A DNA stretch of 64,000 nt, taken from the NCBI GenBank assembly GCA_034189385.1, contig JAXHVD010000003.1, positions 142,104 to 206,103 on the forward strand, in the 5' to 3' direction. The notes beneath the pieces were generated by a model. That model ran no database searches. It was not told the DNA's origin and saw nothing but the letters and a program-made list of their open reading frames with translations. This document shows positions 1 to 64,000 of the stretch, piece by piece; within the stretch, counting starts at the first letter, position 1; every line of letters begins with the position of its first letter. This DNA is from Thermodesulfobacteriota bacterium. GTDB lineage: Bacteria > Desulfobacterota > Desulfobacteria > Desulfobacterales > C00003060. A program made the translations under genes and the position numbers.

Positions 1-502
1 CTCCAAAGACTCGGCAGAGATCACGATGCCCTCGTCAGAGACATCCATGTCCCTGTACATGGCCAGGACCAGTTCAAGGTTTTCATGAAGATAATCCGAT
101 ACAAGGCCCCACAGGCTCTTCGTAGAAACCAGCCCATAGACAGCCAACATGAGTGCCCCTGATGCAATGACCACACCTGTGGTCACGGCCACTGTTTTCT
201 CCAAAGACAAGTTCATGGCAAACATCTCAGAGAGGACAAGCCCCACCAGGCCCAGTTCAAAAAAGAACACAGCCGAGGGTATGGAACGCCAGCCCATCAT
301 GGAAGCAACGATGAGGGTGACAGCAATCAGGATCAATGCACCCCAAGAACGTCCCAGTTTCGACCGGTAAAAGAGAACAGGTAGGGGAAGAAACAAACTT
401 GCCACCACGCCAAAGACCGGTAGATATACTCCGGCCAGGGCAATCAAGCTGGTAATGGCAGTGGCCGCGAAAAACTCCTTGTGGGGTTCACTGTGGGTCA
501 TA
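1..502 (-). CDS. DUF2232/YybS-like polytopic membrane protein, N-terminal part (gene leaves the window at position 1)
   Basis: Absent from the ORF track because it is open at the window edge. My minus-strand translation from ATG 502-500 gives MTHSEPHKEFFAATAITSLIALAGVYLPVFGVVASLFLPLPVLFYRSKLGRSWGALILIAV..., which is hydrophobic and multi-TM. It lies directly downstream of rpsF-rpsR, as yybS does in other bacteria. Confidence 0.55.
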
Positions 503-661
503 TGGCTCACAAGGGACCATCCTTGTTATTGAACACAAAGCGTGCTTCCTATTAGGTGGCACCCCATACCCCTGCGCCAGCACATGGAAAGTCTCTTGAA
601 AACCAATGGGAAGGGCGTCACCCTCCATGGTTTGCAGGGCCCTCACTGGCAACCCGAGCCA

Positions 662-913
662 TCAGTAGTGGCTCAGGGTTGCAGCATATGGCATCAGTGC
701 GATACTCCGTGCCCGCTTAATAGCAGTGGTGACCTGGCGCTGGTGCTTGGCACAATTGCCTGATATTCGCCTAGGTATAATCTTTCCGCGCTCCGTGGTA
801 AAGAGCCTAAGCGTTCGTGGATTCTTATAATCGATGGCCAGGCTGCTGTCCGCACAGAAACGGCACACCTTTCTCCTGCCGAAGGTTCTTCTCCGTCTTT
901 TAAACCTCGCCAT
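662..913 (-). CDS. rpsR: 30S ribosomal protein S18
   Basis: 83 aa: [76 protein letters not shown]. This is the classic S18 sequence. Confidence 0.95.
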
Positions 914-1385
914 TAGCGGGCGCCTCCTCGTCGCCAGACTCTGGTGTATCTGTTGCTGCTTTCACATCATCCGCCGCGGGTTCTGTCTGTGCGCTCTGTT
1001 CCTCTTCTCCTCCAGATGGTGTTTCCTCCGGCGCTGCATCCGGCCTCGACGCCTCCCGGGCCGCTGCCATCTCAGCCTGCATGGCCGCCACATCCACCTC
1101 TTCTGCTGTGCACACCGTCATGTATTTCAGGAATCGCTCATCGAGACTCATGTTTCGTTCAAGCTCTTTGACCAAGGCTCCGTCTCCGCAAAAATCTGTG
1201 AGGACATAGTATCCCCGCGTCTGCTTCTTGACCACATAAGCAAGACTCTTAAGGCCCCACTCATCAAACTTGACGAGAAGTCCTTGTCCGTCTGAGATGA
1301 TCTTCGTGAGTTTGTCGAAAAGGGGTTGGCGGTCTTCCTGGGAAAGGGAAGGGCTTGCTATAAAGACATTCTCATACCTTCTCAT
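900..1385 (-). CDS. rpsF: 30S ribosomal protein S6 with long acidic C-terminal tail
   Basis: The ORF 900..1442 contains [26 protein letters not shown]..., a typical S6 N-terminus, starting at ATG 1385. It overlaps the rpsR start by 14 nt. Confidence 0.9.
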
Positions 1386-1667
1386 AGGTCCTCCTTCTGG
1401 GTTTATTAGCCCCGGTCCAGCCCGGAGCAAGGAGACAAACAATAAGACCTCAAAAATCTACATGGCCCTGTCCTTTCTTGTCAAGCGGTTTTTGCTCCCG
1501 TCCTTCCATGGCCCCACCATGGCAATTCGATCACAAGACCGGAAGCTGGAACAGCCAAGATCAAACAACCGCTGGCCAAACCACCTGGAAGCCCCCTTTA
1601 AAGCGTGCTATAAAAACATCCATCAGACATGCCCTTATGGGTCTTTTGGCAAAAGGGGGAGGATGGG

Positions 1668-2087
1668 GTGCCCCGCGAGTACGAATACATCGAACATACA
1701 GGCGATCTGGGGTTCAAGGCTTACGGGAAAACGCTCCAGGAACTCTTTATCAATGCTGCCAGGGCCCTCTTTCACGTCCTGGTCTCCCCTGAGACCATCG
1801 AGGAAAAAGAAAAAAGGGGCGTCACCGTGGAAGCGGCGGCTCTGGACGAGCTCATGGTCAGCTGGCTCGGAGAGCTTCTCTATCTTTTTGACACCCAGGG
1901 CCTCTTGCTGAAGGGATTTGAGATAAAGACGTTGACGGAAAACCGCTTGGAGGCCACTGTTAGGGGCGAGACCATGGACCTTCGGCGCCATGAGATCAAG
2001 ACAGGCATTAAGGCCATCACCTATCACCAGCTCTATGTGAGAGAAGAAAACGGTCTCTGGAAGGCCCAGGTAATCCTTGACCTGTGA
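1668..2087 (+). CDS. archease (RtcB activator)
   Basis: The ORF 1629..2087 contains EYEYIEHTGDLGFKAYGKTLQELFINAA...IKAITYHQLYV. The likely start is GTG 1668, 5 nt after GGGGGAGG. The gene sits directly upstream of rtcB. Confidence 0.85.
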   Translation: MPREYEYIEHTGDLGFKAYGKTLQELFINAARALFHVLVSPETIEEKEKRGVTVEAAALDELMVSWLGELLYLFDTQGLLLKGFEIKTLTENRLEATVRGETMDLRRHEIKTGIKAITYHQLYVREENGLWKAQVILDL

Positions 2088-2115
2088 ACCGTCTCCACCC
2101 GAGGAGGTGAACGCC

Positions 2116-3564
2116 ATGGCAGATGACATAAGGGTAGAAAAAATAGACGATTTTAGATGGCTCATTCCAAGAACCGGCAGGATGAGGACCGAAGGGCTGG
2201 TCTATGCAGATGAGACCATGCTGGCCGCCATCAAGAAGGATGCGAGCCTCCAACAGGTGGCCAATGTGGCCTGCCTTCCCGGCATCGTCGGTCGATCTAT
2301 GGCCATGCCGGACATACACTGGGGGTACGGGTTTCCCATTGGTGGCGTGGCAGCCTTTGACATGGACGAGGGCATCATTTCCCCTGGAGGCGTCGGCTAC
2401 GACATCAACTGTGGCGTTAGGCTCCTTCGCTCCAGTCTGGAGGCCAAGGAAATCAAGGACCACATCCCCACACTGGTAAACGCCTTGTTTAGAAATATCC
2501 CTTCAGGCGTGGGGTCCCGGCGCAAGGACCTGAAACTCTCTGCTAAACAAATGGATGAGGTCCTTGCCAAAGGGGTCAAGTGGGCCCTTTCTCATGGATA
2601 TGGGACCGCAGCAGATCTTCAGCATATAGAAGAAGAGGGCTGCATTGCCGGCGCCCGCCCGGACTATGTCTCTGAAAGGGCCTGTAAACGGGGAAAAGAG
2701 CAACTCGGCACCCTGGGTTCAGGGAATCACTTTGTGGAAGTCGGTTTTGTGGAAGAGCTTTACGACGAGGCTGCTGCCACGGCCCTGTCTCTGTTCAGAG
2801 GCCAGATGACCGTGATCGTACACACCGGCTCCAGGGGGTTGGGACACCAAGTCTGCGACGACTATATCAAACGAATGCTCACAGCCTCTGGCAAGTACAA
2901 CATACATCTGCCCGACAAACAGCTCTGCTGCGCCCCTCTCACCTCCAAGGAAAGCCGGCAGTATCTTGCAGCCATGGCCTGTGCGGCGAATTTCGCCTTC
3001 TGCAACCGTCAGACCATTACCCACTGGGTCCGGGAGACCTTTCAACAGGTGTTGGCAATGGGACCCAACGACCTGGAGCTGGATCTTGTCTACGATGTCT
3101 GTCACAACATGGCCAAGATAGAGACCCATAAGGTGGACGGAAAAGAGCGGAAGCTATGCGTTCACCGCAAGGGGGCCACGAGGGCCTTTCCTCCCCACTC
3201 TAGACTCATCCCAGAGGCCTATCAACAGGTGGGGCAACCTGTTTTGATCCCCGGAGACATGGGCCGGTACTCCTATGTGCTGGTGGGCACTGAAGGGGCC
3301 ATGAAGGAAACTTTTGGCAGCACCTGCCACGGGGCCGGGCGAAGGCTCAGCAGACACCAGGCCAAAAAGGTCGCCAAAGGCCGGGCCATTGTGAGGGAAC
3401 TTGAAGATCAGGGCATTTATGTCCGTGGGGCAGGCAAAGGAACCATCAGCGAGGAGATATCGGAGGCCTATAAGGATGTGAGCGACGTGGTAAACGTGGT
3501 CCATCATGCAGGAATAGGCAAGAAGGTGGCCAAGCTCAGACCCATGGGGGTAATTAAGGGATAA
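2116..3564 (+). CDS. rtcB: RNA-splicing ligase RtcB
   Basis: Motifs seen: LPGIVGRSMAMPDIHWGYGFPIGGVAAFD, GGVGYDINCGVR, GSGNHFVE, GSRGLGHQV. ATG 2116 is preceded by GAGGAGG. Confidence 0.95.
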   Translation: MADDIRVEKIDDFRWLIPRTGRMRTEGLVYADETMLAAIKKDASLQQVANVACLPGIVGRSMAMPDIHWGYGFPIGGVAAFDMDEGIISPGGVGYDINCGVRLLRSSLEAKEIKDHIPTLVNALFRNIPSGVGSRRKDLKLSAKQMDEVLAKGVKWALSHGYGTAADLQHIEEEGCIAGARPDYVSERACKRGKEQLGTLGSGNHFVEVGFVEELYDEAAATALSLFRGQMTVIVHTGSRGLGHQVCDDYIKRMLTASGKYNIHLPDKQLCCAPLTSKESRQYLAAMACAANFAFCNRQTITHWVRETFQQVLAMGPNDLELDLVYDVCHNMAKIETHKVDGKERKLCVHRKGATRAFPPHSRLIPEAYQQVGQPVLIPGDMGRYSYVLVGTEGAMKETFGSTCHGAGRRLSRHQAKKVAKGRAIVRELEDQGIYVRGAGKGTISEEISEAYKDVSDVVNVVHHAGIGKKVAKLRPMGVIKG

Positions 3565-3579
3565 GAAGGGGGCGAGGAT

Positions 3580-3622
3580 TGCGGCTTTCGCCTTAAAAAA
3601 CTGCGGCTTTCGCCTTAAAAAG
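3580..3622. repeat. tandem direct repeat, 2 x about 21-22 bp (TGCGGCTTTCGCCTTAAAAA)
   Basis: Read directly: tgcggctttcgccttaaaaaa c tgcggctttcgccttaaaaag, immediately after the rtcB stop. Confidence 0.85.
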
Positions 3623-3628
3623 ATGTGA

Positions 3629-3777
3629 GGGGTCAAGGGGCCGAGGGTTCAAGGGTGTTTGGAGGATGGTCTTTCCAAAAGAACTGATCTACAAACACAC
3701 GGCAGAGGACTTGCGCTAGCTCTTAGACTATATGAGACTATTCACCATTTCACTTGAACCCTGGACCCCTTGAATCC
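3629..3777. repeat. imperfect inverted repeat element (about 27-bp arms, about 95-bp spacer)
   Basis: The left arm is ggggtcaaggggccgagggttcaagggtg (3629-3657). The reverse complement of the right arm cacttgaaccctggaccccttgaatcc (3751-3777) matches it at about 23/27 positions. A related arm copy lies at about 10853-10871. Confidence 0.6.
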
Positions 3778-5830
3778 TAGGAAAGGAACCATCTTGTCCC
3801 CCTTGCGTCGAAACATCACATACACTGTCCTACTGGCAGGGGCCGCCCTTTTTACCGGGGTCTGCGGGGGTCTCCTTTTCGCCCTCATGCACGATCTTCC
3901 GCAAATTCAGGGCCTTGACAGTTTCAAGCCCGCCGCGATCACACGGATCTATTCAGCCGACAGGCAACTGCTGGCCGAACTCTTTGTAGAAAAGCGTCAG
4001 CCTGTGCCCCTTGACGCAGTACCGGAGGATCTTAAGGCCGGGATCCTCGCCACGGAAGACGCCAAGTTCTATGACCACCCGGGAGTTGATCTGAAGGGCA
4101 TTGCCCGTGCCGTCATCAGAAACATCAGGGCCGGTGAATATGTCGAAGGGGCCAGCACCATTAGCCAGCAGCTGGCCAAGACGCTTTTTCTCACACCCCG
4201 AAAGACTCTGATCCGCAAATTCAAAGAAGCCTTTCTGGCCTTTCAGATTGAGCGCCGCTATACAAAAAACGAGATACTGGGACTCTATCTGAATCAGGTC
4301 TATTTCGGAAGCGGGGCCTACGGCGTGGAAGCTGCCGCGCAGATCTTTTTCGGAAAACCTGTCCGTGAACTGACCCTGGCCGAGTGCGCATTGATCGCGG
4401 GTATGCCCAAGTCGCCTTCGCGGTACTCACCCCTGGTCAACCCAGCTTTGGCCCTAAAACGGCGCTCGGTGGTCCTGGGACAGATGGCTCGCCATGGCCT
4501 CATTAGTAAAGAAGAGTTGATGGCTGCCAATACCTCGCCTCTTCATCTAGCTCACAAGAAAGAAACATCCATAAAGGCCCCCTATTTTGTGGCCTCTGTG
4601 GCGAAGCTCCTGGAAAAGGAGTTGGGCCAGGAAGCCCTGTATCAAAAGGGACTGACCGTATACACGACGCTAGACTATTCCATGCAGAACGCTGCTGAAG
4701 AAGCGGTAGCACAGGGGCTTAAAGAGCTCTCCGCACGTATGAAGATGGCAGGTTTGGCCCAAGAGCATCTGCCCCAAGCCGCCTTGGTCTGTCTAGATAC
4801 CAAGCGCGGAAGCATTCTCGCCATGGTGGGGGGCCGCAGCTTTGAAGAAAGCCGGTTCAACCGAGCCACCATGGCCAAGAGACAGCCAGGGTCGGCATTC
4901 AAACCCTTAGTCTATGCCCTAGCCTTGGAGAAGGGTTTTTGCCAAAACGACATGCTCTGGGACGGACCCGTGGTGTTTAAAGGCGCCCAAGAAGGCGAAG
5001 TCTGGATGCCACAGAATTTTTCAGAGGAATTCATGGGCGAGGTAACCCTTCGTCGGGCCCTGGCCCTGTCGCAGAACATCCCTGCTGTGAGACTCCTTAG
5101 CAAATTGGGACCTACGCGTGCTGTGGAGTTTGCATATAAGATGGGCATCACCTCACCCTTGGATCCGAACCTTTCCCTGGTTCTTGGAACCTCAGAGGTG
5201 ACACTCCTCGAACTAACAACAGCCTATGCTGTGTTCCCCAATGGCGGCATACGGACAAGACCCTTTGGCGTGCTGGAGGTACTGGAAAGGGAACGGTCCG
5301 TCTGGAGGCACAAGTCCCAGGCGCGGCCTGTCATCAGTCCTGAAACTGCAGCAATCATGACCGATATGCTTGAAGCCGTCGTACTGGAAGGCACTGCAAC
5401 GGCAGCACAGCCCATAGGTCGGCCATTGGCAGGAAAAACCGGGAGCACAGACAGCTACAAGGACGCCCTTTTTATCGGGTTTTCTCCAACCGTGGCCACG
5501 GGGGTGTGGGTCGGCCTGGATGATCATGGGACACTGGGTGACAAAGAAACAGGTGCCAAGGCTGCCCTGCCCATATGGATCGATTTCATGGAAAAAGCCC
5601 TCAGTGACCGCCCCTATTGTGATTTTGATCTGCCCCAAGGGGTGGTCCGAGTGCATATGGATACTGAATCCGGGCTCCTTGCTTCAGAGGGCAGTCCCAA
5701 CGCAGTTACTGCTTTGTTCAAGGAGGGCACGGAGCCGAAGCAGTACCACAGACGTGGTGCCAAGGGGCTCTTGGGAGGGCAGGGTAGGGGGACTTGGGAG
5801 CTTGGCAGCAGACTTACATCGCCGGAGTAG
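3770..5830 (+). CDS. mrcA: class A penicillin-binding protein (PBP1A-type transglycosylase/transpeptidase)
   Basis: Glycosyltransferase motifs EDAKFYDHPGVD, GASTISQQLAK and RKFKEAFLAFQIERRYTKNEILGLYLN are present. The transpeptidase part carries SAFKP and KTGST. The start is uncertain: TTG 3770 in the track, or TTG 3794 after AGGAAAGGA. Confidence 0.9.
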   Translation: MNPRKGTILSPLRRNITYTVLLAGAALFTGVCGGLLFALMHDLPQIQGLDSFKPAAITRIYSADRQLLAELFVEKRQPVPLDAVPEDLKAGILATEDAKFYDHPGVDLKGIARAVIRNIRAGEYVEGASTISQQLAKTLFLTPRKTLIRKFKEAFLAFQIERRYTKNEILGLYLNQVYFGSGAYGVEAAAQIFFGKPVRELTLAECALIAGMPKSPSRYSPLVNPALALKRRSVVLGQMARHGLISKEELMAANTSPLHLAHKKETSIKAPYFVASVAKLLEKELGQEALYQKGLTVYTTLDYSMQNAAEEAVAQGLKELSARMKMAGLAQEHLPQAALVCLDTKRGSILAMVGGRSFEESRFNRATMAKRQPGSAFKPLVYALALEKGFCQNDMLWDGPVVFKGAQEGEVWMPQNFSEEFMGEVTLRRALALSQNIPAVRLLSKLGPTRAVEFAYKMGITSPLDPNLSLVLGTSEVTLLELTTAYAVFPNGGIRTRPFGVLEVLERERSVWRHKSQARPVISPETAAIMTDMLEAVVLEGTATAAQPIGRPLAGKTGSTDSYKDALFIGFSPTVATGVWVGLDDHGTLGDKETGAKAALPIWIDFMEKALSDRPYCDFDLPQGVVRVHMDTESGLLASEGSPNAVTALFKEGTEPKQYHRRGAKGLLGGQGRGTWELGSRLTSPE

Positions 5831-5922
5831 GGACTCTTTCAGTATTTCGTAAGAGTTCAGCGTTTTGAAACAACCCCCATTTTGCTCGCTCCCCTGAGTA
5901 ATGCTGGAATTTTTTGAAGAGG

Positions 5923-6669
5923 CTAAACTGCTGCCATATTTCTTGGCTTGAGCAAATAGTCTGACTTGATGTGGCTCAGGGACCGGAAAATGTTTCCCTT
6001 GATCTTTTTGTTTGTCTCATAAAGACCGCTTAACATCTTCTTGATTTCACCGCGCTTCGATGTCCTGGCCGTAGGGCACGGGTTGGGAAAGAAGGGAAAG
6101 TCATGATCCTGTGCAAATCGATCAATGGCCTGTTCGTCAATATGGGCAAGGGGCCTAATGACGACCAGTTTTCCCTTAAAAAAGGGTTGGCACGGAACCA
6201 TGGTGCTGATCTCTCCACTATAGCACATGTTTAAGAAAAGCGTCTCGATAATGTCGTCCATGTTGTGCCCCAGGGCCAGCTTGTTGCAGCCCAGCTCGTC
6301 GGCCATTTCAAAGAGTCGCTTCCTTCGAAGGCGGGCGCACAGAAAGCAGGGGTTCTCCCGGTTTTCCTCGCTGTGGCTTCTTGTGCCGTAGTCCGTATAC
6401 TCCACTTTCAGACTGTAGCCCCTGTCCTTGCAGTATGCCTCGATGAGGGGTGCAGGGGCCCCTTTAAAGCCCAAGTCTATGTGAATGGCCTTGAGGGAGT
6501 AATGGATGGGAATGCGGGACAGGCGTTCATGGAGGATCCACATGAGGGTGAGGCTATCTTTTCCGCCAGACAACCCCACGGCGATCCGGTCCCCATCTGC
6601 TATCATGTCATAGTGGTGTATGGCCTGGCCAACCGAGCGCCGCACGGCCTTATCCCTAAAACGAGACAC
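5923..6669 (-). CDS. ttcA: TtcA-family tRNA 2-thiocytidine/PP-loop ATPase
   Basis: PP-loop GLSGGKDS, plus Cys motifs NPCFLCARLRR and PNPCP. Confidence 0.8.
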   Translation of the reverse strand: MSRFRDKAVRRSVGQAIHHYDMIADGDRIAVGLSGGKDSLTLMWILHERLSRIPIHYSLKAIHIDLGFKGAPAPLIEAYCKDRGYSLKVEYTDYGTRSHSEENRENPCFLCARLRRKRLFEMADELGCNKLALGHNMDDIIETLFLNMCYSGEISTMVPCQPFFKGKLVVIRPLAHIDEQAIDRFAQDHDFPFFPNPCPTARTSKRGEIKKMLSGLYETNKKIKGNIFRSLSHIKSDYLLKPRNMAAV

Positions 6670-6678
6670 GGAATCGTC

Positions 6679-6894
6679 TCATGCCTCCTCTTGTTCCTGG
6701 GATTCCTTCTTCTCGATAATAACCTTTCCTGCCGCGATTTCACGAAGAGCGATCACGATGTCTTCATTCTTGGGAGACTGAACCAGATACTGGGCACCCT
6801 CCCGCGTTTGCCGAACCCGCTTGGCCGCTACATGAACCAGCATGAATCGGTTCTGGCAACGCCTCAGGCAGTCTTCTACAGTAACACGAGCCAT
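6679..6894 (-). CDS. rpoZ: DNA-directed RNA polymerase subunit omega
   Basis: [29 protein letters not shown]... is a typical omega N-terminus. Confidence 0.9.
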
Positions 6895-6967
6895 ATATAC
6901 CTCCTTAGACCGACAACATTACCCACTTCTGTCAAGTGGGGGTAAAAAAGGGCTTCATGGAAGGAGA

Positions 6968-7699
6968 CTAAAGGGAAAAACGAACCGCGTAAAGTTCCCC
7001 GGTTTCTACAACCCGGAGTTGCATTCTCAGTTCTCCTGTCCCCTTTGCCTCGCCAGGGAAAAAAATGAACCCGTGGGCAATAGAATGGGGCGATATGGCC
7101 TTGTTTTCCAGGGCCTTTGCCTGAAGGTCCTGAGAGATGGTAGCCCGCGCCTCTCCTTCTGTAGCGGCAGCCTCGGCTCCGCCCAATGTGGCCCCCACAG
7201 CAGCGCCTACAGCAGCCCCTTTTCCTGCCGATTCTGCCACATTGTCACCAACTACGATGCCGATGGCAGCGCCCACCAAGGCCCCGGCAGCACCGCTGAG
7301 CAGTCCGGGCGTCACAGCCCCTTTTGCGATCCGGGACATCTCCATCTTCTCAGTGACCCGGTCATAGGCCAGACTGGAATCTAGGATCGACCACAGATTG
7401 TTCTCTCCATCAATCAAGAAGGTCTGGGAGGGTTCAATCTCAAGGGACTGGTCCCCCAAATTGTCAAAAATCACCTGCACGGGATAAAGGCCCGCGCCCC
7501 GTATGTCCCACCCGAAGGCCTCTTTTGCTTCCTTGGCCTCCTCATAGGCCCTGGCAGCAATGGTGGCTCCGGCCACATTCATGGCGTTGCCATAGGCATT
7601 AGGCATCTTAAAAGGGACCACCTGCGTCTTGTGGCCTGTGCAACCGGCCATAGCCAAGACAATCACCATAGAGCATACAAGAAGCCCGCGATTTCTCAT
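6968..7699 (-). CDS. lipoprotein with glycine-zipper segment
   Basis: From ATG 7699 the protein reads MRNRGLLVCSMVIVLAMAGC, a lipobox. It has a Gly/Ala-rich stretch GLLSGAAGALVGAAIGIVVG. The longer track ORF would overlap greA. Confidence 0.6.
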   Translation of the reverse strand: MRNRGLLVCSMVIVLAMAGCTGHKTQVVPFKMPNAYGNAMNVAGATIAARAYEEAKEAKEAFGWDIRGAGLYPVQVIFDNLGDQSLEIEPSQTFLIDGENNLWSILDSSLAYDRVTEKMEMSRIAKGAVTPGLLSGAAGALVGAAIGIVVGDNVAESAGKGAAVGAAVGATLGGAEAAATEGEARATISQDLQAKALENKAISPHSIAHGFIFFPGEAKGTGELRMQLRVVETGELYAVRFSL

Positions 7700-7748
7700 A
7701 ACAGCCTTCCCCTTGTCCTCTGGAACCGGTGACAAAACAGCCAGGCTC

Positions 7749-8222
7749 TTAGGACGTTCGGATGTCAACTAGTTCATATTGGCGCGTGCCCCCAGGGGCC
7801 TGAACCACAATCTCCTCTCCCACCTTCTTCCCAATCATGGCCCGGCCAACAGGAGAGGAAACCGAGATGCGCCCCTGTTGCACGTCAGACTCGTCCGGTC
7901 CCACGAGTTGGTATTGCACTTCCTCTTCTGTGTCTAAGTTTTCCAGCACCACGGTGCAGCCGAACACGGCACAGTCCGTGGTCACGGTCTTCGGGTCTAT
8001 CACATCGGCACAGGCGACCTTGTGCTCAAGTTCCCCGATTTGCCTCTCCAGAAATGCCTGGCGATCTTTGGCGGCTTCATATTCCGCGTTTTCTGTGAGG
8101 TCTCCATGGGCCCGGGCCTCTGCAATGGCCTTTACGACCTTTGGCCTTTCAATGGCCTTAAGGACCCTTACCTGTTCTTTCATGGCCTCAAAGCCCGCTT
8201 TTGTAATCGGTATGCGTTCCAA
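7749..8222 (-). CDS. greA: transcription elongation factor GreA
   Basis: 157 aa containing HGDLTENAEYEAAKDRQAFLERQIGELE and ISVSSPVGRAMIGKKVGE. Confidence 0.95.
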   Translation of the reverse strand: MERIPITKAGFEAMKEQVRVLKAIERPKVVKAIAEARAHGDLTENAEYEAAKDRQAFLERQIGELEHKVACADVIDPKTVTTDCAVFGCTVVLENLDTEEEVQYQLVGPDESDVQQGRISVSSPVGRAMIGKKVGEEIVVQAPGGTRQYELVDIRTS

Positions 8223-8286
8223 CGACTTGCTCCTTATAACATTATCAACTTATCTGCTTATCTGCTACCAGCCAGTCCTCACACCA

Positions 8287-9312
8287 TCACCCGCTCAAAT
8301 ACTCTCGCGCCAGGATTTCTGCTATTTGCACCGCATTGGTGGCGGCCCCTTTGCGGATGTTGTCCGACACCACCCACAGATTGATTCCATTGTCAATGGA
8401 CTCATCGGCCCTTATGCGGCCCACAAAGGTTTCATCCTTGCCGGCGGCCTCAATGGCCATGGGATAAAGGCTCCGGGACGGGTTATCCATTACCTTTACG
8501 CCCGGGGCGTTTTCCAGCAGGATTCGTACCCCTTTGGGGGTGATCGGCCGTCGCGTTTCAACATTCACAGACTCTGAGTGGCTAAAGAAGACGGGCACCC
8601 GAACTGTCGTAGCCGTGATGCCAATGGTATCGTCTTCAAAGATCTTTCGTGTCTCGTGTACCATCTTCATCTCTTCTTTTGTGTAGCCATTGTCCAAAAA
8701 GACATCTATCTGAGGCAGGCAATTGAAGGCAATCCTATGGGGATAGACCTTCTTCTCCGGCTCCATGAAGTTGAGCATAGCCTTGGTCTGGTCGTAGAGT
8801 TCGTCAATGGCCTTCTTCCCTGTACCGGAAACGGCCTGGTAGGTGGAGACCACAATCCGCTTGATACCCGCATTTTTCTGAATGGGCGCCAAGGCCACCA
8901 CCATCTGAATAGTCGAGCAGTTAGGATTGGCAATGATACCCTTATTTGTATACCCGCCTACAGCATGGGGATTCACCTCTGGAACGACCAAGGGCACCTC
9001 CGGGTCCATACGCCAGGCAGCAGAATTGTCCACCACTACGCAGCCGTCCGCCGCAGCCATAGGTGCAAACTTCTCACTGGTGGCCCCACCAGCAGAGAAA
9101 ATGCCAATCTCTACCCCTTTAAAGGACTGGTCTGTCAACTCCTCCACAACGATCTCCTGGCCTTTGAACCGCATCTTCCGGCCCGCAGACCTGGCTGTTG
9201 CAAGCAGTCTCAGGTCCTTTACCGGAAAATTCCTCTCTTCCAGGCAAGCAATCATCTGGTTTCCCACAGCACCCGTTGCCCCAGCCACAGCCACGTTAAA
9301 TAACTTGCCCAT
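8287..9312 (-). CDS. asd: aspartate-semialdehyde dehydrogenase
   Basis: Contains VAVAGATGAVG and the active-site motif NPNCSTIQMV. Length 341 aa. Confidence 0.95.
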   Translation of the reverse strand: MGKLFNVAVAGATGAVGNQMIACLEERNFPVKDLRLLATARSAGRKMRFKGQEIVVEELTDQSFKGVEIGIFSAGGATSEKFAPMAAADGCVVVDNSAAWRMDPEVPLVVPEVNPHAVGGYTNKGIIANPNCSTIQMVVALAPIQKNAGIKRIVVSTYQAVSGTGKKAIDELYDQTKAMLNFMEPEKKVYPHRIAFNCLPQIDVFLDNGYTKEEMKMVHETRKIFEDDTIGITATTVRVPVFFSHSESVNVETRRPITPKGVRILLENAPGVKVMDNPSRSLYPMAIEAAGKDETFVGRIRADESIDNGINLWVVSDNIRKGAATNAVQIAEILAREYLSG

Positions 9313-9349
9313 CTTCTATGCCTCCCTTTTTCAGGTGCCCAGCCAACTG

Positions 9350-10417
9350 CTAAATATTGATGGCTTCTACGATCAAATCCCCGACCTCGGCTGTGGAATG
9401 GCCCATCTGGCCTGCCCCCACGCCCTTCAGCTCGTCTCGCAACACCTTGGCTACGCCCCTTTCAACCATCTGGGCAGCATCGGGCTCTCCAAGGGTTTCG
9501 AGCATGAGTTTGGCAGCCAGAATGGCTCCAATAGGATTGATCACATTCTTTCCCGCATACTTGGGAGAAGACCCCCCTATGGGCTCGAACATGGAGACCC
9601 CTTCGGGGTTGATGTTTCCGCCTGCGGCCACGCCCATGCCGCCCTGAAGCATGGCGCCAAGGTCCGTAATAATATCACCGAACATGTTTTCCGTAACCAC
9701 CACATCAAACGATTCAGGGTTTTTGATCATCCACATGCACAAGGCGTCCACGTGCATATAGTCGGTCTCAATATCAGGGTATTCCTCTGCCACCTCCTTG
9801 AAGGTGCGCTCCCAAAGGTCAAAGGTATAGGTCAAGACATTGGTCTTTCCACAGAGGGTGACCTTTTGGGCCCCATTACGCGCTTTGCATACCTCAAAGG
9901 CGTAGCGGATACACCGCTCCACCCCCATGCGTGTGCTGATAGACTCCTGAATGGCCACCTCGTTGGGGGTTCCCCGTCTCAAGATGCCCCCAGCGCCTGC
10001 ATAGAGGCCCTCTGTATTCTCACGGACCACCACAAAGTCTATCTCCTCAGGCCCCTTGTCCTTAAGGGGGGTCTCCACACCCGGATAGAGCTTGATGGGT
10101 CTGAGATTGACGTACTGATCCAACTCAAAGCGAAGCCTAAGGAGCACCCCCTTTTCCAGTATGCCCGGGGGCACCCCTGGATCACCAATGGCGCCAAGAT
10201 ATATGGCGTCACATCCCCTCAATGCCTCCAGGACACCATCGGAAATGGTCTCGCCTGTCTTGTTGTAGTGTCTGGCACCCAGGTCAAAATCATGAAAGGC
10301 GAGTCTGAAACCGTTTCTTTTGGAAACCGCCTCAAGGACCTTCAGCCCCTCGGTGACCATCTCGGGACCCGTGCCATCTCCCGGTACCACAGCTATCTTA
10401 TACGCTCTTTCAGTCAT
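9350..10417 (-). CDS. leuB: 3-isopropylmalate dehydrogenase family
   Basis: Contains [24 protein letters not shown] and MFGDIITDL. The leuB-asd neighbourhood is conserved. Confidence 0.85.
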
Positions 10418-10647
10418 GGCCTCTCAATTCAGATCAAAATGGATGTGGATGAGAAGGATGATCTCCTCATCTGTTTGAGTGAAAATGATTAGGTTATCCA
10501 TTTATGACCTTTCTGTCAAGATAACCTGGCCCAAAACACACCTTAGCCTAGACGATTTTCACCCTCATTGAACCAAAGAGGGCATTTCCTACCTGAAATC
10601 TCTTGGAGCTGTCACCAAAAGACCTTCCCTAACCCGTTTGATGCCTA

Positions 10648-10700
10648 TCCTTTTGACACCCCCCAGTCCTTTTGACATCCTTTTGATAATCAGCCATAAT
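10648..10700 (+). promoter_or_regulatory. three TCCTTTTGA(C/T)A direct repeats overlapping a sigma70-like promoter (TTGACA-N17-CATAAT)
   Basis: Repeat units lie at 10648-58, 10667-77 and 10678-88. TTGACA is at 10672-77 and CATAAT at 10695-10700, with an exact 17-nt spacer. The next + strand gene is ubiB at 10937. Confidence 0.4.
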
Positions 10701-10936
10701 AGACTATAAAGACTAACCATTTGGAATTGAAATAACTGTTTTCAGCCATATCACAGATGGCACTGGCACAGGAGCCTTCACAAGCACCACGACAGGACTG
10801 AAGCCCACCGCCACCTACGATGGGAGGGCCTATCTCACGGATTAGGATTTACGGGGTCAAGGGGCCAAGGATGCGAGTGAGAAGGACGATCACTGGATGC
10901 TGGATACTCCAGGCCATAGGAGGTTGCGAATAACGG

Positions 10937-12634
10937 ATGTTGAGTATTAGAAAGATAGGCGTCATACGCCGCGGCTATCGCCACCTCAACCGCTACCGCC
11001 AGATCGTTTCCGTATTGATCAAATACGGCTTTGACGATCTCATAGATACGCTGAATATCGAGCAGTACTTTGAGATGGGCCTGGGGATGATTTCCCGCAA
11101 AGAACGCCCCCCTGTGGAGCGCTTCACCCGGGCCGAGCGGGTCCGTATGGCCCTGGAAGAACTGGGCCCCACCTTTGTCAAACTGGGCCAAATCCTTGCC
11201 ACGCGCCCCGACCTGGTCTCAGCAGAGTTTGTCCGGGAATTCGAAAAGCTCCAGGACCATGTCCCACCCTTTGCGTATGAAGAGGTAAGACAGATCATTG
11301 AAAAAGAGCTTGGCCAGGATGTGGAGGGCCTGTTTGAGTCCTTTGACGAAGAGCCTCTGGCCGCCGCCTCCATAGGACAAGTCCATGGCGCACGCCTCAA
11401 TGACGGTGAGGCAGTGGTGGTCAAGATCCAGCGGCCCGGCATCCGTAAGGTCGTTGAAGTGGATCTGGAAATCATGCTCCATTTGGCCTCCCTCATGGAG
11501 CGGCACCTTGAAGAAGTAGAAATGCACCGCCCCACGAGAATCGTGGCGGAATTTGCCCGCTCCATTGAAAAGGAGATCGACTACACCGTAGAGGCCTCCC
11601 ACATGGAGCGCTTTGCCGCCCAGTTTCAGGGCGACATGACCATCTACGTGCCAAAAGTCTTTCGAGAATGGAGCACGGAGCGGGTCCTTACCGTAGAATA
11701 CATTGACGGGATCAAGGCCTCTGAAGTCGATCGCATAGACGAGGAAGGGTTGGACCGTAAGACTATTACGGCCAGGGGCGCGGACCTGATCCTTAAACAG
11801 ATCTTTGAGCACGGCTTTTTCCATGCAGACCCGCACCCCGGAAACATCTATGTGCTCCCGGACAATATGATCTGCTACCTGGACTGCGGTATGATGGGAC
11901 GCATCGACCGGCAGACCAGGGAAGACGCTGCCGAACTCATACACGCCCTTTCCCGGGGAGATGAATCCAAGACCATCCAGGCCCTCCTCAAACTGGTGGA
12001 CTATGATGAGCAGCCGGATCTGCGCACCCTGGAAAGGGATGTGGCCGATTTTGCCGGACATCACCTGTACAAGCCTTTAAGGGACATAGACATAGGAAAG
12101 CTCTTCCAAGATCTCCTGGAGCTGCTCTCCCAGCACCGCCTGGCCATTCCGCAGGTCCTTTTCCTCATGCTCAAGGCGCTCACGACATGGGAGGGCGTTG
12201 GCCGATCTCTGGACCCTGATTTTCACATCATGGAAAGGGCGGCACCCTTTATCAGGCGGGTGAGAACAGAGAGAATGCACCCTGAGCGGATTGCAGGAGA
12301 CGTCTTTGATACCAGCATGGAGCTGTTGCGCCTGGCCCAAGAGATGCCAGGTGAGTTGCGTGAGCTTCTGCTCCGCCTTAAACAGGGCAAGCTGAAGGTA
12401 GAACTGGAACACCAGGGCCTGGAGGGGATGCTTGCAAGGCAGGATCAGGCCCGCAACCGTGTGGCCTTTTCCATCGTCATTGCTGCCCTTATCATCGGCT
12501 CGGCCCTCATCGTTCTCTCAAGGACCCCGCCCCTTGTCTTCGGCATCTCCGTCATTGGCATCATCGGCTTTGCGGCAGCCGCCTTCTTGGGGGCGTGGCT
12601 TTTTCTAGCGATCATGAGAAAAGGACGGCTTTAG
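10937..12634 (+). CDS. ubiB: UbiB/ABC1-family atypical kinase
   Basis: Contains ELGPTFVKLGQILATRPDLV, AASIGQVHGA and HADPHPGNI, with C-terminal TM helices. Confidence 0.9.
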   Translation: MLSIRKIGVIRRGYRHLNRYRQIVSVLIKYGFDDLIDTLNIEQYFEMGLGMISRKERPPVERFTRAERVRMALEELGPTFVKLGQILATRPDLVSAEFVREFEKLQDHVPPFAYEEVRQIIEKELGQDVEGLFESFDEEPLAAASIGQVHGARLNDGEAVVVKIQRPGIRKVVEVDLEIMLHLASLMERHLEEVEMHRPTRIVAEFARSIEKEIDYTVEASHMERFAAQFQGDMTIYVPKVFREWSTERVLTVEYIDGIKASEVDRIDEEGLDRKTITARGADLILKQIFEHGFFHADPHPGNIYVLPDNMICYLDCGMMGRIDRQTREDAAELIHALSRGDESKTIQALLKLVDYDEQPDLRTLERDVADFAGHHLYKPLRDIDIGKLFQDLLELLSQHRLAIPQVLFLMLKALTTWEGVGRSLDPDFHIMERAAPFIRRVRTERMHPERIAGDVFDTSMELLRLAQEMPGELRELLLRLKQGKLKVELEHQGLEGMLARQDQARNRVAFSIVIAALIIGSALIVLSRTPPLVFGISVIGIIGFAAAAFLGAWLFLAIMRKGRL

Positions 12635-12737
12635 GGAAAATATCTGCCCCGCCGGTCAAAGACCCTAGTTGTCGATTGACCTTTGGACCTCTAGGCCTTA
12701 TCTTCCGCAAGTCGACATTCTGTCCCTGGAGGTCCTG

Positions 12738-15224
12738 ATGAACGCATTTGTTCCCCGCAACTACACACTCTCTATCACGCCTGATCTGGCCCATTTCCGG
12801 TTTTCCGGCAGGGTTGAGATATCCGGTGAAGCAACAGCACTGATCGACGAAATCACCCTTCACGCCTTGGAGCTGGATATAATGGCTTGCAAGGCCTGGA
12901 TTGACGGCCGCCTGGTGGACTGCCCGGTCACCCCGCAACCGGAAGACGAGCAGATACGGATCCGTTTGCCGCAGAAGATCACCGGACACATGCGGCTGGA
13001 AATCAGATACGGGGGCGTGATCAACGATCACATGGCCGGGTTTTACCGCAGTCGCTATCAGGTGGCCGGAGAGACCCGTCACGTGGCCGTTACCCAGTTT
13101 CAGGAAAGCGATGCCCGCCGGGCCTTTCCGTGCCAGGATCACCCGGCGAAAAAGGCCACTTTCAATATTGAATTGATCGTGGACGACCACCTTTGTGCAT
13201 TCTCCAACACCACGGAAGAGGAGGTGGTTTCCCTGGGCGACGGAAAAAAGCGGGTCCGCTTCCGGCAGACGCCGCTTATGTCCACGTACCTGCTCTTTTT
13301 TGGGGTCGGCGCATTTGAAACGGTTCGCAGCCCTTCCGATGCTCGGGTGCGGGCGGTCACCATCCCGGGGATGGTCTCTTATGCCGACTACGGCCTGGCC
13401 TTTGGCGCTAATGCGCTTCGATTCTGTGAGGAGTACTTCCGGATTCCCTTCCCTTTGTCCAAGATGGACTTGATCGCTATTCCGGATTTCGCCTTCGGCG
13501 CCATGGAGAATTGGGGGGCCATCACCTTTCGGGAAAACCTGTTGCTCCACGACCCGGACATGACCTCCAGAGCAGGGGAAGAGCGGATCTGCGAAGTGAT
13601 CGCCCACGAGATCGTTCATCAGTGGTTCGGCAACCTGGTAACGCCCTGTGATTGGAAATATCTCTGGCTAAATGAGAGCTTTGCCACCTTTTTCGGCTAC
13701 GGCGTCGTGGATCACTATCATCCAGAGTGGGGAATCTGGGACCAGTTCCTAGGGGGGCAAACCGATACAGCCCTGGCAAGAGATGGCATCCACGAGACCT
13801 TTGCCATCGAGATCCCCGGCAGAGATCATGTGGCCATCAACTCCAGCACCGCCCCCATCATCTACAGCAAAGGGGGGAGCATCCTTCGGCAGGTCAAGGG
13901 CTTCATCGGTGATGAGAGTTTCAGGGATGGACTCCATCACTATCTGAGCCAGCACGCATACAGCAACGCCGCCAGCCATCATCTGTGGGAAGCCCTTGAG
14001 AGGGTTTCTGAAAGGCCCGTTGCGCGCATGATGAAGAGCTGGGTCGAACAGCCCGGATATCCGGTCATCCGGGCACAAAGAGAAGGGCGGCGTCTCTTTC
14101 TGCAACAGGAGCGCTTTACCTATCTGCCGGGTGGGTTCGAGCAGGTGTGGGACGTTCCCGTCAACATTGAACTCTTTGGTCCTGACAGCGAGTCCAGGCT
14201 TGTGAGCACCCTGTTAACGGAATCACAGGGCGAAGTGGCCTTGCCTCAAGAGCCAGTGGCCTACAAGGTCAATGCCGGCCAAACCGGATTTTACCGCTGC
14301 TGGTATTCAAATCGAAGTGATTTGGAGGCCCTGGGAAACCTCATCTGCAAAAAACGCCTGCCGCCGGAAGATCGCTGGGGAGTGGAAAACGACTTCTTTG
14401 CCATGGTTCGCCGGGGCGAGCAGACCGTATTTGACTACATCGACTTCATGAAGCACTTTGAAAATGAGACAGACTATCTGCCCTTGGTCAGCATAGCAGA
14501 CAACCTTTTCAGCGCCTACATGGTAGTAAAAGAGAACCAGCGCGACGCTATCGCTGCAGCAGGCCGGAGACTGTTTGACCGTGCACTGGCACAGATCGGT
14601 CTCGAGCCGCAGCCCGCTGAAAGATTTACTACATCACTCATGCGGGATCATGTTTTGCTACACGCCGTATTCTACGGATCAGAAGAAGCCCTTGCGTTTG
14701 GCCGCAACTGTTTCAAGACCCTGGCTTCCGGGGGAAGCGTTCATCCAGACATCATGAAAAGTGTCATGCAGATCGGTGCCTGGACGGAAAACGAGGCGGC
14801 CCTCCACTGGCTGCAGAACCGCTTTCGGTCCTCTGCCAGCGAGCATGAAAGGATGAACATCCTCGCCGCGCTGGCATGCTGCAATGGGCCGAAGCTGGTA
14901 GACCAGGCCCTGGCCTTTGTGCTGGCAGAGGTTCCAGATCGCAACAGATTCCTCCCGATCGTGGCAGCCTGTGCCAACCCTCAAGCCGTAGAACATATGT
15001 GGCCTTGGTATTGTGACCACGTGCAGCAGTTGGAGCAGTTCCATCCGCTACTCTATGAACGGGTGATGGCGGCGGTCATCCCAACGGCTGGCATCTTTGC
15101 ACCAGATGAGGTCCGGGGATTTTTTCAAGACTACATGGATCAGAGACCTCGAAGCCGTGACGCGATACTCCTGGCCCTGGAAAAGCTGGAGATCAACCTA
15201 AGGTTCAAAGAGCGCAATGGCTGA
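12738..15224 (+). CDS. pepN: M1-family aminopeptidase N
   Basis: GAMEN motif (FGAMENWG) plus HEIVHQWFGNLV...WLNESFA (HEXXH-E). The start is taken at ATG 12738. Confidence 0.9.
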   Translation: MNAFVPRNYTLSITPDLAHFRFSGRVEISGEATALIDEITLHALELDIMACKAWIDGRLVDCPVTPQPEDEQIRIRLPQKITGHMRLEIRYGGVINDHMAGFYRSRYQVAGETRHVAVTQFQESDARRAFPCQDHPAKKATFNIELIVDDHLCAFSNTTEEEVVSLGDGKKRVRFRQTPLMSTYLLFFGVGAFETVRSPSDARVRAVTIPGMVSYADYGLAFGANALRFCEEYFRIPFPLSKMDLIAIPDFAFGAMENWGAITFRENLLLHDPDMTSRAGEERICEVIAHEIVHQWFGNLVTPCDWKYLWLNESFATFFGYGVVDHYHPEWGIWDQFLGGQTDTALARDGIHETFAIEIPGRDHVAINSSTAPIIYSKGGSILRQVKGFIGDESFRDGLHHYLSQHAYSNAASHHLWEALERVSERPVARMMKSWVEQPGYPVIRAQREGRRLFLQQERFTYLPGGFEQVWDVPVNIELFGPDSESRLVSTLLTESQGEVALPQEPVAYKVNAGQTGFYRCWYSNRSDLEALGNLICKKRLPPEDRWGVENDFFAMVRRGEQTVFDYIDFMKHFENETDYLPLVSIADNLFSAYMVVKENQRDAIAAAGRRLFDRALAQIGLEPQPAERFTTSLMRDHVLLHAVFYGSEEALAFGRNCFKTLASGGSVHPDIMKSVMQIGAWTENEAALHWLQNRFRSSASEHERMNILAALACCNGPKLVDQALAFVLAEVPDRNRFLPIVAACANPQAVEHMWPWYCDHVQQLEQFHPLLYERVMAAVIPTAGIFAPDEVRGFFQDYMDQRPRSRDAILLALEKLEINLRFKERNG

Positions 15225-15254
15225 GAAAGAATAAAACGCCTGCAATGAGAGGGC

Positions 15255-16349
15255 TTGCCGGTTCTGGGGTACCTTCTCTGGTGCGCCCTGGGTAAGAAGG
15301 CAGTGACACCCCTTAGAGACATTCACATCCCTTCATGGTGGAAACACGCGGCAGAGAGAATTCTGAAAAAGCGCTGGCGGAAGATTCTCGTCGTAGGAGC
15401 ATCGAATCGCGGCAAGAGCACGTACTGCCTGTTTCTGTGCCGCACGCTGTGTGAAGCGGGCTTCCCGGTGGCCTTCGTGGATGCCGATGTGGGCCAGAAG
15501 AACGTGGGGCCTCCCGCCACCATTTCCCTTGCCGTCCTCGAAGGGAAGAGGGATCTCTCAACGTGGCAGCCTGAAAGGCTTTATTTCGTGGGCAATACAA
15601 GTCCTGTGGGACGGATGCTTCCCATGATCGTGGGGACGAGAAAGATGGTCGATGCGGCAGACACACCCTTCGTGGTGGTAGATACCACCGGCCTTGTCCA
15701 TGGCCCAGGAAGGATTCTCAAGGCATACCAAATCGATTCAATCCAGCCGGATGCCGTTGTTTGCATTGAGCACCACCAGGAGCTTGAACCTCTCGTAAGA
15801 TCCCATCCCACAGTGAACATCATCAGGATTGGGGCATCCCGCCACGCCGTCTTGAAATCCCGTCAGGAGCGCGCGGCCGCGCGGGAACGGTCTTTCAGGG
15901 CCTATTTCAAGAGTGCAGGGGACGTGAACCTGAAGATACCCGATGTCGTGTTTCAGCCCTTTTCCATCCTTGATGCGATCCAGATGACGGTCGATGGATC
16001 CCCATATGCTGAGGAATATCCAGACGGCATCATCGGTGTTTCAAAAAACAGGAAAGAGCTCTACCAATCCGACATGACGGGTCTACGGCCAGGTCTTGAG
16101 CAGAACCTCCTTTGCGGCGTTCTGGACGGCCGAGGCCATGTAAAGGGGCTGGCGCTTCTTAACAAAATGGATCTCAGTCACCAGACGGTCTCCCTTTGCA
16201 CTCCGGTGCCGGCAGGCAAGATCAAGGTGCTTCAGCAGGGAGATCTTTATCTCAACAGGGACGGAAAAGAGCTGGGATATGTAGCCCACCATCGGCCCCT
16301 GTCTTCTTCCTCACAAATACCGCCTCAGGACTCCTCTTCACCCCGTTGA
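15255..16349 (+). CDS. Clp1/Grc3-like P-loop polynucleotide 5'-hydroxyl kinase homologue
   Basis: Contains ILVVGASNRGKSTYCLFL (Walker A), FVDADVGQKNVGPPATISL and VVVDTTGLVHG, the pattern of the CLP1 P-loop domain as I remember it. The TTG start is uncertain. Confidence 0.65.
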   Translation: MPVLGYLLWCALGKKAVTPLRDIHIPSWWKHAAERILKKRWRKILVVGASNRGKSTYCLFLCRTLCEAGFPVAFVDADVGQKNVGPPATISLAVLEGKRDLSTWQPERLYFVGNTSPVGRMLPMIVGTRKMVDAADTPFVVVDTTGLVHGPGRILKAYQIDSIQPDAVVCIEHHQELEPLVRSHPTVNIIRIGASRHAVLKSRQERAAARERSFRAYFKSAGDVNLKIPDVVFQPFSILDAIQMTVDGSPYAEEYPDGIIGVSKNRKELYQSDMTGLRPGLEQNLLCGVLDGRGHVKGLALLNKMDLSHQTVSLCTPVPAGKIKVLQQGDLYLNRDGKELGYVAHHRPLSSSSQIPPQDSSSPR

Positions 16350-16429
16350 CCATGACAGACAAACGACTCGGTATTCATTACCCAAGGCGCTCTCTGCATC
16401 CACACCACGGGTAGGGTACAACACTTCTT

Positions 16430-16470
16430 ATTACTGTATTTCGGCACGAAAAATACAGTCTTCACCCCAT
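16430..16470 (+). promoter_or_regulatory. site A of the 41-bp bipartite motif
   Basis: ATTACT-gtatttcggcacgaa-AAATACAG-tcttc-ACCCCAT. See findings for the other four copies. Confidence 0.55.
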
Positions 16471-16626
16471 TTACATCTGACCCCACAAACCATAATTTTC
16501 AACCTGTACGGTGGTTCACAAAGATAGAAGGGAGGGATGGAAGTACCTGAGTTGGGCATCAACAAGAGGCTTTGATGAAGGTGAATGGACGAGACAAGCA
16601 GTCAACAAACAGAGGAGAAGGGAAAA

Positions 16627-16938
16627 ATGGACGTAAAAGACTATTGTGGTTCTATGAGCACGGAACTGATGGCTTGGAAGGCGAAAATGTACGACATCAC
16701 GCGCAGACTGGACAAATTGGGAAGCGCGGATAAAGAAAAGGTGCTTTCGCAAGTGGAGGACATGCATATCCTTGTGACGGAAATGGGTGACAGAATCGAT
16801 AAGCTCAACCGGGAATGCCCTTCCGAATGGAGCCCGGACAAGAATGCCATCGATAATGCCCATACAGACATGCGTGCCAAATACGAGAGCACCATGGAGT
16901 TCATCGGAAAGGCTGCTCCCGTATCAGTCCCCGGCTAA
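16627..16938 (+). CDS. hypothetical helical protein (about 103 aa)
   Basis: ATG 16627 follows GAGGAGAAGGG. The sequence is MDVKDYCGSMSTELMAWKAKMYDITRRLDKLG...; I recognise no family. The track ORF starts at 16585. Confidence 0.6.
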   Translation: MDVKDYCGSMSTELMAWKAKMYDITRRLDKLGSADKEKVLSQVEDMHILVTEMGDRIDKLNRECPSEWSPDKNAIDNAHTDMRAKYESTMEFIGKAAPVSVPG

Positions 16939-16990
16939 AAGAAGGGTCCTGAAAGGGGCGGACAGAGAGACAAAGGAGGGAGATGCATAC

Positions 16991-17053
16991 ATGAAGATCA
17001 AGAAGATAAGAAAGACTGCCAAAGGTCTGTGCAAGTGCAAGCGTTCCTGCTAG
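16991..17053 (+). CDS. candidate 20-aa basic Cys-rich micro-ORF (MKIKKIRKTAKGLCKCKRSC)
   Basis: AAAGGAGGG lies 10 nt upstream of the ATG. The ORF sits between the 103-aa gene and the terminator at 17152. Confidence 0.3.
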   Translation: MKIKKIRKTAKGLCKCKRSC

Positions 17054-17054
17054 C

Positions 17055-17108
17055 ATGTGTGGCTGTTGCCATAATACCTGTAAGTGCCTGAGATCGACAA
17101 TTCATTAG
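17055..17108 (+). CDS. candidate 17-aa Cys-rich micro-ORF (MCGCCHNTCKCLRSTIH)
   Basis: The ATG lies 1 nt after the TAG of the preceding micro-ORF. Five of the 17 codons are Cys. Confidence 0.25.
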   Translation: MCGCCHNTCKCLRSTIH

Positions 17109-17151
17109 AAGACGAGGTGGAAAGATTCTCGGGCCTCGACAAATGAACAGG

Positions 17152-17179
17152 GCGGAGTCCACAGGACTCCGCTTTTTTT
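17152..17179 (+). terminator. rho-independent terminator
   Basis: GCGGAGTCC-aca-GGACTCCGC forms a perfect 9-bp stem followed by TTTTTTT. Confidence 0.8.
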
Positions 17180-17328
17180 GTCCAATGCAACGACAGAGAA
17201 GGACTGACACCGTCTCGCTAACACGTCTATGTATCCCCTTTTCCGTTTCTGAAGGATAGGGCTTAAACCTGAGACCCATTAGCTGTCTAGACGTTGGGAC
17301 ATACCCACACAGACCGAAGAGGTGGACC

Positions 17329-17736
17329 ATGACCTTGTCCTTTTACCTGAAGTTGTATGTGCTCACGATACCGGTCTTCTTTGCCATCGACATCCTATGG
17401 CTCGGCATAGCAGCCAAAGACTTCTACCAAAAACACCTGGGTTCCCTTTTTCGCCCCAAGGTGGACTGGACCGCCGCCATTGTTTTCTATCTTATCTTTA
17501 TCGTTGGCATTCTGTTCTTCGCTGTTGTGCCGGCATTGGAAAGAGGCGCCTGGACGAGAGCGGTCATCTGGGGGGGGCTCTTTGGTTTCTTTACCTACGC
17601 GACCTATGACCTGACAAACCTTGCCACCTTAAAAGACTGGCCCGTGAAGGTGGTCGTGGTGGACATGATCTGGGGCATCTTCCTCTGCAGTACTGTTTCG
17701 GCCATCAGCTTTCACATCGGCAAATGGCTCGGTTGA
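17329..17736 (+). CDS. DUF2177-family membrane protein
   Basis: 135 aa with 4 TM helices: MTLSFYLKLYVLTIPVFFAIDILWLGIAAKDFY...TYATYDLTNLATLKDWP. Confidence 0.75.
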   Translation: MTLSFYLKLYVLTIPVFFAIDILWLGIAAKDFYQKHLGSLFRPKVDWTAAIVFYLIFIVGILFFAVVPALERGAWTRAVIWGGLFGFFTYATYDLTNLATLKDWPVKVVVVDMIWGIFLCSTVSAISFHIGKWLG

Positions 17737-17835
17737 CGACCCCTGTCTTTGGGGCAAGACGCATCCAGCCCTGCAGATGGTTGTGTGCCTATTCTTTATG
17801 CTTGGGCTATGGATCGTACCCGCTCCTCATGACAC

Positions 17836-19371
17836 ATGGAGAGGATTGTCCAAGGGGCAGACGTCACAGCGGCCATGTTTGCCCTCGGGCTGGGTCAACA
17901 CCGCATCAATAATAACCTTGACTCTCCTACTGGGGAATGGATGACGGCCCATTTGCAACAACGCGAAGCAAATCCCCAAGCCCTCGAACAGCCTGTTTCA
18001 TGGCCCAAAAGGCTGGCTTACGCTGCGCCAGCGTTCGCGCTGGCCGTCGTGGGCATTCCTGTTTACGTCTACATGCCCAAATTCTACATCGATGTAGTGG
18101 GCGTGCACATCACCGTTTTGGGTTATTTGGTCCTGGGCATGCGGGTTTTTGACGCTTTAACGGATCCCGCCATTGGCTTTCTATCGGACCGCACGAAGAC
18201 ACCCTTTGGCAGACGACGCCCCTTTATGGCCTTGGGATCCATCGCCTTGGCCGGGGCCATCTATCTGCTTTTCAACCCTCCCCACGGCTCCCCAACCTTT
18301 GAAACCGTGTGGTTCGGGATTCTCATGTTCGCCCTCTTTCTTTTCTGGACACTAGTGGTGGTCCCCTATGAATCCCTCGGCCCAGAGATCACCTTTGACT
18401 ATCACGAAAGGACAACGCTCTTTAGTCTCAGAGACGGGGCCCTCATTGCTGGCACCCTGGTGGCTGCAAGCTCCCCGGCAGGCATCACCTATCTCTTTGA
18501 TCTGCCAGGTGATGCCGCAGGAGAAAGGGCCAAGTTCTTCTGGATATCCCTTTGTTATGTGCCCCTTGTCATAGGGCTCTGCTGGTGGTGCGTTGTGGCC
18601 ACTCAGGAGATGGAACAAGGGATTCCGAGCCCGTCGTTTCGCCTTGAAAAAGGCATGAAAACCATGGCTCGAAACCGTCCCTTCGTGATCCTCTTGGTAT
18701 CTTACACGGTGAGTGCCTTTGGGAACAACCTGCCGGCCACCTTGATTCTCTTCTACGTGGAATATGTCCTCCAATCACAACAGGCCGATCTGTTTCTGCT
18801 TCTGTACTTTGTTGTTGGAATCCTGTTCCTTCCAGGGTGGATTCAGGTGTCTCACAAAATGGGCAAGAAGAGGGCCTGGATCCTCTCCATGGCCCTCAAT
18901 ACCGGGGCCTTTGTAGGGGTTTTCTTCCTGGGTCCCGGGGACGCTCACCTCTACGGTGTATTGGTGTGCCTCTCCGGTATTGGCTTTGGTGCGACCCTGG
19001 CGCTGCCGTCGGCCATGCAAGCAGACGTGATTGATTACGACGAACTGCTTTCCGGAAAAAGACGCGAGGGCCAGTATGTGGGATTCTGGTCTGTTTCCAA
19101 GAAGCTGGCCGCAGCGCTTGGCGTGGGCGCCGCTCTCGCCATCTTGGGCACGATGGGATATGAACCGGGAACGGAGCAATCGCCCAAAGTGATGCTGTCC
19201 CTTCGGGTACTGTATGCCTTGGTCCCCTCCCTGTGCAATCTGGCAGCCTTGCTCATTGCCTTGGCCTATCCTATCGATTTGCTTGCTCACGAAAAGATCA
19301 AACAGGCGATCGCCGAGAGAAAGTCGGGCCGTCCGGTGATCGATCCTATCAGGGAGAAACAATTGCCATGA
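17836..19371 (+). CDS. MFS transporter, GPH (MelB/YihO-like) family
   Basis: 12-TM profile with FDALTDPAIGFLSDRTKTPFGRRRPF. The start may instead be ATG 17941. Confidence 0.8.
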   Translation: MERIVQGADVTAAMFALGLGQHRINNNLDSPTGEWMTAHLQQREANPQALEQPVSWPKRLAYAAPAFALAVVGIPVYVYMPKFYIDVVGVHITVLGYLVLGMRVFDALTDPAIGFLSDRTKTPFGRRRPFMALGSIALAGAIYLLFNPPHGSPTFETVWFGILMFALFLFWTLVVVPYESLGPEITFDYHERTTLFSLRDGALIAGTLVAASSPAGITYLFDLPGDAAGERAKFFWISLCYVPLVIGLCWWCVVATQEMEQGIPSPSFRLEKGMKTMARNRPFVILLVSYTVSAFGNNLPATLILFYVEYVLQSQQADLFLLLYFVVGILFLPGWIQVSHKMGKKRAWILSMALNTGAFVGVFFLGPGDAHLYGVLVCLSGIGFGATLALPSAMQADVIDYDELLSGKRREGQYVGFWSVSKKLAAALGVGAALAILGTMGYEPGTEQSPKVMLSLRVLYALVPSLCNLAALLIALAYPIDLLAHEKIKQAIAERKSGRPVIDPIREKQLP

Positions 19372-20159
19372 ATCTGACGACACTTCTCTTGATAACGAAC
19401 CTGACAGCGGCACTGGCCTACATGGCCTGCCTCTGGCCCGTGAGTCTCCTAAAAAAGGATGCGAGTATTGCAGACATTTTCTGGGGCCTCGGATTTGTGA
19501 TGATCGCCTGGCTGAGTTTTTTTCTGACGGATGGATATGTGGTGAGGAAAATGCTCATCGTCTCCCTTACGAGCATCTGGGGAATCCGCCTGTTTCTCCA
19601 CATATTGCTGCGAAACAAGGGAAAAGGGGAAGACCCCCGTTATGTGGCCATGCGAAAAAGCCGCGGCAAGAAGTTCTGGTGGGTCAGCCTGTTCACCGTT
19701 TTTCTCTTGCAAGGTTTCCTACTCTGGGTCGTCTCCATGCCCCTTCAGCTCGGTCAGTTGGCCCCCCTTCCCGCGGCATTCACGTGGCTGGATGGGCTCG
19801 GCCTCTTCATTTGGACGGTGGGATTCACCTTCGAAGCGGTCGGCGACTGGCAACTCGCTCGGTTTCTAAAGAACCCTGAAAACCGGGGATCTGTGATGAA
19901 TAGAGGTCTTTGGGCTTACAGCAGACACCCCAACTATTTTGGCGAATCATTGATCTGGTGGGGTGTATACGTCATCGCCTTAGCTGCGCCTGGAACCTTT
20001 TGGGGCATCATTGGTCCGGCAACCATCACGTTCCTTTTGTTGAAAGTATCGGGCGTGCCCATGCTTGAGGAAACCCTTCGGGAGCAGCCTGAATACAGGG
20101 CCTACATAGAGAAAACGAGCGCCTTCTTCCCCTGGTTTCCACGCAAAGACAAACCATGA
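19368..20159 (+). CDS. DUF1295 (steroid-5-alpha-reductase/ICMT-like) membrane protein
   Basis: Starts at an ATGA overlap with the MFS stop. Contains YSRHPNYFGESLIWWG. Confidence 0.8.
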   Translation: MNLTTLLLITNLTAALAYMACLWPVSLLKKDASIADIFWGLGFVMIAWLSFFLTDGYVVRKMLIVSLTSIWGIRLFLHILLRNKGKGEDPRYVAMRKSRGKKFWWVSLFTVFLLQGFLLWVVSMPLQLGQLAPLPAAFTWLDGLGLFIWTVGFTFEAVGDWQLARFLKNPENRGSVMNRGLWAYSRHPNYFGESLIWWGVYVIALAAPGTFWGIIGPATITFLLLKVSGVPMLEETLREQPEYRAYIEKTSAFFPWFPRKDKP

Positions 20160-20356
20160 AACATCTCATCGAATGGGCGGAGAAGGGGCTTCTGCCCGTT
20201 GGACACTGTGCCGTGGCCTCAACGGTGGCGCATCTTTTTCATGGCCTGCGCCGAGCCGTGGGGGTTTGAAAAGGGTCAGCCATGGCTGGTGTCCCATTAT
20301 CGGCTCCGCAAGGGATAGACAGGGCATCTAAAAGCGCCTCTGTAAAATCGGGAGGC

Positions 20357-21676
20357 TCATGTGCTTTTTCCGGAAGAAGGAGGCAGTTCGGGCAAAATGG
20401 GCGTGCTGCGACAAAACGGCTTTGCCATAAGCATTTGCACATTGCCCAGATAGCGTTCTTCAAATCCCCCTTCGCAGTAACAAAGGTAATACTCCCACAG
20501 CCGGATAAAGGTATCAGAGTAGCCCAAGGCACGGACCTGTTCGATATTTTCAAAGAAGCGCTGCCGCCATGCCCGCAGCGTTTTCGCATAGTGGGGGGTT
20601 AAATCCTCCAAGTGAACGACGCGCAGATCCGTGGAGCGCGCCACAGCCAGGCACATGGCGGTAAGGGACGGAATGCAGCTGCCAGGGAAGATATAGCGTT
20701 TGACGAAATCAACGGATCGCTTGTGCTGATCGTATACGGCATCTGCGATGGTGATGGCCTGAAGAAGCATCATGCCGTCTCTTTTCAAGAGCCTGCTGCA
20801 ACACTGAAAAAAGGTCTCCAGAAATTGATGGCCAACCGCTTCGATCATCTCAATGGAAACCACTTTGTCATAGAGGCCCTCCAGATCGCGATAGTCTTTC
20901 AAAAGGAGGGTGACCCGGTCGCCCAATCCCTCGCCGTCAATGTATTCTTTGGCCCATTCGAATTGGGCGGGGGAAATGGTGGTGGTGGTGACCCGACAGC
21001 CGTAATGCTGGGCCGCATGCATGGCAAACCCGCCCCATCCGGTGCCGATCTCCAGGACATGATCAGAGGATTGTAGATCCAGTTTCAGGCAAATGCGGTC
21101 ATATTTGGCCACGGAGGCCTCTCTGAGGGTGGACGCCTCCGTTTCGAAAATCCCGCACGAATAGGTCATGGTATCATCCAAAAAGAGCTGGTAGAAATCG
21201 TTTCCCAGGTCGTAGTGTGCCACGATATTGGCCCTGCTCCCTGCCCTTGTATTTTTGTTGAGCCAGTGAAACCACTGATGTATGGGCTCCATGAACCGTC
21301 CCCATCCGCTATCCATCTTCTCAAAGATGTGGCGGTTTAGAACCATGATCCGTATGACCATGGTCAAGTCATCGGCGGACCAGTCGCCAGCCATGTAAGC
21401 CTCAGCCGCTCCGATGCTGCCGCCCCATAGGGCCCTTCGGTAAAAACGGGGGTGGTGGATCGTCACGACCGCACGAAGGGGAAAATCTTCTGAAGCCTTT
21501 CCAAAGGCAAGGCGCTCGCCATTATCCTCCAGGAGAAGCTCACCAATGTCCACATCCTCCAATAGGGCCATCACCATCCTTTTGGCCAGGCGATTCAGAG
21601 GCCCCCGGACTAAGGCATGAGGTGGAGCCGTTCTGTCCGTCTCCGCGGGAATGATGGATGTTCTCATGATGTTCAT
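20357..21676 (-). CDS. cyclopropane-fatty-acyl-phospholipid synthase family SAM methyltransferase
   Basis: Contains AHYDLGNDFY, the SAM site VLEIGTGWGGFA, and YLCYCEGGFEERYLGNVQM. Confidence 0.9.
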   Translation of the reverse strand: MNIMRTSIIPAETDRTAPPHALVRGPLNRLAKRMVMALLEDVDIGELLLEDNGERLAFGKASEDFPLRAVVTIHHPRFYRRALWGGSIGAAEAYMAGDWSADDLTMVIRIMVLNRHIFEKMDSGWGRFMEPIHQWFHWLNKNTRAGSRANIVAHYDLGNDFYQLFLDDTMTYSCGIFETEASTLREASVAKYDRICLKLDLQSSDHVLEIGTGWGGFAMHAAQHYGCRVTTTTISPAQFEWAKEYIDGEGLGDRVTLLLKDYRDLEGLYDKVVSIEMIEAVGHQFLETFFQCCSRLLKRDGMMLLQAITIADAVYDQHKRSVDFVKRYIFPGSCIPSLTAMCLAVARSTDLRVVHLEDLTPHYAKTLRAWRQRFFENIEQVRALGYSDTFIRLWEYYLCYCEGGFEERYLGNVQMLMAKPFCRSTPILPELPPSSGKST

Positions 21677-22446
21677 GCCTCCTTGCCAGACAGTCGCTTG
21701 GCAGGATGCGTGTAAACCGGGGCCCCTTTCCACTTGAGGCGAAGGGCCTGCCAGTATATCATGGCCACGACCTTCAATGTCATGGGGGGGTAGGACAGCA
21801 ACACCCGTGCGAGGTTGTTGCTATTCAGCTCGCGCCGCTCCAAAGAGAGGGTGGCGTCAAAAAGCTTCTGCCTGACATCATGGAGGTTGAAATGAACCCG
21901 AATCTTCTGGTCCGGCTCCCGAAACCGCCAGTCATAATGCATCGCCATATCCATGAAAGGCGAAACGTGGAAACTTTTCACAAACCGAAACTGCTTCCAT
22001 CCCTTCAGGCCATGTTCATTCGCGGATTCTCCTAAGACATAGCAATGTTCCTCACCCCATGGGGTGTTATGGACTTCAGCGACAATCGTCTCCACCTTAT
22101 TCCCGGACCCATCGTAACAGTAGTAAAAGCTCACAGGATTGAAGTTATGCCCAAAATACCTTAGGTGGGTCAGCAACCGAATGGGCCCGGAAGGACGCCC
22201 TCCGAGCTCCTCCTCCACAAGATCCCTTACCGCACGATCTAAGGGAAGGCGCGGGTCCCCCAAATGGTCCCTCCGACGGAAATAGGCTAGATTGGGTGTG
22301 CCCACAGACCAGAACAGACGGCCATCAAAAACCCCGTCCAGTTCCGAAAGGTCCAGGTACACCATGAACAGCCTGTACCAAAAGGCGTTGGTCACCGGCC
22401 GGAAACGACGGTGGCGAACATGACCCTCGTAGATGCAGCTCACCAT
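21673..22446 (-). CDS. DUF1365 protein
   Basis: MVSCIYEGHVRHRRFRPVTNAFWYRLFMVYLDLSEL is a typical DUF1365 N-terminus. It has 4-nt overlaps with both neighbours. Confidence 0.85.
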   Translation of the reverse strand: MVSCIYEGHVRHRRFRPVTNAFWYRLFMVYLDLSELDGVFDGRLFWSVGTPNLAYFRRRDHLGDPRLPLDRAVRDLVEEELGGRPSGPIRLLTHLRYFGHNFNPVSFYYCYDGSGNKVETIVAEVHNTPWGEEHCYVLGESANEHGLKGWKQFRFVKSFHVSPFMDMAMHYDWRFREPDQKIRVHFNLHDVRQKLFDATLSLERRELNSNNLARVLLSYPPMTLKVVAMIYWQALRLKWKGAPVYTHPAKRLSGKEA

Positions 22447-22448
22447 GG

Positions 22449-23693
22449 CTAGAGCGTCTTTCCAAATGGCCGGCACACGGCAAGGGCGCTCTTCACACCG
22501 TCCTCGTGGAAGCCAAAACCCCAATAGGCCCCGCAAAAAGAGGTGCGATTGACGCCGTTGATCTCCTCATGACCCTCCTGCGCCTTCAGGCTCTGAGGAG
22601 TGTACACCGGATGATGATAGACCATCTGGTCAATCACACGTGCGGGGTCGATTCCCCCTGGATAATTAAGCGATACACAAAACTCCACAGGGGCTTTCAG
22701 ACTTTGCAGGATACTCATGTCGTAGGTGACCGCCACCCTGCCGGTGTGGGCCTTTGGCACATGGTAGTTCCAGCTCGCCCAGCACTCCCTCTTCTTGGGC
22801 AGTAACGTCTCATCGGTGTGAAGAACGGTCACGTTCTCCTGATAGGGCATGGCGCTGAGAATGCGGGCCTCTTCTTCTGAAGGGTCGGCCAGCAACGCCA
22901 GGGCCTGGTCACTGTGGGTGGCCATGACCACGTGATCAAAATGCTCGGGACCACCCCCCCCATGGACTACCTCCACGCGGTCTTCATGACGCGTTACTCT
23001 TTTTACCGCACAGGAAAGGCGGATGCGGTCTCGAAACCCCCTGGTGAGCTCATGAACATAATTCCTGGACCCGCCCCTTATGACGAGCCACTGGGGTTGA
23101 TCGGTCACGTTCAAAAACCCGTGGTTGTCAAAAAACCGGACAAAGAAACGGGCCGGAAAGTTCCAGAATTGATCAGGATCCGCAGACCAGATGGCCGCCC
23201 CCATGGGGATGATAAAGTCATGTATAAAGGCTTGGGAGTATCCCTCGGCCTTCAGATAGTCTCCCAAAGCCCTGTCATCTCCTCTCTCTCCAAGGATTTT
23301 TTTAGACCGCCTTCTAAAGCGGAAAATGTCCAATACCATCCGGTAGAAGGCAGGCCGAAAGAGATTCTTCCTCTGGGCGAAAAGGCTATTCAATGAACTG
23401 GGGCTATACTCCAAGCCACTTGTTTCCGACGTGACGCTGAAACTCATCTTAGACGGCTGCCAGGCAACAGCTAAGCGCTTCAAGAGTTTCAGGAAATTTG
23501 GATAGGTCTTTTCATTGAAAACGATAAAACCGGTGTCCACGGCATAGGTTTTACCGGCCTTCTCCACATCCACGGTGTGCGTGTGGCCGCCCACATAGTC
23601 GTTGGCCTCAAAGACGGTGATCTCATGGTCCTCACAAAGAAGATAGGCGCACACCAATCCCGATATCCCTGAACCGATAATGGCAATCTTCAT
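22449..23693 (-). CDS. NAD(P)/FAD-dependent oxidoreductase (amine-oxidase-like)
   Basis: MKIAIIGSGISGLVCAYLL...VFEANDYVGGHTHT is a dinucleotide-binding fold. Confidence 0.85.
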   Translation of the reverse strand: MKIAIIGSGISGLVCAYLLCEDHEITVFEANDYVGGHTHTVDVEKAGKTYAVDTGFIVFNEKTYPNFLKLLKRLAVAWQPSKMSFSVTSETSGLEYSPSSLNSLFAQRKNLFRPAFYRMVLDIFRFRRRSKKILGERGDDRALGDYLKAEGYSQAFIHDFIIPMGAAIWSADPDQFWNFPARFFVRFFDNHGFLNVTDQPQWLVIRGGSRNYVHELTRGFRDRIRLSCAVKRVTRHEDRVEVVHGGGGPEHFDHVVMATHSDQALALLADPSEEEARILSAMPYQENVTVLHTDETLLPKKRECWASWNYHVPKAHTGRVAVTYDMSILQSLKAPVEFCVSLNYPGGIDPARVIDQMVYHHPVYTPQSLKAQEGHEEINGVNRTSFCGAYWGFGFHEDGVKSALAVCRPFGKTL

Positions 23694-23735
23694 CTCTGAC
23701 TACCAAAAAGCGCTGTGGGTAGAACCATCCCTTTA

Positions 23736-24732
23736 TTATCCCGTCCCCTCTTTAACACCAGGGGCTAGGGCAGGCTTGTATATGTGGTCAGGCACCGGCC
23801 TCAGGTCCCAAACCATGCCAAGAAAGGCCATGAGCCGGAGCAGATAGTACGTGATGTCGATCTCCCACCCAAAAAAAACCCTGACGGGCCGAAATGGCAT
23901 AATGGTGATGGTTGTTGTGCCATCCCTCGCCCAAGGTGATAAGTGCCAGAAGGGCGTTGTCGCGACTTGTGTCCGGGGTGTCGTATCGTCTGTTGCCGAT
24001 CATATGATCCAGCGAGTTGATCGTAAAGGTTCCGTGGAACAGGGCCACAGTAGAAATCAGAAAACCCCAGACAAACATCTGCGCACCGTCTGTATTTAGC
24101 TGCGGTTGGGTCTCTGCCATCATCTCACCCAGCGCAAAGAGGGATAGGGCCAGAATAAACGGAATCACGGTGTCAAACCGGTTGATCCAGACCAGCTCTG
24201 GAAACTTGAACCAGTCTTTCACATAGCGTTTTCTCGTGGGAAAATTTCGCCTGGAGGTTATCCAGCCCACGTGGCTCCACCAAAAGCCGTGCAGAGAAGG
24301 GGAATGAATGTCTGCCTCTTGGTCGGCAAACCGGTGGTGGTGGCGATGATGGGCCGCCCACCAGAGCGGCTCCCGCTGAACAGAGGCGTTTCCGGCCACC
24401 GCAAAGAGGAATTGCCAGAAGCGGTTGGTCTTAAAGGCACGATGGGAGAAATACCGGTGGTAGAATCCCGTGATGGCAAACATGCGTAACACATATAGCG
24501 CCAATGCCACCCCCACTGCAGTCCAGCTCCATCCCACCACAAATACCAAGAGGCAAGATAGGTGCAGAAGTGCGAATGGGGCCACCCGCAACCAGTCTAT
24601 ACCGGAAGCACGTTCATCCTCTGTGGCCCCTGCACCTGCTTCAGAGTCGAACCATCGGACAATCGAAAGTAGGGCATCTGAGTGACTCGTCTTCTCTCTT
24701 CGTTTTGCCTGCCTGTTCATTTTACATTTCAA
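23736..24732 (-). pseudogene. membrane delta-9-type fatty acid desaturase with an apparent 1-nt insertion near the 3' end
   Basis: His boxes HRYFSH, HHRHHH and HNNHHH are present. The track ORF ends aberrantly (..QGFFWVGDRHHVLSAP..). Removing one G in tgggtggg (about 23866-23873) restores ..GFFWWEIDITYYLLRLMAFLGMVWDLRPVP.., with the stop at 23736-23738. Confidence 0.8.
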
Positions 24733-24777
24733 TAGACATATTTCGCAATAAGCGTAGCACTTGAACGGAAAAAATGA

Positions 24778-24818
24778 ATAGGGTCTTATGTGTATTTAGG
24801 TGTCAAGAAGACCGTAAT
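24778..24818 (-). promoter_or_regulatory. site F of the 41-bp bipartite motif
   Basis: Minus strand: ATTACG-gtcttcttgacacct-AAATACAC-ataag-ACCCTAT, 46 nt upstream of the desaturase start codon. Confidence 0.5.
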
Positions 24819-24938
24819 TTTTTTGCTTGGAATGGCCGAAAAAATGGCATATTGATAGCTGAAGCGGCTGCCTTTGTTAAATAAGGGAGGACCCGAAGGC
24901 TGAAACAGTCCGGTAATCGAAAACGCTTCATTTGCTGG

Positions 24939-25367
24939 ATGATAGGGATCTCTTTTATCCTGACGTTAGTGCAGTGTTCGGGAATCAGAAGTGACATGAT
25001 AGGTATCCTTGACGGAAGGTTTAGCCCCTGTCCTGAATCGCCCAATTGCGTTTCTTCTCAAAGCGACGATCCATCACACTTCATTGAGCCCCTGGACTAT
25101 GAAGGTTCATTGATGGCGTCTCGACAACATCTTCTAGACATCTTGAAGTCCATGCGTGGCGCAGAAGTGATCACTGAGACAGAAACCTACATCCACGCCA
25201 CCTTTACGTCCCGCATCTTCCGGTTTGTAGACGATGTGGAATTCTATTTTGTTCAGGATGTCCCCGTCATCCATGTGCGATCGGCTTCTCGGGTGGGCTA
25301 TTCCGATCTGGGGGTGAATCGGAAAAGGGTTGAGAAAATCCGCAAAGCTTTTAGATCGTTAACGTGA
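24939..25367 (+). CDS. DUF1499 lipoprotein (copy 1)
   Basis: Contains the lipobox LTLVQC, SPCPESPNCVSSQSDD, and VDDVEFYF...IHVRSASRVGYSDLGVNRKRVE. Confidence 0.8.
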   Translation: MIGISFILTLVQCSGIRSDMIGILDGRFSPCPESPNCVSSQSDDPSHFIEPLDYEGSLMASRQHLLDILKSMRGAEVITETETYIHATFTSRIFRFVDDVEFYFVQDVPVIHVRSASRVGYSDLGVNRKRVEKIRKAFRSLT

Positions 25368-25408
25368 CCTTTCCCCGTTCTCTCATCGCCATCCCACCTG
25401 CCTGTTTG

Positions 25409-26677
25409 TCAGACGCCCAAATCATGTATGACGGCCTCGGCGGCCTTCCCTCCGGAATAGAGCGCCCATTGAATGGACGGGACATTCTGGTATTCTCCAC
25501 ACACGTAGACACCCTTCCTGACACGAGGATCGACTCCCAGCGGATCAGGTGTGGGGGGGCTTTGTAGGGGCAGGCCGTGGGCGATGTAAAAGGTCTTCAA
25601 CAGCCGCCAGATACGGGTTCTCTCTCCATACCAACGGGCCAGCTCTTCTCTTACATCTCTTTCAAGGGACTCTGCGTCTTCCACCGAGGCGTGGAGCACC
25701 GTCACCACGATCAAAGACTGCCCGCGCGGCGCATAGGAGGGGGCCACATTGCTCACAACGCTCAAGTTGTTGATAAGACCGTCCCCGTCTCCATTGATCA
25801 CCAGGAGCTTATCCCGAAGGGGAGGTTCTGAAGCGGCAAAATAGAGACAATGGACCCCGCATGACGGCCCTAAGACACCTGTCTGGAGCAGTCTGCTGGC
25901 CTGCGGGCCATTCGTAGCCACGACAACACCCCGACAGGGGATGCTTGGCCCCCCCTCAAGCTTGACCCAGCCTTCGCCCACGGCATCAACGACGGTGCCA
26001 ACGCGAATAGACCCTTCAGGGATGTCTGCTGCCAACTGGGACGGAATGGCGGCCATGCCTTTTGCAGGCAGTGCTGCATCTCCGAGGGCCAGTATCTTGA
26101 AGACGAATTCAAAAACCCGGCTCGATGCGGAAATGTTCGGGTCCAGGCATACGCCGCTGAAAAAAGGCCTGAAAAAGGTCTCTATCATTCTATCCGAAAA
26201 ACCCTCTTTTCTAAGATAGTCCAGGGTCGGCATCTCGGCACGGCAAAAAAGGACCCGCTCGTCCAGCCGCCGTATGCGGTTGACCAGCCGAACAAGGCGC
26301 CATTTGTCTCCCGGGGTTCCCACAGGCGATAGGAGCGTGTCCAAGGCGTACCGCGGGCATCTGAGAGGGTCTGCCACACGATAGAACCTTTTTCTGAAAC
26401 GGATCACTGCTCCCGAGTCAAAGGCCCGGAGCCTCAACAGGGGGTAGTTGAGGGTCTTTTTGGCTTCCGAGTAGGCCCTCTGCAACACCTGAAAACCGTG
26501 GTCCAGGACAAAACCGTCTACCCGGTCTGTCTTCAGTCGCCCCCCAATTCTGTCACAAGCTTCCAGCACGGTAACCGAAAACCCTTCTTTGGAAAGCCTC
26601 CTGGCGCAGGCCAATCCCGCGAGCCCCGCACCGACCACAATCACATCATTGGCCAGTCTGGATTTCCTTGCCTCCAT
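25409..26677 (-). CDS. NAD(P)/FAD-dependent oxidoreductase (amine oxidase/phytoene-desaturase-like)
   Basis: Contains DVIVVGAGLAGLACARRLSKEGFSVTVLEACDRIGGR. Confidence 0.8.
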   Translation of the reverse strand: MEARKSRLANDVIVVGAGLAGLACARRLSKEGFSVTVLEACDRIGGRLKTDRVDGFVLDHGFQVLQRAYSEAKKTLNYPLLRLRAFDSGAVIRFRKRFYRVADPLRCPRYALDTLLSPVGTPGDKWRLVRLVNRIRRLDERVLFCRAEMPTLDYLRKEGFSDRMIETFFRPFFSGVCLDPNISASSRVFEFVFKILALGDAALPAKGMAAIPSQLAADIPEGSIRVGTVVDAVGEGWVKLEGGPSIPCRGVVVATNGPQASRLLQTGVLGPSCGVHCLYFAASEPPLRDKLLVINGDGDGLINNLSVVSNVAPSYAPRGQSLIVVTVLHASVEDAESLERDVREELARWYGERTRIWRLLKTFYIAHGLPLQSPPTPDPLGVDPRVRKGVYVCGEYQNVPSIQWALYSGGKAAEAVIHDLGV

Positions 26678-26713
26678 GTCTGCCTACCTTTCCTGTTTGA
26701 ATGCAGTTCATAA

Positions 26714-26754
26714 AATACCCTATTGATCATAAACAAATACACACTTTACCCCAT
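26714..26754 (+). promoter_or_regulatory. site D of the 41-bp bipartite motif
   Basis: AATACC-ctattgatcataaac-AAATACAC-acttt-ACCCCAT, 84 nt upstream of the Sec-peroxiredoxin start. Confidence 0.5.
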
Positions 26755-26837
26755 TGTGGCCACACAAATTCCATGATTTGAAGGAGAGGGAAATCTCGCA
26801 TGGCCGGTGACCTTCCGGTGATAGAGAGGGGGGTGAG

Positions 26838-27356
26838 ATGAACAGATTCATACCGTTTATCAGCATACTACTCATGGCAATCACACCGTCTTTGGCATTG
26901 GGCCTCCATATCGGTGACACGGCCCCTGTATTCCAAGCCAGCTCTACAGAGGGAACAATCCGTCTCGTCGACTACCTGGGCAAGAAAAACGTCGTCCTGG
27001 CACTCTATTTTGCGGCTTTTACGTCTGTCTGAACGGACGAGCTGATCGCTTTCCAGCGGGATCTGGAAAAATTCGAGCACGAAGATGCTATCATTTTGGG
27101 CGTAAGCAAAGATAGTATGAAAACAAGCAAACGGTTTGCCAAGGAATACGGGATCGGTTTTCCTTTGATATCAGATAGCGACAAGAAAATCAGACGACTC
27201 TATGGAGGAGGGCGCGTTACCTATCTCATCGACAAGAACGGCGTGATCAGATTCATTCAAAAGGGGGTCCCTGACAACAACCTGTTCCTGAAGGAATTGA
27301 AGAGACTACGTGACGCCAACATGGCCATTCAAGAAGGGGGCAGCACAACAGATTGA
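26838..27356 (+). CDS. exported Bcp/PrxQ-type peroxiredoxin with selenocysteine at the peroxidatic position (in-frame TGA 27030-27032)
   Basis: ORFs 26838..27032 and 27096..27356 are in one frame. The joined context is VVLALYFAAFTSV-U-TDELIAFQRDLEKF, compared with the FTPGCTxE peroxiredoxin active site. The N-terminus has a signal peptide. Confidence 0.8.
27044..27063 (+). promoter_or_regulatory. weak SECIS-like hairpin after the peroxiredoxin UGA
   Basis: gatcgct-ttcc-agcgggatc forms a stem with a GG bulge, starting 12 nt after the UGA. Confidence 0.3.
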
Positions 27357-27434
27357 AGCGCCCTGCAGCAAGCTGTTATGCAACGGGCTCTGTTGCGGTT
27401 CAACGGAAGCATACAAAGGGAGGTGACAAGCGAC

Positions 27435-27761
27435 ATGGAAGACGCCACTATCATACGCGTTTCTGCGCAAGAGGCAAAAGAGATGGTTGAGGCAGAATCA
27501 GGTCTGCTGGTCTGTGCCTATGATGACGAAGACAAATTCAAGCGAAATCATCTATCAGGCGCGATATCGCTTGCCGAATTCAGATCAAGACTCACATCCA
27601 TCCCCCGAGACCGAGAAATCGTCTTCTACTGTGCCTGACCCAAAGAAGCGAGTGCTGCCGGGCGCGCAGTGGAATACTTGAAGATGGGCTACGACAATGT
27701 GAAGGTCTTGGGTGGCGGTGTCACGGGCTGGAAAGAGGCGGGATATCCCATTGAGGATTAA
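27435..27761 (+). CDS. single-domain rhodanese with selenocysteine in the active-site loop (in-frame TGA 27636-27638)
   Basis: The ORF ends at ..EIVFYCA-TGA. The same frame continues PKEASAAGRAVEYLKMGYDNVKVLGGGVTGWKEAGYPIED-TAA (27759-27761), which is the conserved rhodanese C-terminal half. ATG 27435 follows AGGGAGGTG. Confidence 0.75.
27653..27671 (+). promoter_or_regulatory. SECIS-like hairpin after the rhodanese UGA
   Basis: tgctgc-cgggcgc-gcagtg forms a 6-bp stem (including G-U pairs) with a GG-containing loop, 15 nt after the UGA. Confidence 0.4.
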
Positions 27762-27799
27762 CGAGACTTGGGAGCCACTAGAAGGCGAGATCACGCATC

Positions 27800-28234
27800 T
27801 TATTCGCCTTCTCCCGTAGCCGAAACGGCAGAAGGGATCTCATCCTCTAGCATGGCTGCAATGCGAACAATGGCCTGCCTGCAGACCACGACGTAAGGGG
27901 CACCGAATATTGGCACTTCAAATGTGAGGCGGCAGAGGCCTTGAGTGACCTCTTCAACCCGATGGCCCGTGGCACGAATGCCGAAGACTTCCCATGACCA
28001 GTACCTCTCATCTTTGAAATCCGTAATGACAAAGGGGACCCACAGACCCAAGGCGGTCTTCACAAGGCCCCGAGATCCCTTTCGAATCGGACGATCTGAA
28101 CAACGTACCTGAACAACAGAAGGGCCCCATGCTGGCCAATGGGTCGTGTCCGTGAGGACGTCCCAAATGGCCCTGCGTGAAGCCCTCACGCAATGGCTAA
28201 TCTCAATGTGGGGAAAGTTTATTTTCGTCTTCAT
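27800..28234 (-). CDS. SRPBCC (START/polyketide-cyclase-like) domain protein
   Basis: 144 aa with SRRAIWDVLTDTTHWPAWGPSV, a typical SRPBCC N-terminus. Confidence 0.7.
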   Translation of the reverse strand: MKTKINFPHIEISHCVRASRRAIWDVLTDTTHWPAWGPSVVQVRCSDRPIRKGSRGLVKTALGLWVPFVITDFKDERYWSWEVFGIRATGHRVEEVTQGLCRLTFEVPIFGAPYVVVCRQAIVRIAAMLEDEIPSAVSATGEGE

Positions 28235-28410
28235 GTCCGCTCAAAGGGGTGCTATCTACTGTGGTGTCTGAAAAGTGCCTGCAAGAAGCAGGGCGTCGCC
28301 ATCAAGGCATCTTCCCGGCTTCATGAGCATCTCCGGGACATGACCGGAGCTTGTAGCCTGGGAACACGCATGCGTTTGAATGAGCCTACCAAAGGAGACA
28401 GCAGAATCCT

Positions 28411-28944
28411 ATGAAATACTGCAGCAACTGTGGCGCTCGGGTGACTGCTCGCATTCCCTCCGGGGATGATCGGCCCCGTTTTGTCTGTGACACCTGCCAG
28501 GTCATCCATTATGAAAACCCCAACATCGTCGTCGGGTCCATACCGGAACTTGACGACCGAATCCTTTTTTGTCGCCGTGCCATCAGACCACGTCTCGGAA
28601 AATGGACGATCCCTGCGGGCTATCTTGAAAACGGGGAGACCCTTGTGGAGGCTGCTAAACGGGAGGCCTTTGAAGAGGCCAGAGCCAAGCTCACAGACCT
28701 GATGCCTTATGCATTACTCAACCTCACCTTTGTGAATCAGGTCTATGTCATCTTCCGCGGCCGTTTGACCGATCATGACTACCGGCCCGGCGCCGAGAGC
28801 TCAGAGGTTAAGTTGTTGGCAGAGCATGAGATTCCTTGGGACGATCTGGCCTTTTCTTCCATACGGGAGGCCCTAAAACGGTACTTCATAGACCGCAGAA
28901 AGGGGACTTTTCCTCTCCATATGGCAGACATCCAGCCTGATTAA
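28411..28944 (+). CDS. Nudix hydrolase with N-terminal zinc ribbon
   Basis: Contains CSNCG...CDTC and the Nudix box GYLENGETLVEAAKREAFEEARA. Confidence 0.9.
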   Translation: MKYCSNCGARVTARIPSGDDRPRFVCDTCQVIHYENPNIVVGSIPELDDRILFCRRAIRPRLGKWTIPAGYLENGETLVEAAKREAFEEARAKLTDLMPYALLNLTFVNQVYVIFRGRLTDHDYRPGAESSEVKLLAEHEIPWDDLAFSSIREALKRYFIDRRKGTFPLHMADIQPD

Positions 28945-28955
28945 TCAAAGGCCAA

Positions 28956-28996
28956 ATTACTCCCTTTTTCAGTGCAAAATACAGTTTTTACCCCAT
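28956..28996 (+). promoter_or_regulatory. site B of the 41-bp bipartite motif
   Basis: ATTACT-ccctttttcagtgca-AAATACAG-ttttt-ACCCCAT, 97 nt upstream of ATG 29093. Confidence 0.5.
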
Positions 28997-29092
28997 ATGC
29001 CACCCCGGAGGTTCGTGCCATGCTCTCCCATGAGACGAAGTCTTAGATAGCAGGAAAAAAATTCCATACGATTGCCATGAGGAGGTGCTAAG

Positions 29093-29473
29093 ATGAATCT
29101 GAAAGACTACTTTGAACAGGCTAAAGGACTCGGGGCGCTTGCTACGGCAGATTCAGAGGGAAAGGTGGATGTGGCTGTCTATTCCCGGCCCCACGTGATG
29201 GATTCTGAGACCGTGGCCTTTGTTATGCGAGATCGCCTGACCCATCATAACCTCCAGTCCAACCCCCATGCCGCTTATCTCTTCAAGGAAGCGGGGGAAA
29301 AATACGTTGGAAAGCGGCTTTTCTTAACCAAGATTCGCGAAGAGCAGGATACTGATTTGGCTTACGAACTCAGGAGAAGAAAATACCCCGACGACAAAAA
29401 AGAACCGCTCTTCCTGGTCTTTTTTCGTATTGACCAGATCCTGCCGCTTGTGGGTCCCGGAGACGGTGAGTAG
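29093..29473 (+). CDS. pyridoxamine 5'-phosphate oxidase-like (split-barrel flavin-binding) protein
   Basis: 126 aa with LGALATADSEGKVDVAVYSRP...HHNLQSNPHAAYLF. Confidence 0.75.
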   Translation: MNLKDYFEQAKGLGALATADSEGKVDVAVYSRPHVMDSETVAFVMRDRLTHHNLQSNPHAAYLFKEAGEKYVGKRLFLTKIREEQDTDLAYELRRRKYPDDKKEPLFLVFFRIDQILPLVGPGDGE

Positions 29474-29483
29474 GAGGCCATCA

Positions 29484-29945
29484 TTGGGGCAGCGTTTCAG
29501 AGTCTTCTTTCACTTCCTGGCGTTGTCCCTCATGTTGTCAAACTGCTCAGCAACTAAACCAGATGATTTGGGATGTACTGACGGCAGGCTATCTCCTTGT
29601 CCAGATTCACCGAATTGCGTCTCTTCGCAGAGTTCAGACAAGGCCCACTATATAGAGCCTCTTACCTATAGGGGAACGTTGACAGAGGCCAGGAAGGCCC
29701 TAGTGTCGGTGATTGCTCGATGGCCTCACAGTGAGATAGTCCAGGCGACGGATGACTATGTCCGTGCGGAGTTCACCTCCAGGTTCTTTGGTTTTGTCGA
29801 TGACGTTGAGTTTTGCATGGATGATGATCTGAACATGATTCATGTCCGATCGTCATCACGCGTGGGCTATTTTGATTTTGGGGTAAACAGAAAAAGGATT
29901 GAGCGCCTTCGAGCCAAGTTTGCGGCACCGAGAACAGAGGATTGA
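29484..29945 (+). CDS. DUF1499 lipoprotein (copy 2)
   Basis: TTG 29484 lies 5 nt after AGGAGG. Contains the lipobox LMLSNC, SPCPDSPNCVSSQSSD and VDDVEFCM..IHVRSSSRVGYFDFGVNRKRIE. It is a paralogue of 24939..25367. Confidence 0.8.
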   Translation: MGQRFRVFFHFLALSLMLSNCSATKPDDLGCTDGRLSPCPDSPNCVSSQSSDKAHYIEPLTYRGTLTEARKALVSVIARWPHSEIVQATDDYVRAEFTSRFFGFVDDVEFCMDDDLNMIHVRSSSRVGYFDFGVNRKRIERLRAKFAAPRTED

Positions 29946-29948
29946 GAC

Positions 29949-30665
29949 ATGGCCAGAAAACCAAGTTACGAAGCGCTGCAACAGCGTGTCAAGGAATTGG
30001 AAAAGGAAGCCGGTGAGCGCCTTCGCATGGAGCGGGAGTTGCTCAAGCTCTCCCACGCGGTGAATCATAGTCCCAGTGCCATCATGATCACAGATGCTCA
30101 TGGGATCATCGAATATGTGAATCCGAAATTCGTGGACATGACCGGTTTTACCGCCCAAGAAGTCCTGGGAAAGAATGCCGGGGATTTGGGTGAACAATCG
30201 GCTGAAGAAGAGGAGAAGATGTGGCAGGTCCTTAAGTCGGGCGGCGAGTGGCGAGGTGAATTTCTGAACAAAAAGAAAGATGGCAAACGTTACTGGGAAC
30301 GGGCGTCCATTTCATCCATGAAGGACCCCGACGGTGGGATTACCCATTACGTAAAGGTGGCTGAAGACATCACGGACCTCAAACGCGCACAACAGGAGTT
30401 AAGAGAGAGCCAGGAGGCGTTATATGAACATCAAAAGCGTCTAGGGATATTGAAATTCGCCAATGACATGGCCCTCCGGCTCATGCATGAGTTGCGAAAT
30501 CCACTGGTATCGATTGGTGGCTTTTCTAAAAGGATTGCCGATGGTCACTATGGGGAAGATAACTTGACCAAATACACGAAAATCATATTCGAAGAGGCCA
30601 AGAAACTCGACCAGGCCGTCAGTGAGTTGCTTGTGCAACTAGAGACTACTGCCCACAAGGCATAG
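29949..30665 (+). CDS. PAS sensor fused to a HisKA/DHp domain, no ATPase domain
   Basis: A PAS S-box (SPSAIMITDAHGIIEYVNPKFVDMTGFTAQEVLGKN...) is followed by the H-box MHELRNPLVSIGG. The protein ends 50 aa later. Confidence 0.8.
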   Translation: MARKPSYEALQQRVKELEKEAGERLRMERELLKLSHAVNHSPSAIMITDAHGIIEYVNPKFVDMTGFTAQEVLGKNAGDLGEQSAEEEEKMWQVLKSGGEWRGEFLNKKKDGKRYWERASISSMKDPDGGITHYVKVAEDITDLKRAQQELRESQEALYEHQKRLGILKFANDMALRLMHELRNPLVSIGGFSKRIADGHYGEDNLTKYTKIIFEEAKKLDQAVSELLVQLETTAHKA

Positions 30666-30701
30666 GATCTCTTTACCTCCTTGCTGAAGGGACAATGCCC
30701 C

Positions 30702-31478
30702 ATGACTCCAGCTGTTTTTGTCTCCCATGGCATGCCAGCCATTGCTGTCCAGCCAGAACCGACGCACTATTTTTTTCGGGAGCTTGGACAGACATTGGGT
30801 CGCCCTAAGGCTGTAGTCTGCGTTTCTGCCCATTGGGAAGCAGTCCGCCCCCTTGTGACAGGCACAAGCGCGCCGCAGACGATACACGATTTCTCCGGGC
30901 CCCCCATTCTTTTCGAAAAAGACTATCCAGCGCCTGGCAACCCGGACCTCGCCCAGGATGCAGTGGCCTTGTTGACCCAGGCGGGCATTGATGCCGCCAC
31001 CGATCCTTCCCGAGGCCTTGATCATGGCGTGTGGGTGCCACTCATACTCATGTATCCGGAAGCAGATATCCCCGTGGTGCAGATTTCCGTTCAGACAGAG
31101 CTCGATCCACAGCATCATCTGAAGCTGGGAAGGGCCCTGCAACCCCTCAGAGAAGGCGGGGTATTGGTTCTGGGAAGTGGTGGTGCCACCCACAACCTGC
31201 CGGAGATACACCAATACAGAGTTCACTCCCGCCCGGCAGAGTATGCTCTAGACTTCGACACCTGGCTGGAAGAGGCCATCCTCGGGGGCCGGGAGGATGC
31301 CCTGCTCAACTACAAAGAAGAGGGCCCTTCAGCCGCAAGGAACCATCCCTATCCTGCCGAGCACTTTTTGCCGCTCTTTGTCCCTCTCGGGGCTGCAGGG
31401 CAGGGGGCAACGGGCCGCTTACTCCACAAGGGATTCATGTATGGCGTCCTATCCATGGCCGCCTATGCCTGGGATTGA
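30702..31478 (+). CDS. class III extradiol ring-cleavage dioxygenase (4,5-DOPA dioxygenase/YgiD-like)
   Basis: Contains VFVSHGMP, VCVSAHWE, IHDFSG and LDHGVWVPL. Confidence 0.85.
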   Translation: MTPAVFVSHGMPAIAVQPEPTHYFFRELGQTLGRPKAVVCVSAHWEAVRPLVTGTSAPQTIHDFSGPPILFEKDYPAPGNPDLAQDAVALLTQAGIDAATDPSRGLDHGVWVPLILMYPEADIPVVQISVQTELDPQHHLKLGRALQPLREGGVLVLGSGGATHNLPEIHQYRVHSRPAEYALDFDTWLEEAILGGREDALLNYKEEGPSAARNHPYPAEHFLPLFVPLGAAGQGATGRLLHKGFMYGVLSMAAYAWD

Positions 31479-31572
31479 CAGTGGGGCCATTGCGGGTTTT
31501 TCAGAATGCGTGTGATTCGATGAAGGCCAGGCGGCACACCATAGCGTAACGCATTGTGGACATGATGATTCC

Positions 31573-32970
31573 CTACGCACGAGGGCCGATGTCCCCCTCA
31601 GAAAGAGACCCAATCCGGCGCACGTACGTCTCAATGTCAAACTTGCGCCGAAGCCCTGCGGCGTTCATATACCTGACCTTGCCGAAGACGGGGCGCTCAG
31701 ACCAGGCCCGATCGTGTTTGCCCAAACACCACGCCACGCCGGCAAATCCGTTGGGGTCTCTTCCATCCAACTCGTACTTATTGTTCAAGTAGAGCGCCGT
31801 GCGAAAGGCTTCTTCCGGGGTTTTGCTCCACTCCAAGATCTTCTTTCCCCAGTACATCCGCATGTAGTTGTGCATCTTGCCCGTTATCACCATTTCCTGT
31901 TGCGCTGCGTTCCAGTATGGGTCGTGGGTGCGGGCCTGCTCCCACGCCTCCACATCGTATATGTACTCACGGTTGTCCTTTTCATGGGCCCTCAGGGTTT
32001 CTCTGGCCCAGCCCGGCAGTGCCTGGTACGCATCATAGTGCGGGTTGTAGTAAACAAAGTTCATGCTCAATTCTCGCCGCACGATCAGCTCTTCAAGGTA
32101 CGCCTCTTTTGCTCCTTTTGGCTTGCCTCTTGCCCGGCGCACCTCGAGGCCAATCTCAACGGGAGAGATCTGCCCGAAATGGAGATACGGACTCATGTGT
32201 GAGCCATAGTCTGTACTGGGGTCGTTCCTGCGGTCCGCGTAGTATTTCAGCTTTTCCTTGATGAAGAGGTGGAGCAGCCCCATGGCCTCCTTTCTCCCGC
32301 CAGAGAAGGTCTCCACCGGAGAGACGCTTCGGTCCAGAGTGAGTCCACGGAGCGCCCCTTTCACGTCTTCCACATCCAGGCCCTCGTATGAAAGACCCAG
32401 GGAGTCTTTCTCCACAGGGGTTGATTTTAGGGAAACCAGATAGCGTTTCAGGTGCTTCTGAATCCGCGGCCGCAAGATGGCTGCAGTATAGGCCTCCTTT
32501 TCAGAAGCCACGGCAACAGGAACAACCACGTCGCTTTCCACTTGGACCACCAGACACGGGGCGTGGTCAGCCACGTGACGGCGCCACCCCTTCTGAATCC
32601 TAAGATACCCCCTGTCGGTCACCACCATGGAGGCGTCTTTGGAAAACTGGACGGCTGCAAGCTCGGGCGAGTCACGAAGGGCTACAAACTGAATGCCCCG
32701 CTGGTAGAGTCCTTCATGAACCTCCCGGAGCCCCTGAAGCATAAAGGCGTAGTGTCTCTCATTGGCCTCAGGAAAACGGTCGGTGATGCCGAAAAGAACG
32801 ACGACCGGCCGCCTCAGTCCATTGGCTTGTCCGATGGCATACTCTAAGGCGTGGTTGAAGACCACTCTTTGAGAGGCCTGCATCCAGTAGAGGACATAGC
32901 GCCCCTTTTGGATGGGGCGATCATTCAATGGTTCCACCCGTTCCCGTTGAATCATGAGGCCCCCTGTCAC
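31573..32970 (-). CDS. phr: class II CPD photolyase
   Basis: Contains YVLYWMQASQRVVFNHALEYA, SPYLHFGQISP and MHNYMRMYWGKKILEW. Confidence 0.9.
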   Translation of the reverse strand: MTGGLMIQRERVEPLNDRPIQKGRYVLYWMQASQRVVFNHALEYAIGQANGLRRPVVVLFGITDRFPEANERHYAFMLQGLREVHEGLYQRGIQFVALRDSPELAAVQFSKDASMVVTDRGYLRIQKGWRRHVADHAPCLVVQVESDVVVPVAVASEKEAYTAAILRPRIQKHLKRYLVSLKSTPVEKDSLGLSYEGLDVEDVKGALRGLTLDRSVSPVETFSGGRKEAMGLLHLFIKEKLKYYADRRNDPSTDYGSHMSPYLHFGQISPVEIGLEVRRARGKPKGAKEAYLEELIVRRELSMNFVYYNPHYDAYQALPGWARETLRAHEKDNREYIYDVEAWEQARTHDPYWNAAQQEMVITGKMHNYMRMYWGKKILEWSKTPEEAFRTALYLNNKYELDGRDPNGFAGVAWCLGKHDRAWSERPVFGKVRYMNAAGLRRKFDIETYVRRIGSLSEGDIGPRA

Positions 32971-32973
32971 GGA

Positions 32974-34527
32974 TCAGGACATCTTCTCTTGCAGACCTTT
33001 CGCCTGAGCGCGAATGGCCTGCTGCCTTTCTCTTGACAACCTGTCAAGGTTCCTAAACTGCAACCCCATTCGTGGGTTCTTTCTCAGGAACGTCTGGTGA
33101 CGCATCAGGAAATCCCAATACAACGTGGTAAAGGGACAGGCAGCCTTAGACACCGCCTGCGATGGATCATAGGGACAAGCCGTGCAGTAATTGCTCATGC
33201 GCTGAATGTATTTTCCCGTGGCCACGTAAGGCTTTGAAGCCATGATACCGCCGTCTGCAAACTGTGACATCCCCAGGGTGTTGGGCAGCTCCACCCATTC
33301 CACGGCATCCACGTAGACCGCTAGATACCACTTGTGCACCTCTTGCGGCTTCACGCCCAAAAGGAGGGCAAAGAGGCCTGTCACCATCAATCTCTGGATG
33401 TGATGGGCGTAACCGTACGAGAGGGTCTGCCCGATGGTCTCTCGAAGACAAAGCATGTCCGTCTCCCCAGTCCAATAAAACCGAGGCAACGGCGCCTGTG
33501 CATCTAACCGGTTCAGGTCTCCGTATTCCGGCATGAAGTGCCAGTATATCCCCCGAACGTATTCTCGCCATCCCAGAATCTGTCTGACGAAACCCTCTGC
33601 GGCATTCAACGGGGCGCGGCCCTCCTCATGGGCCCTTTCCGCTGCAGCCAAGACTTTTCTGGGATCGATCAGTTTCAGATTCAAGGAGGAAGACAGCCGC
33701 GAATGGAAGAGATAGGGACTGCCGGCCCACATGGCGTCCTGGTACAGCCCAAATGCGGGCAGGCGGTTTTCCACAAAGTCTGAAAGGGCTTGAGACGCCT
33801 GGCGTGGTGTCACGGGCCAGTCAAAATGTGCCAGACTCCCCGGGTGCCCCGAAAACCGTTTCTCTACAAGCTTCTTGACTTCTCGGGTGGTCTTGTCCGG
33901 CCGGAAGGATCTAGGTGGAGAGACTCTTCCCGGGCCTTCTTTACCGAATGGCTGCCGATTCTCTGCGTCGTAGTTCCATTTGCCTCCCAGGGGCCCATCG
34001 CCGTCCATGAGGATGCCGGTTTTACGACGCATCTTTCGGTAAAAAAACTCCATTCTCAATTGCTTGCGCTCACCTGCATACTCAGAAAACGTCTGGCCTG
34101 TAGAAAAGAAGTGTCGATCCGACCGCATCTCTATGGGTAACCCTTTAGTCTTTGCCGCTTCCACCAGGGCCTGTTTCACCCTCCATTCCCCAGGCTCTGC
34201 CAGAATCAGCCTCTGGGGGTTGAGGCTTGCGATGGCGGCTTTCAGTGCCAACGAAAAGGTTTCGCGGTTCTCTGGACCGTCTAGCTGGCTGTAGTGGACC
34301 GTCATACCCTTTCGCCGAAGGGCATCCCGAAAGTGCCTCATGGCGCTCAAAAATAGGGTGATGCGGGCCTTGTGTGACCATACATAGATGGATTCCTCTG
34401 GGATCTCCGCCATCCACACGGCATCATCAGCGGCATTGAATCCGTCAAAGGCCGAGGAGTCCGAATTGAGTTGATCGCCCAGCACCAAGATGAGATGGCG
34501 GGGCTTTTTGCGAGGATCGTAGGACAT
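32974..34527 (-). CDS. cryptochrome/photolyase-family protein of the Fe-S (FeS-BCP, (6-4)-photolyase/CryB-like) type
   Basis: Contains LILVLGDQL, HKARITLFLSAMRHF, HIQRLMVTGLFALL and C-terminal Cys ligands (YCTACPYD...ACPFTTLYWDF). Confidence 0.8.
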   Translation of the reverse strand: MSYDPRKKPRHLILVLGDQLNSDSSAFDGFNAADDAVWMAEIPEESIYVWSHKARITLFLSAMRHFRDALRRKGMTVHYSQLDGPENRETFSLALKAAIASLNPQRLILAEPGEWRVKQALVEAAKTKGLPIEMRSDRHFFSTGQTFSEYAGERKQLRMEFFYRKMRRKTGILMDGDGPLGGKWNYDAENRQPFGKEGPGRVSPPRSFRPDKTTREVKKLVEKRFSGHPGSLAHFDWPVTPRQASQALSDFVENRLPAFGLYQDAMWAGSPYLFHSRLSSSLNLKLIDPRKVLAAAERAHEEGRAPLNAAEGFVRQILGWREYVRGIYWHFMPEYGDLNRLDAQAPLPRFYWTGETDMLCLRETIGQTLSYGYAHHIQRLMVTGLFALLLGVKPQEVHKWYLAVYVDAVEWVELPNTLGMSQFADGGIMASKPYVATGKYIQRMSNYCTACPYDPSQAVSKAACPFTTLYWDFLMRHQTFLRKNPRMGLQFRNLDRLSRERQQAIRAQAKGLQEKMS

Positions 34528-34543
34528 GAAACCCGATCATTCT

Positions 34544-34766
34544 CTCAATCGTTGGTAACGTTCAAAACTTGCGGAAAAGGCCTTAAGCAGGCAGTTAGAG
34601 GGATAGGGATGATCGCTTAACGCAGGCATACAGCCATTGCCATCTGCACCAATGGCATAGGCTACCTAAAGGCATTGGATGCCGAAGAGACGTGATTATC
34701 CCTATCCCGAAGTCGGTTGTCCAGAAATCCACTAAGTCAACACTTTTGAACGTTACTCAATCGTTG
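34544..34766. mobile_element. MITE-like element: 11-bp direct repeats flanking 12-13-bp terminal inverted repeats and nested internal palindromes
   Basis: CTCAATCGTTG (34544-54) is followed by GTAACGTTCAAAA (34555-67). At the other end, TTTTGAACGTTAC (34744-56) is followed by CTCAATCGTTG (34756-66). Internal inverted repeats are GGGATAGGGAT/ATCCCTATCCC (34600-10/34698-708) and GCCATTG/CAATGGC. Confidence 0.45.
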
Positions 34767-34981
34767 CTAAACAATGGTGCCCCAAGGGGCGGGGCCTATC
34801 CTCTGTCCCACATACAAAGGCCCGTCTTTCAGGCACAGAATCAGCCCCTTCGTTTCCTTCTCCTAGTCGGTTGACACTGCAAACCAACTTATAGCAGAAT
34901 ATGACCAAGACAAACAGGGATGATGCCGCAAACGCGGGCGTGATTGGAAAGGCCAGGACCGGGATCTGGGGGTTTTTCGCC

Positions 34982-35467
34982 ATGAATACAGAATCGGACG
35001 CTCAGACAGACCAATACGACAAGGAGCAAGGGCTGAAAGCGCGCCTTAAGGCCCTCTTTTCGTCTCAGAGATTTGCCGTTCTTGCCACGCAAAAAGACGG
35101 TCAGCCATCTACCAACCTGGTGGCCTTTGCCGCCACAGATGATCTCAGGCAATTGCTCTTTGTTACCCCCCGGGCCACCCGCAAATTTGCCAACCTTGCC
35201 AGTGACGCCCACGTTGCTATCATGATAGACAACCGGCAAAACCTGGTTTCAGACCTCCGTGACGCCATGGCCGTCACGGCCACAGGGGCGGCTGAGGTGG
35301 TGGTGGGCCCTGAAAAAGAGGCCCTATTGGGGTTGTACCTCTCCAAACACCCGTTTTTGGAAACATTTGCAAGGGCCCCCTCTTGCGCTCTCTTGAAGAT
35401 CTCCGTTAAGACCTACGACATTGCAGGAGCATTCCAAAACGTGATGGAGCTGAAGATGATGCCATGA
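34982..35467 (+). CDS. PNPOx-family (general-stress-protein-26-like) flavin-binding protein
   Basis: Contains RFAVLATQKDGQPSTNLVAFAATDDLRQLLFVTPRATRKFANL. ATG 34982 is preferred. The gene has an ATGA overlap with the next gene. Confidence 0.7.
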   Translation: MNTESDAQTDQYDKEQGLKARLKALFSSQRFAVLATQKDGQPSTNLVAFAATDDLRQLLFVTPRATRKFANLASDAHVAIMIDNRQNLVSDLRDAMAVTATGAAEVVVGPEKEALLGLYLSKHPFLETFARAPSCALLKISVKTYDIAGAFQNVMELKMMP

Positions 35468-37644
35468 GTCTCGTCCTCGCCCTTCATGAAATCCGTAACG
35501 AGCACAGGCCTCTTGTAGGCGGAAAAGGCTTTGCCCTGGCTGCCCTGGTTCAAAGAACCATGGCAGTCCCGGAAGCCCTCTGTGTCACCACCCAAGCCTA
35601 CCACCAGTACCTTTCCAGCGGAGGGCTTCGTGACCGGATCGGCATGGAATTGAACCGGAAACCCTTCCAGGAGATGAGGTGGGAAGAACTATGGGATGCC
35701 GCTTTACGCGTCCAGAACCTCTTCCTGCAGACGCCTTTTTCCAAAGAGCTCTACGAGGCCATTTGTATGCCTATTGCCGAGATCTTTGGGGACAAAGCAG
35801 TAGTAGTGAGATCATCTGCCCTGGGAGAAGATACGGCCCAGAGTTCTTTTGCGGGTCTGCACGAATCGTACGTCAACGTCAGAGGCACAGAGGCTATTTT
35901 GGACCACATACGGCTCGTTTGGGCCTCCCTCTGGTCGGACCGCGCCCTGCTGTATCGACAGGAATTGAACCTACAGGTTGAAAAGAGCGCCATGGCCGTG
36001 GTGATTCAGGAAATTCTAGTGGGAGAACGATCAGGTGTCGTCTTTGGCAAGGACCCCAACGATCCGTCACAGACGGTCATCGAGGCCGTGTATGGATTGA
36101 ATCAAGGGCTGGTCGATGGGACCGTCGAGCCTGACAGGTGGATTCTGGATCGCCAGAGCGGGCGGCTCATCTCTCATGTGCCTGCCAGCAGAAAAAAGGC
36201 TATGGTCCCTGTCCCCGGGGGCCTTCTCCTTGATGCATTGCAGCCTGACAAGGCCGATTGCCCACCCCTTGACCAGGAGGAGATGGCCAGGGTCTTTGAA
36301 CTCTCACGGAAGACAGAAGAGGTCTTTGACGCTCCCCAAGACGTGGAGTGGACCTTTGGCAAAGATGTACTCTATGTCCTTCAGTCACGTCCTGTCGCGT
36401 CGCCCCTGTCAACGGCTCATGACGACAAGAGGCCATGGTATCTCAGCTTGAAGAAGAGCTTTGAAACCTTAAAGGGCCTTCGCAAGACGATCGAGGCCGA
36501 GTTGATACCGCAGATGCACCAAGAAGGGCGAACCCTTGCCGCGTCCGATCTGGATCAGCTATCAGACGTTGAGCTCGCAAAGGAAATCGAGCTCAGAAGA
36601 AGCATCTACCAGAAGTGGGCACGAATCTACGAAGAGGCGTTCATCCCCATGGCCCACGGCATTCGGCTCTTTGGGCAGGTTTATAACAACACGGTCCGCC
36701 CGTCAGATCCCTATGAATTCATGACCCTTCTGGGAGCCACGGAGATGGTCAGCCTCAGACGCAATGGCATGCTTGATGACCTGGCAGCAATGATCCGATC
36801 GAACCCCAAGCTGGCGGAGCGCTTAAGAAACGGCGATCTCTCTGTTGATGATGACGCCTTCCATGCTGGCCTTCGAGATTTCGCAGACGAATTCACCGAT
36901 CTGTCGTGCGGTACCGATCAATGCGTCAGTGGCCAACACGCCATCGCGAAGCTTCTCCTTGAAATGGCCGGTCGTCCCTCTCTGAGACAGGCTGTTCCAA
37001 AGAAGGACTTCCAGGGCCTTAAGGATGCGTTCTTGTCTCGTTTTCAGGCCAATCAACGCTCCTATGCTGAAGAGCTTCTTGATCTTGGACGGGCCAGCTA
37101 CCGCTTGAGAGATGATGACAATATCTACTTAGGCCAGGTCAGAGCTCAAATGGACCGAGCAGTGAGCGAGGGACGGAATCGGGTAAAAAGCACAAACAAG
37201 ACAGAGGGTCGTGCGTCCGCCGCCCACAGCCTTGCAAAGGCCTTAAAGACCCACGACCTTCTCTTTCAGACCCACCTCTCACCTGTTTCTGAAAAAGCAG
37301 GGCTTCAAACCACGGTCAGGCAAATCGTGGGACAACCGGCAGGACCTGGAATTGGAAAAGGCCCGGCGCGGGTGATTGCTGACCCGTCTGATTTGATGGA
37401 TTTTCAAGCCGGAGAGATCCTGGTATGCGATGCACTGGATCCAACCATGACCTTTGTCGTCCCTCTGTCAGAAGGAATCGTGGAACGCCGGGGCGGCATG
37501 TTGATCCACGGCGCCATTATTGCCAGAGAATACGGGCTCCCATGCGTTACCGGGATCCCTGAAGCGGCCTCGGTCATCAAGAACGGTGAGCAACTTACTG
37601 TCGATGGCTATCTGGGCATTGTCACCATCCATCGTGAAGCATAA
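35464..37644 (+). CDS. PEP-utilising enzyme (PPDK_N ATP-grasp plus C-terminal swivel phosphohistidine domain; PEP-synthase/rifampin-phosphotransferase-like architecture)
   Basis: The N-terminus has VGGKGFALAAL..VPEALCVTTQAY and VRSSALGEDTAQSSFAGL. The C-terminus has GGMLIHGAIIAREYGLPCVTG. Confidence 0.8.
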   Translation: MSLVLALHEIRNEHRPLVGGKGFALAALVQRTMAVPEALCVTTQAYHQYLSSGGLRDRIGMELNRKPFQEMRWEELWDAALRVQNLFLQTPFSKELYEAICMPIAEIFGDKAVVVRSSALGEDTAQSSFAGLHESYVNVRGTEAILDHIRLVWASLWSDRALLYRQELNLQVEKSAMAVVIQEILVGERSGVVFGKDPNDPSQTVIEAVYGLNQGLVDGTVEPDRWILDRQSGRLISHVPASRKKAMVPVPGGLLLDALQPDKADCPPLDQEEMARVFELSRKTEEVFDAPQDVEWTFGKDVLYVLQSRPVASPLSTAHDDKRPWYLSLKKSFETLKGLRKTIEAELIPQMHQEGRTLAASDLDQLSDVELAKEIELRRSIYQKWARIYEEAFIPMAHGIRLFGQVYNNTVRPSDPYEFMTLLGATEMVSLRRNGMLDDLAAMIRSNPKLAERLRNGDLSVDDDAFHAGLRDFADEFTDLSCGTDQCVSGQHAIAKLLLEMAGRPSLRQAVPKKDFQGLKDAFLSRFQANQRSYAEELLDLGRASYRLRDDDNIYLGQVRAQMDRAVSEGRNRVKSTNKTEGRASAAHSLAKALKTHDLLFQTHLSPVSEKAGLQTTVRQIVGQPAGPGIGKGPARVIADPSDLMDFQAGEILVCDALDPTMTFVVPLSEGIVERRGGMLIHGAIIAREYGLPCVTGIPEAASVIKNGEQLTVDGYLGIVTIHREA

Positions 37645-37685
37645 ACGCACCTGTCTTTGCCGGTTGCCATTGGGGACCAATATCG

Positions 37686-38210
37686 TTGACGTCTTCTTTT
37701 CACCATACTCTTTTTCTTGCAGACCATCCCGTGGCCCGACCTAGGAGCCAGCCCTTATTGGCGGCCTGTAAAAAGAAAGGAAGAGTGACAGAAGGTAGAC
37801 TGTTTTTTCTTGTCGTCGTCTTGGCCCTGGCCTTCGCAGGATATGCAATGACGGTCTGCTCCTCTGAAAAAGAACCTGTCGCCGCGTCTGTTCTCCCCGA
37901 AGAAGGGTCGCCCGCGGGCGCCGAGACGGGGAGAGAGTATATGAAGATGGACGTTGAAGAGATGGATCTACTGGACTTCATTAAGGCCATAAGCGACATC
38001 ACCGGAAAAGACTTCCTTGTGAGTCCAAGAGTCACAGGCAAGGTGCGCGGGGAGGCTCTCAGGAAGATTCCTGTAGATGAAGCATACCAGGTCTTTCAAG
38101 CAGTGTTAGAGGTCCACGGCTTTACCACGGTGCCGGCAGGGAGCATTGTCAAGATCGTGCCCGCCTCAGAGGCTCGGGGAAAAGCAGTCGACACACAACA
38201 GGCCCGCTGA
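37686..38210 (+). CDS. stand-alone secretin (GspD/PilQ-type) N0 domain protein
   Basis: MDLLDFIKAISDITGKDFLVSPRVTGKVRGEALRKIPVDEAYQVFQAVLEVHGFTTVPAGSIVKIVPASEA matches the secretin N0 consensus I remember. The ORF stops after it. The start is uncertain. Confidence 0.6.
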   Translation: MTSSFHHTLFLADHPVARPRSQPLLAACKKKGRVTEGRLFFLVVVLALAFAGYAMTVCSSEKEPVAASVLPEEGSPAGAETGREYMKMDVEEMDLLDFIKAISDITGKDFLVSPRVTGKVRGEALRKIPVDEAYQVFQAVLEVHGFTTVPAGSIVKIVPASEARGKAVDTQQAR

Positions 38211-38598
38211 CATCCAGAAGATCGTCGTTAGGGCATCCTTTTCAGGGCCACCCAAATAGGACCACGGGCACTTGCGCTGACATGGACTGATGGGTCACTG
38301 CCTTAAGGGGACACTGCGAAGTAGTCATTCAATCAAGCGCTTCTTCGTTGAGGAGAACAATCCCCATCGTGTCGATGGAGTCCCATATGGACCGGCTGTT
38401 GCCCAAAGGGATATGTCTTCGACGGGTTCATGGAGTCCCTTGTCGCCCCCTTTCCGTCCCTTGTTAGGCCATCACCGCTTCGTTGGATCATTTCACACGG
38501 TCGTGCTCTTGACAAACCCCAGGCCGGTACATAGCTTCCATTAGATAATTGAGAAACAGTTTCAATAATCGGCCCCCAGGCCAGTCTCATGGAAGGGG

Positions 38599-39096
38599 GT
38601 GAAGAGCATGACAGAACAAACAACAACTGCAACAGGAACCCTTGAAGAAGGGATGTCTGCATTCACAAAGGGGAAGTTCAACGAGAGTATATGTGACCTT
38701 TCAAAAGCCATCAGGCTCGACCCCAACAAAGAAGTCGCCTACCTCACCCGTGGGGTTGCATATATGAAGACGGACAGACCAAACCTGGCCATAGATGATT
38801 TTGACAAGGCCATCGAACTCAACCCGGGCCATCGGCGGGCGTATCACCTTAGAGGCCATGCGCACTACGTCATGGGAAACAGGAAAAGAGCTTTACAAGA
38901 TTTTGGCAAGGCGATCGAACTAGATCCCGAATATGGAGCCGCCTATTTGAGCAGGGCAAATCTCCACACCGAGCTGGGACACGGCGAAAAGGCCGGGCAA
39001 GATATGGAGATGGCCCTTCTCCTTACAGAAAAGAATATGGGAACCTTTGCAAACGAAAACAACGTCTTGAGATGCAAGCACCGGGCTGGAGGCTGA
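38599..39096 (+). CDS. TPR-repeat protein
   Basis: Repeats of the form A.YLTRGVAYMK...AI.DFDKAIELNP are present three or more times. Confidence 0.8.
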   Translation: MKSMTEQTTTATGTLEEGMSAFTKGKFNESICDLSKAIRLDPNKEVAYLTRGVAYMKTDRPNLAIDDFDKAIELNPGHRRAYHLRGHAHYVMGNRKRALQDFGKAIELDPEYGAAYLSRANLHTELGHGEKAGQDMEMALLLTEKNMGTFANENNVLRCKHRAGG

Positions 39097-39147
39097 AGGC
39101 ATCGTGGGAAAAACTGAGAGGCGAGAAATAAAATAGGAAAGAGACGA

Positions 39148-39612
39148 TTATCTCTGATCTGCCACTTCCATGATGTGTCTGAAGACATCGGCCAGGGTGA
39201 CGACGCCCACGAGTCTGTCATCCTTCATCACAGGCATCTGCTTGATTTTTCTAAGGGTCAAGATCGAACCAGCCTTTAAAATGCTGGTCTCCTGATCCAG
39301 TGTCATGGCAGGAGCGCCCATCACTTCTCTGACCTTTATCTTCTTTACCTTTTCGATTCTATTCTGAATATAACCAAGATCCGACAAGTGCTTCTCGTCC
39401 TTATATATGTCAGGATACCTGGGGAGGACAGACCTGAATATATCCGCTCTGGTAATCACCCCGACGACACGATGATCATGGACCACAGGGGCCCCATTGA
39501 TGTCGTGCTCCTGTAATAAGCGTCCACATTCTTCTATGGTTAAATCTTCCTCCACCGTAATCACAGGAGACTTCATAATCTCGTCTATTTTCATTGTCCC
39601 TTTCCTTCCCAA
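39148..39612 (-). CDS. CBS-pair domain protein
   Basis: Two CBS motifs are present: IMKSPVITVEEDLTI..., and VVGVITRADIF / LVGVVTLADVF. Confidence 0.85.
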   Translation of the reverse strand: MGRKGTMKIDEIMKSPVITVEEDLTIEECGRLLQEHDINGAPVVHDHRVVGVITRADIFRSVLPRYPDIYKDEKHLSDLGYIQNRIEKVKKIKVREVMGAPAMTLDQETSILKAGSILTLRKIKQMPVMKDDRLVGVVTLADVFRHIMEVADQR

Positions 39613-39715
39613 TCGCTGTCAGTGACTGGAGACGCTCCAAAAACCCAGAACCTATTCTCACAAAGACACGGTTGCTTTTCAAAGGCACGGTATGTGCACT
39701 TGGTGGCAGCCTGGG

Positions 39716-40948
39716 TCAACGAGAGGCCGCATCGCTTTTAAAGGCATCGACGTTCTCTATGTGCGCTTCTTCCTCGGTGATGGTCGTAAGGGGCGGATCA
39801 TCAGCGATATCCATCCCCGGCACGTAATCAAAGACTCCCGTAAGCTCCCTGTTTACCATCTGGTAGAGCCTGGTCAGGGGAATTTCCATAGGACACACAT
39901 CTTGACACTGCCCGCAATTGACACAGGAGTCTGCCACATGAGCCAATCTGATTAAAGGAAACATGATATGGGGCGGCGTTTCTCCAGCTTGCACAAGATC
40001 TCTTGATGGCTCCAGGTAACAGTCCTGACAGTAACAGATGGGACACACATCCCTGCAACCAAAGCACTTGATGCACCTGTCAAGATATCTTAGCCAGTAT
40101 TGCAATCGATCCTCGTAGGGAAGCCATCTTAGGACATCCAGGTCCTTTTCTTGCCAGGTCTGGGCCAATTCAACGGCCTCTTGGTCTTCTTGTTCCCTTT
40201 CCTTTAAGGCTTCCTGATCAGGCGGCTCCGCGTGAAGGGCACCCGCTTCCAAGGCCTCTTCCATCAGGTTGGAGCCTTTCTCCGAGCATACTTCTATGAA
40301 CGTAGCCTGTTGGCCCTTTGTGCCCCACTTGCCACAAGCCAGATCAGCCATCCGAGGAATATTGAAGGCGCACCGCCTACAATTTTCTCTTCTGCCATAT
40401 CCCTGTTCCTCTAGCTCCTTTAGATCCCTTTCTTTTTTGCTCCCATCTGCGAGCGTGATGACAAGTTTTTTTGAATCAAGCTCCTCGCCCACCACGTCCT
40501 CAGGGTTGACCTGATATGCCTCTGAAATCATTCTTCTGGCAACGCCTGGCATCAATGTGCCCGTGCAGTTCAGGCCTATTAAGAGGAGATTCTCGGTATT
40601 GATTTGTCTCCTTTTCGCTAGCTCTATGATGGCACGGCAGTCACAGGGCTTGCAGGTCACTGCCACCTTCAGGTCTTGGGCACCGTTTAGATACTCCCTT
40701 ATCTCTTTGGCTACATTCACTGGAGCAACGTGCAGGGTCCCAGCACAGGTGATGACTTCGTCGGGATTCGATATGAGAGACACCACTCCATCATATCTGT
40801 TTCCATCTCTTTTTCGGACCGCCAATACGGCATCTACAATCTTACGCTCAAGGGCAAACTTCAGCAACGCAGTGACTGCACCACCTGATGCGCCCTTAGA
40901 CCGAATTTGCTCGTCAGTGGACCAAGCAAGATACATGTCGCCTTTCAT
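39716..40948 (-). CDS. FrhB/FdhB-family (F420-hydrogenase/dehydrogenase beta-like) Fe-S flavoprotein, putative formate dehydrogenase beta subunit
   Basis: Contains SKGASGGAVTALL, GLNCTG and ferredoxin motifs CIKCFGCRDVCP and CVNCGQCQDVCP. Its start is adjacent to the fdhA stop. Confidence 0.75.
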   Translation of the reverse strand: MKGDMYLAWSTDEQIRSKGASGGAVTALLKFALERKIVDAVLAVRKRDGNRYDGVVSLISNPDEVITCAGTLHVAPVNVAKEIREYLNGAQDLKVAVTCKPCDCRAIIELAKRRQINTENLLLIGLNCTGTLMPGVARRMISEAYQVNPEDVVGEELDSKKLVITLADGSKKERDLKELEEQGYGRRENCRRCAFNIPRMADLACGKWGTKGQQATFIEVCSEKGSNLMEEALEAGALHAEPPDQEALKEREQEDQEAVELAQTWQEKDLDVLRWLPYEDRLQYWLRYLDRCIKCFGCRDVCPICYCQDCYLEPSRDLVQAGETPPHIMFPLIRLAHVADSCVNCGQCQDVCPMEIPLTRLYQMVNRELTGVFDYVPGMDIADDPPLTTITEEEAHIENVDAFKSDAASR

Positions 40949-42978
40949 TATGATACCTTCTCTACCTTCACTGCACAGAACTTGAACTCCGGCATCTTAG
41001 ACGGAGGGCCTGCACAGGGTCCTGTCAAGACGTTTGGTGCGCATTCTGAAAAATGCCAAGGCACAAATATCAGGCCTTTCCTAATGTCTTCTGTTACCCT
41101 AGCCACTGTCTCTATCGTGCCTCTTCTGGATGTTAATCTCACCTGGTCTCCGTCTTGTATGGAGAGGGCCTGGGCATCTTCAGGGTTTATCTCTGCAAAT
41201 CCATGGGGCAGCTCATTGTTCAGGCGCCCAGTTCGTCTGGTCATGGTGCCTGAATGAAAATGGAATATCACCCTGCCATTTGTGAATATGTAAGGATACT
41301 CCTCATCTGGCACCTCCAAAGGGGGAGTGTATTCTGCAACCTGGAATTGTGCAAGACCGTCTGCGGTGGGGAATTTGCCAACAAACATGACCTCCGTCCC
41401 AGGATGATCCTCTGTGGGGCATGGCCATTGAATGCCGCTGGGATTTTTGAGCCTTTCATAGGTAATCCCCTTGTATTGAGGCACACATTTCCTGATTTCC
41501 TCAAAAATATCAGCCGGGCTCTGAAAACCAAAGGCCGCCTCAAAACCCATCCTCTTTCCCAATTCACAGAAAATGTCCCAATCCGGTCTTGCATCACCCG
41601 GCGGCGCCACGGCCTTGTAGAGCCTCTGAACCCTTCTATCTACCCCGGTCATGGTCCCGTCCTTTTCCACGGACGTCGCTGCAGGGAGCACAATGTCAGC
41701 CATTTTTGCCGTTTCTGTCATAAAGATATCCTGGACGACCAAGAAATCTTTGCTTTTCAGGGCCTGCCTGACGCTTGTCGTATCTGGCGCAGCCGACATG
41801 GGATTCGCCCCCACGATGTATAAGACTCTGCATTTTCCCACCATGTCCATGTAAGTCATTCCAGGGGTTGAAGGCAGATCCTTGACTCCCCAGAGGTCTT
41901 CAAAACGCCTGGCTGTTTCCTCATTCACCTTTTGAAATCCAGGGTAGAAAACTGGCAAGGGCCCCATGTCCCCAAAGCCCTCACCATTGGCATGACCCCT
42001 CAGGGGGTTTACGCCAGTACCCGGCCTTCCATAGTTTCCCGTCATGAGTGCCAAGTCCACCAAAGCCCTGATGTTCTCTATGCCTGCACCATGCTGGGCA
42101 ATGCCTGCATTGTATAAGATACAGGCTTTTTCGGCCTTCCCGTACATGAGTGCCGCCTCTTTGATCACATCAAGGGGGATCTCCGTGATGCGCTCTATTT
42201 CACGCAGATCCAGACTCTGCAAATAGCTCTTCAGGTCCTCAAATCCTTTTGTCCTCTCTTCTATGAACCCTTTATCCTCTAGCCCCTCATCCAAGATGAG
42301 CTTCATCATGCCGTTGACCAGGGCATTGTCCGTCGCAGGGTAGATCTGCAAGTACAGGTCTGCAAGGTTTCGAGCCGTGATCGTCCTTCGGGGATCTGCA
42401 ACGATCACCTTGGCCCCTTTACGCTTTGCCCGTATGATCCTGCGGGCAATGATGGGATAGGTTTCCTGGAGGTTGGGACCGGCCACAAAGATGCAATCCG
42501 CCTGCTCAATACTGATAGTGGACGTTGGCATCACGCCTGAGCCCACTGTGGAAAGCAAGGCGGGCACTGAGGTAGAATGGCAGAACCTGGAGGCATTATC
42601 CATGTTGTTTGTCTTCTTAACGACCCTGACAAACTTCTGAATGACATAGAGATCTTCGTTTGTACACTTTGCAGAATTGATGAAGCCCACCTCATCGGAA
42701 GCCGTGCTGCCCAATTTGTCTGCGATCACCGAAAGGGCAGCATCCCAGGAGGTCTCCGCAAAGACACCGTCTCGTTTTACTAACGGCCTTACCAGCCTTT
42801 GATCACTCGTTGAACAGGCATGGGCGTTTCTTCCTTTCTGGCAGTTTTTGCCCTCACATACGGGATGCCCCTTCCACGGCTCCATGCCCACCAACTCGCC
42901 GTCTTTTACTACCAAGTAGATGCCACATCCGCAGCCGCAGTAAGGGCAAATAGTCGGTACGTGTTCAATGGATGTCAT
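40948..42978 (-). CDS. fdhA: formate dehydrogenase catalytic (molybdopterin) subunit, Cys-type
   Basis: The N-terminal 4Fe-4S motif is CPYCGCGCG. The active-site region is NASRFCHSTSV, with Cys where Sec-type FDH enzymes have U. The C-terminus has a MopB/molydop-binding domain. Confidence 0.85.
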   Translation of the reverse strand: MTSIEHVPTICPYCGCGCGIYLVVKDGELVGMEPWKGHPVCEGKNCQKGRNAHACSTSDQRLVRPLVKRDGVFAETSWDAALSVIADKLGSTASDEVGFINSAKCTNEDLYVIQKFVRVVKKTNNMDNASRFCHSTSVPALLSTVGSGVMPTSTISIEQADCIFVAGPNLQETYPIIARRIIRAKRKGAKVIVADPRRTITARNLADLYLQIYPATDNALVNGMMKLILDEGLEDKGFIEERTKGFEDLKSYLQSLDLREIERITEIPLDVIKEAALMYGKAEKACILYNAGIAQHGAGIENIRALVDLALMTGNYGRPGTGVNPLRGHANGEGFGDMGPLPVFYPGFQKVNEETARRFEDLWGVKDLPSTPGMTYMDMVGKCRVLYIVGANPMSAAPDTTSVRQALKSKDFLVVQDIFMTETAKMADIVLPAATSVEKDGTMTGVDRRVQRLYKAVAPPGDARPDWDIFCELGKRMGFEAAFGFQSPADIFEEIRKCVPQYKGITYERLKNPSGIQWPCPTEDHPGTEVMFVGKFPTADGLAQFQVAEYTPPLEVPDEEYPYIFTNGRVIFHFHSGTMTRRTGRLNNELPHGFAEINPEDAQALSIQDGDQVRLTSRRGTIETVARVTEDIRKGLIFVPWHFSECAPNVLTGPCAGPPSKMPEFKFCAVKVEKVS

Positions 42979-43411
42979 GAGCGCCTTCTCTCTCTATCCT
43001 TTGTGACAGAGGGTTTGGTCCAATGCCTCTTGCCTCTTCTACAAAGTCCCTGACCAATTGCGCAAATTGCGGACCCTCCGATGCGGATACCCAGGCCAGG
43101 CGCAATCTGGCCGGATCGATACCCACACATTCCAGCAATTTCTTCGTCATCAAGACCCGTCTTCTTACGTGCAGATTACCTTCCAGGTAATGACATTCAC
43201 CCGGATGTCATCCCCCCACAAGCACGGCATCTATGCCCTGAGTCAGTGCCTCCAAAATCATGACAGGATCAATTCTCCCAGTACACATGACCCGGATCAC
43301 CCGGATGTTGGGGGGATATTGGAACCTGGAAACGCCAGCCAGATCGGCTCCGGCGTAAGAACACCAGTTGCACAGAAAGGCTATTAATTTGGGTTCAAAT
43401 GAACTTGACAT
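42965..43411 (-). CDS. mvhD: MvhD/VhuD-like (methyl-viologen-reducing hydrogenase delta) protein with selenocysteine (TGA at 43208-43210)
   Basis: ORFs 43208..43444 and 42965..43153 are in one frame. The joined context is [25 protein letters not shown], compared with the conserved GCHxGDCHY motif. The start is ATG 43411 or 43444. Confidence 0.8.
43175..43191 (-). promoter_or_regulatory. SECIS-like hairpin after the mvhD UGA
   Basis: Minus strand: AUUACC-UGGAA-GGUAAU, a 6-bp stem with a GG-containing loop, starting 16 nt after the UGA. Confidence 0.45.
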
Positions 43412-43516
43412 TGTCAGAAACCCCCGTCTTTCTCCTAAGGCCATGTAGAATAGGCTGAAAGGTGGACCTTGAAGAAGGGAACGTTTTTTCTGCTGCTTTT
43501 GGATTTCAGCTTTTCT

Positions 43517-46500
43517 CTAAACAACAGCATGAATTTGTGCCCTGATTTGATGTTGACTAAAATGACACATATCAACGGCTTTTGACGGACAGCTCGCAGC
43601 ACAAAGGCCGCAACCCTTACAGGATGCAGTAATGTTTTCAGCCTTCATTTCACCATGAAGCTCCACTAGGTGGATGGCATCGAAGGGACACACCCTTTCA
43701 CAGATGCCGCATCCATTGCACATATCCGTATTCACCACAGATACAATGGGCTCGATCTCCACTGCATCTTTCATTAAGATATTTGCAGCCCGGGCAGCAG
43801 CGGCTTTGGCCTGGGCAATAGACTCCTCAATCGGTTTAGGATATTGACAAAGCCCTGCCAAGAACAGGCCTTGAGTGGCAAAATCAACGGGCCTGAGCTT
43901 CATATGGGCCTCCAAGAAGAAGCCTTCTTCGGTGGTGGACACTTTATAGAGTTTGGAAAGGGCCATGTTGTCATTTGGTAAAATGGCAGTGGCAAGGCAG
44001 ATCATGTCTGGAAGGATTTCAAGGGGTCTTTGCAACACGTGGTCCGTAATCCTCAGCTTGAGTCTGCCATTTTTCCTCTCAACCGTAGGTTCATTTCCCA
44101 GGTTGTAGCGAATGAACAGCACGCCTTTGGCTCTGGCCTCTGTGTACAACTCCTCCCTGTCCCCAAAGGTCCTGATATCCCGATAGAGGATATATATACG
44201 CATATGGGGATTGAGCCGTTTCAGGGCCAACGCACTGACCATAGAATGGGTGCAGCAAACCTTACTACAATAGGGTCTTTCAGGTATTCTGGATCCTACG
44301 CACTGGATGAAGACAACGCTCTTGGCGTTGCTGATCCGTTTACTACGGCCCACGATCTCTTGATCAAGTTCCAGGGGCAGCAATACATCTGGGTCTCTTC
44401 CATATAGATATTCCCTGGGCTTATAGGGTTTGCCGCCAGTCGTCATGATGACTGCCCCGTGCTGCAATTCTGTCTCTTTGCCCTCCTCGTCAAGGAGCGT
44501 GGAGGAAAACCCTCCCACAAAACCAGAGGCGTCCTTGATGGTTGTCCGAAGCCAAAGAGTGATCAATGGATGCTCACGGACCTTTTTGATGAGGTCTTCT
44601 ACATAAGCCCTTATATCTTCGCCTTTATAGGTGGTGTCAAGATGGAGGGCCTGACCGCCCAGTCTATTCTCTTTTTCGACGAGATCGGTCTTGAACCCTT
44701 GCTCAGCCAGACTTAAAGCGCTCACCATGCCTGCCACGCCCCCACCGATCACCAACCCCTGGTGGTTGACCGGTACAGATATGTCCGCCAGCGGCCTGAT
44801 GAGCCTTGCCTTGGCCACAGCCATTCTGACGAGGTCTTTGGCCTTTTTGGTAGCTGCATCCGGCTGTTCCATGTGGACCCAGGAGCATTGATCACGGATA
44901 TTTGCCATCTCAAAGGTGTATTTATTCAAACCGGCCTCGCGGAGTGTTTCTCTAAACAGGGGCTCATGGGTCCTTGGCGTGCAGGAGGCAACGACCACCC
45001 GGTTAAGGTCATATTCTTTGATGTGTTCCCTTATCCTGTTTTGGGTATCCTGGGAGCAGGTGAAAAGATTTCTATCTGCTACGACGACATTGGGAAGGGT
45101 CCGCGCATATTCAGTGACTTCAGGGACGTTGACCACGCCCCCAATATTGATCCCTCAATGGCAAACAAAGACGCCTATGCGCGGTTCCTGACCAAGGATC
45201 TCTTTTTCAACAGGATACTCCTTTTTCTTCACCAGCGTATTTCTTGCCGGCGCCAGGAGGCCCATGGCAGAATCGGCTGCAGCACTCGCCTCCATGACCG
45301 TACCTGGGATGTCCTTTGGTCCTTGAAATGCTCCGCACACATAGACCCCTGGCCTTGAAGTCTCTACAGGAGAAAGGCACTGCGTCTTTGCAAAAAGGTG
45401 GTTATCCAGCTCTATATGGAGCCGCTCAGCCAAAGCTTCAGCCTTGGCAGGAGGCATGAGGCCAATGGAAAGGACCACCATGTCAAATACTTCCTCTTTC
45501 CTCTCGCCTGTTTCACTGGCATAGACCAGCTTGAGGTCCCCACTGTCTGCCACGGGCTCTATGGAGTGTATCCTTGACCTGATAAACCGGACACCAAATT
45601 CATCCTTGGCCCGGTTATAGTACTTCTCAAAATCTTTGCCGTAGGTCCGCATATCCATGAAGAAGATGGCTGTATCTAATGGCAACGAGCTGTGTTCCTT
45701 GGAAATGACGGCCTCTTTGATGGCGTACATGCAGCACACAGCAGAGCAGTACCCTTGGTCACATTGGTTTATATTCCTTGAACCCACACATTGAAGCCAA
45801 GCGATCTTTTTCGGTTCTTTTTCGTCAGACGGGCGCACAAGGTGGGCCTTGTAAGGACCGGAGGCACTCAGAATACGCTCGAATTCCATGCTCGTGACCA
45901 CGTTGGGAAAGCGGCCATGCTGATAGAGATCATCGCCTGAAGGATCGTATGGCTCAAAACCTGGGGCCAGGATGATGGACCCAACATTTAGTTCGACTGT
46001 TTCATCTTCTTGAGAGTGATCGATGGCATCAGCAGCGCAAAACGCAGTACATATCTTGCATCCACCGGTCTTGAAGTGCATGCAGTATTCACGGTCGATT
46101 GCCGGCGCCTTTGGCACGGCCTGAGGATAGGGGATGTACACCGGTTTTCGTCCGATAAGCCCCATGTCATACTCAGAGGGAATAGGTTCAACGGTATGTT
46201 TGGTAATATCTTTTAGCTTGATGTGGCCAGTGGGACAAACCGACGCGCAAGCTCCGCAGGCCATACACAGTTCGGTCTGAATATGGAAAGGGGTATCCAC
46301 TCTCATATCCACACCCCTGCCGGTCAGGGTGATGGCACTGTTTCCCATCCTCTCGCAAACACGGACACAAAGACCGCAGAGGATGCAATCATCGTCCCTC
46401 TTCTTAAACCGCGGTTCCTTGATCCCATATCGCGCTGCCAGCTCCTTGACCGTAGGCACGTTCGGACAACGAGCAAGGAGGAGTTCCACGATCAGTTTTC

Positions 46501-46753
46501 GCCCCTCATGGACTGCATCGGTCTCCGTGCGAACCTCCATCCCTTCCTTGATGGGGTAGTTACATGCCGTGACGAAATTGGTCTTACGGCCATCAAAAAC
46601 CTCCACCGTACAAAGACGACACATCCCCGCAGGCCCAAGGGCCTTATGGTAGCATAAGGTGGGAATCTCGACCCCGTATCGTTCGGCCACCTGAAGGATG
46701 TATTCTCCTTCTTCTCCCTGGACGTCTTTTCCATTCAGCTTAAAATGTACCAT
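43517..46753 (-). CDS. hdrA: about 1078-aa fusion of a NuoG-like 2Fe-2S/4Fe-4S module, a partial HdrA module and a complete HdrA-like module, with selenocysteine (TGA 45155-45157)
   Basis: ORFs 45155..46753 and 43517..45136 share a frame. The junction reads [42 protein letters not shown], compared with the HdrA CHCGxNI motif. The N-terminus has LCYHKALGPAGMCRLCTVEV. GGGVAG FAD sites and terminal ferredoxin motifs are present. Confidence 0.8.
45123..45141 (-). promoter_or_regulatory. SECIS-like hairpin after the hdrA UGA
   Basis: Minus strand: GGGGCGU-GGUCA-ACGUCCC, a 7-bp stem with one G-U pair and a GGUC-containing apical loop like the E. coli fdhF SECIS loop. It begins 13 nt after the UGA. 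Confidence 0.6.
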
Positions 46754-46873
46754 GGATTACTCCCTGTTAACGCGCTGTTGCCCAAATCGCTTTTCGCTTT
46801 GGCTAAAACCTTTTTTGACAAATCTAAAGCTCACTCCAGGCGATGTCAAAACTCGCCCTTTTGGCTCTGCAAC

Positions 46874-48775
46874 TCATTCTATACAGATGGCGTTGAACTT
46901 ACAGGCATTGTAACAGATGCCGCACTTGATGCATTTCTCCTGGTCTATGTGATGGCATTTCTTCTTTTCACCGGTGATGGCCTCCTGCGGACATTTGAGT
47001 GCGCAGAGATGACAGCCGTTACACAGAGCTTCATCAACTTCGTAATGAAAAAGGGCCTTGCAGACACCTGCGGGGCACTTCTGATCCTTGATGTGGGCCT
47101 CGTACTCATCTCGGAAATAGAGGAGCGTCGTTAACACCGGATTGGGGGCTGTTTTGCCTAGTCCGCACAGGGAAAACCTCTTGATCATGGCAGCCAGCTC
47201 CTGAAGGAGTCTGATGTCGCCCTCCCGGCCCTTTCCCTCGCAGATATCACCCAGGATTTCTGCCATCTGGGTAATCCCTTCACGGCAGGGCGTGCATTGA
47301 CCACATGATTCGTTCTTGAGAAAATCCAGGAAGTATTTTGCAATGTTGACCATGCAGGTGTCCTGGTCCATGACGATCATACCGCCCGAGCCCATGATCG
47401 AGCCAAGCTCGCTGAGCTTCTGGTAGTCTACCGGGGTATCGAGGTACTGTTCAGGGATGCAGCCACCGGAAGGCCCCCCTGTCTGAACAGCCTTGAATGC
47501 CTTTTTCTTCGGAATGCCGCCGCCTATATCAAAGACGATCTCTCGCAAGGAAATGCCCATGGGGACTTCTACCAAGCCGGTATTTTTCACCTTCCCCACG
47601 AGGCTAAAGACCTTCGTCCCTTTGCTGTGCTCCGTGCCGATGTTGCCGTACCACTGGGCACCCTTTAAGAGGATCACCGGGACATTGGCATAGGTCTCAA
47701 CGTTATTCAGGTTGGTTGGTTTTTCCCTGAACCCTTTTTCCACAGTATGCACATATTTGGCCCTGGGTCTTCCCACTTGACCTTCCAACGAAGCCATCAA
47801 GGCCGTTGATTCACCACAAATAAAGGCCCCTGCCCCAGTGGAGATCTTGATGCGGAAACCAAAATCAGTCCCCCCTATATGGTCACCAAGCAACCCATAG
47901 GCCTCTGCCTGCTTGATGGCTGTGACCAGGCGCTTAACCGCCAACGGGTATTCATGCCGCACATAAATGAAGCCTTGATGGGAGCCAATGGCCCGTGCTG
48001 CAATCAACATCCCTTCCAGGACACTGTGGGGGTCGCCTTCCAGAATACTCCTATCCATGTAGGCGCCCGGGTCGCCTTCATCGGCATTGCAGATGATATA
48101 TCTCTCACCCTTCAGTCTTGCACAACTTTCCCATTTTATTCCTGTTGGAAAGCCAGCACCACCGCGACCCCTTAACCCCGATTCCTTGATGGTCTTAATA
48201 ATCTCAGGGGGGTCGCCTTCCAACAGGCATCGCATAAAGGCTAGGTACCCGCCTTTGGCGATGTACTCTTCGATGCTATCGGGGTCAATATAGCCACAAT
48301 TGCGCAAGGCGATTTTTGTCTGTTTACTGTAAAAGGGGACATCCTCCAAGAAGGGGATCCCCTCGATGGGTGCTGTCTCGGCAAGGGGGTTTTCCATGTC
48401 TTCTTCTAATAGGGAACGAGGATCGCGCATTTGGGCTAGGATCCACTTTTTATTGAAATCGCCTTGGATGTAGCCTTCAATGGCGTCTAGGATCTTCTCC
48501 TTGGAAAGGTGCCTGTAAACCACTCTCGGCCGCCCCTTTCCGAAGATTTCGACCAAGGGTTCTTCCTGACAGAAACCCAGACAACCGGTCTTGTGGATCT
48601 CAATGCCAGGGTCCTCTGGAAATGCCTCTAAGGCCTTTTCAAAGGAGGCCTTTGCACCGGCTGCGATGCCACAGGAGGCCATTCCTATGTTCACCGCGAT
48701 GCCTTCTGGGTGGTATAGCCTGTTGCTGTAGTCCTGCCTGATCTCTTCCAGGTCTTTAATAGACCCCACTTGCAT
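46874..48775 (-). CDS. NuoF/HoxF/HydB-like NAD(H)-binding FMN Fe-S flavoprotein with N-terminal thioredoxin-like domain and C-terminal 2x[4Fe-4S]
   Basis: Contains GLRGRGGAGFPTGIKW, ESCGQCTPCREG and the C-terminal motifs CNGCHLCALKCP / CIKCGICYNAC. ATG 48775 is preferred over the longer track ORF. Confidence 0.85.
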   Translation of the reverse strand: MQVGSIKDLEEIRQDYSNRLYHPEGIAVNIGMASCGIAAGAKASFEKALEAFPEDPGIEIHKTGCLGFCQEEPLVEIFGKGRPRVVYRHLSKEKILDAIEGYIQGDFNKKWILAQMRDPRSLLEEDMENPLAETAPIEGIPFLEDVPFYSKQTKIALRNCGYIDPDSIEEYIAKGGYLAFMRCLLEGDPPEIIKTIKESGLRGRGGAGFPTGIKWESCARLKGERYIICNADEGDPGAYMDRSILEGDPHSVLEGMLIAARAIGSHQGFIYVRHEYPLAVKRLVTAIKQAEAYGLLGDHIGGTDFGFRIKISTGAGAFICGESTALMASLEGQVGRPRAKYVHTVEKGFREKPTNLNNVETYANVPVILLKGAQWYGNIGTEHSKGTKVFSLVGKVKNTGLVEVPMGISLREIVFDIGGGIPKKKAFKAVQTGGPSGGCIPEQYLDTPVDYQKLSELGSIMGSGGMIVMDQDTCMVNIAKYFLDFLKNESCGQCTPCREGITQMAEILGDICEGKGREGDIRLLQELAAMIKRFSLCGLGKTAPNPVLTTLLYFRDEYEAHIKDQKCPAGVCKALFHYEVDEALCNGCHLCALKCPQEAITGEKKKCHHIDQEKCIKCGICYNACKFNAICIE

Positions 48776-48788
48776 CGCCTGAAACCCC

Positions 48789-49286
48789 TTAGTGATATTC
48801 ATCCAACACCTTTTGTATGTTTTCCTGGCTGACCCGGCTATAGACGTCTTCATTGATCTTGACGACTGGTCCAAGACTACAGCATCCAATGCAGCGCACA
48901 GGCTCGAGAGTGAAGCGCATATCTTCCGTTGTTTCTCTGGCGCCCACATGGAGAATCTCCTGGATCCTTTCCCACAGCCTTGCCCCGCCCCTTACATGGC
49001 AGGCCGTCCCCAGACAGACAGAGATGATGTTTCTGCCTTTGGGGACCAGACTGAAGCTGCTGTAGAACGTACCGACAGCATAGATGAGACTGATCGGCAC
49101 CCCTATCTTCTCAGAAAGATAGGTCAAAGATGCCTGGGGCAAGTGGTTATACTGACGCTGAATGGCCTGGAGAATCATGATAAGATTCTCTTTGTCGTCG
49201 TGGAATTCCTCATCTATGATCCGATCAAGTTCCATGTAATCGATCTCAACGGTTTGCTCCATCGTAGATAGCGCTATGTCAGTCAT
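48789..49286 (-). CDS. NuoE/HoxE-like 2Fe-2S thioredoxin-fold subunit
   Basis: Contains VCLGTACHVRGG...CIGCCSLGPVV. Confidence 0.9.
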   Translation of the reverse strand: MTDIALSTMEQTVEIDYMELDRIIDEEFHDDKENLIMILQAIQRQYNHLPQASLTYLSEKIGVPISLIYAVGTFYSSFSLVPKGRNIISVCLGTACHVRGGARLWERIQEILHVGARETTEDMRFTLEPVRCIGCCSLGPVVKINEDVYSRVSQENIQKVLDEYH

Positions 49287-49517
49287 ATAGGTGTCTCCCT
49301 CACAGGAAAAAGGTCTATTCCCTAGGTGTTGAGAATAATTAGAAATGGCGTACTCGAGGGTGGACTGCAGGTTATTGAAAACTCACCCCTGGCTCCATGG
49401 ATAACGAGCAACAGGAAGGCCTATTTGTTTTCCGTGCACTTCTCTTTCCAAGACTCCGATACGCCATACGCGACGTTTGCCCGTTGGCGAGTCCTTGTGG
49501 ACTCGCAACACCAAGAC

Positions 49518-49919
49518 TTATCCATCCATAACCGCTTGATTGGTCACCGGGCAGTTCTCCACACAAAGGCCGCACCCAATACAACGGCTCAAGTCGATAC
49601 TCCGGGCGCGCTTCTTCACCTTTACTCTGAAATTGCCAGCAGAGCCATCCACCGATTCGATGTCGGCATAGGTGATGATTTCGATATTCAGGTGGCGACC
49701 GCATTCCACCAACTTTGGCGACATGATACACATGGAACAGTCATTGGTGGGGTATGTCTTATCTAGTTGGGACATCTTGCCGCCAATGGCTGGCGTATCT
49801 TCAAGTAGATAGACATAAAAGCCAGCATCGGCGAGATCAAGGGCAGCTTGGATGCCACCGATGCCACCACCTACCACCAACACGGCACCGACTTTGTCTT
49901 CTTGTTGAGACGTTGCCAT
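49518..49919 (-). CDS. stand-alone HdrA N-terminal FAD/ferredoxin fragment (133 aa)
   Basis: Contains VLVVGGGIGGIQAALDLADAG, LDKTYPTNDCSMCIMSPK and CIGCGLCVENCP. It ends with TAA, not TGA, so no Sec read-through is expected. Confidence 0.7.
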   Translation of the reverse strand: MATSQQEDKVGAVLVVGGGIGGIQAALDLADAGFYVYLLEDTPAIGGKMSQLDKTYPTNDCSMCIMSPKLVECGRHLNIEIITYADIESVDGSAGNFRVKVKKRARSIDLSRCIGCGLCVENCPVTNQAVMDG

Positions 49920-50232
49920 CTACCCTCTCTTTGGGCCCTTGTTTCCTTGAACCATGGACATGTTGGCACACCATAGGGACAGGGTGCCTTGCCGGGCCCG
50001 ACGCCCTCGTTGTTTTTGGTATATGCTCATAACACCCCGTTAACCACTTTGCGCTCATCTTGTCAAGGGGTTTTTGTGACACGTGGCCCCACTTCAAGGG
50101 GGTTGCAGGGCCCTGTCCAGTGCAGGAATCGTTGAAACCAACAATAGAAGAAACCCCTTTTGTGATGGCTTGGCCCGACGCTTTCACGGGGCTTGAAGCG
50201 TCGTCACTTGCCAGGCGATGGGACGCAGCCTT

Positions 50233-51276
50233 TCACATGGGCTTGACGTGGGATAGTCTCTCGCTCATGTTCTGTTCATAGAACTGCGTGGGCTGAAGCT
50301 CTTCATACTCGTTCCTTGAGGCGAGGTATTTCCGTATATCCAGGCAGAGGTGACATTTGGAAACGTAACCTTTGCTTTTCTCTCCATAACCCCTTTCTAA
50401 GGCAAAAGAAAACAGCCCTCTCATGTCTTCATGGACCAAATAGTTCAAGACAGGGCGGTTTTCCAGATCGAGTCCCTCTCTGAGGAGGCGATCCAACTCA
50501 AACCAACTCCCTAAGGAGATCCCGCCGCAGTAGCCGGGCATGAGATTGCCGTAATTGTCAAAATGGTTGTGCCAGTTGCGCAGCATCGTTGGCTGGCAGG
50601 GCACGCGAAAGAACCCTTTGGCCCGGTAGCTGGGGTAAAGGTCCTTTAATTGATAGGCAGCGCGGCCCATTAGAAAAAGCTCCACCCTGTGGGACACCGA
50701 CTCCCCGCCGGTGAGGTTTTGATAGTCCTCAATGGAAAGCCTGCCCCTAATGCCCAGCTTTTTAAAAAGACGATAATACTCCAGCTGATAGACGATCACA
50801 TCGGCCCCAAAGACCTCCAGGCTGATTTGAATGCACCGGTCTGTTCTTTCAAAGGGGACATACTCGGCATAGTAAGGATTTACCGAGATCAAGATCCCCC
50901 TGAGCCCCTTTTCCTTGAGGGCCTGGAGCCGTTCCCGCGTCAGGTCGTCGCTCTTGCACCAGAAGCAGTTTGTTTCCACAAACGTGGACGGGATCTTCAA
51001 TGCTGCTGCAATCTCAACGGCCTTCAGCAACAGCTCAACATTTAAGAAAGGCTCTCCACCTGTGAAATGGAGCCCGTGGTTCAAGCTCATATGTCGCCGA
51101 CCCTGTGGGCTGGGTTTGATCACCTTGGCCAGCTGGGGAAGAGATTGTTCCAGCTGCTCCACCGTTATCCAATCGGGGGTCCATTTCGGCGAGCAGGCGT
51201 ACATGCAGTGGCGGCAGGAAGCAGGGCACTTGTAGGAAAGGATCAGGCCGCCGGAGATGGGAGGAGGTATTTTCAT
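50233..51276 (-). CDS. radical SAM protein of unknown function
   Basis: Contains LSYKCPASCRHCMY (CxxxCxxC), FTGGEPF, and a C-terminal CHLC. Confidence 0.8.
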   Translation of the reverse strand: MKIPPPISGGLILSYKCPASCRHCMYACSPKWTPDWITVEQLEQSLPQLAKVIKPSPQGRRHMSLNHGLHFTGGEPFLNVELLLKAVEIAAALKIPSTFVETNCFWCKSDDLTRERLQALKEKGLRGILISVNPYYAEYVPFERTDRCIQISLEVFGADVIVYQLEYYRLFKKLGIRGRLSIEDYQNLTGGESVSHRVELFLMGRAAYQLKDLYPSYRAKGFFRVPCQPTMLRNWHNHFDNYGNLMPGYCGGISLGSWFELDRLLREGLDLENRPVLNYLVHEDMRGLFSFALERGYGEKSKGYVSKCHLCLDIRKYLASRNEYEELQPTQFYEQNMSERLSHVKPM

Positions 51277-51279
51277 CCC

Positions 51280-51687
51280 TCAAAACGCTTTATAGATCCG
51301 CGCAAGGGGATGTCCCTGGGCCTGGATGGTCAGATCGTTGAAATAGCCGTAGGGTGTTTGAAAGGCTTGGTAGCCGGCAGTCTCCAAGCGTTGCTGGGCC
51401 CTGTCGAAAAGGGCTTTAGCGTCTTCGGGGCCGGCCTTATCGTCTCCCAGATGGGTAAAGGAGTGCAGGATAATGATCGTTGTCTCCCATTTTCTCGCAA
51501 GCCATTTCGCGTTCTTCACCAGTTTGGTTTCTGCAGCATTTTTGCCTTCCACATCTTTCGGCTCCACGTGAATGAATGCCACCACCGCTTTTTTTTGGAG
51601 ATCTGCTGCGGCATCTGGAGCGTCATCCAACGTTTTCATGGCCGGGTTCCATGCAAAGGTGTCGCAATACCAAAAGAGGACTCTCAT
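51280..51687 (-). CDS. free-standing homologue of the archaeal ThrRS N-terminal editing domain (DTD-like fold)
   Basis: Contains MRVLFWYCD..., AVVAFIHVEPKD, ILHSFTHLGD, and TPYGYFNDLTIQAQGHPLARIY. These compare with the Pyrococcus ThrRS-ED blocks MRVLLIHSD, VLVAFISVEK, PFAHLSS and PFGYYKAF..CKGHPLSE, which I am recalling from memory. Confidence 0.65.
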   Translation of the reverse strand: MRVLFWYCDTFAWNPAMKTLDDAPDAAADLQKKAVVAFIHVEPKDVEGKNAAETKLVKNAKWLARKWETTIIILHSFTHLGDDKAGPEDAKALFDRAQQRLETAGYQAFQTPYGYFNDLTIQAQGHPLARIYKAF

Positions 51688-51713
51688 CTCTTCTCCCTAC
51701 AGGCAGGCTTTTT

Positions 51714-52376
51714 CTATGGCAATGGCCTGCCGCAATGTCTGCACACTTCAGCCTCTTTCTCAATGACCTCCGCACAAAAGGGACACTCTCTGGTCTCGTT
51801 GATGTCGTGAATCCTATTGATTCCCTGGCGCACTTGGGCGACAATCCGCTCATCGTGAAATGTGAAGTCCAGCATCGGTTCGATGGCCTCGGCAAGGCCC
51901 AATTCTCCAATGAGGGCAGCGGCGCGCATGCGGACCTTATAGTAAAGGTCCCGGTCAAAGAGACTGGACAGGAGGCCCTTTAGATCGGCCGCCCCGAAAA
52001 GCTCCAGCAGCCGTTGAACGGCGGGATCATCGTCGGTGCCTCTCGCCTTATCCACCGCGATGTCGGCCTCATCGATGATGCCCCACTGGTTGGACGAATA
52101 GACGGCCCTGGCCGCTGTCCGGTCCGAATCTGGATAACAGATGCACCGGTAAGAACAGGGCCGGCCGTAAGTCTCTTGCATGTGGTCCCAGCCCTCTGCA
52201 TAGAGGGGGCATGCGTCGTTGCCGCAGATAAAGAGGTACGGAGACCCCCATCGGCCACCGTTTACGAAACCGGACTGCCCACAGGCCATAATCTTCATCT
52301 CTTGTCCGCAATAAGGACAGACCGGCCTGTCTGAAAAAATCATCTTCTCATAGACATCAGCTTTGGTAAGGACCAT
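51714..52376 (-). CDS. zinc-ribbon / HEAT-repeat / zinc-ribbon protein
   Basis: Contains CPYCGQEM...CGNDAC, the HEAT-like stretch VRMRAAALIGELGLAEAIEPML, and the C-terminal motif CPFCAEVIEKEAEVCRHCG. ATG 52376 follows GGAAGGAG. Confidence 0.6.
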   Translation of the reverse strand: MVLTKADVYEKMIFSDRPVCPYCGQEMKIMACGQSGFVNGGRWGSPYLFICGNDACPLYAEGWDHMQETYGRPCSYRCICYPDSDRTAARAVYSSNQWGIIDEADIAVDKARGTDDDPAVQRLLELFGAADLKGLLSSLFDRDLYYKVRMRAAALIGELGLAEAIEPMLDFTFHDERIVAQVRQGINRIHDINETRECPFCAEVIEKEAEVCRHCGRPLP

Positions 52377-52517
52377 TAGTATGACACTCCTTCCTCTCTT
52401 TCCACACGATGACATCTCGTTGAGCAGTTGACGACAGCCCACATGCATGGCCACTCTTTGAGCCCGAAAGGGGCCTATGCACAGCCTGGAGCAGAACTGA
52501 GACATGTGCCTGTCCCA

Positions 52518-53336
52518 TCACCTCACCGTGGCGGTGGCTGTGTCATCAAAAGGATTTGTTCTCATGGCAAGCGAAAAGAGATAGGGATAATTCTCTTTCA
52601 GGTATTTCATGTAGTCTAACCAATGCCGGACTAAAAGCGCGTAAACCCTTCTCACATCTCCGGCCAGATGGGCGACGTCACTGCTGAGCAAATGGGCAAG
52701 ATCTTCTCTGTGCATCAACTCGTCTTTTAAGTGGAAAATGGCCCGGAGGAGTTTTGTAAAGGACTCACTTTCGAGCAGGACCGGATTTTCCAAGAGCCTC
52801 AGCAAGAGGTCCTTTTGTCTACCCAGGAAGTTCCGCAATCTTTCAAGATCAAGCTTTTCCGGGTCAATACTGTAATCATAATGAGTGAGACGTTGGCTTG
52901 CGGCCGAAAAATCTTTCTCTGACCAGTTTCCAGACACGACTAACGCCGCCTTGGTCGTGTCCGGATTACGATCACACCTTGAGAAGTCCGCCAAGAGTCT
53001 ATTGCCGATTTCACTGAAGAATAGCCCTGAAACCATGTTCAGCTTTTGATCCCTGAGTGTCTGCTCCCGCCTGTTGAGCATGATCTCAGTCGCACTGGCG
53101 ATGACCCCCAGGAAGGTCCCCACCCCTGCCACAATCAACACGATGGCAAGTCCCTTGCCGACCGGTGTTGCAGGATGGATGTCGCCGTAGCCCACCGTCG
53201 CTACAGTGACAAGGCTGAAATAGAGGGCGTCTCCGGGTGACAATCCCTCTGTCAGCGAAAAGCCCACAGTGCCTAACGCCAGCACTGCCACCGTGAGAAG
53301 GAGAAAAACGCGAAGTCGGAATGACGCTTGGCCCAT
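52518..53336 (-). CDS. two-TM potassium channel with cytoplasmic C-terminal domain
   Basis: The selectivity filter is LVTVATVGYGDIHP. Confidence 0.85.
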   Translation of the reverse strand: MGQASFRLRVFLLLTVAVLALGTVGFSLTEGLSPGDALYFSLVTVATVGYGDIHPATPVGKGLAIVLIVAGVGTFLGVIASATEIMLNRREQTLRDQKLNMVSGLFFSEIGNRLLADFSRCDRNPDTTKAALVVSGNWSEKDFSAASQRLTHYDYSIDPEKLDLERLRNFLGRQKDLLLRLLENPVLLESESFTKLLRAIFHLKDELMHREDLAHLLSSDVAHLAGDVRRVYALLVRHWLDYMKYLKENYPYLFSLAMRTNPFDDTATATVR

Positions 53337-53380
53337 CAACACCTCACCTCTTTCAAGGAGCAGCACCTCAGCAGATGCCG

Positions 53381-54097
53381 TTAGCCTCCAAAGACCCTTT
53401 TCAGAAGATCCGTCACCCTGTCTGCCGGGTTTGCTCTAATCTTCTTCTCTTCCTGTCCCAGCATGTAAAAAAGGCCGTGCAGGGCCTTATCGGTCACGTA
53501 GTGGTCGAGGTCCAGCGATTCTGATTTCATGAAGGGCAATGATGTATACTGATGCATCATCTCTTTATAGGAGCGGGTGACACCCACGTCGTTCATGGTT
53601 GATGACACTATGGGTTTAAATGTCTCATATATCGCGCCAGATGTCTTTGCCTTGAAATAGTCGGTGGCGGCAGTAGCACCGCCATCCAGAATACCCCTGG
53701 CATCTGCCAGCGTCATCTCCTTGATGGCAGAGCCAAAGATAGATGCCGCCTCAGGAGCGGCCATCTCCGCTGCTCGGTTCATGCTCGCGACAAAGTTCTC
53801 AACCTGCTGTTCATATCCCACCTTTCCAAGGATATCGGCCACTTTCTCTATCTTCTCCGGCATGAGTATCTTAATGGCCTCGTTGCCAAGGTAGCCGTCC
53901 ACTTGAGAGACGGACCTCACGGCCTTTTCCGTCCCAATGGAAAGGGCTTCTTTAAGGCCCGATACGATCGTATCCTCATCTAGGGGCTGATTTGCAGACA
54001 GGCCCACCTGTTCCTTAATGGTGTCAAAAAGCCCTGCATCGGCACCGGTACAAAGGGATACCAATAACACCATCACCAAAAAGGATACGCTTCTCAT
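53381..54097 (-). CDS. DUF4197 exported protein
   Basis: Has a signal peptide and SGLKEALSIGTEKAV...GYLGNEAIKILMPE. Confidence 0.75.
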   Translation of the reverse strand: MRSVSFLVMVLLVSLCTGADAGLFDTIKEQVGLSANQPLDEDTIVSGLKEALSIGTEKAVRSVSQVDGYLGNEAIKILMPEKIEKVADILGKVGYEQQVENFVASMNRAAEMAAPEAASIFGSAIKEMTLADARGILDGGATAATDYFKAKTSGAIYETFKPIVSSTMNDVGVTRSYKEMMHQYTSLPFMKSESLDLDHYVTDKALHGLFYMLGQEEKKIRANPADRVTDLLKRVFGG

Positions 54098-54313
54098 GTT
54101 AGCCTCCTTCCAAGCTAAGGTTCTTCCCTTGGACGGGACATGGCTCCTTTCAAGGGGCTACGCGGAACCGGTGGTGCTCATCCCTTCAGCAACCCTAGGA
54201 TTTATCAAAAAATGGTTCAAAACAAGAAAAAAGAGACGAGGACAACAGCCCCTTTGCAGGCGCCCATGCCTGTTCCCCTTAGTAGCCAATGGACTGCCAG
54301 GGGTTCCCGGCAC

Positions 54314-54625
54314 CTAGATGACTTTTCGCCCCAGGTGCGTCTTTTCATCTTCGACGCATCTTTCCAGCACATAGAGTCTGATCTTTCGACTTCTAGGAAA
54401 CTCCTTTTTTATAAGTCGCTTCAACAGTTTTTTAAGCTTTTCTGGCCTTACCCGAAAACGCTCCTTGAAAAAGCCGTTTTCAATGACCAGCAGATCGTCT
54501 TCGCCCAGTTTGGCGATCATGACGGACCTGTTGCGTTTGTAAGTCCGCAGGTCCAGGCAGTGGGAAACGGGCAACCTCTTTAGCCGTTCGCACACCGTGT
54601 CCATGATGGTTGTCTTATCAATCAT
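54314..54625 (-). CDS. hypothetical basic 103-aa protein
   Basis: A clean ORF: MIDKTTIMDTVCERLKRLPVSHCLDLRTYKRNRSVMIAKLGEDDLLVIENGFFKERF... I recognise no family. Confidence 0.45.
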   Translation of the reverse strand: MIDKTTIMDTVCERLKRLPVSHCLDLRTYKRNRSVMIAKLGEDDLLVIENGFFKERFRVRPEKLKKLLKRLIKKEFPRSRKIRLYVLERCVEDEKTHLGRKVI

Positions 54626-55047
54626 GGCACCTGAACACCCCGCTTACGGGATACATCCAAAACGATGCGGCTGATCTTTTCAGGATCTTTCTTAAAGCCC
54701 ATCCCCTCTCCATATGGTGATCATACATGAACATCTTTCCCACTTAGTCAACGAAAAACCTCCACAAAGAAACCTGGCGTTCCATGAAAGCCGCCCTCAT
54801 GCTTCAATATTAATAAACATTTATCCCTAGAATGCCCTAAAGCGCCTGTCACCCACCTAGCAAGTTCGGCAAAGCCCCCAGGGCCAGATCTAGGCTTATG
54901 ACAGGTGGTTGATCCGCTATGGAGACAAGACCCCCACAAGCAGGGTTCTCTTTCCACCATCATGGTCAAGGTAGCCAAAAAGAGCCTTTTATATTACCAT
55001 CACGTGAGACCTGATCCCATGATCCGCCTGCAGACAGGGTGGGCCAC

Positions 55048-55977
55048 ATGACCAAAGAAAAAGGAATCGCCTGGCTAAGAATCATGAGGTTGCAGTTTTA
55101 CCCCATGACCTTTATCGCCTACAGCCTTGGAGCGGCTCTGGCGGCCGGCAACGGCCTGCATTTTCGTGCTGATCTTTACGTGTTGGGCTATGGATATCTC
55201 TTCCTGCTCGAGTTGTGTACGATCCTTACCAACGAACTATACGACCTTCCAACAGATCGAATCAACCGCAACGCCAGTCCCTTTAATGGCGGTTCCAGGG
55301 TCTTGGTGGAAGAGAAGCTTGCCCCCAAAGAGGTGAGGACGGCCTTGGGTCTGCTCTTCTGTCTCCTTGTTGCTTGTGGCCTTCTTCTTCTCCTTTCATG
55401 CCCCCTGTCTTCAAGAGCCGCTGCTACGGTCCTCTTGATAGCAGGCATCTTCTTAGGATTAGGATACACCATGCCACCCCTCCAGTTTTGCTACAAAGGG
55501 GTGGGCGAATTGGTCGTTGCTCTCACACACAGTCCCTACGTCATTGTCTGCGGTTTTGTATTGCAGTCCGGCTCCTGGGCCAACCCCACGCCTTGGATCC
55601 TGAGCCTTCCACTCTCCCTTGCCGTACTGGCCGCCATCACCCTGGCAGGGATTCCAGACCATCAGGCCGACAAGAAGGCCTTGAAGTATACATTGTCTGT
55701 GGTTTTTGGAGAGCAGGCCGCCTGCCTTCTGGCCATCATCTTTGCCACCCTTGCCGTCGGAGCAGGCACGCTCCTGTGGCATCTTCAGATGCTGGGACGT
55801 TTAGGGGGCCTGCTGGTGTTCGTGGCGACCCCTCACTGGATGATTCTTGTCATCGCCACGTCCGTGTTCATGAAATCAGGAGAATATGACAGGAGAATAG
55901 ACGGAATCATGGGGATCGCGCTTTCCTATATCCTCTGGTTCGGCATTATTCCGTTAGTAGCCTCTCTGAGAAGCTAG
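55048..55977 (+). CDS. UbiA-family prenyltransferase
   Basis: Polytopic, with the motif NELYDLPTDRIN. The start is ATG 55048 or GTG 55039. Confidence 0.8.
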   Translation: MTKEKGIAWLRIMRLQFYPMTFIAYSLGAALAAGNGLHFRADLYVLGYGYLFLLELCTILTNELYDLPTDRINRNASPFNGGSRVLVEEKLAPKEVRTALGLLFCLLVACGLLLLLSCPLSSRAAATVLLIAGIFLGLGYTMPPLQFCYKGVGELVVALTHSPYVIVCGFVLQSGSWANPTPWILSLPLSLAVLAAITLAGIPDHQADKKALKYTLSVVFGEQAACLLAIIFATLAVGAGTLLWHLQMLGRLGGLLVFVATPHWMILVIATSVFMKSGEYDRRIDGIMGIALSYILWFGIIPLVASLRS

Positions 55978-56047
55978 GCCGCCTGTGGCCCATTGTGCTA
56001 TTACTTACACGACCTCCTGCCACCTGGATGCACGATCCTATCCAAAA

Positions 56048-56088
56048 AATACTGTCCAATTCTTTTGAAAATACAGCCATAACCCCAT
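56048..56088 (+). promoter_or_regulatory. site C of the 41-bp bipartite motif
   Basis: AATACT-gtccaattcttttga-AAATACAG-ccata-ACCCCAT, 148 nt upstream of the USP start. Confidence 0.5.
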
Positions 56089-56235
56089 ATACGAACCCCA
56101 TTTTCCTGCCTATATTCTGGACAAATGATGGGATCTGAAGACCCCGGCGCCACTGCCGTGGGAACAAGCCGATACAACGGGACCTGAGGGATTGATCGGC
56201 AAAAGGATCGTGTATCCCATCGAAGGGGGTGAAAA

Positions 56236-56685
56236 ATGATGGACATCAAGAAGATCTTATGGCCAACGGACTTTTCTGAGAATTCAAATGCGGCTCTCGA
56301 TTATGTGTTGTCTCTTACCACAAAGTATGGTGCAGAGATCTACCTGCTATACGTGGCAGAAGACCTCACGGACTATCGCGAATGGTATGGTGAACTGGGA
56401 TCAGACCATGCCCAGAAGATTCGAGATTGGGAGATTCCCAAAGCGGAAAAGGCCATGGAGAGTATTTGCCGAACGGAGTTGAAGGGATGCCCCATGTTTC
56501 ACAGACTGGTCGTCGTGGGTGATCCCGCACAAAAGATCCTAGAGACGGCAAAGCAGGAAGAGATAGACGTCATCGTCATGGCAACACTTGGAAGGAGCGG
56601 ACAGTTTCAAATCGGTAGCGTCACCGACAAGATAGTCAAGAATTCTCCAGTTCCCGTTTGGACGGTCCGGCCCATCAAACGTTAA
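56236..56685 (+). CDS. universal stress protein (UspA family)
   Basis: Contains KKILWPTDFSENS, DVIVMATLGRSG and GSVTDKIVKNSPVPVWTV. Confidence 0.9.
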   Translation: MMDIKKILWPTDFSENSNAALDYVLSLTTKYGAEIYLLYVAEDLTDYREWYGELGSDHAQKIRDWEIPKAEKAMESICRTELKGCPMFHRLVVVGDPAQKILETAKQEEIDVIVMATLGRSGQFQIGSVTDKIVKNSPVPVWTVRPIKR

Positions 56686-56734
56686 GAGGTTCCCTCGGCC
56701 AAGTCACGGGCAAGGGGGCAAGAGAGGGCCCTTC

Positions 56735-58237
56735 TTAGCCGGTAGCGACCATGGCGAAGAAAGGAGGGCCGACGCTCTCCGTATACGCTGAAAGACCGTC
56801 CGATAGCCCAGGACAACTCAGACCATGCTCCTGTCCTTTCCTGTGCTGAGAATCGTCCATGGATGCAATCTGAGATGATCTCTTGTACGTGGAAATGGGG
56901 CCTTCCTCTTTTTTAGGACCGGATGGATGAGAAGCCCCTTGACGCACAGCCAAGAGGGCATATTTGGCCTTTACGACATGAAACCCTGGCTCCTCATGGA
57001 GGGCTTTGATATAGAGATTTGACAAGTACCACCTTCCGTCGTATCTTGCGATCCTTCTAAAAACGCTCCCGTGGGCTGCCACCATCATGTCAAAGGCCTC
57101 TTTGCTCATGCCCAGAGCTGATGGGGCATCCTCCATTGGTGTAAAGCCGTGGCTTGCCTTCTTATATTCTTCTTTGTCATGAGACGGTACCGTGAGAATC
57201 CGTTTTTCGTAGGTATTGTCTTCATCTCTGATCAGTTTTTCAACCAAGCATGATTTCAGCACTGAGATGAGTTCTGCTATTTTCGTGGGAATAACGGATT
57301 TTGGAAGGGATGCCAATTTGATTTCTGTCATCTTACCGATGAGGGCATGGCAATCTTCTTTGATCTTCTGCGCCCGCCAAGTGGCTATTCGTCTGAGCCT
57401 TGATTTTTCGTAATGACTGATACTTCTGCCTAGATACCTCTTTGTACCCTTTGCGCCATATGCGCTCAGGAAGTCCAGCTCATCTTTCACCTCAGAAATC
57501 AGGGTCATCCCCTCTCTTCTCCCGCAAATCTCCTCGAGGAGCCTTTCCATGGCCACCTTGGAACCAGAAAGCGATGTCCGCCGTACCTTTTCTCTGAGGT
57601 GTAGAATGTGACGATACCGCTCCTTGGATATGGTTTTCAGTGTGCCAGATTCATAACGACCGATCCGTTGCTTTAGCAAGCTCGAGGGCCTGATCTTCAT
57701 GACCCGCTGCAGGTACAGCAATGCCGGCTTTGCTGTTTCGTAAGGGACTCTCTCCTCGTGGCCGCTCTGATCGAGTTCTTCAATCCACGTCTTTATCTCT
57801 CGTCGCTGAAGACCTTGATCAAAGAATTTCTTCTCCATCTTCTTCTCTACCCGCTTTTCAATGGTCCTTACCCTTCCAGAGAAGATCCTGGAATCGGCCC
57901 GCTTGATCTTCTTGCCGGGGTAGAAGTCTTCATAAAGGTCTTTCTTCTTGGCATGATGGTTCAGAAACTGCCACAACCGGACCATCGCGCGAAAATAGGA
58001 CCCATCGACCCTTCTTATCTGCCGGTCCGGCGGTTTTTCCCCAAATATGCTCTCATAGTCCTGCGCAGAGATGGATTTGATCCTACGATGGGCCAGATTA
58101 TATACCAAGCTGTATGGCAGTTGCCTTTCACGCGCAAATTGAGACACCGTGCCCTTAAACATATCCACAACGAAACGACTGAACATCTCTTCCGTTAAGT
58201 GGACTCTGAATTGATCAGACCCTTTTGTGAAATCCAT
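56735..58237 (-). CDS. hypothetical about 500-aa K/R/E-rich protein with HTH-like repeated modules
   Basis: The start is taken at ATG 58237 after GGAGGA, because the upstream 100 codons of the track ORF look non-coding. Repeated ..I(K/S)xISxxxYxxI.. segments are present, and the C-terminus has the excisionase-like stretch LGMSKEAFDMMVAAHGSVFRRIARYDGRWYL. Confidence 0.5.
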   Translation of the reverse strand: MDFTKGSDQFRVHLTEEMFSRFVVDMFKGTVSQFARERQLPYSLVYNLAHRRIKSISAQDYESIFGEKPPDRQIRRVDGSYFRAMVRLWQFLNHHAKKKDLYEDFYPGKKIKRADSRIFSGRVRTIEKRVEKKMEKKFFDQGLQRREIKTWIEELDQSGHEERVPYETAKPALLYLQRVMKIRPSSLLKQRIGRYESGTLKTISKERYRHILHLREKVRRTSLSGSKVAMERLLEEICGRREGMTLISEVKDELDFLSAYGAKGTKRYLGRSISHYEKSRLRRIATWRAQKIKEDCHALIGKMTEIKLASLPKSVIPTKIAELISVLKSCLVEKLIRDEDNTYEKRILTVPSHDKEEYKKASHGFTPMEDAPSALGMSKEAFDMMVAAHGSVFRRIARYDGRWYLSNLYIKALHEEPGFHVVKAKYALLAVRQGASHPSGPKKEEGPISTYKRSSQIASMDDSQHRKGQEHGLSCPGLSDGLSAYTESVGPPFFAMVATG

Positions 58238-58637
58238 GGACTTATCCTCCATACCAGTCATGCAACGCTCTGCTGACCCCCCCCTCGTTGCCGCCGATGG
58301 GCGGCCACAAGGTCTTCCTGCCCATGACGTCATGGCGCCCTTGGCCTGGTCAAGCTCCTCATGAGGGCATAGTAAAAGGGCGCCACTAGAACAGGAAGGG
58401 CCTGAAGCGGAATGCTTTTCTAGGTGCAACCTTGGGTGCAGCGCTCTATTAATGCATAGACGTCGCCCACGTTTTGGAATCAGAGCAAGACGTGCAACTG
58501 GTCCTTTTGAATGGGCCCTGTGTACATGCTCTGCTCCCAAAATGGCGTTGCCCCTTAAACCTGGTTTATGGGAAGCACGTCACATGAGCAAAGACCTTGT
58601 CTTGTGTGCCCATGGGCATGGGCACCTGGCTCCATGT

Positions 58638-58835
58638 CTACAGTTCCTCCCAATGGATACACTCCACGGGACAGGTTTCCATGGCCTCTTCAATCAGGTC
58701 CTCGGGACCTCCTTCTGGCTTGATGACTTCTGCCTGTTCAGTCTCTTCATCTAGTCTAAACACCTCAGCGCAAATCTCTTCGCAAGACCCACATCCAATG
58801 CATTCATCTTCATCTATAATCACCCTTCGAGCCAT
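58638..58835 (-). CDS. small ferredoxin (single Fe-S cluster type)
   Basis: 65 aa with CIGCGSCEEIC....CPVECIHWE. AAGGAG lies upstream. Confidence 0.85.
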   Translation of the reverse strand: MARRVIIDEDECIGCGSCEEICAEVFRLDEETEQAEVIKPEGGPEDLIEEAMETCPVECIHWEEL

Positions 58836-59201
58836 GGGATTCTCCTTTTTTCTAAAATCAAACTACGCACTACAATGAATGAGCATTTCAATCACCTCAG
58901 AAACGCCACACCTACCACTACCCCAATATAACCATAGAATGGCATCAATCAAGGTGGTGGATTCAAATCTGAAGGGCACCACTGCGTGCACAAAGGACAC
59001 GACATGCAGCCCCGCGGCCACATTCCTTTTAGCCATTGATGGTAAGGTCTCATGTTCAAAGATCTTGCCAAATCCACGGGCGGACCGGAGGGGCCCCCGA
59101 TCTATCAAAGACCTCGAGCATTTGACAAAAGGTGCCTCCTTTGATAGTTCCTGAGGTCGTTACCGTCACCTCCTTATAGCTGTTGGCTCTTTTTTTGGGG
59201 G

Positions 59202-59230
59202 CCTCCTTCTGCTATCAGGAGGTTTTTTTT
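59202..59230 (+). terminator. orphan rho-independent-like terminator
   Basis: CCTCCT-tctgctatc-AGGAGG followed by T8. There is no convincing + strand CDS upstream. Confidence 0.55.
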
Positions 59231-59264
59231 CAAGGCTGTGGTAGATCTTCTTTTTACTACTGCC

Positions 59265-59293
59265 TGCCATATGATTACTCCTTGCCATATGAT
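59265..59293 (+). promoter_or_regulatory. two perfect 11-bp direct repeats TGCCATATGAT (operator-like)
   Basis: The repeats lie at 59265-75 and 59283-93, with an 18-bp period. Each contains the palindrome CATATG. They sit 140 nt upstream of the OYE-family gene. Confidence 0.4.
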
Positions 59294-59434
59294 GCAACGC
59301 TGGCGCAAGAGGGACAACCCTGGCACAGGCCAAACCTGCCTTGTGAGAATGGACCCGCCCTGCAGCAAGCTGCGGGCAAGGCCCTTGCATCACCAGATCA
59401 TCAAGGGTTCAAAGGGGTATGAAAGGAGCACACA

Positions 59435-61363
59435 TTGGCCCTAGAGCATCTGTTTTCTCCCATCAAGCTCGGGACCATGACGGTCAAGAACCGTCTTGTC
59501 ATGCCTCCCATGAGTCTCAATTTCGGCGTAGACCAAGATGGATGCGTGACGGAACAGCATTGGGAGTATCTGGCAGCAAGGGCCAAGGGGGGCGCCGGCA
59601 TGATCGTGGTCGGAGGCGGTGCAGTCCATCCCTCGGGACTTGATCTTCCCCGCATGCCTCGCCTCTGGTCTGATCGTTTCATTGAAGCCCTTCGCAAGAT
59701 GACCGAAAGGATACATGCCTTTGACACCACCTTCGGCATGCAACTTCTCCACGGCGGCCGCCAGGCCTATCTGAGTGAAAAAGTGGCTCCTTCTCCCATC
59801 CCCGCCCTTGCCGTGGTAAAGGGTGTTCCCAGAGAGTTGACTCGAGACGAGATCAGGGAATTAGTAGTTGCCTATGGGGATGCGGCCTTGAGATGCAAAC
59901 GGGCAGGGTTCGATTTTGTGGAGATACACGGCGCCCACGGCTATCTGATCACAGAGTTTCTGGCAGAAAACTCCAATCTCAGGCAGGATGCCTATGGGGG
60001 CTCCTTTGAAAACCGCACACGCTTTTTGAGGGAGATCATAAGAGATATTCAGACCAAGGTGGGGCCCGGATATCCCGTGGGCGTTAGAATCAATGGTGCG
60101 GACTATGTGGAAGGGGGATGGACCGTCGAAGACGCCAAGAGGCTTGCCCCCGTTGTAGAAGGGCTGGGCGTTCATTGGCTCCATGTCTCTGCCGGCGTGT
60201 ATGGCTCCATGCCGGTCACCATTCCCTCCATGTATGCCGATCATGCCTGCTTTGTCCATCTGGCCGAGGAAGTAAAAAGGACCGTCACCATCCCTGTCAT
60301 CGCCGTTGGCCGGATCAAGGATCCGCAACTGGCCAATCGCATCATCAGGCAGGGACGGGCAGACATGGTGGCCATGGGGCGGGCTCTTCTGGCCGATCCG
60401 GAATTGCCCAAAAAGGGCTATGAAGGCCGCCTGGCAGACATCAGGCCCTGTATCGGATGCTGCAAGGGGTGTATTGAAAGGGCCCTGGCCCTTGAAGAAG
60501 GAACCTGCGTGGTGAACCCTGAAGTGGGGCGAGAATACCTTCTTAGGAAGAAAGAAGACATGGTCGCACCCAGGAGAATCCTTGTGGTTGGTGCAGGCCC
60601 TGCAGGGCTGGCAGTGGCAAGGATGGCTGCCCTTCGCGGCCACGAGGTCCTGGTCCTGGAAGAGAACAGCCAACCAGGGGGAATGGCCAGGCTCGCCTCT
60701 ATTCCCCCAGGGCGTTCAGAGGTCATGGAAATCATCGAATACTACCTTCGGGAGTTGGATCGACTCAACGTAGAGGTTTGCTTCGACTGGATGCTGGACA
60801 AGGAAGGCATTGCTGCCATAAAACCGGACGTTGGCATCATCACAACGGGGAGTTTACCTGAGATTCCCCAGGTTGCAGGGCTTTTTGACACTGCCATGGC
60901 CCTTCACACCGTTACAGATGTGCTTCAGTTCCATGGGACTCCAGACCATCGGACAGTCGTGCTGGGCGGGAATATGGCAGCCCTTCAGGTAGCGGATTTT
61001 TTGGCTGAAAAGGGAAGGGAGGTTTTTGTCCTGCACCGTGGCCATCATTTTGCAGAACAGATGGCACCCAATGACAGGACCTATCTCATGGAACGCCTGA
61101 AACGACCCGGCGTTCAGCTCTTTAAAGGCGTGACCATAGAAGCATTCCTGGAAAAGGGGATTCGTTTCCTGTGGAAGGGGAGGGTGCAGCAATTGGACAT
61201 GGTCACGGACATCATCCTCTCAGAAGGCATGCGCTCCAACAGGAAAGCCGCAGAATGGTTTAAAGAGGCCAATATAGAGGTCCATACCATAGGCGATGCA
61301 AAGGCCCCCAGAACCCTTCTTGATGCCTTGGCTGAAGCCGATGAACTGGGCCGGGCCTTGTGA
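59435..61363 (+). CDS. OYE-family NADH:flavin oxidoreductase fused to an FAD/NAD(P) domain (2,4-dienoyl-CoA-reductase-like)
   Basis: Contains VKNRLVMPPM, LLHGGRQA, VEIHGAHGYLITEFL, the 4Fe-4S motif CIGCCKGC, and VVGAGPAGLAVA. TTG 59435 lies 6 nt after GAAAGGAG. Confidence 0.9.
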   Translation: MALEHLFSPIKLGTMTVKNRLVMPPMSLNFGVDQDGCVTEQHWEYLAARAKGGAGMIVVGGGAVHPSGLDLPRMPRLWSDRFIEALRKMTERIHAFDTTFGMQLLHGGRQAYLSEKVAPSPIPALAVVKGVPRELTRDEIRELVVAYGDAALRCKRAGFDFVEIHGAHGYLITEFLAENSNLRQDAYGGSFENRTRFLREIIRDIQTKVGPGYPVGVRINGADYVEGGWTVEDAKRLAPVVEGLGVHWLHVSAGVYGSMPVTIPSMYADHACFVHLAEEVKRTVTIPVIAVGRIKDPQLANRIIRQGRADMVAMGRALLADPELPKKGYEGRLADIRPCIGCCKGCIERALALEEGTCVVNPEVGREYLLRKKEDMVAPRRILVVGAGPAGLAVARMAALRGHEVLVLEENSQPGGMARLASIPPGRSEVMEIIEYYLRELDRLNVEVCFDWMLDKEGIAAIKPDVGIITTGSLPEIPQVAGLFDTAMALHTVTDVLQFHGTPDHRTVVLGGNMAALQVADFLAEKGREVFVLHRGHHFAEQMAPNDRTYLMERLKRPGVQLFKGVTIEAFLEKGIRFLWKGRVQQLDMVTDIILSEGMRSNRKAAEWFKEANIEVHTIGDAKAPRTLLDALAEADELGRAL

Positions 61364-61597
61364 ACAGAGTCATGGATAGAATCCCGAACTGGCCCTGAGT
61401 CTCCGCCTCCCTCTTCGTGGCATGTCGCACATGGTTCAAGATGACGGCGAAGCCCGCTTGCCTCCGACCCCGCCATAGACCTTAAGCGAACCTGACGGGA
61501 TCTGGACATTTAAAGATCCATGCTTACCATAGGAAAATAGCGTGCCTTAGGTGTTTGTATGCAGTCCACCACAGGATGATGGACTGGGGAGACAGCC

Positions 61598-62632
61598 GTG
61601 GATTCCATCACCCAAATCGCGTTAGGTGCCGCTGTTGGCGAGGCCACACTGGGCCGGCAAGTGGGAAGACGTGCATGGTTGTGGGGCGCCCTCTGTGGGC
61701 TCTTTCCAGACCTGGACATACTTTTTCCATTCAGCGATCCCGTCAAGGCCTTTACCTATCACAGGGGCCCCAGCCACTCCCTCTTTGTCCTCGTGGCCCT
61801 GACACCGCTCTTTGTCTGGTCCATACGCAAGTGCCACCCCGAAACGGCCCCATACAGAAACCGTTGGTATGCCTTGGTCTTTTTGGCCTTTACAACGCAC
61901 GTTCTGCTCGATTGCCTCACGGTCTATGGGACACAGATCTTCTGGCCTATTGCCACGCCGCCTGCCATGTGGTCCACCATCTTCATCATCGATCCTCTCT
62001 ACTCCGCCCCCTTGTTCTTTGGGGTCCTGGCGGCCCTTGTCTCCTCGCGCAAGAGGTCCTGGGGGCACCTCGCCAACACGGTCTGTATCGTCGTAAGCGC
62101 TGTCTACCTCTTATGGACCGTGGGCGCAAAGACCTACGTGACAGGCCTTGCACAGGCCTCTTTAAGACGACAAGAGGTGAGCTACGAGAAAATGCTGACC
62201 ATCCCTTCTCCGTTCAACACCTTGTTGTGGCGCGTCCTGGCCATGGATGACAAGGGATACTACGAAGGGTTCTATTCCCTCTTTGATCAGAGCAGGGATG
62301 TCCAGATGACCCATTACGCCAGCCATGGCAACCTCCTTGAAGACGTGGCCGATCACTGGCCCGTCAAACGGTTACAGTGGTTCACCCACGGTTTCTATGC
62401 TGTGGCGCGGTCTGTCGATGACATCATCATCAAGGACCTCAGAATGGGGATGGAGCCTTTCTATGTGTTTCAGTTCAAGGTGGGAGCCGTCGGCAACGGC
62501 CATGCCAACCCCACCAGGAACAGACAGGTCATGGATGAACGGGGTTGGGACCAACTGCGGTGGGTCTGGCAGCGCATATGGAAAGAGGACCCTGCCGTCA
62601 GGGGCAGGGAGCACCAAGAGGGCCTCAGGTGA
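61598..62632 (+). CDS. membrane-bound metal-dependent hydrolase (YdjM/YbcI, DUF457 family)
   Basis: Contains MDSITQIALGAAVGEA, FPDLD, and YHRGPSHSL...HVLLDCLT. Confidence 0.75.
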   Translation: MDSITQIALGAAVGEATLGRQVGRRAWLWGALCGLFPDLDILFPFSDPVKAFTYHRGPSHSLFVLVALTPLFVWSIRKCHPETAPYRNRWYALVFLAFTTHVLLDCLTVYGTQIFWPIATPPAMWSTIFIIDPLYSAPLFFGVLAALVSSRKRSWGHLANTVCIVVSAVYLLWTVGAKTYVTGLAQASLRRQEVSYEKMLTIPSPFNTLLWRVLAMDDKGYYEGFYSLFDQSRDVQMTHYASHGNLLEDVADHWPVKRLQWFTHGFYAVARSVDDIIIKDLRMGMEPFYVFQFKVGAVGNGHANPTRNRQVMDERGWDQLRWVWQRIWKEDPAVRGREHQEGLR

Positions 62633-63639
62633 CTCTGGTGGGATGATACTTCTTGATTTGGCAGGCCTGATGTGAGCCGCATGTGGCACAACCCCTTGGA
62701 TGGGTGCGACAACCTGCTGAAAAACCGTATGCACCAGCTAGTCGGGCACCTGGAAGTACGTACCGGTCCCACAGGGGCGTTGGCAAATGGACTGGCGTTG
62801 CTGAAATGTTTGGATGGCCGGACCAGTAGACACTTTCCAGGCCGGCATCCTTGGCCATTTTCACACAACGCTGCATGAGCCTTGTCGTTGCACCGGGGTG
62901 GCTCTCCAATACGAAGTTTGGTCTAAAAGCCAGAAAACAGACGGGCAAAGACCGATCAATGCCGGCAATGAAATCGGTTAACGGCTCGATCTCCCCTTCT
63001 GTGAGCTCCGGGATGACGACGATTCTGTATTCCCAGAGTTTGTCCCTTGCATCTCTTCCGATATGCTCGGCATTTCTGAGGATCGGCCTGGACGATGCCC
63101 CGGTCAGGGCCAGGTGGACCTCGTCATAATAGGCCTTCAGATCATAGGTGATGGATGTGGCAAAGGCGAGGACCCTCTCCAGGCTTTTACCCGTTGGTGT
63201 CCACATTCACCTTCGCAGCTGACGCCATGCCCCTGGCTTCTTCAACGACCTGTTCAATATAGGGGAGATGAATGGTCGGTTCCCCACCTGAAAAGGATAT
63301 CCTGTCGGCCCCTATGAGTCTTGCTGCAAAGGAGTCAAGGCCCTTTAAGGATGCTTCAGCCAGTGTGTTGGGCTCTTCATACCCTCTTTGGTCGTACCCG
63401 CTGTCTGGGTACTGAGAGGTTGTCCAGCTTTGACACTGCAGGCACTTGAGATTGCAGCCAGCCATGAATACCGTGTAGCTCGGCGGGGGCGCCATATGGA
63501 GGTGGGCGGCGCCTAAAACGGGCATGGTCATCTTGCACACCCCTGTCTCTCCTGCCAATCTGTTCACCCGGCATCGATGTTCGCAAAGCTCACAATTTTC
63601 GAACTCCTGAAGAGCATCCAGGTTGGTCACCTCCGTCAC
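62625..63639 (-). pseudogene. radical SAM activase-like protein (PflA/AmmeMemoRadiSam-like) interrupted by a 1-nt frameshift
   Basis: ORF 63187..63639 has CELCEHRC...GVC and AGCNLKCLQC, and ends ..AKVNVDTNG-TAA. ORF 62625..63206 continues the family sequence (..KSLERVLAFATSITYDLKAYYDEVHLALTG..). Deleting one G of GGG (63190-63192) joins them as DTNGKSLERV. Confidence 0.75.
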
Positions 63640-63750
63640 CTCCTCTCTTTAAGGGATACCGGTTTCATCTTTGCTGGTCTCCCAGGCCCTCCCAACACCC
63701 GGCCGGAGGGATCCCTTTTGGTTGTGACCACAGGCGACCCGTCTCTTCGC

Positions 63751-64000
63751 CTATGACCCTTCCAGTTTTTTCCGGATCAACTCAATCAGATCATCGGGGG
63801 TCTTATTTCTGAGAATCTCGTTGAACTGGCTGCGGTAGTTCTTAATGAGACTGACGCCTTCGATGACCACGTCGTAGACTCTCCACTGTCCCTTTTCCTG
63901 GATGACCCTGTAGACCATGGATATGGGCTCGGTTTCCGTGATGATTCTGCCTTCCACGTCTGCATAATGGTCCGACTTGATCTTCTCCTTTTCAAAGATC
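63751..64000 (-). CDS. mlaC: MlaC/Ttg2D-family phospholipid-binding protein, C-terminal part (gene enters from beyond the window end)
   Basis: Contains ..PISMVYRVIQEKGQWRVYDVVIEGVSLIKNYRSQFNEIL.. The frame is open to position 64000. Confidence 0.7.
   Translation of the reverse strand, partial: IFEKEKIKSDHYADVEGRIITETEPISMVYRVIQEKGQWRVYDVVIEGVSLIKNYRSQFNEILRNKTPDDLIELIRKKLEGS

Follow-up and report, generated by a model that had tools for sequence, protein, structure and literature searches.

The regulator VraR occupies an upstream primary site together with a site near -35. In the case of DevR (DosR), which governs the dormancy regulon of Mycobacterium tuberculosis, tandem boxes in helical phase are obligatory, as at -42.5 and -63.5, and binding is cooperative, a weak secondary box being occupied by way of a conserved primary one; the Dev box itself is an 18-20-bp palindrome with an essential G5 and C7 (PMC3177182). 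DevR recruits RNA polymerase through region 4 of sigmaA and the alpha-CTD (PMC13486717). The sigmaE-ChrR singlet-oxygen regulon of Rhodobacter, Pseudomonas and Vibrio uses an ECF promoter of the form TGATCC-N16-CGTA (PMC5507510). The regulator map of Desulfovibrio vulgaris contains no motif matching the one considered here (PMC3333781), and a literature search on the motif, on NarL-type regulators in Desulfobacterota and on MASE3 systems in sulfate reducers turned up nothing relevant; the initial annotation of this DNA had spoken of a putative undescribed stress regulon, and no published description was found. For most of the Desulfobacterota that carry the motif, metagenomes are the sole source of knowledge, and how they regulate their genes is essentially unmapped.

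The motif occurs five times in the window, by which is meant the whole 64,000-nt stretch of DNA analysed here. These five copies are probably tandem arrays for a two-component response regulator of the NarL/FixJ type that is encoded elsewhere, lying at about -75 to -35 of sigma70-type promoters. Genetic linkage points to a protein of about 218 amino acids as the binder, and we infer that it acts as an activator in response to oxygen or oxidative stress.

The presumed regulator resembles DevR/DosR in several respects. Both belong to the NarL family, DevR being among the closest solved relatives (3c3w, E 7e-32); both have two or more tandem sites, spaced about 21-22 bp so as to be in helical phase, with the proximal one abutting the -35, and both combine a conserved primary site with a poorly conserved secondary one. 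Universal stress proteins are found in the regulon in each case, and PAS/GAF kinases are part of both systems, those of DosR signalling redox state or gas (PMC3177182, PMC13486717). The architecture alone is shared, however: the sequence of the Dev box is unrelated to the unit seen here (AAATACAGT-N4-ACCCYAT), the phylum is a different one, and the HisKA_3 kinases here carry MASE3 and PAS domains and are accompanied by a conserved CheY-like partner. Membership in the DevR/DosR regulon was rejected, since the motif consensus does not match the Dev box.

With NarL/NarP and VraR/LiaR the system shares the regulator fold and the kinase class (HisKA_3). VraR is the best-scoring solved relative of the regulator (5hev, E 1e-42), and every box has a TAC or yAC core, as do the NarL heptamers, but the boxes fit neither TACYYMT nor the 7-2-7 inverted repeat. 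NarL proper was rejected, the regulator reaching 159.8-160.1 bits with the NCBIfam NarL model against a cut-off of 250 and the boxes being direct (AAATACAGT and ACCCYAT). Because the box sequence is unlike that of Dev or NarL and the NarL cut-off is failed, the regulator appears to be a separate member of the NarL/FixJ kind, belonging to neither named regulon.

The likeness to sigmaE-ChrR lies in the target families, which include a cfaS-like methyltransferase, a flavin amine oxidase and DUF1365, with photolyases neighbouring (PMC5507510). Control appears to be of another type, with a two-component regulator site before a sigma70-type promoter instead of an ECF sigma factor. The sequence TGATCC-N16-CGTA, with up to 2 mismatches, gave 44 matches in the window against 43.6 expected, none of them at the relevant promoters, and the annotated window ORFs include no sigma or anti-sigma gene.

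The element in the window and its target genes

The element was initially described as a 41-bp motif, WTACB-N15-AAATACAS-N5-ACCCYAT, in five copies sharing one fixed geometry, and this description of number and spacing stands. A scan of the window with the full pattern gave exactly five matches (16431+, 26715+, 28957+ and 56049+, and 24778-24817 on the minus strand), as against none in 100 dinucleotide-preserving shuffles. The same five sites, and no others, were recovered with the 20-nt core and up to 2 mismatches (0.28 expected); at 3 mismatches eight were found versus 3.55 expected, the three extras being at chance level. A weight matrix made from independent loci scored the five known sites alone above 8 bits in the window, where the shuffle maximum was 5.5, so that the earlier list of sites is complete; individual scores are given in Table 1.

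The finer structure of the element emerges from an alignment of 97 non-redundant copies, mostly from Desulfobacterota genomes, in which position 1 is the first base of the 41-mer. The motif consists of a 22-bp direct repeat (AAATACAGT) and a third box (yACCCYAT), boxes 1 and 2 aligning over the 97 copies as the direct repeat AAATACnGTnTTy with a period of 22 bp. The proximal unit is well conserved and comprises AAATACAGT, four variable bases with the consensus nTTy, and ACCCYAT, while the distal unit, 22 bp or two helical turns upstream, is conserved in its first half (AAATACnGT) only. Several details of the first description need to be amended accordingly. The two TAC boxes, given as 21 bp apart, are separated by 22 bp from start to start; the B (not A) of box 1 leaves out a consensus base that is found elsewhere (AAATACAGT); and the conserved element extends beyond 41 bp, box 1 being preceded by an A-run, box 2 followed by TT and ACCCCAT by TTaC, with a -10 hexamer 22 nt farther on.

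Site A contains in addition a perfect 9-bp inverted repeat, ACTGTATTT-N9-AAATACAGT, equivalent to CTGT-N17-ACAG. A LexA SOS box or other palindromic operator was considered and rejected, given a spacing of N17 versus the CTGT-N8-ACAG of the gamma-proteobacterial type and the arrangement of the boxes across genomes as a 22-bp direct repeat.

Each of the five sites is intergenic, points toward the adjoining gene and lies 46-157 nt from its start codon, as had been reported, and the earlier gene annotations downstream of them also hold (Table 1). No transcription-factor gene adjoins any of the five sites among the annotated ORFs. The oxidative- or light-stress flavour attributed to the downstream genes is supported by the annotation of the targets, and the neighbourhood as a whole looks like a photo-oxidative-stress island. 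In both the peroxiredoxin and the rhodanese of site D an in-frame TGA stands at the position of the catalytic cysteine, and both are putative selenocysteine codons.

The 103-aa protein encoded after site A belongs to a family of 345 proteins from Desulfobacterales MAGs. Also present nearby in the window are two photolyase-family genes, a second amine oxidase, a second DUF1499, DUF2177, DUF1295 and a Nudix hydrolase.

Table 1. Motif copies, predicted promoters and downstream genes in the window
Feature	Coordinates	Strand	Description
Site A	16430..16470	+	box 1 ATTACTGTATTT, box 2 AAATACAGT, box 3 TCACCCCAT; 43.0 bits, strongest in the window
Site A predicted promoter	16470..16498	+	-35 TTTACA (16470-16475), 17-nt spacer, -10 TAATTT (16493-16498)
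Site A predicted transcription start	near 16505	+	from the predicted promoter
Site A target	16627..16938	+	103-aa protein, no Pfam domain
Terminator-like hairpin	17149-17175		after the 103-aa site A gene
DUF2177, MFS and DUF1295 genes	17329-20159		downstream of the hairpin; may be a separate unit
Site F	24778..24818	-	ATTACGGTC...AAATACACA...GACCCTAT; 32.4 bits
Site F predicted promoter	24751..24778	-	-35 TTCATT (24778-24773), 16-nt spacer, -10 TACGCT (24756-24751)
Site F target operon	20357..24732	-	fatty-acid desaturase, FAD amine oxidase, DUF1365, cyclopropane-fatty-acid-synthase-like methyltransferase
Site D	26714..26754	+	15.9 bits, weakest; TTGTGG at the -35 position, no good TAnnnT where expected
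Site D target, first gene	within 26838..27761	+	secreted peroxiredoxin, in-frame TGA 27030-27032
Site D target, second gene	within 26838..27761	+	rhodanese, in-frame TGA 27636-27638
Site B	28956..28996	+	40.5 bits; weak hexamers TATGCC, 17 nt, CATGCT (29019-29024)
Site B target operon	29093..31478	+	PNPOx-like, DUF1499, PAS-HisKA without ATPase domain, LigB-type dioxygenase
Site C	56048..56088	+	37.8 bits
Site C predicted promoter	56088-56093 and 56111-56116	+	-35 TATACG, 17 nt, -10 TATATT
Site C target	56236..56685	+	universal stress protein

Distribution across genomes and promoter geometry

A pattern or weight-matrix search across genomes had been proposed in the initial annotation, together with the possibility that copies would prove equally frequent inside genes. 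Scanning a genome collection (GTDB, one genome per species) with the full pattern yielded at least 114 loci, 93 of which, among the matches listed, carry Deltaproteobacteria, Desulfobacterota or Thermodesulfobacteriota labels. The groups represented among the matches listed include Desulfobacterales, Syntrophales, Desulfatiglandales, Desulfomonile and Syntrophobacterales, and the full architecture is also seen there in one 'uncultured bacterium' and one Acidobacteriota MAG. The other 19 loci among the matches listed come from scattered taxa, a number about that estimated for chance (about 26 for a pattern of ~35 bits in 596 Gb). Copies of the motif show a strong preference for intergenic DNA: of the 95 listed for the Desulfobacterota set, 84 (88%) lie outside called ORFs, versus 29% of random positions in the same loci, while 11 of the 19 copies listed from other taxa are inside ORFs. 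Orientation with the gene shows a modest bias (70% co-directional vs. 56%, from crude gene calls). The motif is kept across orders of Desulfobacterota, where it adjoins unrelated genes, and it is a genuine oriented, intergenic cis-regulatory element found throughout the lineage.

Conservation in the 97 aligned copies extends to many columns that the search had left unconstrained, namely an A-run from -2 to 2, (T/C)GT at 6-8, a T-run at 10-14, T/G at 30, TT at 32-33 and C/T at 34. Farther downstream, T42 is present in 87 of the 97 copies and is followed by T/G at 43, A/C at 44 and C at 45, and a second conserved region has gG at 62-63, T64 (62/97), A65 (70/97) and T69 (56/97). These regions correspond to a -35 hexamer, TTtACn, at positions 41-46, whose first T is the last T of ACCCCAT, and, after a 17-nt spacer, a -10 hexamer, TAaaaT, at positions 64-69. 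When orthologous regulator-adjacent promoters were left out, 26 of the remaining 77 copies had a TAnnnT starting at position 64 and 9 had one starting at position 65; the background was 0.9 +/- 1.0 (maximum 5). A predicted sigma70-type promoter thus abuts the motif in helical phase, the motif itself spanning about -75 to -35; with transcription starting about 7 nt after the -10, the centres of the two units would fall at approximately -44.5 and -66.5. For the window sites, starts are predicted near 16505, 26789, 29031 and 56123 on the plus strand and near 24743 on the minus strand.

The presence of a canonical -35, 17-nt spacer and -10 at a fixed distance downstream implies that the motif is an upstream factor-binding array and not a promoter. 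The initial annotation had offered two readings, an alternative-sigma promoter and a tandem operator for a regulator absent from the window; the former is contradicted by the separate canonical hexamers, while the latter is supported, the element behaving as such an operator. In the window, a generic sigma70 scan with its threshold at 9 matches out of 12 called no promoter at any of the five sites, and the promoter assignment there is consequently based on cross-genome geometry and not on local sequence alone. Four of the five -35 hexamers in the window (those of sites B, C, D and F) are poor. Such weak core promoters fit activator dependence.

The genes served by the element are diverse. Among 83 first genes downstream of the motif that were scanned for domains, receiver domains were encoded by eight and Fe/Mn superoxide dismutases with a Tat-type leader by four; amine oxidase, nuoA, a Na+/H+ exchanger, cold-shock protein and KhpA each appeared twice. 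Two 30-member subsets, analysed in addition, contributed single cases of Ni-SOD, rubrerythrin/ferritin, universal stress protein, YceI, COX_ARM, SCO1/SenC, FBPase and others. Defence against oxygen and reactive oxygen species is the largest coherent theme, yet it accounts for a minority of the targets, for which reason 'oxidative stress' is an interpretive label.

Conservation of individual targets is patchy as well. The 103-aa gene has the motif upstream in the window's 96% relative, as does its ortholog in Desulfobacterales bin233 (70% protein identity, 55.7 bits), where the flanks are unrelated, but four other homologs of 85, 75, 66 and 61% identity lack it. Footprinting of the site A gene therefore finds the motif in one of five distant homologs (61-85% identity). 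Homologs of the window's targets are almost entirely missing from the collected loci. Membership in the regulon is plastic, and the notion of a regulon defined by the five copies gives way to that of a lineage-wide system whose target set is broad and variable.

The linked regulator module

When the ORFs around all motif copies were clustered, the dominant neighbour proved to be a protein of about 218 aa, encoded divergently at 25-215 nt from the motif. Orthologs of this protein (at least 55% identity) are found in 13 of about 95 motif-selected loci, where the chance estimate for a single-copy gene is about 0.15. It consists of REC and GerE (LuxR-type HTH) domains according to Pfam, and its best NCBIfam matches are PRK15369, MctR and NarL, all below every equivalog cut-off; its closest solved relatives are VraR, NarL, DevR and DesR. 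The recognition helix is nearly invariant among the orthologs. OxyR/LysR, LitR/CarH and ECF regulators, which the gene content had suggested, were rejected on the grounds that the motif has no linked gene of any of these types and that the sigmaE-ChrR consensus is at chance level.

The converse comparison began from 80 metagenome loci fetched by alignment to the regulator protein alone (57-73% identity), and the 77 with at least 100 nt of upstream sequence were used for the motif count. The motif core, with up to 2 mismatches, was present within 400 nt upstream of the regulator start in 40 of these 77, as compared with a mean of 0.26 and a maximum of 2 in shuffles of the same zones. Thirty-four of the 40 matches are divergent from the regulator; among the six '+' matches at least one (L183) is the same divergent site, picked up on its opposite strand. 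The weight matrix exceeded 15 bits in 56 of the 77 loci, on some of which it had been trained, at least 14 of the positives lying outside the training set. About 27% of the regulator orthologs have no detectable adjoining motif. The unbiased consensus from the regulator-adjacent loci is aAAATACaGtatT-N9-aAAATACAGt.TtcACCCTATTTACCAt-N12-TtAGTAAAGT, in which box 1 normally has the A and box 3 reads ACCYTAT, not a strict CCCCAT.

At the regulator loci the motif precedes a gene for a CheY-like receiver of 130-140 aa, which is the most conserved of all motif targets and is divergent from the regulator in 49 of the 65 loci with enough upstream sequence. A HisKA_3 kinase is encoded in 35 of the 80 loci, usually convergent and downstream of the regulator, though many of the contigs are too short to tell. 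Kinases with HisKA_3 and HATPase domains combined with PAS, GAF, MASE3 or HAMP are seen in L037, L048, L085, L102 and L200. The CheY-like receiver, the regulator and the PAS/MASE3 HisKA_3 kinase form a conserved module.

These components suggest a conventional sequence of events. The PAS/MASE3-type HisKA_3 kinase would phosphorylate the NarL-type regulator, which in its phosphorylated form would bind the proximal unit and then, cooperatively, the distal one. The bound regulator would contact sigma region 4 and the alpha-CTD, RNA polymerase would be recruited, and promoters that are otherwise weak would be switched on, with the CheY-like receiver perhaps serving as a phosphate sink for feedback. 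In the window, five stress units would be driven in this way: the lipid-modification operon, the Sec-peroxiredoxin and rhodanese, the PNPOx/DUF1499/LigB operon, the universal stress protein and the 103-aa protein.

A broader proposal, which we put forward tentatively and regard as somewhat less probable than its contrary, is that this undescribed MASE3/PAS HisKA_3, NarL-type and CheY-like system with its tripartite operator is, across much of Desulfobacterota, the master switch in defence against oxygen or photo-oxidative stress, having taken over the cfa/DUF1365/amine-oxidase 'singlet-oxygen' set that sigmaE-ChrR controls in Proteobacteria. The finding would also exemplify a single stress gene set wired differently by phylum, through an ECF sigma in one case and a two-component regulator in the other. 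What is gained is an operator that is now defined, a regulator-kinase-receiver module as the candidate system and an initial list of targets (Fe/Mn and Ni superoxide dismutases, peroxiredoxin, rubrerythrin or ferritin, universal stress proteins, lipid-modifying enzymes and terminal-oxidase-related genes), with which the sensing and survival of oxygen and oxidative stress in strict anaerobes becomes testable. As the mechanism is a conventional one, the value lies in annotation and physiology and not in a new principle.

Alternatives, and where the module occurs

The same sites could be operators for repression, with the NarL-type regulator or some other factor blocking RNA polymerase until the signal arrives. 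Box 3 abuts the -35 hexamer with an overlap of one base, so that a protein bound up to the -35 could also repress, and the cross-genome -35 (TTtACt, 4/6) and -10 (TAaaaT or TAAAGT) are not especially poor. We nevertheless consider repression unlikely: the array reaches 40 bp upstream of the -35 and leaves the spacer, the -10 and the start site uncovered, its position is the usual one for activators (as with DevR at -42.5 and -63.5), and in the window the -35 hexamers at four of the five sites are poor and none of the promoters is called by the generic scan. We also give rather little credence to the idea that a different transcription factor binds the motif and that the regulator/CheY-like locus is simply the most conserved member of its regulon. 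The link between regulator and motif is, to be sure, purely positional, and it fails in the roughly one quarter of orthologs mentioned above, but no second DNA-binding family turns up repeatedly beside the motif, the largest of the remaining neighbour clusters having at most four members and consisting of enzymes such as SOD, and a regulator divergent from a promoter that bears its own site is a standard two-component arrangement.

On another alternative view, a sigma32 (RpoH)-like sigma factor might use the string ACCCCAT(WT) as its -10, the boxes farther upstream supplying the -35 or UP region. The sigma32 consensus has CCCCATnT as the -10 and CTTGAAA as the -35 about 13-15 nt upstream, with the start just downstream. 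Three of the five window sites do read CCCCAT(A/T)T, and site C has TTGAAA 12 nt upstream of CCCCAT, a geometry reportedly like that of the E. coli groE promoter. Across genomes, however, the resemblance dissolves. The regulator-adjacent box 3 is usually ACCCTAT or ACCTTAT, the CCCC run being lost; TTGAAA is not conserved and the would-be -35 columns carry no information, while AAATACAG, which is strongly conserved, is separated from box 3 by 5 nt, a distance too short for a -35. A separate TAnnnT, moreover, stands at a fixed distance 22 nt downstream, which makes the position of the string wrong with respect to the real -10, and the targets are neither chaperones nor proteases. The sigma32 reading is thus very improbable and was rejected, primarily for the separate fixed -10 and the non-conserved CCCC run. 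Hardly any likelihood at all attaches to the view that the copies are pieces of some mobile or REP-like repeat, a possibility that the initial annotation had raised, or chance matches; repetition itself is the one thing in its favour. Similarity among the five window sites is confined to the motif columns, with unrelated flanks on both sides, and Rfam gave no matches in the window, which together remove the mobile-repeat and known-RNA alternatives; the largely intergenic location and fixed geometry to the promoter likewise speak against a mobile repeat, and chance is opposed by an expectation of 0 matches to the full pattern and by copies that are gene-oriented and conserved beside unrelated genes. 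Tandem binding of the linked NarL/FixJ-type regulator accordingly remains the reading we favour.

That regulator was expected to be encoded outside the window, and tblastn with the linked protein indeed finds no homolog there, nor is there any regulator-type gene next to the sites. Exact look-up of the window proteins identified contigs with 100% identity in SRR24907504 and relatives at 96% identity in ERZ27252236, JGI 3300031111 and SRR8554445. Exact matches to the regulator protein P0001 come from just three samples, ERZ27252236, JGI 3300031111 and SRR8554445, the same three that hold the 96% relative of the site A locus, which is circumstantial evidence that P0001 and this relative belong to the same population. 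In the same JGI metagenome, locus L144 has the complete set of CheY-like receiver, motif promoter, regulator and MASE3-PAS-HisKA_3 kinase, with an OsmC gene adjoining. The complete chromosome CP070769.1 (Desulfobacterales bin233) carries a regulator-adjacent site (L091) and at least four others (L042, L052 and two in L205), one of these lying upstream of the ortholog of the 103-aa gene found after site A.

Separate elements near the photolyase, 103-aa and desaturase genes

Within the stress island (window 16000-35500), which holds pairs of DUF1499, FAD amine oxidase, PNPOx-like and photolyase-family genes, the 41-bp main motif is found at only some members of each paralogous pair. The photolyase genes of the photolyase-related operon are without it; a divergent pair of exact copies of TTGAACGTTAC, whose extended form is TTTTGAACGTTAC, lies in the intergenic region between this operon and a PNPOx-like gene, as against 0.4 matches expected by chance in the window, and may mark a distinct site through which the photolyase genes are regulated.

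Features discussed in this part, with positions in the window or in the named locus
Feature	Location	Strand	Remark
TTGAACGTTAC, exact copy 1	window 34555-34565	-	sequence match
TTGAACGTTAC, exact copy 2	window 34746-34756	+	sequence match
Photolyase-related operon	window 32974-34527	-	
PNPOx-like gene	window from 34901	+	
In-frame TGA, peroxiredoxin	window 27030-27032		peroxidatic-cysteine position, …FTSV*TDE…
In-frame TGA, rhodanese	window 27636-27638		active-site loop, …FYCA*PKE…
Motif copy with extra AAATACA	L017 ~6461-6500	+	
Motif copy with extra AAATACA	L083	-	
Terminator-like hairpin	window 17149-17175	both	12-bp stem, T-runs; between 103-aa gene and DUF2177
Generic sigma70-like match	window 24748-24719	-	TTGCGA, 18 nt, TAAAAT; directly downstream of site F
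PAS + HisKA protein, site-B operon	window 29949-30665	+	238 aa
OsmC/Ohr-family (peroxiredoxin-like) gene	L200 4789-5187	-	

Given the terminator-like hairpin, the transcript from site A, the motif copy at the 103-aa gene, may stop ahead of the DUF2177-MFS-DUF1295 genes. The sigma70-like match at site F, which could be a second, constitutive promoter, overlaps the TTG at which the desaturase is annotated to start; translation may in fact begin at the ATG at 24720.

In the site-D unit, the in-frame TGA codons of the peroxiredoxin and the rhodanese are putative selenocysteine codons; a search of the window against Rfam gave zero matches.

Variants and chance matches of the motif

Two copies from other genomes or metagenomes carry an extra AAATACA box halfway between boxes 1 and 2, ~11 bp from either, a spacing which suggests that all boxes lie on the same helix face and that some promoters offer three or four candidate regulator sites. 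The Firmicutes matches (L015, L022, L027, L113 and L114; Paenibacillus, Bacillus, Oceanobacillus, Veillonella) fall within ORFs and have in common an extended string that looks like coding sequence, CCAAATACAGT(A/G)TG(T/A)ACCCCAT…AAATG(C/A/T)GG(C/T)TGTGG; they appear to represent a conserved stretch of protein-coding sequence, matching the pattern by chance and bearing no relation to the regulatory motif.

Kinases and the NarL-type regulator

The PAS + HisKA protein of the site-B operon, in which the HATPase_c domain is absent, belongs to the HisKA class, not HisKA_3, and on that ground is probably not the kinase that partners the NarL-type regulator (the candidate binder of the motif). In L200, which carries the regulator module of the window's close relative, the OsmC/Ohr-family gene lies immediately 3' of the MASE3-PAS-HisKA_3 kinase, a placement that fits an oxidative-stress role.

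Follow-up and report, generated by a model that had tools for sequence, protein, structure and literature searches.

A candidate furan-fatty-acid-type gene island with two broken accessory genes in an apparently anaerobic Desulfobacterales bacterium

The closest described counterparts of the locus studied here include the ufa genes of Rhodobacter (Cereibacter) sphaeroides and R. palustris. UfaM (RSP2144) is a SAM methylase of the CFA family, UfaD (RSP1091) carries an NAD/FAD domain as in phytoene desaturases and UfaO (RSP1090) contains DUF1365 (Lemke et al. 2020, PMC7380195). The furan oxygen derives from O2, and the UfaD product was seen only in cells grown aerobically (PMC7380195). In R. palustris the three genes lie in the order ufaD-ufaO-ufaM (RPA2571-2570-2569), apparently as one operon (PMC7380195), while R. 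sphaeroides has ufaM at a separate place from ufaD/ufaO and its core regulon comprises rpoE-chrR, RSP1091-1087 and RSP2143-RSP2144 (PMC3546557, PMC7380195), the last of these pairing a photolyase with ufaM under sigmaE (PMC3546557). An in-cluster Halomonas methylase yields 11-methyl-12-octadecenoate in E. coli (PMC12089945). On the alphaproteobacterial plasmids Shinella pShin-02, Paracoccus pPZ02 and a Qingshengfaniella plasmid, related clusters stand directly beside sigma-70/ChrR genes. A further, enterobacterial/Vibrio-type cluster, represented in Klebsiella by MerR, NTF2, SDR, FAD, DUF1365, CFA-family, DUF2878 and DUF3833 genes, is induced by blue light in V. cholerae (PMC5241685). Eukaryotic counterparts are unlinked: AtUFAMD1, AtUFAO1 and LIME1/AtFUFM1 in Arabidopsis (PMC10940516) and, in Chlamydomonas, the SAK1-dependent CFA1, CFA2, DUF1365, DUF2177 and DUF1295 genes, which are co-induced by singlet oxygen (PMC4067076).

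We analysed a window of 64,000 nt (GCA_034189385.1, contig JAXHVD010000003.1, positions 142,104-206,103, forward strand) from a Thermodesulfobacteriota bacterium (Desulfobacterales, C00003060), a sulfate-reducer-type host that is metagenome-derived only. A sequence-only reading had placed nine clustered protein families here, and Pfam confirmed each of them. Its gene list was right in families and coordinates, but it took a frameshifted desaturase as whole and overlooked a tenth gene, the remnant of a second methylase (CMAS2); the observation holds, though confirmed in part. The T8 frameshift in the delta-9 desaturase and the reduction of CMAS2 to a deletion remnant are new here. The other statements of that reading fared well: UfaD and UfaO do belong to the families it named, the O2 requirement agrees with Lemke et al., and co-occurrence with sigmaE-ChrR is borne out by the plasmids, where the same families directly adjoin the regulator genes.

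The island appears to be a variant of an already known system, a likeness that rests on family, synteny and proxies at 29-49% identity. By family and gene order it resembles R. palustris, with the same three families in identical order and apparently in one operon. Beyond the three genes shared with that cluster, the window has an SCD-type desaturase gene lying upstream (broken), a DUF2177-MFS-DUF1295-(CMAS2) operon in convergent orientation, another flavoprotein (FAD2) and DUF1499; its host is an apparent anaerobe. With R. sphaeroides it shares an FAD enzyme, DUF1365, a CFA-family methylase and photolyase-family genes, here within ~18 kb, together with a photo-oxidative stress theme; unlike in that species, the methylase lies in the same operon. 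The plasmid clusters lack the SCD-type desaturase, FAD2 and DUF1499. Identities of their products to those of the window are 38-45% for the FAD enzyme, 29-36% for DUF1365, 35% for DUF1295 and 39% for the CFA-family protein against CMAS1, and the Shinella gene is 47% identical to CMAS2. Of the annotated examples, the Klebsiella triad is the most similar by identity (FAD 49%, DUF1365 45%, CFA-family 47%), although clusters of its type have other accessory genes, and MerR and ChrR as regulators. The plant and algal systems share the CFA, CNMT-like CFA2, DUF1365, DUF2177 and DUF1295 families and the link to singlet oxygen, but in plants the FAD and methylase parts are fused, unlike in the window.

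The core of the island consists of three genes on the minus strand. FAD1 (22449-23693; NCBI MDY6837004.1) is an amine-oxidase/phytoene-desaturase-type FAD enzyme of the UfaD family (Pfam Amino_oxidase 1.4e-24 plus NAD_binding_8). Its nearest solved structure is LkcE (1.6e-38), and it shares 45-49% identity with the FAD enzymes encoded in the Shinella and Klebsiella clusters and 38-40% with those in the Rhodobacterales clusters. The DUF1365 protein (21673-22446; MDY6837003.1) matches PF07103 over its full length (6.4e-85), has over 8,000 homologues, of which the top one is 84% identical, and is modelled by AlphaFold (pLDDT 79.6) as a beta-barrel with a long C-terminal helix. Since it is 29-30% identical to the nearest Rhodobacterales DUF1365 proxies, the functional equivalence of this subfamily to UfaO is assumed. 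CMAS1 (20357-21676; Pfam CMAS 8.6e-86), whose start overlaps the DUF1365 stop codon (ATGA), can be regarded as the positional equivalent of ufaM. It scored 286.8 bits against the NCBIfam cyclopropane synthase equivalog, under the cutoff of 400. Its identity to E. coli Cfa (35%), TmpB and BfaB is alike at 33-36%, and judged by identity it is nearer the in-cluster CFA-family genes of Klebsiella (47%) and Paracoccus (39%) than E. coli Cfa.

Immediately upstream lies the stearoyl-CoA-type (delta-9) membrane desaturase (Pfam FA_desaturase 5.3e-16; minus strand; ORF 23788-24732, gene 23736..24720). A T8 run (23871-23878) carries a +1 frameshift that breaks this gene, after which the altered frame runs into a stop at 23788; translations and alignment placed the conserved C-terminus (WEIDITYYLLRLMAFLGMVWDLRPVP) in another frame. 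The NCBI annotation gives the desaturase no protein accession, passing from FAD1 (MDY6837004) to DUF1499 (MDY6837005), and an independent Logan assembly of SRR24907504 was 100% identical over 3,062 bp, T8 run included. Once repaired, the protein matched stearoyl-CoA desaturase SCD1 (4ymk, 1e-29) with all three His boxes present, and the gene had a dN/dS of 0.078 against the related locus L001. The second lesion concerns CMAS2, whose remnant was located at 20156-20312 on the plus strand by tblastn/blastn against relatives. An interior segment of ~890 bp, corresponding to 1957-2846 of L086, is absent from the window, and tblastn with L001 CMAS2 found only residues 306-342 and a 14-residue N-terminal piece. 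The gene is intact, at 343 aa, in L001, L002 and L086; from the match of the L001 protein to coclaurine N-methyltransferase 6gkv (1.1e-71), CMAS2 is coclaurine-N-methyltransferase-like and probably of the FufM type.

Of 82 related loci, 80 have FAD1, DUF1365 and CMAS1 side by side, and loci with this triad span Desulfobacterota, Nitrospirota, Gammaproteobacteria, Planctomycetota, Acidobacteriota and others; given this intactness across many phyla, the genes have not come together by chance. The CMAS2/DUF1295 pair occurs in about 55 of the 82, and the island was found in many Desulfobacterota MAGs. All of its intact genes had a dN/dS of 0.08-0.19 (DUF1365 and CMAS1, ~0.10 each) and are under purifying selection.

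As the sequence-only reading had noted, an ECF sigma factor and ChrR were searched for across the 64-kb window and neither was detected. That reading had also placed a motif 5' of the island, and a copy of this ~44-bp element (AAAnTACnGT...AAATACA...ACCCnAT) does lie at 24777..24820 on the minus strand, 46-58 nt upstream of the desaturase-FAD1-DUF1365-CMAS1 operon. With a PWM that left this copy out it scored 29.8 bits, the highest score from 30 shuffles being 13.4, and a homologous copy stands directly 5' of the desaturase in L002. Further plus-strand copies were found at 26712..26755, in the divergent region between FAD2 and a selenocysteine peroxiredoxin, and at 16428..16471, upstream of a conserved 103-aa protein (16627-16938) whose gene is parted from DUF2177 by a terminator-like hairpin (17149-17175) in a region conserved in L086. 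Besides the desaturase operon, the motif precedes the peroxiredoxin gene, a Usp gene and two other genes or operons. The peroxiredoxin (AhpC/TSA; 26838..27356, plus strand; Pfam AhpC-TSA 1.9e-28 with TGA read as Cys) carries a TGA in frame (27030-27032) in place of the catalytic Cys codon, and both this TGA and a downstream hairpin are kept in L002. A widely conserved set of genes, by which other bacteria convert membrane fatty acids to antioxidant furan lipids, stands here without the usual sigma-factor switch, behind a different shared DNA motif and with two accessory genes broken.

The host looks anaerobic: the stretch at 39.7-49 kb carries Fdh, FrhB, HdrA-like and NuoF-like genes, and LeuB, a housekeeping protein, groups with those of Desulfobacterales MAGs. 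An O2-requiring pathway had been called unexpected in such a setting. The anaerobic-type genes are indeed nearby, but the surprise is softened by the peroxiredoxin, by class II photolyase and DPRP genes at 31.6-34.5 kb (two photolyase-family genes 5-8 kb from the island), by the spread of the island in Desulfobacterota and by the listing of furan fatty acids among Dehalococcoides biomarkers (PMC6222795).

Reading chemical steps, product and regulation from these features, we infer an O2-dependent furan-fatty-acid-type membrane antioxidant pathway within an O2/light stress neighbourhood, at a probability of about 0.6; at the testable level, the interpretation of the earlier reading is supported. 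The island would act on the fatty-acyl chains of existing membrane phospholipids, turning them into methylated fatty acids of the furan type, which scavenge radicals and singlet oxygen. CMAS1 would move a SAM methyl onto a cis-monoenoic chain, giving a methyl-branched trans-monoene without need of O2; FAD1, as a UfaD-type enzyme, would desaturate this chain to a conjugated methyl-diene; and the UfaO-type DUF1365 protein would add an O2-derived oxygen atom, closing the furan ring. In relatives, the desaturase would supply cis double bonds given O2 and CMAS2 would add a second methyl. As both are inactivated in this strain, the predicted product is no more than a monomethyl furan lipid. Expression would not be under sigmaE-ChrR but probably under the ~44-bp motif common to the selenocysteine peroxiredoxin, Usp and other genes, placing the island within the response to O2/light stress of an otherwise anaerobic organism. 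Against the furan reading, the host looks anaerobic while O2 is required for two core steps out of three, a CFA-family sequence is compatible with a cyclopropane, methylene or methyl-ene product, the DUF1365 identity to Rhodobacterales proxies is low, and the two inactivated genes could mean that the whole island is being lost.

The triad might make a different modified lipid, in this host perhaps without O2, which we consider unlikely. The pathway could end at the methyl-branched monoene or the conjugated diene, FAD1 handing its electrons to a quinone, as is possible for CrtI-type desaturases; or it could yield a cyclopropane or cyclopropene fatty acid, the kind of product made by plant fusions of an FAD domain with a CFA synthase. 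The anaerobic context and the 29-36% identity of DUF1365 to alphaproteobacterial proxies speak for this reading; plant AT3G23510, which joins UfaD-like and UfaM-like parts, is classed as a cyclopropane synthase (PMC10940516), the methyl esters of the diene and of a cyclopropene acid share a mass spectrum, and the cofactor and reductant of UfaO are unknown according to Lemke et al. (PMC7380195). However, the three clusters studied by experiment (R. sphaeroides, R. palustris and Halomonas) all yield the methyl-ene/furan series, and the neighbours are oxidative- and light-damage genes. Moreover, the strictly O2-dependent SCD-type desaturase adjoins FAD1 in 39 of the 82 loci, with most of the Desulfobacterota copies intact, which argues that the module works when O2 is present.

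The two strain-specific lesions could instead mark the island as a horizontally acquired relic decaying in an anaerobic strain, with no remaining biological contribution. Consistent with this, the L002 desaturase is independently truncated with a raised dN, and DUF1365 relatives at 52-68% identity across many phyla suggest transfer. Decay is nevertheless improbable: the other eight genes are full length and constrained, the close relatives L001, L086 and L085 (covered part) retain the genes intact, the lesions are confined to accessory genes missing from many functional-looking clusters, and the operon overlaps and upstream motif are kept.

An O2-free bfaAB/tmpBA-like route, with the methylase and a flavoprotein together producing saturated fatty acids that carry a mid-chain methyl branch (10-methyl-16:0 type), would fit the lineage, as 10-methyl-16:0 is a Desulfobacter biomarker typical of Desulfobacteraceae, where tmp occurs, and is made by the CFA-like TmpB, acting on phospholipid monoenes, with the flavoprotein TmpA (PMC7791843), and CMAS1 is as similar to TmpB as to E. 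coli Cfa, but this route is largely refuted and very improbable: FAD1 and FAD2, both of the Amino_oxidase family, had no BLAST match (E<1e-3) to TmpA, which is geranylgeranyl-reductase-like, or to BfaA, which is from a different flavoprotein family (PMC7791843), the bfa/tmp pathways have no place for DUF1365, and CMAS1 groups with in-cluster ufa-type genes.

DUF1295, DUF2177, the MFS_2 transporter, FAD2 and DUF1499 recur with the module. DUF2177 (17329-17736, plus strand; PF09945 2.7e-50; MDY6836999.1), a membrane protein encoded by the first gene of its operon, is 40-42% identical to the DUF2177 proteins of the ChrR-linked Shinella and Qingshengfaniella clusters and had a dN/dS of 0.12 against L001. 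The MFS_2 (GPH-type) transporter (Pfam MFS_2 1.4e-91; dN/dS 0.10-0.15) follows on the same strand, its longest ORF spanning 17836-19371 with the true start probably at M36 (17941), and is 27-28% identical over ~400 aa to the MFS proteins of the Paracoccus and Qingshengfaniella ufa-like clusters. The start of DUF1295 (19368-20159, plus strand; PF06966 1.3e-74; MDY6837001.1; dN/dS 0.08-0.11) overlaps the MFS stop codon (ATGA); this membrane protein is related to the steroid-5-alpha-reductase, ICMT and PEMT families, seen as weak Pfam matches to Steroid_dh, ICMT and PEMT. FAD2 (25409-26677, minus strand; MDY6837006.1; dN/dS 0.16-0.20) is a second amine-oxidase-family flavoprotein matching Pfam Amino_oxidase over its full length (9.3e-41), with similarity to solved structures confined to the N-terminal FAD-binding motif, and is present in 5 of the 82 loci, mostly Desulfobacterota relatives. 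DUF1499 (24939-25367, plus strand; PF07386 5.9e-43; a 123-aa version at NCBI, MDY6837005.1) has a lipoprotein-like N-terminus and a paralogue of ~50% identity within 29430-29945.

The window is a segment of a 221-kb MAG contig labelled Thermodesulfobacteriota bacterium at NCBI, and its island (17329-26677) is arranged as two convergent operons plus two genes transcribed separately. All of the families assigned by the sequence-only reading were found by Pfam where it had placed them. On the plus strand, DUF2177 (17329-17736) is followed by MFS_2 (17836-19371) and DUF1295 (19368-20159), the last two sharing an ATGA overlap. The minus strand carries a CFA-family methylase, referred to here as CMAS1 (20357-21676; Pfam CMAS, 8.6e-86), the DUF1365 gene with which it shares an ATGA overlap (21673-22446; PF07103 over the full length, 6.4e-85; MDY6837003.1), an amine-oxidase-family flavoprotein, FAD1 (22449-23693; Pfam Amino_oxidase and NAD_binding_8; MDY6837004.1), and a frameshifted stearoyl-CoA-type desaturase (23736-24720). 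DUF1499 (24939-25367, plus strand) and a second flavoprotein, FAD2 (25409-26677, minus strand), complete the set.

Furan fatty acids are potent scavengers of radicals and singlet oxygen. To our knowledge, their biosynthesis has been established in two alphaproteobacteria only, under the control of the ECF sigma/anti-sigma pair sigmaE-ChrR. In R. sphaeroides, the CFA-family SAM methylase UfaM (RSP2144) converts cis-vaccenate in phospholipids to 11Me-12t-18:1, UfaD (RSP1091), which has an NAD/FAD domain and is phytoene-desaturase-like, makes 11Me-10t,12t-18:2, a product seen only in aerobically grown cells, and UfaO (RSP1090), which bears DUF1365, closes the furan ring with O2-derived oxygen to give 9M5-FuFA (PMC7380195). 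The families assigned to the three Ufa proteins in the sequence-only reading were therefore right, as judged from these descriptions by Lemke et al. 2020. In R. palustris, the genes RPA2571 (D), RPA2570 (O) and RPA2569 (M) lie side by side and are sufficient (PMC7380195), and the window triad FAD1-DUF1365-CMAS1 has the same D-O-M order. In Halomonas, the three ufa genes are consecutive and the in-cluster methylase yields 11-methyl-12-octadecenoate in E. coli (PMC12089945). The full-length DUF1365 protein corresponds to the UfaO family, and FAD1 to the UfaD family, being an NAD/FAD, phytoene-desaturase-like protein encoded beside the DUF1365 gene, with weak CrtI/CrtD/HpnE matches.

The best-supported reading is that the island is devoted to furan-fatty-acid-type remodelling of phospholipid acyl chains, and we infer all chemical steps from homology and synteny. 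SAM-dependent methylation, an O2-independent step, would be followed by FAD-dependent desaturation to a conjugated diene and then by a DUF1365-dependent step that inserts oxygen from O2. In the presence of O2, the desaturase would supply cis-monoenes to the pathway, and a second methylase, CMAS2, would add a second methyl group; both functions appear to be lost in the window strain.

NCBIfam has no Ufa models, and likeness to ufa was judged by family, gene order and proxy clusters from plasmids and Klebsiella. The co-occurrence of the island families with sigmaE-ChrR, claimed in the sequence-only reading, was borne out by three plasmid clusters: that of Shinella (sigma-70, ChrR, DUF1295, a CMAS2-type methylase, DUF2177, DUF1365 and a divergent FAD enzyme), that of Paracoccus (sigma, anti-sigma, FAD, DUF1365, CFA-family, MFS and SDR) and that of Qingshengfaniella (sigma, ChrR, FAD, DUF1365, MFS and DUF2177). 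Identities of the plasmid proxies to the window proteins were 38-45% for the FAD enzyme, 29-36% for DUF1365, 39% for the in-cluster CFA-family protein compared with CMAS1, 35% for DUF1295, 40-42% for DUF2177 and 27-28% for MFS; the Klebsiella proteins reached 49% (FAD), 45% (DUF1365) and 47% (CFA-family). The accessory families are also tied to the singlet-oxygen response by Chlamydomonas, where singlet oxygen induces CFA1, the CNMT-like CFA2, DUF1365, DUF2177 and DUF1295 together (PMC4067076).

We then mapped the island proteins onto 82 related loci, 80 of which were drawn from species-representative genomes through their DUF1365 protein (52-68% identity) and two from metagenome contigs. FAD1, DUF1365 and CMAS1 were adjacent and collinear in 80 of the 82, the remaining two being cut by contig ends. 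A desaturase adjoined FAD1 in 39/82 loci, CMAS2 was present in 55/82 and DUF1295 in 56/82, and a photolyase lay within 10 kb in 13/82. DUF2177 (8/82), MFS (5/82) and FAD2 (5/82) were found chiefly in Desulfobacterota relatives. The hosts include Desulfobacterota, Nitrospirota, Gammaproteobacteria, Planctomycetota, Acidobacteriota, Gemmatimonadota and others, many of them aerobes. At five loci (L005, L026, L029, L034 and L068), FAD1 or CMAS2 was split into two to three in-frame pieces; several of these are MFD-series MAGs, and assembly indel errors look likelier than biology.

It is possible that the triad makes a different product, perhaps without O2, such as a methyl-diene, a cyclopropane or a cyclopropene. 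The window DUF1365 is distant from the alphaproteobacterial DUF1365 proteins, and UfaO has no established cofactor or reductant. CMAS1 scored below the cutoffs of both NCBIfam cyclopropane synthase equivalogs (NF008686, 286.8 against 400; NF053839, 272.9 against 600) and is 33-36% identical to each of E. coli Cfa (35%), TmpB and BfaB; it is nearer to the in-cluster methylases (39-47%) than to Cfa. Because of the low scores and this even distance, CMAS1 is placed by sequence in the in-cluster CFA-family subfamily, a placement that does not tell a methyl-ene from a cyclopropane product. The AlphaFold model of DUF1365 (pLDDT 79.6) consists of a beta-barrel and a long C-terminal helix, and Foldseek against the PDB returned only weak beta-barrel matches, namely nitrobindin (4e-3), an FABP-like protein and lipocalins. 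An alignment of five divergent members showed H12, H160, D32, D60, D112 and E132 to be invariant and contained no invariant Cys, and in a 2025 preprint DUF1365 appears as a hypothetical haem-binding family. We treat the barrel matches, the haem listing and H12/H160 only as leads toward the DUF1365 cofactor.

Two accessory genes of the island are damaged. The desaturase had been described as delta-9-type, a label justified by the three His boxes of the repaired protein (HRYFSH, HHRHHH and HNNHHH) and by its match to SCD1 (4ymk, 1e-29), but the gene is not intact: the open reading frame 23788-24732 runs into unrelated sequence, with the conserved C-terminus WEIDITYYLLRLMAFLGMVWDLRPVP in a different frame, so that the hallmarks of a stearoyl-CoA desaturase are present in a broken frame. 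Alignment with the closest relatives located one additional T in a T8 homopolymer (23871-23878), and the frameshifted gene has no NCBI protein accession. An independent Logan assembly of SRR24907504 was 100% identical across 3,062 bp, T8 included, making an assembler artefact an unlikely cause; systematic sequencing error in the homopolymer may be an alternative source. The dN/dS of the repaired gene (0.078) indicates that the lesion is recent. In the related locus L002, the desaturase is independently truncated ahead of the third His box, with a dN about twice that of its neighbours.

The second lesion concerns a tenth gene that the sequence-only reading, correct in the families it listed, had overlooked. 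CMAS2, a 343-aa CMAS-family methylase, follows DUF1295 in three relatives (L001, L002 and L086), whereas the window keeps a remnant (20156-20312, plus strand) made of the first ~15 and last ~37 codons, ~890 bp of the L086 sequence being deleted. CMAS2 is only ~26% identical to CMAS1, and the best solved relative of the intact copies is the plant coclaurine N-methyltransferase 6gkv (1.1e-71). Arabidopsis LIME1/AtFUFM1 belongs to this class and reportedly shares 38% identity with R. palustris FufM (PMC10940516), and CMAS2 is thus probably FufM-type; of this second methylase, associated with dimethyl furan lipids, the window has the remnant only. CMAS2 lies nearly always beside DUF1295 (~55/82 loci; for example L001 12161-13980), a membrane protein weakly similar to steroid-5-alpha-reductase, ICMT and PEMT, and the pairing of a methylase with a reductase-like membrane protein is reminiscent of BfaB/BfaA and TmpB/TmpA.

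The desaturase frameshift and the CMAS2 deletion could together suggest that the island is a decaying relic. However, the other eight genes are under purifying selection, with a dN/dS of 0.08-0.19 for each intact island gene (window against L001 or L002), and near relatives retain intact copies. A 10-methyl fatty acid route of the bfa/tmp type is essentially excluded, as the island pairs no BfaA or TmpA reductase with a methylase and neither FAD1 nor FAD2 gave a BLAST match at E<1e-3 to M. smegmatis BfaA (an FAD oxidase) or D. postgatei TmpA (geranylgeranyl-reductase-like).

The need of the desaturase and of furan formation for O2 had been called unexpected next to anaerobic metabolism. The window has a consecutive row of minus-strand genes (39716-48949) encoding an FrhB/FdhB-like protein, a molybdopterin oxidoreductase, an HdrA-like flavoprotein with 4Fe-4S domains, a 2Fe-2S/4Fe-4S flavoprotein and a NuoF-like protein; the row resembles an electron-bifurcating formate dehydrogenase or Hdr-type complex of anaerobes. 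The Fdh/Hdr-type genes, the selenoprotein candidates also present in the window and the grouping of LeuB (MDY6836994.1) with Desulfobacterales and 'Deltaproteobacteria' MAGs support an apparent anaerobe as host, 64 kb being compatible with oxygen respiration elsewhere in the genome. The island occurs in MAGs of Desulfobaccales, Desulfobacterales, Desulfococcaceae, Desulfocapsa, Desulfatibacillum, Geobacteraceae and Desulfuromonadales, with the desaturase intact in most Desulfobacterota copies, and furan fatty acids figure among the listed biomarkers of Dehalococcoides, a strict anaerobe (PMC6222795, citing White et al. 2005). Given these MAG copies and biomarkers, the combination is notable but not unprecedented.

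As the sequence-only reading had stated, the window lacks an ECF sigma/anti-sigma pair: phmmer with E. coli RpoE and with the Shinella sigma and ChrR proteins, and an iterated ECF profile, gave no match anywhere in the 64 kb. Within the 80 species-representative loci, an ECF sigma was found in 6 and ChrR in 1. The '41-bp motif' proposed in their place proved real. It spans ~44 bp with the consensus AAAnTACTGTnTT-N9-AAATACAnnCTTnACCCCATT, in which two AAATAC-type repeats spaced by 23 bp precede ACCCCAT, and its five window copies lie 46-157 nt upstream of stress-type genes. They stand before a conserved 103-aa protein (16428-16471, plus), 46-58 nt upstream of the desaturase operon (24777-24820, minus), before a peroxiredoxin with FAD2 divergent (26712-26755, plus), before a PNPOx-like/DUF1499/PAS-HisKA/LigB operon (28954-28997, plus) and before the Usp gene 56236-56685 (56046-56089, plus). 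The copy at the desaturase scored 29.8 bits with a matrix from which it had been left out, against a maximum of 13.4 in 30 shuffles of the window. L002 has copies at 3119-3178 and 1136-1195, one of them immediately preceding its desaturase, and two copies in L001 (6157-6216 and 6348-6407) fall in the promoter region of its FAD2-desaturase operon. Neither the DUF2177 operon nor the photolyase operon has even a weaker copy upstream, no gene for a DNA-binding protein was recognised near the motif copies, and Rfam and ARAGORN detected no structured RNAs or tRNAs in the window.

A broader, tentative interpretation, to which we give a probability of roughly 0.3, is that the island may be the lipid arm of an undescribed motif-defined O2/light stress regulon of anaerobic Desulfobacterota, in which the motif would replace sigmaE-ChrR and the membrane would serve as an O2-triggered defence. 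The motif would co-control furan-lipid synthesis, the selenocysteine peroxiredoxin, Usp and the PNPOx/DUF1499/PAS-HisKA/LigB operon; the product of O2-independent methylation would be made under anoxia, and the furan antioxidant would form only on O2 intrusion.

The core is the known ufa triad, and the locus is a variant of a known system, not new in kind. Four features are seemingly undescribed in the ufa literature: a stearoyl-CoA-type desaturase adjoins the triad in roughly half of the related loci, the accessory set is of a Desulfobacterota type, a motif common to a selenocysteine peroxiredoxin and a Usp gene stands in for sigmaE-ChrR, and two accessory genes have been lost in this strain specifically. 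Conservation of the triad is strong across many lineages that are not phototrophic, nominally anaerobic ones among them, the desaturase beside it in that half of the loci is O2-dependent, and the triad can apparently be wired to a regulator other than sigmaE-ChrR. Should the predicted products be made, they would equip sulfate-reducer-type bacteria with a lipid-based defence against oxygen at illuminated and oxic-anoxic interfaces, and furan or mid-chain methyl lipid biomarkers in sediments could stem from them. As strain-specific changes, the two lesions amount to a natural experiment on the dispensability of accessory genes.

The genes around the island are in keeping with a theme of oxidative and light damage. 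The AhpC/TSA peroxiredoxin (26838-27356, plus) has a TGA (27030-27032) at the position of the peroxidatic Cys (FTSV-U-TDEL) and a 7-bp hairpin ~20 nt downstream; as both are kept in L002, it is probably a selenocysteine peroxiredoxin. A rhodanese-domain protein (27435-27761, plus) with an in-frame TGA in its active-site loop (VFYCA-U-PKEASAAGR) is a second selenoprotein candidate. Two photolyase-family genes, a class II-type DNA photolyase (31573-32970, minus) and a photolyase-related, FeS-BCP-like DPRP (32974-34527, minus), lie side by side 5-8 kb from the lipid island, echoing R. sphaeroides, where the photolyase homologue RSP2143 and ufaM (RSP2144) belong to the core sigmaE regulon (PMC3546557). 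The 238-aa PAS-HisKA protein (29949-30665, plus), which is without an ATPase domain and shares its operon with the PNPOx-like, second DUF1499 and LigB-family genes, adjoins the island in L001 as well; it was rejected as a LOV blue-light sensor, being without the NCRFL-type cysteine motif. At the other edge of the island, the 103-aa protein (16627-16938, plus), conserved and without a Pfam match, has two copies in L001 and one in L086, and downstream of its gene come a 20-codon ORF rich in Lys and Cys that has a good ribosome-binding site (MKIKKIRKTAKGLCKCKRSC; 16991-17053, plus) and then a terminator-like hairpin (17149-17175).

Follow-up and report, generated by a model that had tools for sequence, protein, structure and literature searches.

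Gene organization of the locus

Seven co-directional genes on the minus strand (49919-39716) encode, in order, ORF1, NuoE, NuoF, a 1078-aa fusion protein, MvhD, FdhA and FdhB (Table 1). The intergenic gaps measure 231 nt (ORF1–NuoE), 13 nt (NuoE–NuoF), 120 nt (NuoF–large gene) and 105 nt (large gene–MvhD). The end of mvhD and the beginning of fdhA share 14 nt, fdhA and fdhB overlap by 1 nt (ATGA), and mvhD, fdhA and fdhB are translationally coupled. An earlier sequence-only reading had described seven co-directional genes with small gaps; this layout is confirmed, on the minus strand, and the count of seven is correct only with TGA read-through, because two HdrA-like ORFs of 532 and 539 aa are a single selenoprotein gene, read through at codon 533. 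The three-module composition proposed in that reading (NADH module, HdrA/MvhD and FdhAB) is borne out by Pfam domains, whose E-values lie far beyond chance, and by ligand conservation. As it had also stated, the operon encodes no HdrBC, hydrogenase or membrane subunit, and none is encoded anywhere in the whole 64-kb window (the entire stretch of DNA analysed); the same holds for Bam proteins and for any high-potential partner (HdrBC, HdrD/BamD or ETF).

Table 1. Coordinates of the genes, domains and recoding elements of the operon and its downstream neighbour.
Feature	Position	Strand	Remarks
ORF1	49919-49518	minus	133 aa, TAA stop
NuoE	49286-48789	minus	165 aa
NuoF	48775-46874	minus	633 aa
Large gene (BfuA-HdrA fusion)	46753-43517	minus	1078 codons; in-frame TGA at codon 533
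BfuA/NuoG-like Fe-S domain, residues 1-185 of large gene	46199-46753	minus	Pfam and structure matches
HdrA module 1 remainder, residues 186-520	45194-46198	minus	aligns with HdrA 5odc_A residues 241-504
HdrA module 2, residues 521-1078	43520-45193	minus	aligns with HdrA 5odc_A residues 2-235 and 505-647
Sec533 of large protein (VFVCH-U-GINIGG)	45155-45157	minus	in-frame TGA, N-terminal-type cluster domain of HdrA module 2
HdrA SECIS-like hairpin (GGGGCGU-N5-ACGUCCC)	45123-45141	minus	16 nt after HdrA UGA
MvhD	43411-42965	minus	148 codons; in-frame TGA at codon 68
Sec68 of MvhD (GG-U-HPGECHY)	43208-43210	minus	TGA; Sec/Cys alternation across homologues
MvhD SECIS-like hairpin (AUUACCU-GGA-AGGUAAU)	43175-43191	minus	19 nt after MvhD UGA
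FdhA	42978-40948	minus	676 aa
FdhB	40948-39716	minus	410 aa
CBS-pair protein	39148-39612	minus	154 aa; PF00571; 104 nt downstream of fdhB

The comparison of operon architecture across genomes that the sequence-only reading had proposed shows the full operon, with its gene order preserved, at no fewer than six other loci (Eth-SRB2, L009, L010, L012, L088 and L089), all Fdh-type loci being MAG or metagenomic. Elsewhere, the same core is paired with MetVF, Flx-like/DsrC or HdrD-like partners. The CBS-pair gene, whose membership of the operon is uncertain and which has a possible accessory or regulatory role, directly follows fdhB in L088 but not in Eth-SRB2 or L089.

The NuoEF, MvhD and FdhAB subunits

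Pfam and full-length structure matches support the NuoE- and NuoF-like assignments made initially, and both proteins are predicted to be of the bifurcating HydBC/Bfu type. NuoE is a HydC/BfuC-like [2Fe-2S] subunit (PF01257 at 1.7e-45) with ligands C91, C96, C132 and C136. In NuoF (PF01512 at 6e-45; PF10589 at 2.5e-33), the FMN/NAD(H) core is flanked by a Trx-like domain on the N-terminal side and a 2x[4Fe-4S] domain on the C-terminal side; the protein matches bifurcating enzymes over its full length (7t2r_B at 2e-214; 9bov_B, 8oh5_B, 7q4v_B and 9n5u_B). By the ligand criterion of Schut 2022, all five residues of the special [2Fe-2S] B2 cluster are present (C474, C512, H561, C567 and C572). The B2 His, the Trx-like N-terminus and the C-terminal 2x[4Fe-4S] domain are missing from non-bifurcating homologues (Schut 2022). 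NuoF has all the sequence hallmarks of NADH/ferredoxin-bifurcating HydB/BfuB.

The remaining assignments made at the outset, MvhD and a Cys-type FdhA with an FrhB/FdhB-like subunit, also hold. MvhD is a 148-aa [2Fe-2S] adaptor (PF02662 at 5e-53). FdhA (PF00384 at 7e-75; PF04879; PF01568) is the catalytic subunit of a cytoplasmic molybdo/tungstopterin formate dehydrogenase and belongs to the Cys type (ASRFCHSTS); it bears no Tat signal, clears the NCBIfam TIGR01591 cutoff (771 versus 666 bits) and aligns over its full length with 9t1s_L (1e-210) and 7bkb_D (1e-190). In the alignment, its Cys falls on the selenocysteine found in the solved F420-type FdhA 9t1s_L, and both the neighbouring His and the NPLRG Arg are kept. 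FdhB is an FrhB-family flavin/Fe-S subunit (PF04422 and PF04432) with full-length matches to 7bkb_E (2e-117) and 9t1s_M (2e-107). This family binds F420 in archaea, which counts against the NAD+/ferredoxin reading favoured below. In the solved methanogen Fdh–Hdr complexes (7bkb and 9t1s), the same MvhD–FdhA–FdhB trio is docked on HdrA.

A split HdrA dimer and two selenocysteine sites

The large protein (Pfam: Fer2_4 N-terminus, Fer4_7 and Pyr_redox_2) joins a BfuA-like Fe-S domain to a fused HdrA dimer of the BamE-like kind. The NuoG-like 2Fe-2S N-terminus recognized previously is supported by the Fer2_4 hit, by a match to NuoG-like 9mqx_A at 1.4e-41, with further matches to HydA N-termini, and by the [2Fe-2S] ligands C34, C45, C48 and C64, which are followed by two [4Fe-4S] motifs (C123-133 and C163-173). 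Of the two HdrA-like flavoproteins proposed, both modules stand, as parts of a single TGA-read-through selenoprotein and not as two genes. HdrL-type assemblies had been mentioned as related, but the HdrA protein is not of that type, because the GltD/NfnB insert is missing; the nuoE–nuoF–bfuA genes occupy the exact spot of the NfnB-like insert of HdrL-type relatives.

In module 1, the inserted ferredoxin domain continues with its second half (C224, C232, C235 and C239), and a flavin-domain cluster (C322, C336, C340 and C341) is present along with Lys346 (CCMYAIK), the hallmark of a bifurcating flavin and a Lys kept in 119 of 119 homologues. Module 2 combines a cluster domain of the N-terminal type with a second FAD domain (GGGVAG at about residue 666) and a C-terminal 2x[4Fe-4S] ferredoxin domain (C1012-1055). 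Its FAD domain has no Cys197, no inserted ferredoxin domain and no hallmark Lys (CCTHSMV at the site); this Lys is never present in module 2 across the same homologue set. BamE displays the same flavin-domain asymmetry, with Lys280 in one domain and Gln768 in the other, one flavin being bifurcating and the other not.

The first small gene, ORF1, had not been singled out before and is a conserved stand-alone piece of HdrA, namely the N-terminal part of its flavin (TrxR-like) domain. Besides a GxGxxG motif, ORF1 (Pfam FAD_oxidored and Fer4) has the CxxC pair C61/C64, equivalent to HdrA Cys194/Cys197, and the CxxCxxCxxxCP motif that comes first in the inserted ferredoxin domain. Its residues 13-126 match residues 146-259 of HdrA 5odc_A (E=9.5e-45), and the large protein picks up HdrA from about residue 260, where this match stops. 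In contiguous relatives, the ORF1-like part and the module 1 remainder form one ORF in one frame. ORF1 is thus the N-terminal part that the first flavin domain of the large protein lacks. Homologues number 1790 proteins at E<=1e-20, and the best 120 listed are all 120-171 aa long. Eight of nine split-type loci have the piece as a separate ORF of about 128-161 aa, whereas in L019 (Zixibacteria relative) it forms one protein with NuoE. The arrangement is a BamE-like fused HdrA dimer that is both split by, and fused to, the Bfu genes.

Sec533 aligns with a Cys in solved HdrA; its TGA is kept in the closest orthologues and replaced by TGC or TGT in distant ones. The hairpin downstream retains 7/7 stem pairs in all seven distinct TGA-type genes, with a mean of 4.6/7 in 98 Cys-type genes. 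MvhD is the second selenoprotein of the operon: synonymous sites of its hairpin are invariant in 22 of 22 distinct TGA-type genes (6.8/7 pairs), and the corresponding region of 23 Cys-type genes averages 4.3/7 pairs with freely variable codons.

Proposed electron path, alternatives and known analogues

Taken together, composition, synteny, translational coupling, the docking trio and the NuoF hallmarks make a soluble formate/NAD(H)/ferredoxin enzyme the best supported interpretation. With moderate confidence, we propose a reversible formate:NAD+/ferredoxin oxidoreductase (formate dehydrogenase/CO2 reductase), in which the seven gene products would form one cytoplasmic complex with the presumed stoichiometry 2 formate + NAD+ + 2 Fd(ox) <-> 2 CO2 + NADH + 2 Fd(red). 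Formate would be oxidized at the Mo/W-pterin of FdhA and electrons would pass through FdhB and the MvhD [2Fe-2S] cluster to the C-terminal ferredoxin domain of the BamE-like HdrA dimer, assembled from ORF1 and the 1078-aa selenoprotein. The Lys-bearing flavin module would owe to ORF1 its first Rossmann element and CxxC pair, together with one half of its inserted ferredoxin domain. Since both halves of that domain are joined to Bfu subunits at the gene or protein level (BfuA–HdrA in the window protein and ORF1–NuoE in L019), the path would continue from it along the BfuA Fe-S chain to the HydBC-type NuoF/NuoE core, whose FMN and Fe-S clusters would split electrons between NAD+ and ferredoxin. 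This core is the likeliest bifurcation site; the HdrA flavin may be a second one or a mere conduit.

Module 1 retains its bifurcating-flavin hallmarks (Lys346, the CxxC pair and the flavin-domain cluster) with no high-potential partner encoded, and the three-substrate reaction therefore gives that site no role. The Bfu module also appears to occupy the canonical low-potential exit of HdrA, which is not the case in class II benzoyl-CoA reductase (BCRII); this, too, counts against the proposed oxidoreductase. The retained hallmarks would fit a BCRII-like two-stage enzyme with a fourth, unlinked partner. [quoted passage not shown] Partners of this kind are indeed encoded at sister loci that share the core (an HdrD-like CCG protein at L014; Flx-like proteins and DsrC at L004, L006 and L019), and the ETF partner of BCRII is likewise encoded outside the bam operon. 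However, no candidate is found in the operon or the 64-kb window here, nor beside the operon in the six other Fdh-type loci, and formate (-430 mV) would provide a small driving force unless the acceptor potential were much higher; we regard this scheme as unlikely.

It is distinctly improbable that the locus encodes two neighbouring enzymes, FdhAB using F420 or another soluble carrier at the flavin site of FdhB and a separate NuoEF–HdrA–MvhD oxidoreductase. FdhB is indeed a full-length homologue of F420-reducing FdhB, the NuoEF–HdrA core also occurs with other partners, and both an Asgard archaeon and L090 have the MvhD–FdhAB trio with no HdrA next to it. However, mvhD and fdhA overlap, MvhD is the HdrA adaptor in all solved complexes, and the fused HdrA gene lies directly upstream at every examined bacterial locus with FdhA of at least 78% identity. 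F420 is not expected in most Desulfobacterota, which also counts against two enzymes. A non-bifurcating NADH-dependent formate dehydrogenase/CO2 reductase, with Hdr and MvhD as an electron wire and ferredoxin as no substrate, would agree with the NuoEF homologues of non-bifurcating NAD-dependent formate dehydrogenases (6tg9, 6vw7 and 7e5z), but these are weaker matches, the best NuoF matches being all bifurcating and about 100 orders of magnitude ahead in E-value; together with the three NuoF features that such homologues lack, this makes the option very improbable. Least probable of all is that FdhA acts on something other than formate: it shares 61-64% identity with ANME-1-type proteins, and the substrate of ANME HdrA-linked FdhAB homologues is considered uncertain (Chadwick et al.), but the curated NCBIfam equivalog cutoff for formate dehydrogenase alpha, which FdhA passes, the full-length alignment with a solved F420-type formate dehydrogenase, and the conserved Cys/Sec–His pair and active-site Arg motif all argue for formate.

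The proposed formate/NAD+/ferredoxin reaction is the one catalysed by HylABC–FdhF2. The operon itself, which belongs to a sulfate-reducer-type bacterium, appears to wire a soluble formate dehydrogenase to two different electron-bifurcating modules, a pairing so far characterised only in the ring-reducing BCRII, where Bfu and HdrA modules work in series (2026 preprint). The sequence-only reading had held that an identical characterised complex would refute its proposal; BCRII is the closest characterised analogue and is not identical, as the wiring of the operon differs and no high-potential partner is encoded in it.

Operon layout and selenocysteine sites

The genes of the minus-strand operon (ORF1, nuoE, nuoF, a large fusion gene, mvhD, fdhA and fdhB; see the table) are separated, in operon order, by gaps of 231, 13, 120 and 105 nt, followed by overlaps of 14 nt (mvhD/fdhA) and 1 nt (fdhA/fdhB). 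The start of nuoF was set at the ATG 13 nt past the nuoE stop, which fits the length of its homologues (631–633 residues). Pfam matches to the operon products, with E-values from 1e-15 to 1e-75, bear out the inventory of the sequence-only reading: NuoE, NuoF, a NuoG-like 2Fe-2S N-terminus, two HdrA-like modules, MvhD, a Cys-type FdhA and an FrhB-like FdhB. The HdrA-like ORFs of 532 and 539 residues are one gene in a single frame, split only by the TGA at codon 533. The absence of HdrBC, hydrogenase and membrane subunits, which the sequence-only reading had also claimed, holds for the operon and for the whole 64-kb window, in which no HdrBC, hydrogenase, Bam, Wood-Ljungdahl or membrane-complex genes were found.

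The remaining window genes are unrelated and of housekeeping type (for example RtcB, PBP, Asd, peptidase M1, photolyases, a radical-SAM protein and an ion channel). They include, at non-adjacent positions, an RtcB RNA ligase and a Clp1-like P-loop protein of the polynucleotide kinase type, as well as two neighbouring photolyase-family genes (DNA_photolyase, DPRP), in a lineage that would be expected to live in sediment as a strict anaerobe. A promoter and terminator scan of 38900-50400 returned sites no more numerous than in shuffled sequences and has no bearing on operon structure. The 231-nt spacer between ORF1 and nuoE contains, directly past the ORF1 stop, an 8-bp GC-rich hairpin, GCGAGUCC-ACAA-GGACUCGC, that lacks a U-run; a functional structured spacer was dropped from consideration, as its overall folding is not significant (z = -1.6) and the spacer is not conserved in orthologous loci. 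A CBS-pair protein is encoded 104 nt downstream of fdhB; its gene also directly follows fdhB in one other complete locus (L088) but not in Eth-SRB2 or L089, and may have an accessory or regulatory role in the operon.

Coordinates of the operon genes and of the other features named in the text
Feature	Sequence	Coordinates	Strand	Remarks
ORF1	window	49919-49518	-	133 aa, TAA stop
NuoE	window	49286-48789	-	165 aa
NuoF	window	48775-46874	-	633 aa
Large gene	window	46753-43517	-	in-frame TGA, codon 533
MvhD	window	43411-42965	-	in-frame TGA, codon 68
FdhA	window	42978-40948	-	676 aa
FdhB	window	40948-39716	-	410 aa
Hairpin past ORF1 stop	window	49480-49510	-	
CBS-pair protein gene	window	39148-39612	-	
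Photolyase-family gene pair	window	31573-34527	-	
Clp1-like P-loop protein gene	window	15255-16349	+	
RtcB RNA ligase gene	window	2077-3564	+	
Eth-SRB2 side features	L001	3842-6240 and 13345-16691		
ORF1 homologue fused to NuoE	L019	7317-8195		292 aa
MvhD-FdhA-FdhB trio	L002/L003	9557-13267		
HdrL-type protein, MvhD, FdhAB	L016	2421-10700		
MvhD, FdhA, oxidoreductase, FdhB	L090	9589-14621		

The TGA of the large gene lies within VFVCH-U-GINIGG, which aligns with VYVCHCGVNIGG of the solved HdrA, and that of mvhD within GG-U-HPGECHY. Among 87 related loci, TGA is kept at both sites in the closest orthologues and replaced by TGC or TGT in more distant ones, and a hairpin is present 3' of each UGA. 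Because SECIS stems are invariant, the covariation test was replaced by a comparison of Sec-type and Cys-type genes at synonymous sites. In the mvhD stem (CAUUACC/GGUAAU) synonymous positions are invariant in 22/22 distinct TGA-type genes, which form 6.8 of 7 pairs, whereas the same codons vary freely in 23 Cys-type genes (4.3 of 7 pairs). The hairpin of the large gene forms 7/7 pairs in seven distinct TGA-type genes versus 4.6/7 in 98 Cys-type genes, evidence that is weaker than for mvhD because these seven genes are closely related. Both sites show the hallmarks of a bacterial selenoprotein, namely an in-frame UGA where homologues have Cys and a downstream SECIS hairpin. A tRNA scan of the window returned no tRNA, hence no tRNA-Sec, and sel genes are likewise absent from the window.

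Automatic gene calls in Eth-SRB2 (L001), L088 and L089 cut the 1078-residue selenoprotein into 532 plus 533/539 residues and MvhD into fragments of about 67 and 57–75 residues, and the public annotation of the related locus L006 calls the ORF1 homologue on the wrong strand. Since databases mis-split both selenoproteins and overlook ORF1, such systems are systematically under-recognised.

The NADH/ferredoxin and formate dehydrogenase modules

NuoF gives full-length alignments with the B subunits of bifurcating enzymes of known structure, including NiFe-Bfu (7t2r_B, 2e-214, query residues 35-630), 9bov_B (residues 28-633), the Stn transhydrogenase (8oh5_B), HydB (7q4v/8a6t) and NfnB-Bfu (9n5u); matches to non-bifurcating NuoF and FdsB, which lack the terminal domains, are about 100 orders of magnitude worse. 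Its Pfam domains (Complex1_51K, NADH_4Fe-4S and two Fer4) reflect the BfuB layout of an FMN/NAD(H) core with C-terminal 2x[4Fe-4S] and an N-terminal Trx-like [2Fe-2S] domain. Schut et al. (2022) describe the Bfu family as a BfuBC core with extra clusters, among them the [2Fe-2S] cluster B2, which in A. mobile BfuB is bound by Cys438, Cys/Thr476, His525, Cys531 and Cys536 and whose His ligand is missing from non-bifurcating homologues. The window NuoF carries C474, C512, H561, C567 and C572 at the equivalent positions. The BfuC-type [2Fe-2S] subunit corresponds to NuoE, which matches PF01257 and shows the pattern C-x4-C-x35-C-x3-C (C91, C96, C132, C136). The BfuA-type entry subunit corresponds to residues 1–185 of the large protein, which comprise a 2Fe-2S domain (Fer2_4) and two 4Fe-4S motifs and match the NuoG-like chain 9mqx_A (1.4e-41). 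The NADH module is therefore predicted to be of the bifurcating type.

FdhA matches methanogen FdhA of solved Hdr-containing entries over its full length (9t1s_L, 1e-210; 7bkb_D, 1e-190), as FdhB does 7bkb_E (2e-117). With 771 bits against a cutoff of 666, FdhA passes the threshold of TIGR01591, the NCBI curated equivalog for the formate dehydrogenase alpha subunit; its active-site Cys occupies the position of the selenocysteine in 9t1s_L, the neighbouring His is conserved, and so is the Arg of NPLRG. Domains, Cys-His pair, Arg and family score all place it among formate dehydrogenase alpha subunits, and its sequence contains no twin-arginine leader. FdhB is homologous to F420-dependent FdhB, its use of F420 being putative.

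The Fdh module looks archaeal in origin because the MvhD-FdhA-FdhB trio is 62–68% identical to that of the Asgard archaeon Candidatus Freyrarchaeum guaymaensis (L002/L003) and FdhA is 61–64% identical to ANME-1-type proteins; the match to the Asgard trio suggests that these genes were transferred across domains of life. The Asgard trio adjoins genes resembling group-4 hydrogenase or complex I. A variant cluster (L090) consists of MvhD, FdhA, a 442-residue pyridine-nucleotide disulfide oxidoreductase (Pyr_redox_2/Pyr_redox_dim) and FdhB, with no HdrA and with a thioredoxin gene nearby; it may encode a formate-linked disulfide reductase.

The HdrA part, ORF1 and partner modules

The large protein aligns with HdrA (5odc_A) in three pieces, HdrA residues 2-235, 241-504 and 505-647 corresponding to residues 522-754, 158-441 and 933-1075, respectively, and ORF1 residues 13-126 match HdrA residues 146-259 (E=9.5e-45). 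Module 1 consists of ORF1 together with residues 186-520 of the large protein. Its flavin domain has the CxxC pair that includes the Cys197 equivalent (C61/C64 of ORF1), its inserted ferredoxin domain takes one Cys motif from ORF1 and the other from the large protein, and it retains the flavin-domain cluster and the Lys (CCMYAIK) that contacts N5 of the bifurcating FAD. In module 2 there is no Cys197, no inserted domain and, at the position of the Lys (CCTHSMV), a different residue. The Lys is present in module 1 and missing from module 2 in all 119 full-length homologues. The same complementarity was described by Chadwick et al. in tandem and fused HdrAs, and a cryo-EM preprint (10.64898/2026.04.10.717634) reports it in BamE, the fused HdrA dimer of class II benzoyl-CoA reductase (BCRII), in which the FAD at Lys280 is bifurcating and the one at Gln768 is not. 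By its residue pattern the window protein would likewise be a fused HdrA dimer with one bifurcating and one non-bifurcating flavin, and we take its HdrA to be a split, fused pseudo-dimer. It does not answer to a canonical single HdrA, its domains being spread across two modules and two polypeptides, and the NCBIfam HdrA models score below their cutoffs.

In contiguous, BamE-like relatives (L020, L021, L022, L033, L036, L042 and L054) an ORF1-like segment and the equivalent of residues ~152-1078 form one ORF in one frame. HdrL-type relatives (L016, L030, L040, L053 and others) carry an insert of ~500 residues between the ORF1-like part and residue 232, within the inserted ferredoxin domain; it is the NfnB/GltD-like insert of D. 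autotrophicum HdrL and ANME-1 HdrA. In the window, nuoE, nuoF and the BfuA domain fill this same position, at the gene level.

ORF1 homologues are stand-alone genes of ~128-161 residues with varied stop codons in 8/9 split-type loci, and in L019, a Zixibacteriota MAG, the homologue is fused in frame to NuoE. Proteins matching ORF1 (1790 at E<=1e-20) come from Desulfobacterota, Chloroflexota and Poribacteria, and the best 120 of them all measure 120–171 residues. A conserved stand-alone family with varied stop codons rules out a pseudogene remnant, and ORF1 is predicted to be a real subunit. Since each half of the inserted ferredoxin domain is joined covalently to a Bfu subunit in one lineage or another, these fusions argue that the Bfu module docks at this domain. 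L019 also contains a second, contiguous fused HdrA with MvhD and Flx-like genes upstream.

Comparison of loci shows that the complete operon recurs, with both TGA codons, in Desulfobacteraceae Eth-SRB2, L009, L010, L012 (partial), L088 and L089; the sequence of L008 ends past the large gene. NuoE and NuoF of Eth-SRB2 are 48% and 63% identical to those of the window, whereas ORF1, the fusion protein, MvhD and FdhAB are 73–89% identical, which suggests that the NuoEF cassette has been replaced there. A second NuoE-NuoF-NuoG-like set follows fdhB in Eth-SRB2. In L016 an HdrL-type protein, with the ~500-residue insert and no NuoEF, precedes MvhD and an FdhAB that is ~80% identical to that of the window; the same Fdh module is therefore also used with an alternative NAD(P)H module.

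The core (ORF1, NuoE, NuoF, fusion protein and MvhD) is far commoner than the Fdh operon, with at least 8000 candidates at E<=1e-30 (all scored) and 59–63% identity among the 120 matches listed. It is followed by MetV-MetF in L007, an arrangement that corresponds to the 'X-type' MTHFR of Yi et al. (2021), by Flx-like Fe-S/FAD proteins and DsrC in Desulfatirhabdium butyrativorans (L004), L006 and L019, by an HdrD-like CCG protein in L014 and by a further HdrA-like protein in L015.

Proposed electron path and relation to known systems

These results confirm the original observation and, with the corrections described, support its interpretation. The best-supported reading, which we hold with moderate confidence from homology and gene linkage, is a single soluble complex reversibly coupling formate/CO2 to NAD(H) and ferredoxin. 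By analogy with the solved methanogen and Bam complexes, electrons would pass from FdhA through FdhB and MvhD to the C-terminal ferredoxin domain; the fusions suggest that they would leave from the inserted ferredoxin domain through BfuA to NuoF/NuoE. The Bfu core seems to be attached where canonical HdrA has its low-potential exit; its counterpart in BCRII supplies the entry side. Module 1 keeps every hallmark of a bifurcating flavin, yet the operon has no partner for the high-potential exit. This leaves two readings. In the one we prefer, the HdrA flavin would act as a one-/two-electron gate while the Bfu core carries out bifurcation; in the other, which we consider unlikely, a fourth, unlinked acceptor would take the high-potential electrons from the HdrA flavin.

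More broadly, and only tentatively, the window may represent a widespread, uncharacterised family of hybrid enzymes in which gene insertion and fusion have built a HydBC/Bfu-type NADH/ferredoxin module into the inserted ferredoxin domain of a fused HdrA pair split into two polypeptides. This would place two bifurcation sites in series, with wiring unlike that of BCRII, on a platform for FdhAB, MetVF, Flx-like/DsrC and HdrD-like partners in Desulfobacterota, Chloroflexota and others. If so, it would be a main route for balancing formate, methyl-THF, NADH and ferredoxin in complete-oxidising sulfate reducers and their relatives.

According to the preprint of April 2026 (10.64898/2026.04.10.717634), no oxidoreductase complex other than BCRII had been reported to combine two distinct bifurcation modules. 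The operon and its sister loci suggest that this pairing is not a one-off; it looks modular, with exchangeable catalytic partners, in thousands of environmental sequences, and the system would belong to a large, overlooked modular family. The proposed reaction, if true, would explain how formate/CO2, NADH and ferredoxin can be interconverted with neither hydrogenase nor membrane complex in some marine Desulfobacterota, among them Eth-SRB2 and similar partners of alkane-oxidising archaea. The MetVF variant is relevant to a long-standing question, the energetic coupling of methylene-/methyl-THF redox chemistry in the Wood-Ljungdahl pathway. We found no account of the exact architecture, the split ORF1 or the shared insertion site in the literature, although Appel 2021, Pereira 2011 and Huwiler 2019 may contain one. 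NuoEFG-MvhD-HdrA clusters are listed for Desulfotignum phosphitoxidans, and HdrA/HdrL-MvhD-FdhBA loci for D. autotrophicum. The classification of Schut et al. (2022) includes Bam-Bfu and lists no Fdh-Hdr-Bfu type.

Both energy-coupling modules are shared with that Bam-Bfu enzyme, the Bam[(BC)2DEFGHI]2 complex (BCRII) of Geobacter metallireducens: a HydBC/Bfu-type NADH/ferredoxin core (BamGH, with BamI as BfuA) and a fused HdrA dimer (BamE) with one Lys-bearing bifurcating and one non-bifurcating flavin, to which BCRII likewise adds an MvhD-type selenoprotein adaptor (BamF). In the window, FdhAB takes the place of tungsten BamBC as catalytic module, BamD (HdrBC-like) has no counterpart, and MvhD is short (148 residues), BamF being >100 residues longer. 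In addition, BfuA is fused to HdrA whereas BamI is separate, and HdrA module 1 is split, its first ~130 residues forming ORF1. The position of the Bfu genes is that of the inserted ferredoxin domain; BamI, by contrast, passes electrons via BamF to the C-terminal one, so that the wiring is probably unlike that of BCRII. Membership of the Bam class was rejected, as neither operon nor window encodes an AOR-family (BamB/BamC) or CCG-domain (BamD) protein.

The methanogen Fdh-Hdr complexes (Fdh-Hdr-Fmd of Methanospirillum hungatei, 7bkb; Methanococcus 9t1s and 8rvu) contain full-length homologues of FdhA, FdhB and MvhD and HdrA domains 50–60% identical over long stretches, and in them formate is the donor to the HdrA flavin via MvhD, as homology predicts for the window. 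They differ in having HdrBC and a heterodisulfide, and a homodimeric HdrA instead of a fused asymmetric pseudo-dimer; the window operon adds the NADH/ferredoxin HydBC-type subunits and resides in a bacterial host. Assignment to canonical HdrABC-MvhD was likewise rejected, no HdrB or HdrC (CCG-domain) protein being present in operon or window.

HylABC-FdhF2 of Gottschalkia acidurici, which catalyses the reaction proposed here with formate, NAD(P)+ and ferredoxin, and HytA-E/FdhA of Clostridium autoethanogenum have the same HydBC/BfuBC-type core. In HylABC-FdhF2, however, the Fdh joins a HydA-like BfuA (clusters A1-A5) directly, with no HdrA, MvhD or FrhB-type FdhB, and its FdhA is of another subfamily, the W/Se-containing FdhF. 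HdrL of Desulfobacterium autotrophicum and the Desulfobacterales HdrA-MvhD-FdhBA loci encode large Sec-containing HdrA-derived proteins followed by mvhD and, in some, fdhB/fdhA, with the NAD(P)H module at the same site within the inserted ferredoxin domain. That module is a GltD/NfnB-like insert of ~500 residues in one polypeptide, in contrast to the separate NuoE and NuoF, fused BfuA and split-off ORF1 of the window; Pfam detects no GltD/NfnB-type domain and the ~500-residue insert of L016, L030, L040 and L053 is missing, which excludes an HdrL.

Fused HdrA with complementary domain loss is shared with MetFV-HdrABC-MvhD of Moorella thermoacetica and with the uncharacterised 'X-type' NuoEFG-MetFV clusters of Desulfobacterales and Chloroflexi (Yi et al. 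2021). In both, the partner is methylene-THF reductase and not Fdh, and the Moorella complex has HdrBC and no NuoEF. Judged by homology, the window system combines known kinds: its formate dehydrogenase belongs with the Bfu family and its HdrA resembles BamE.
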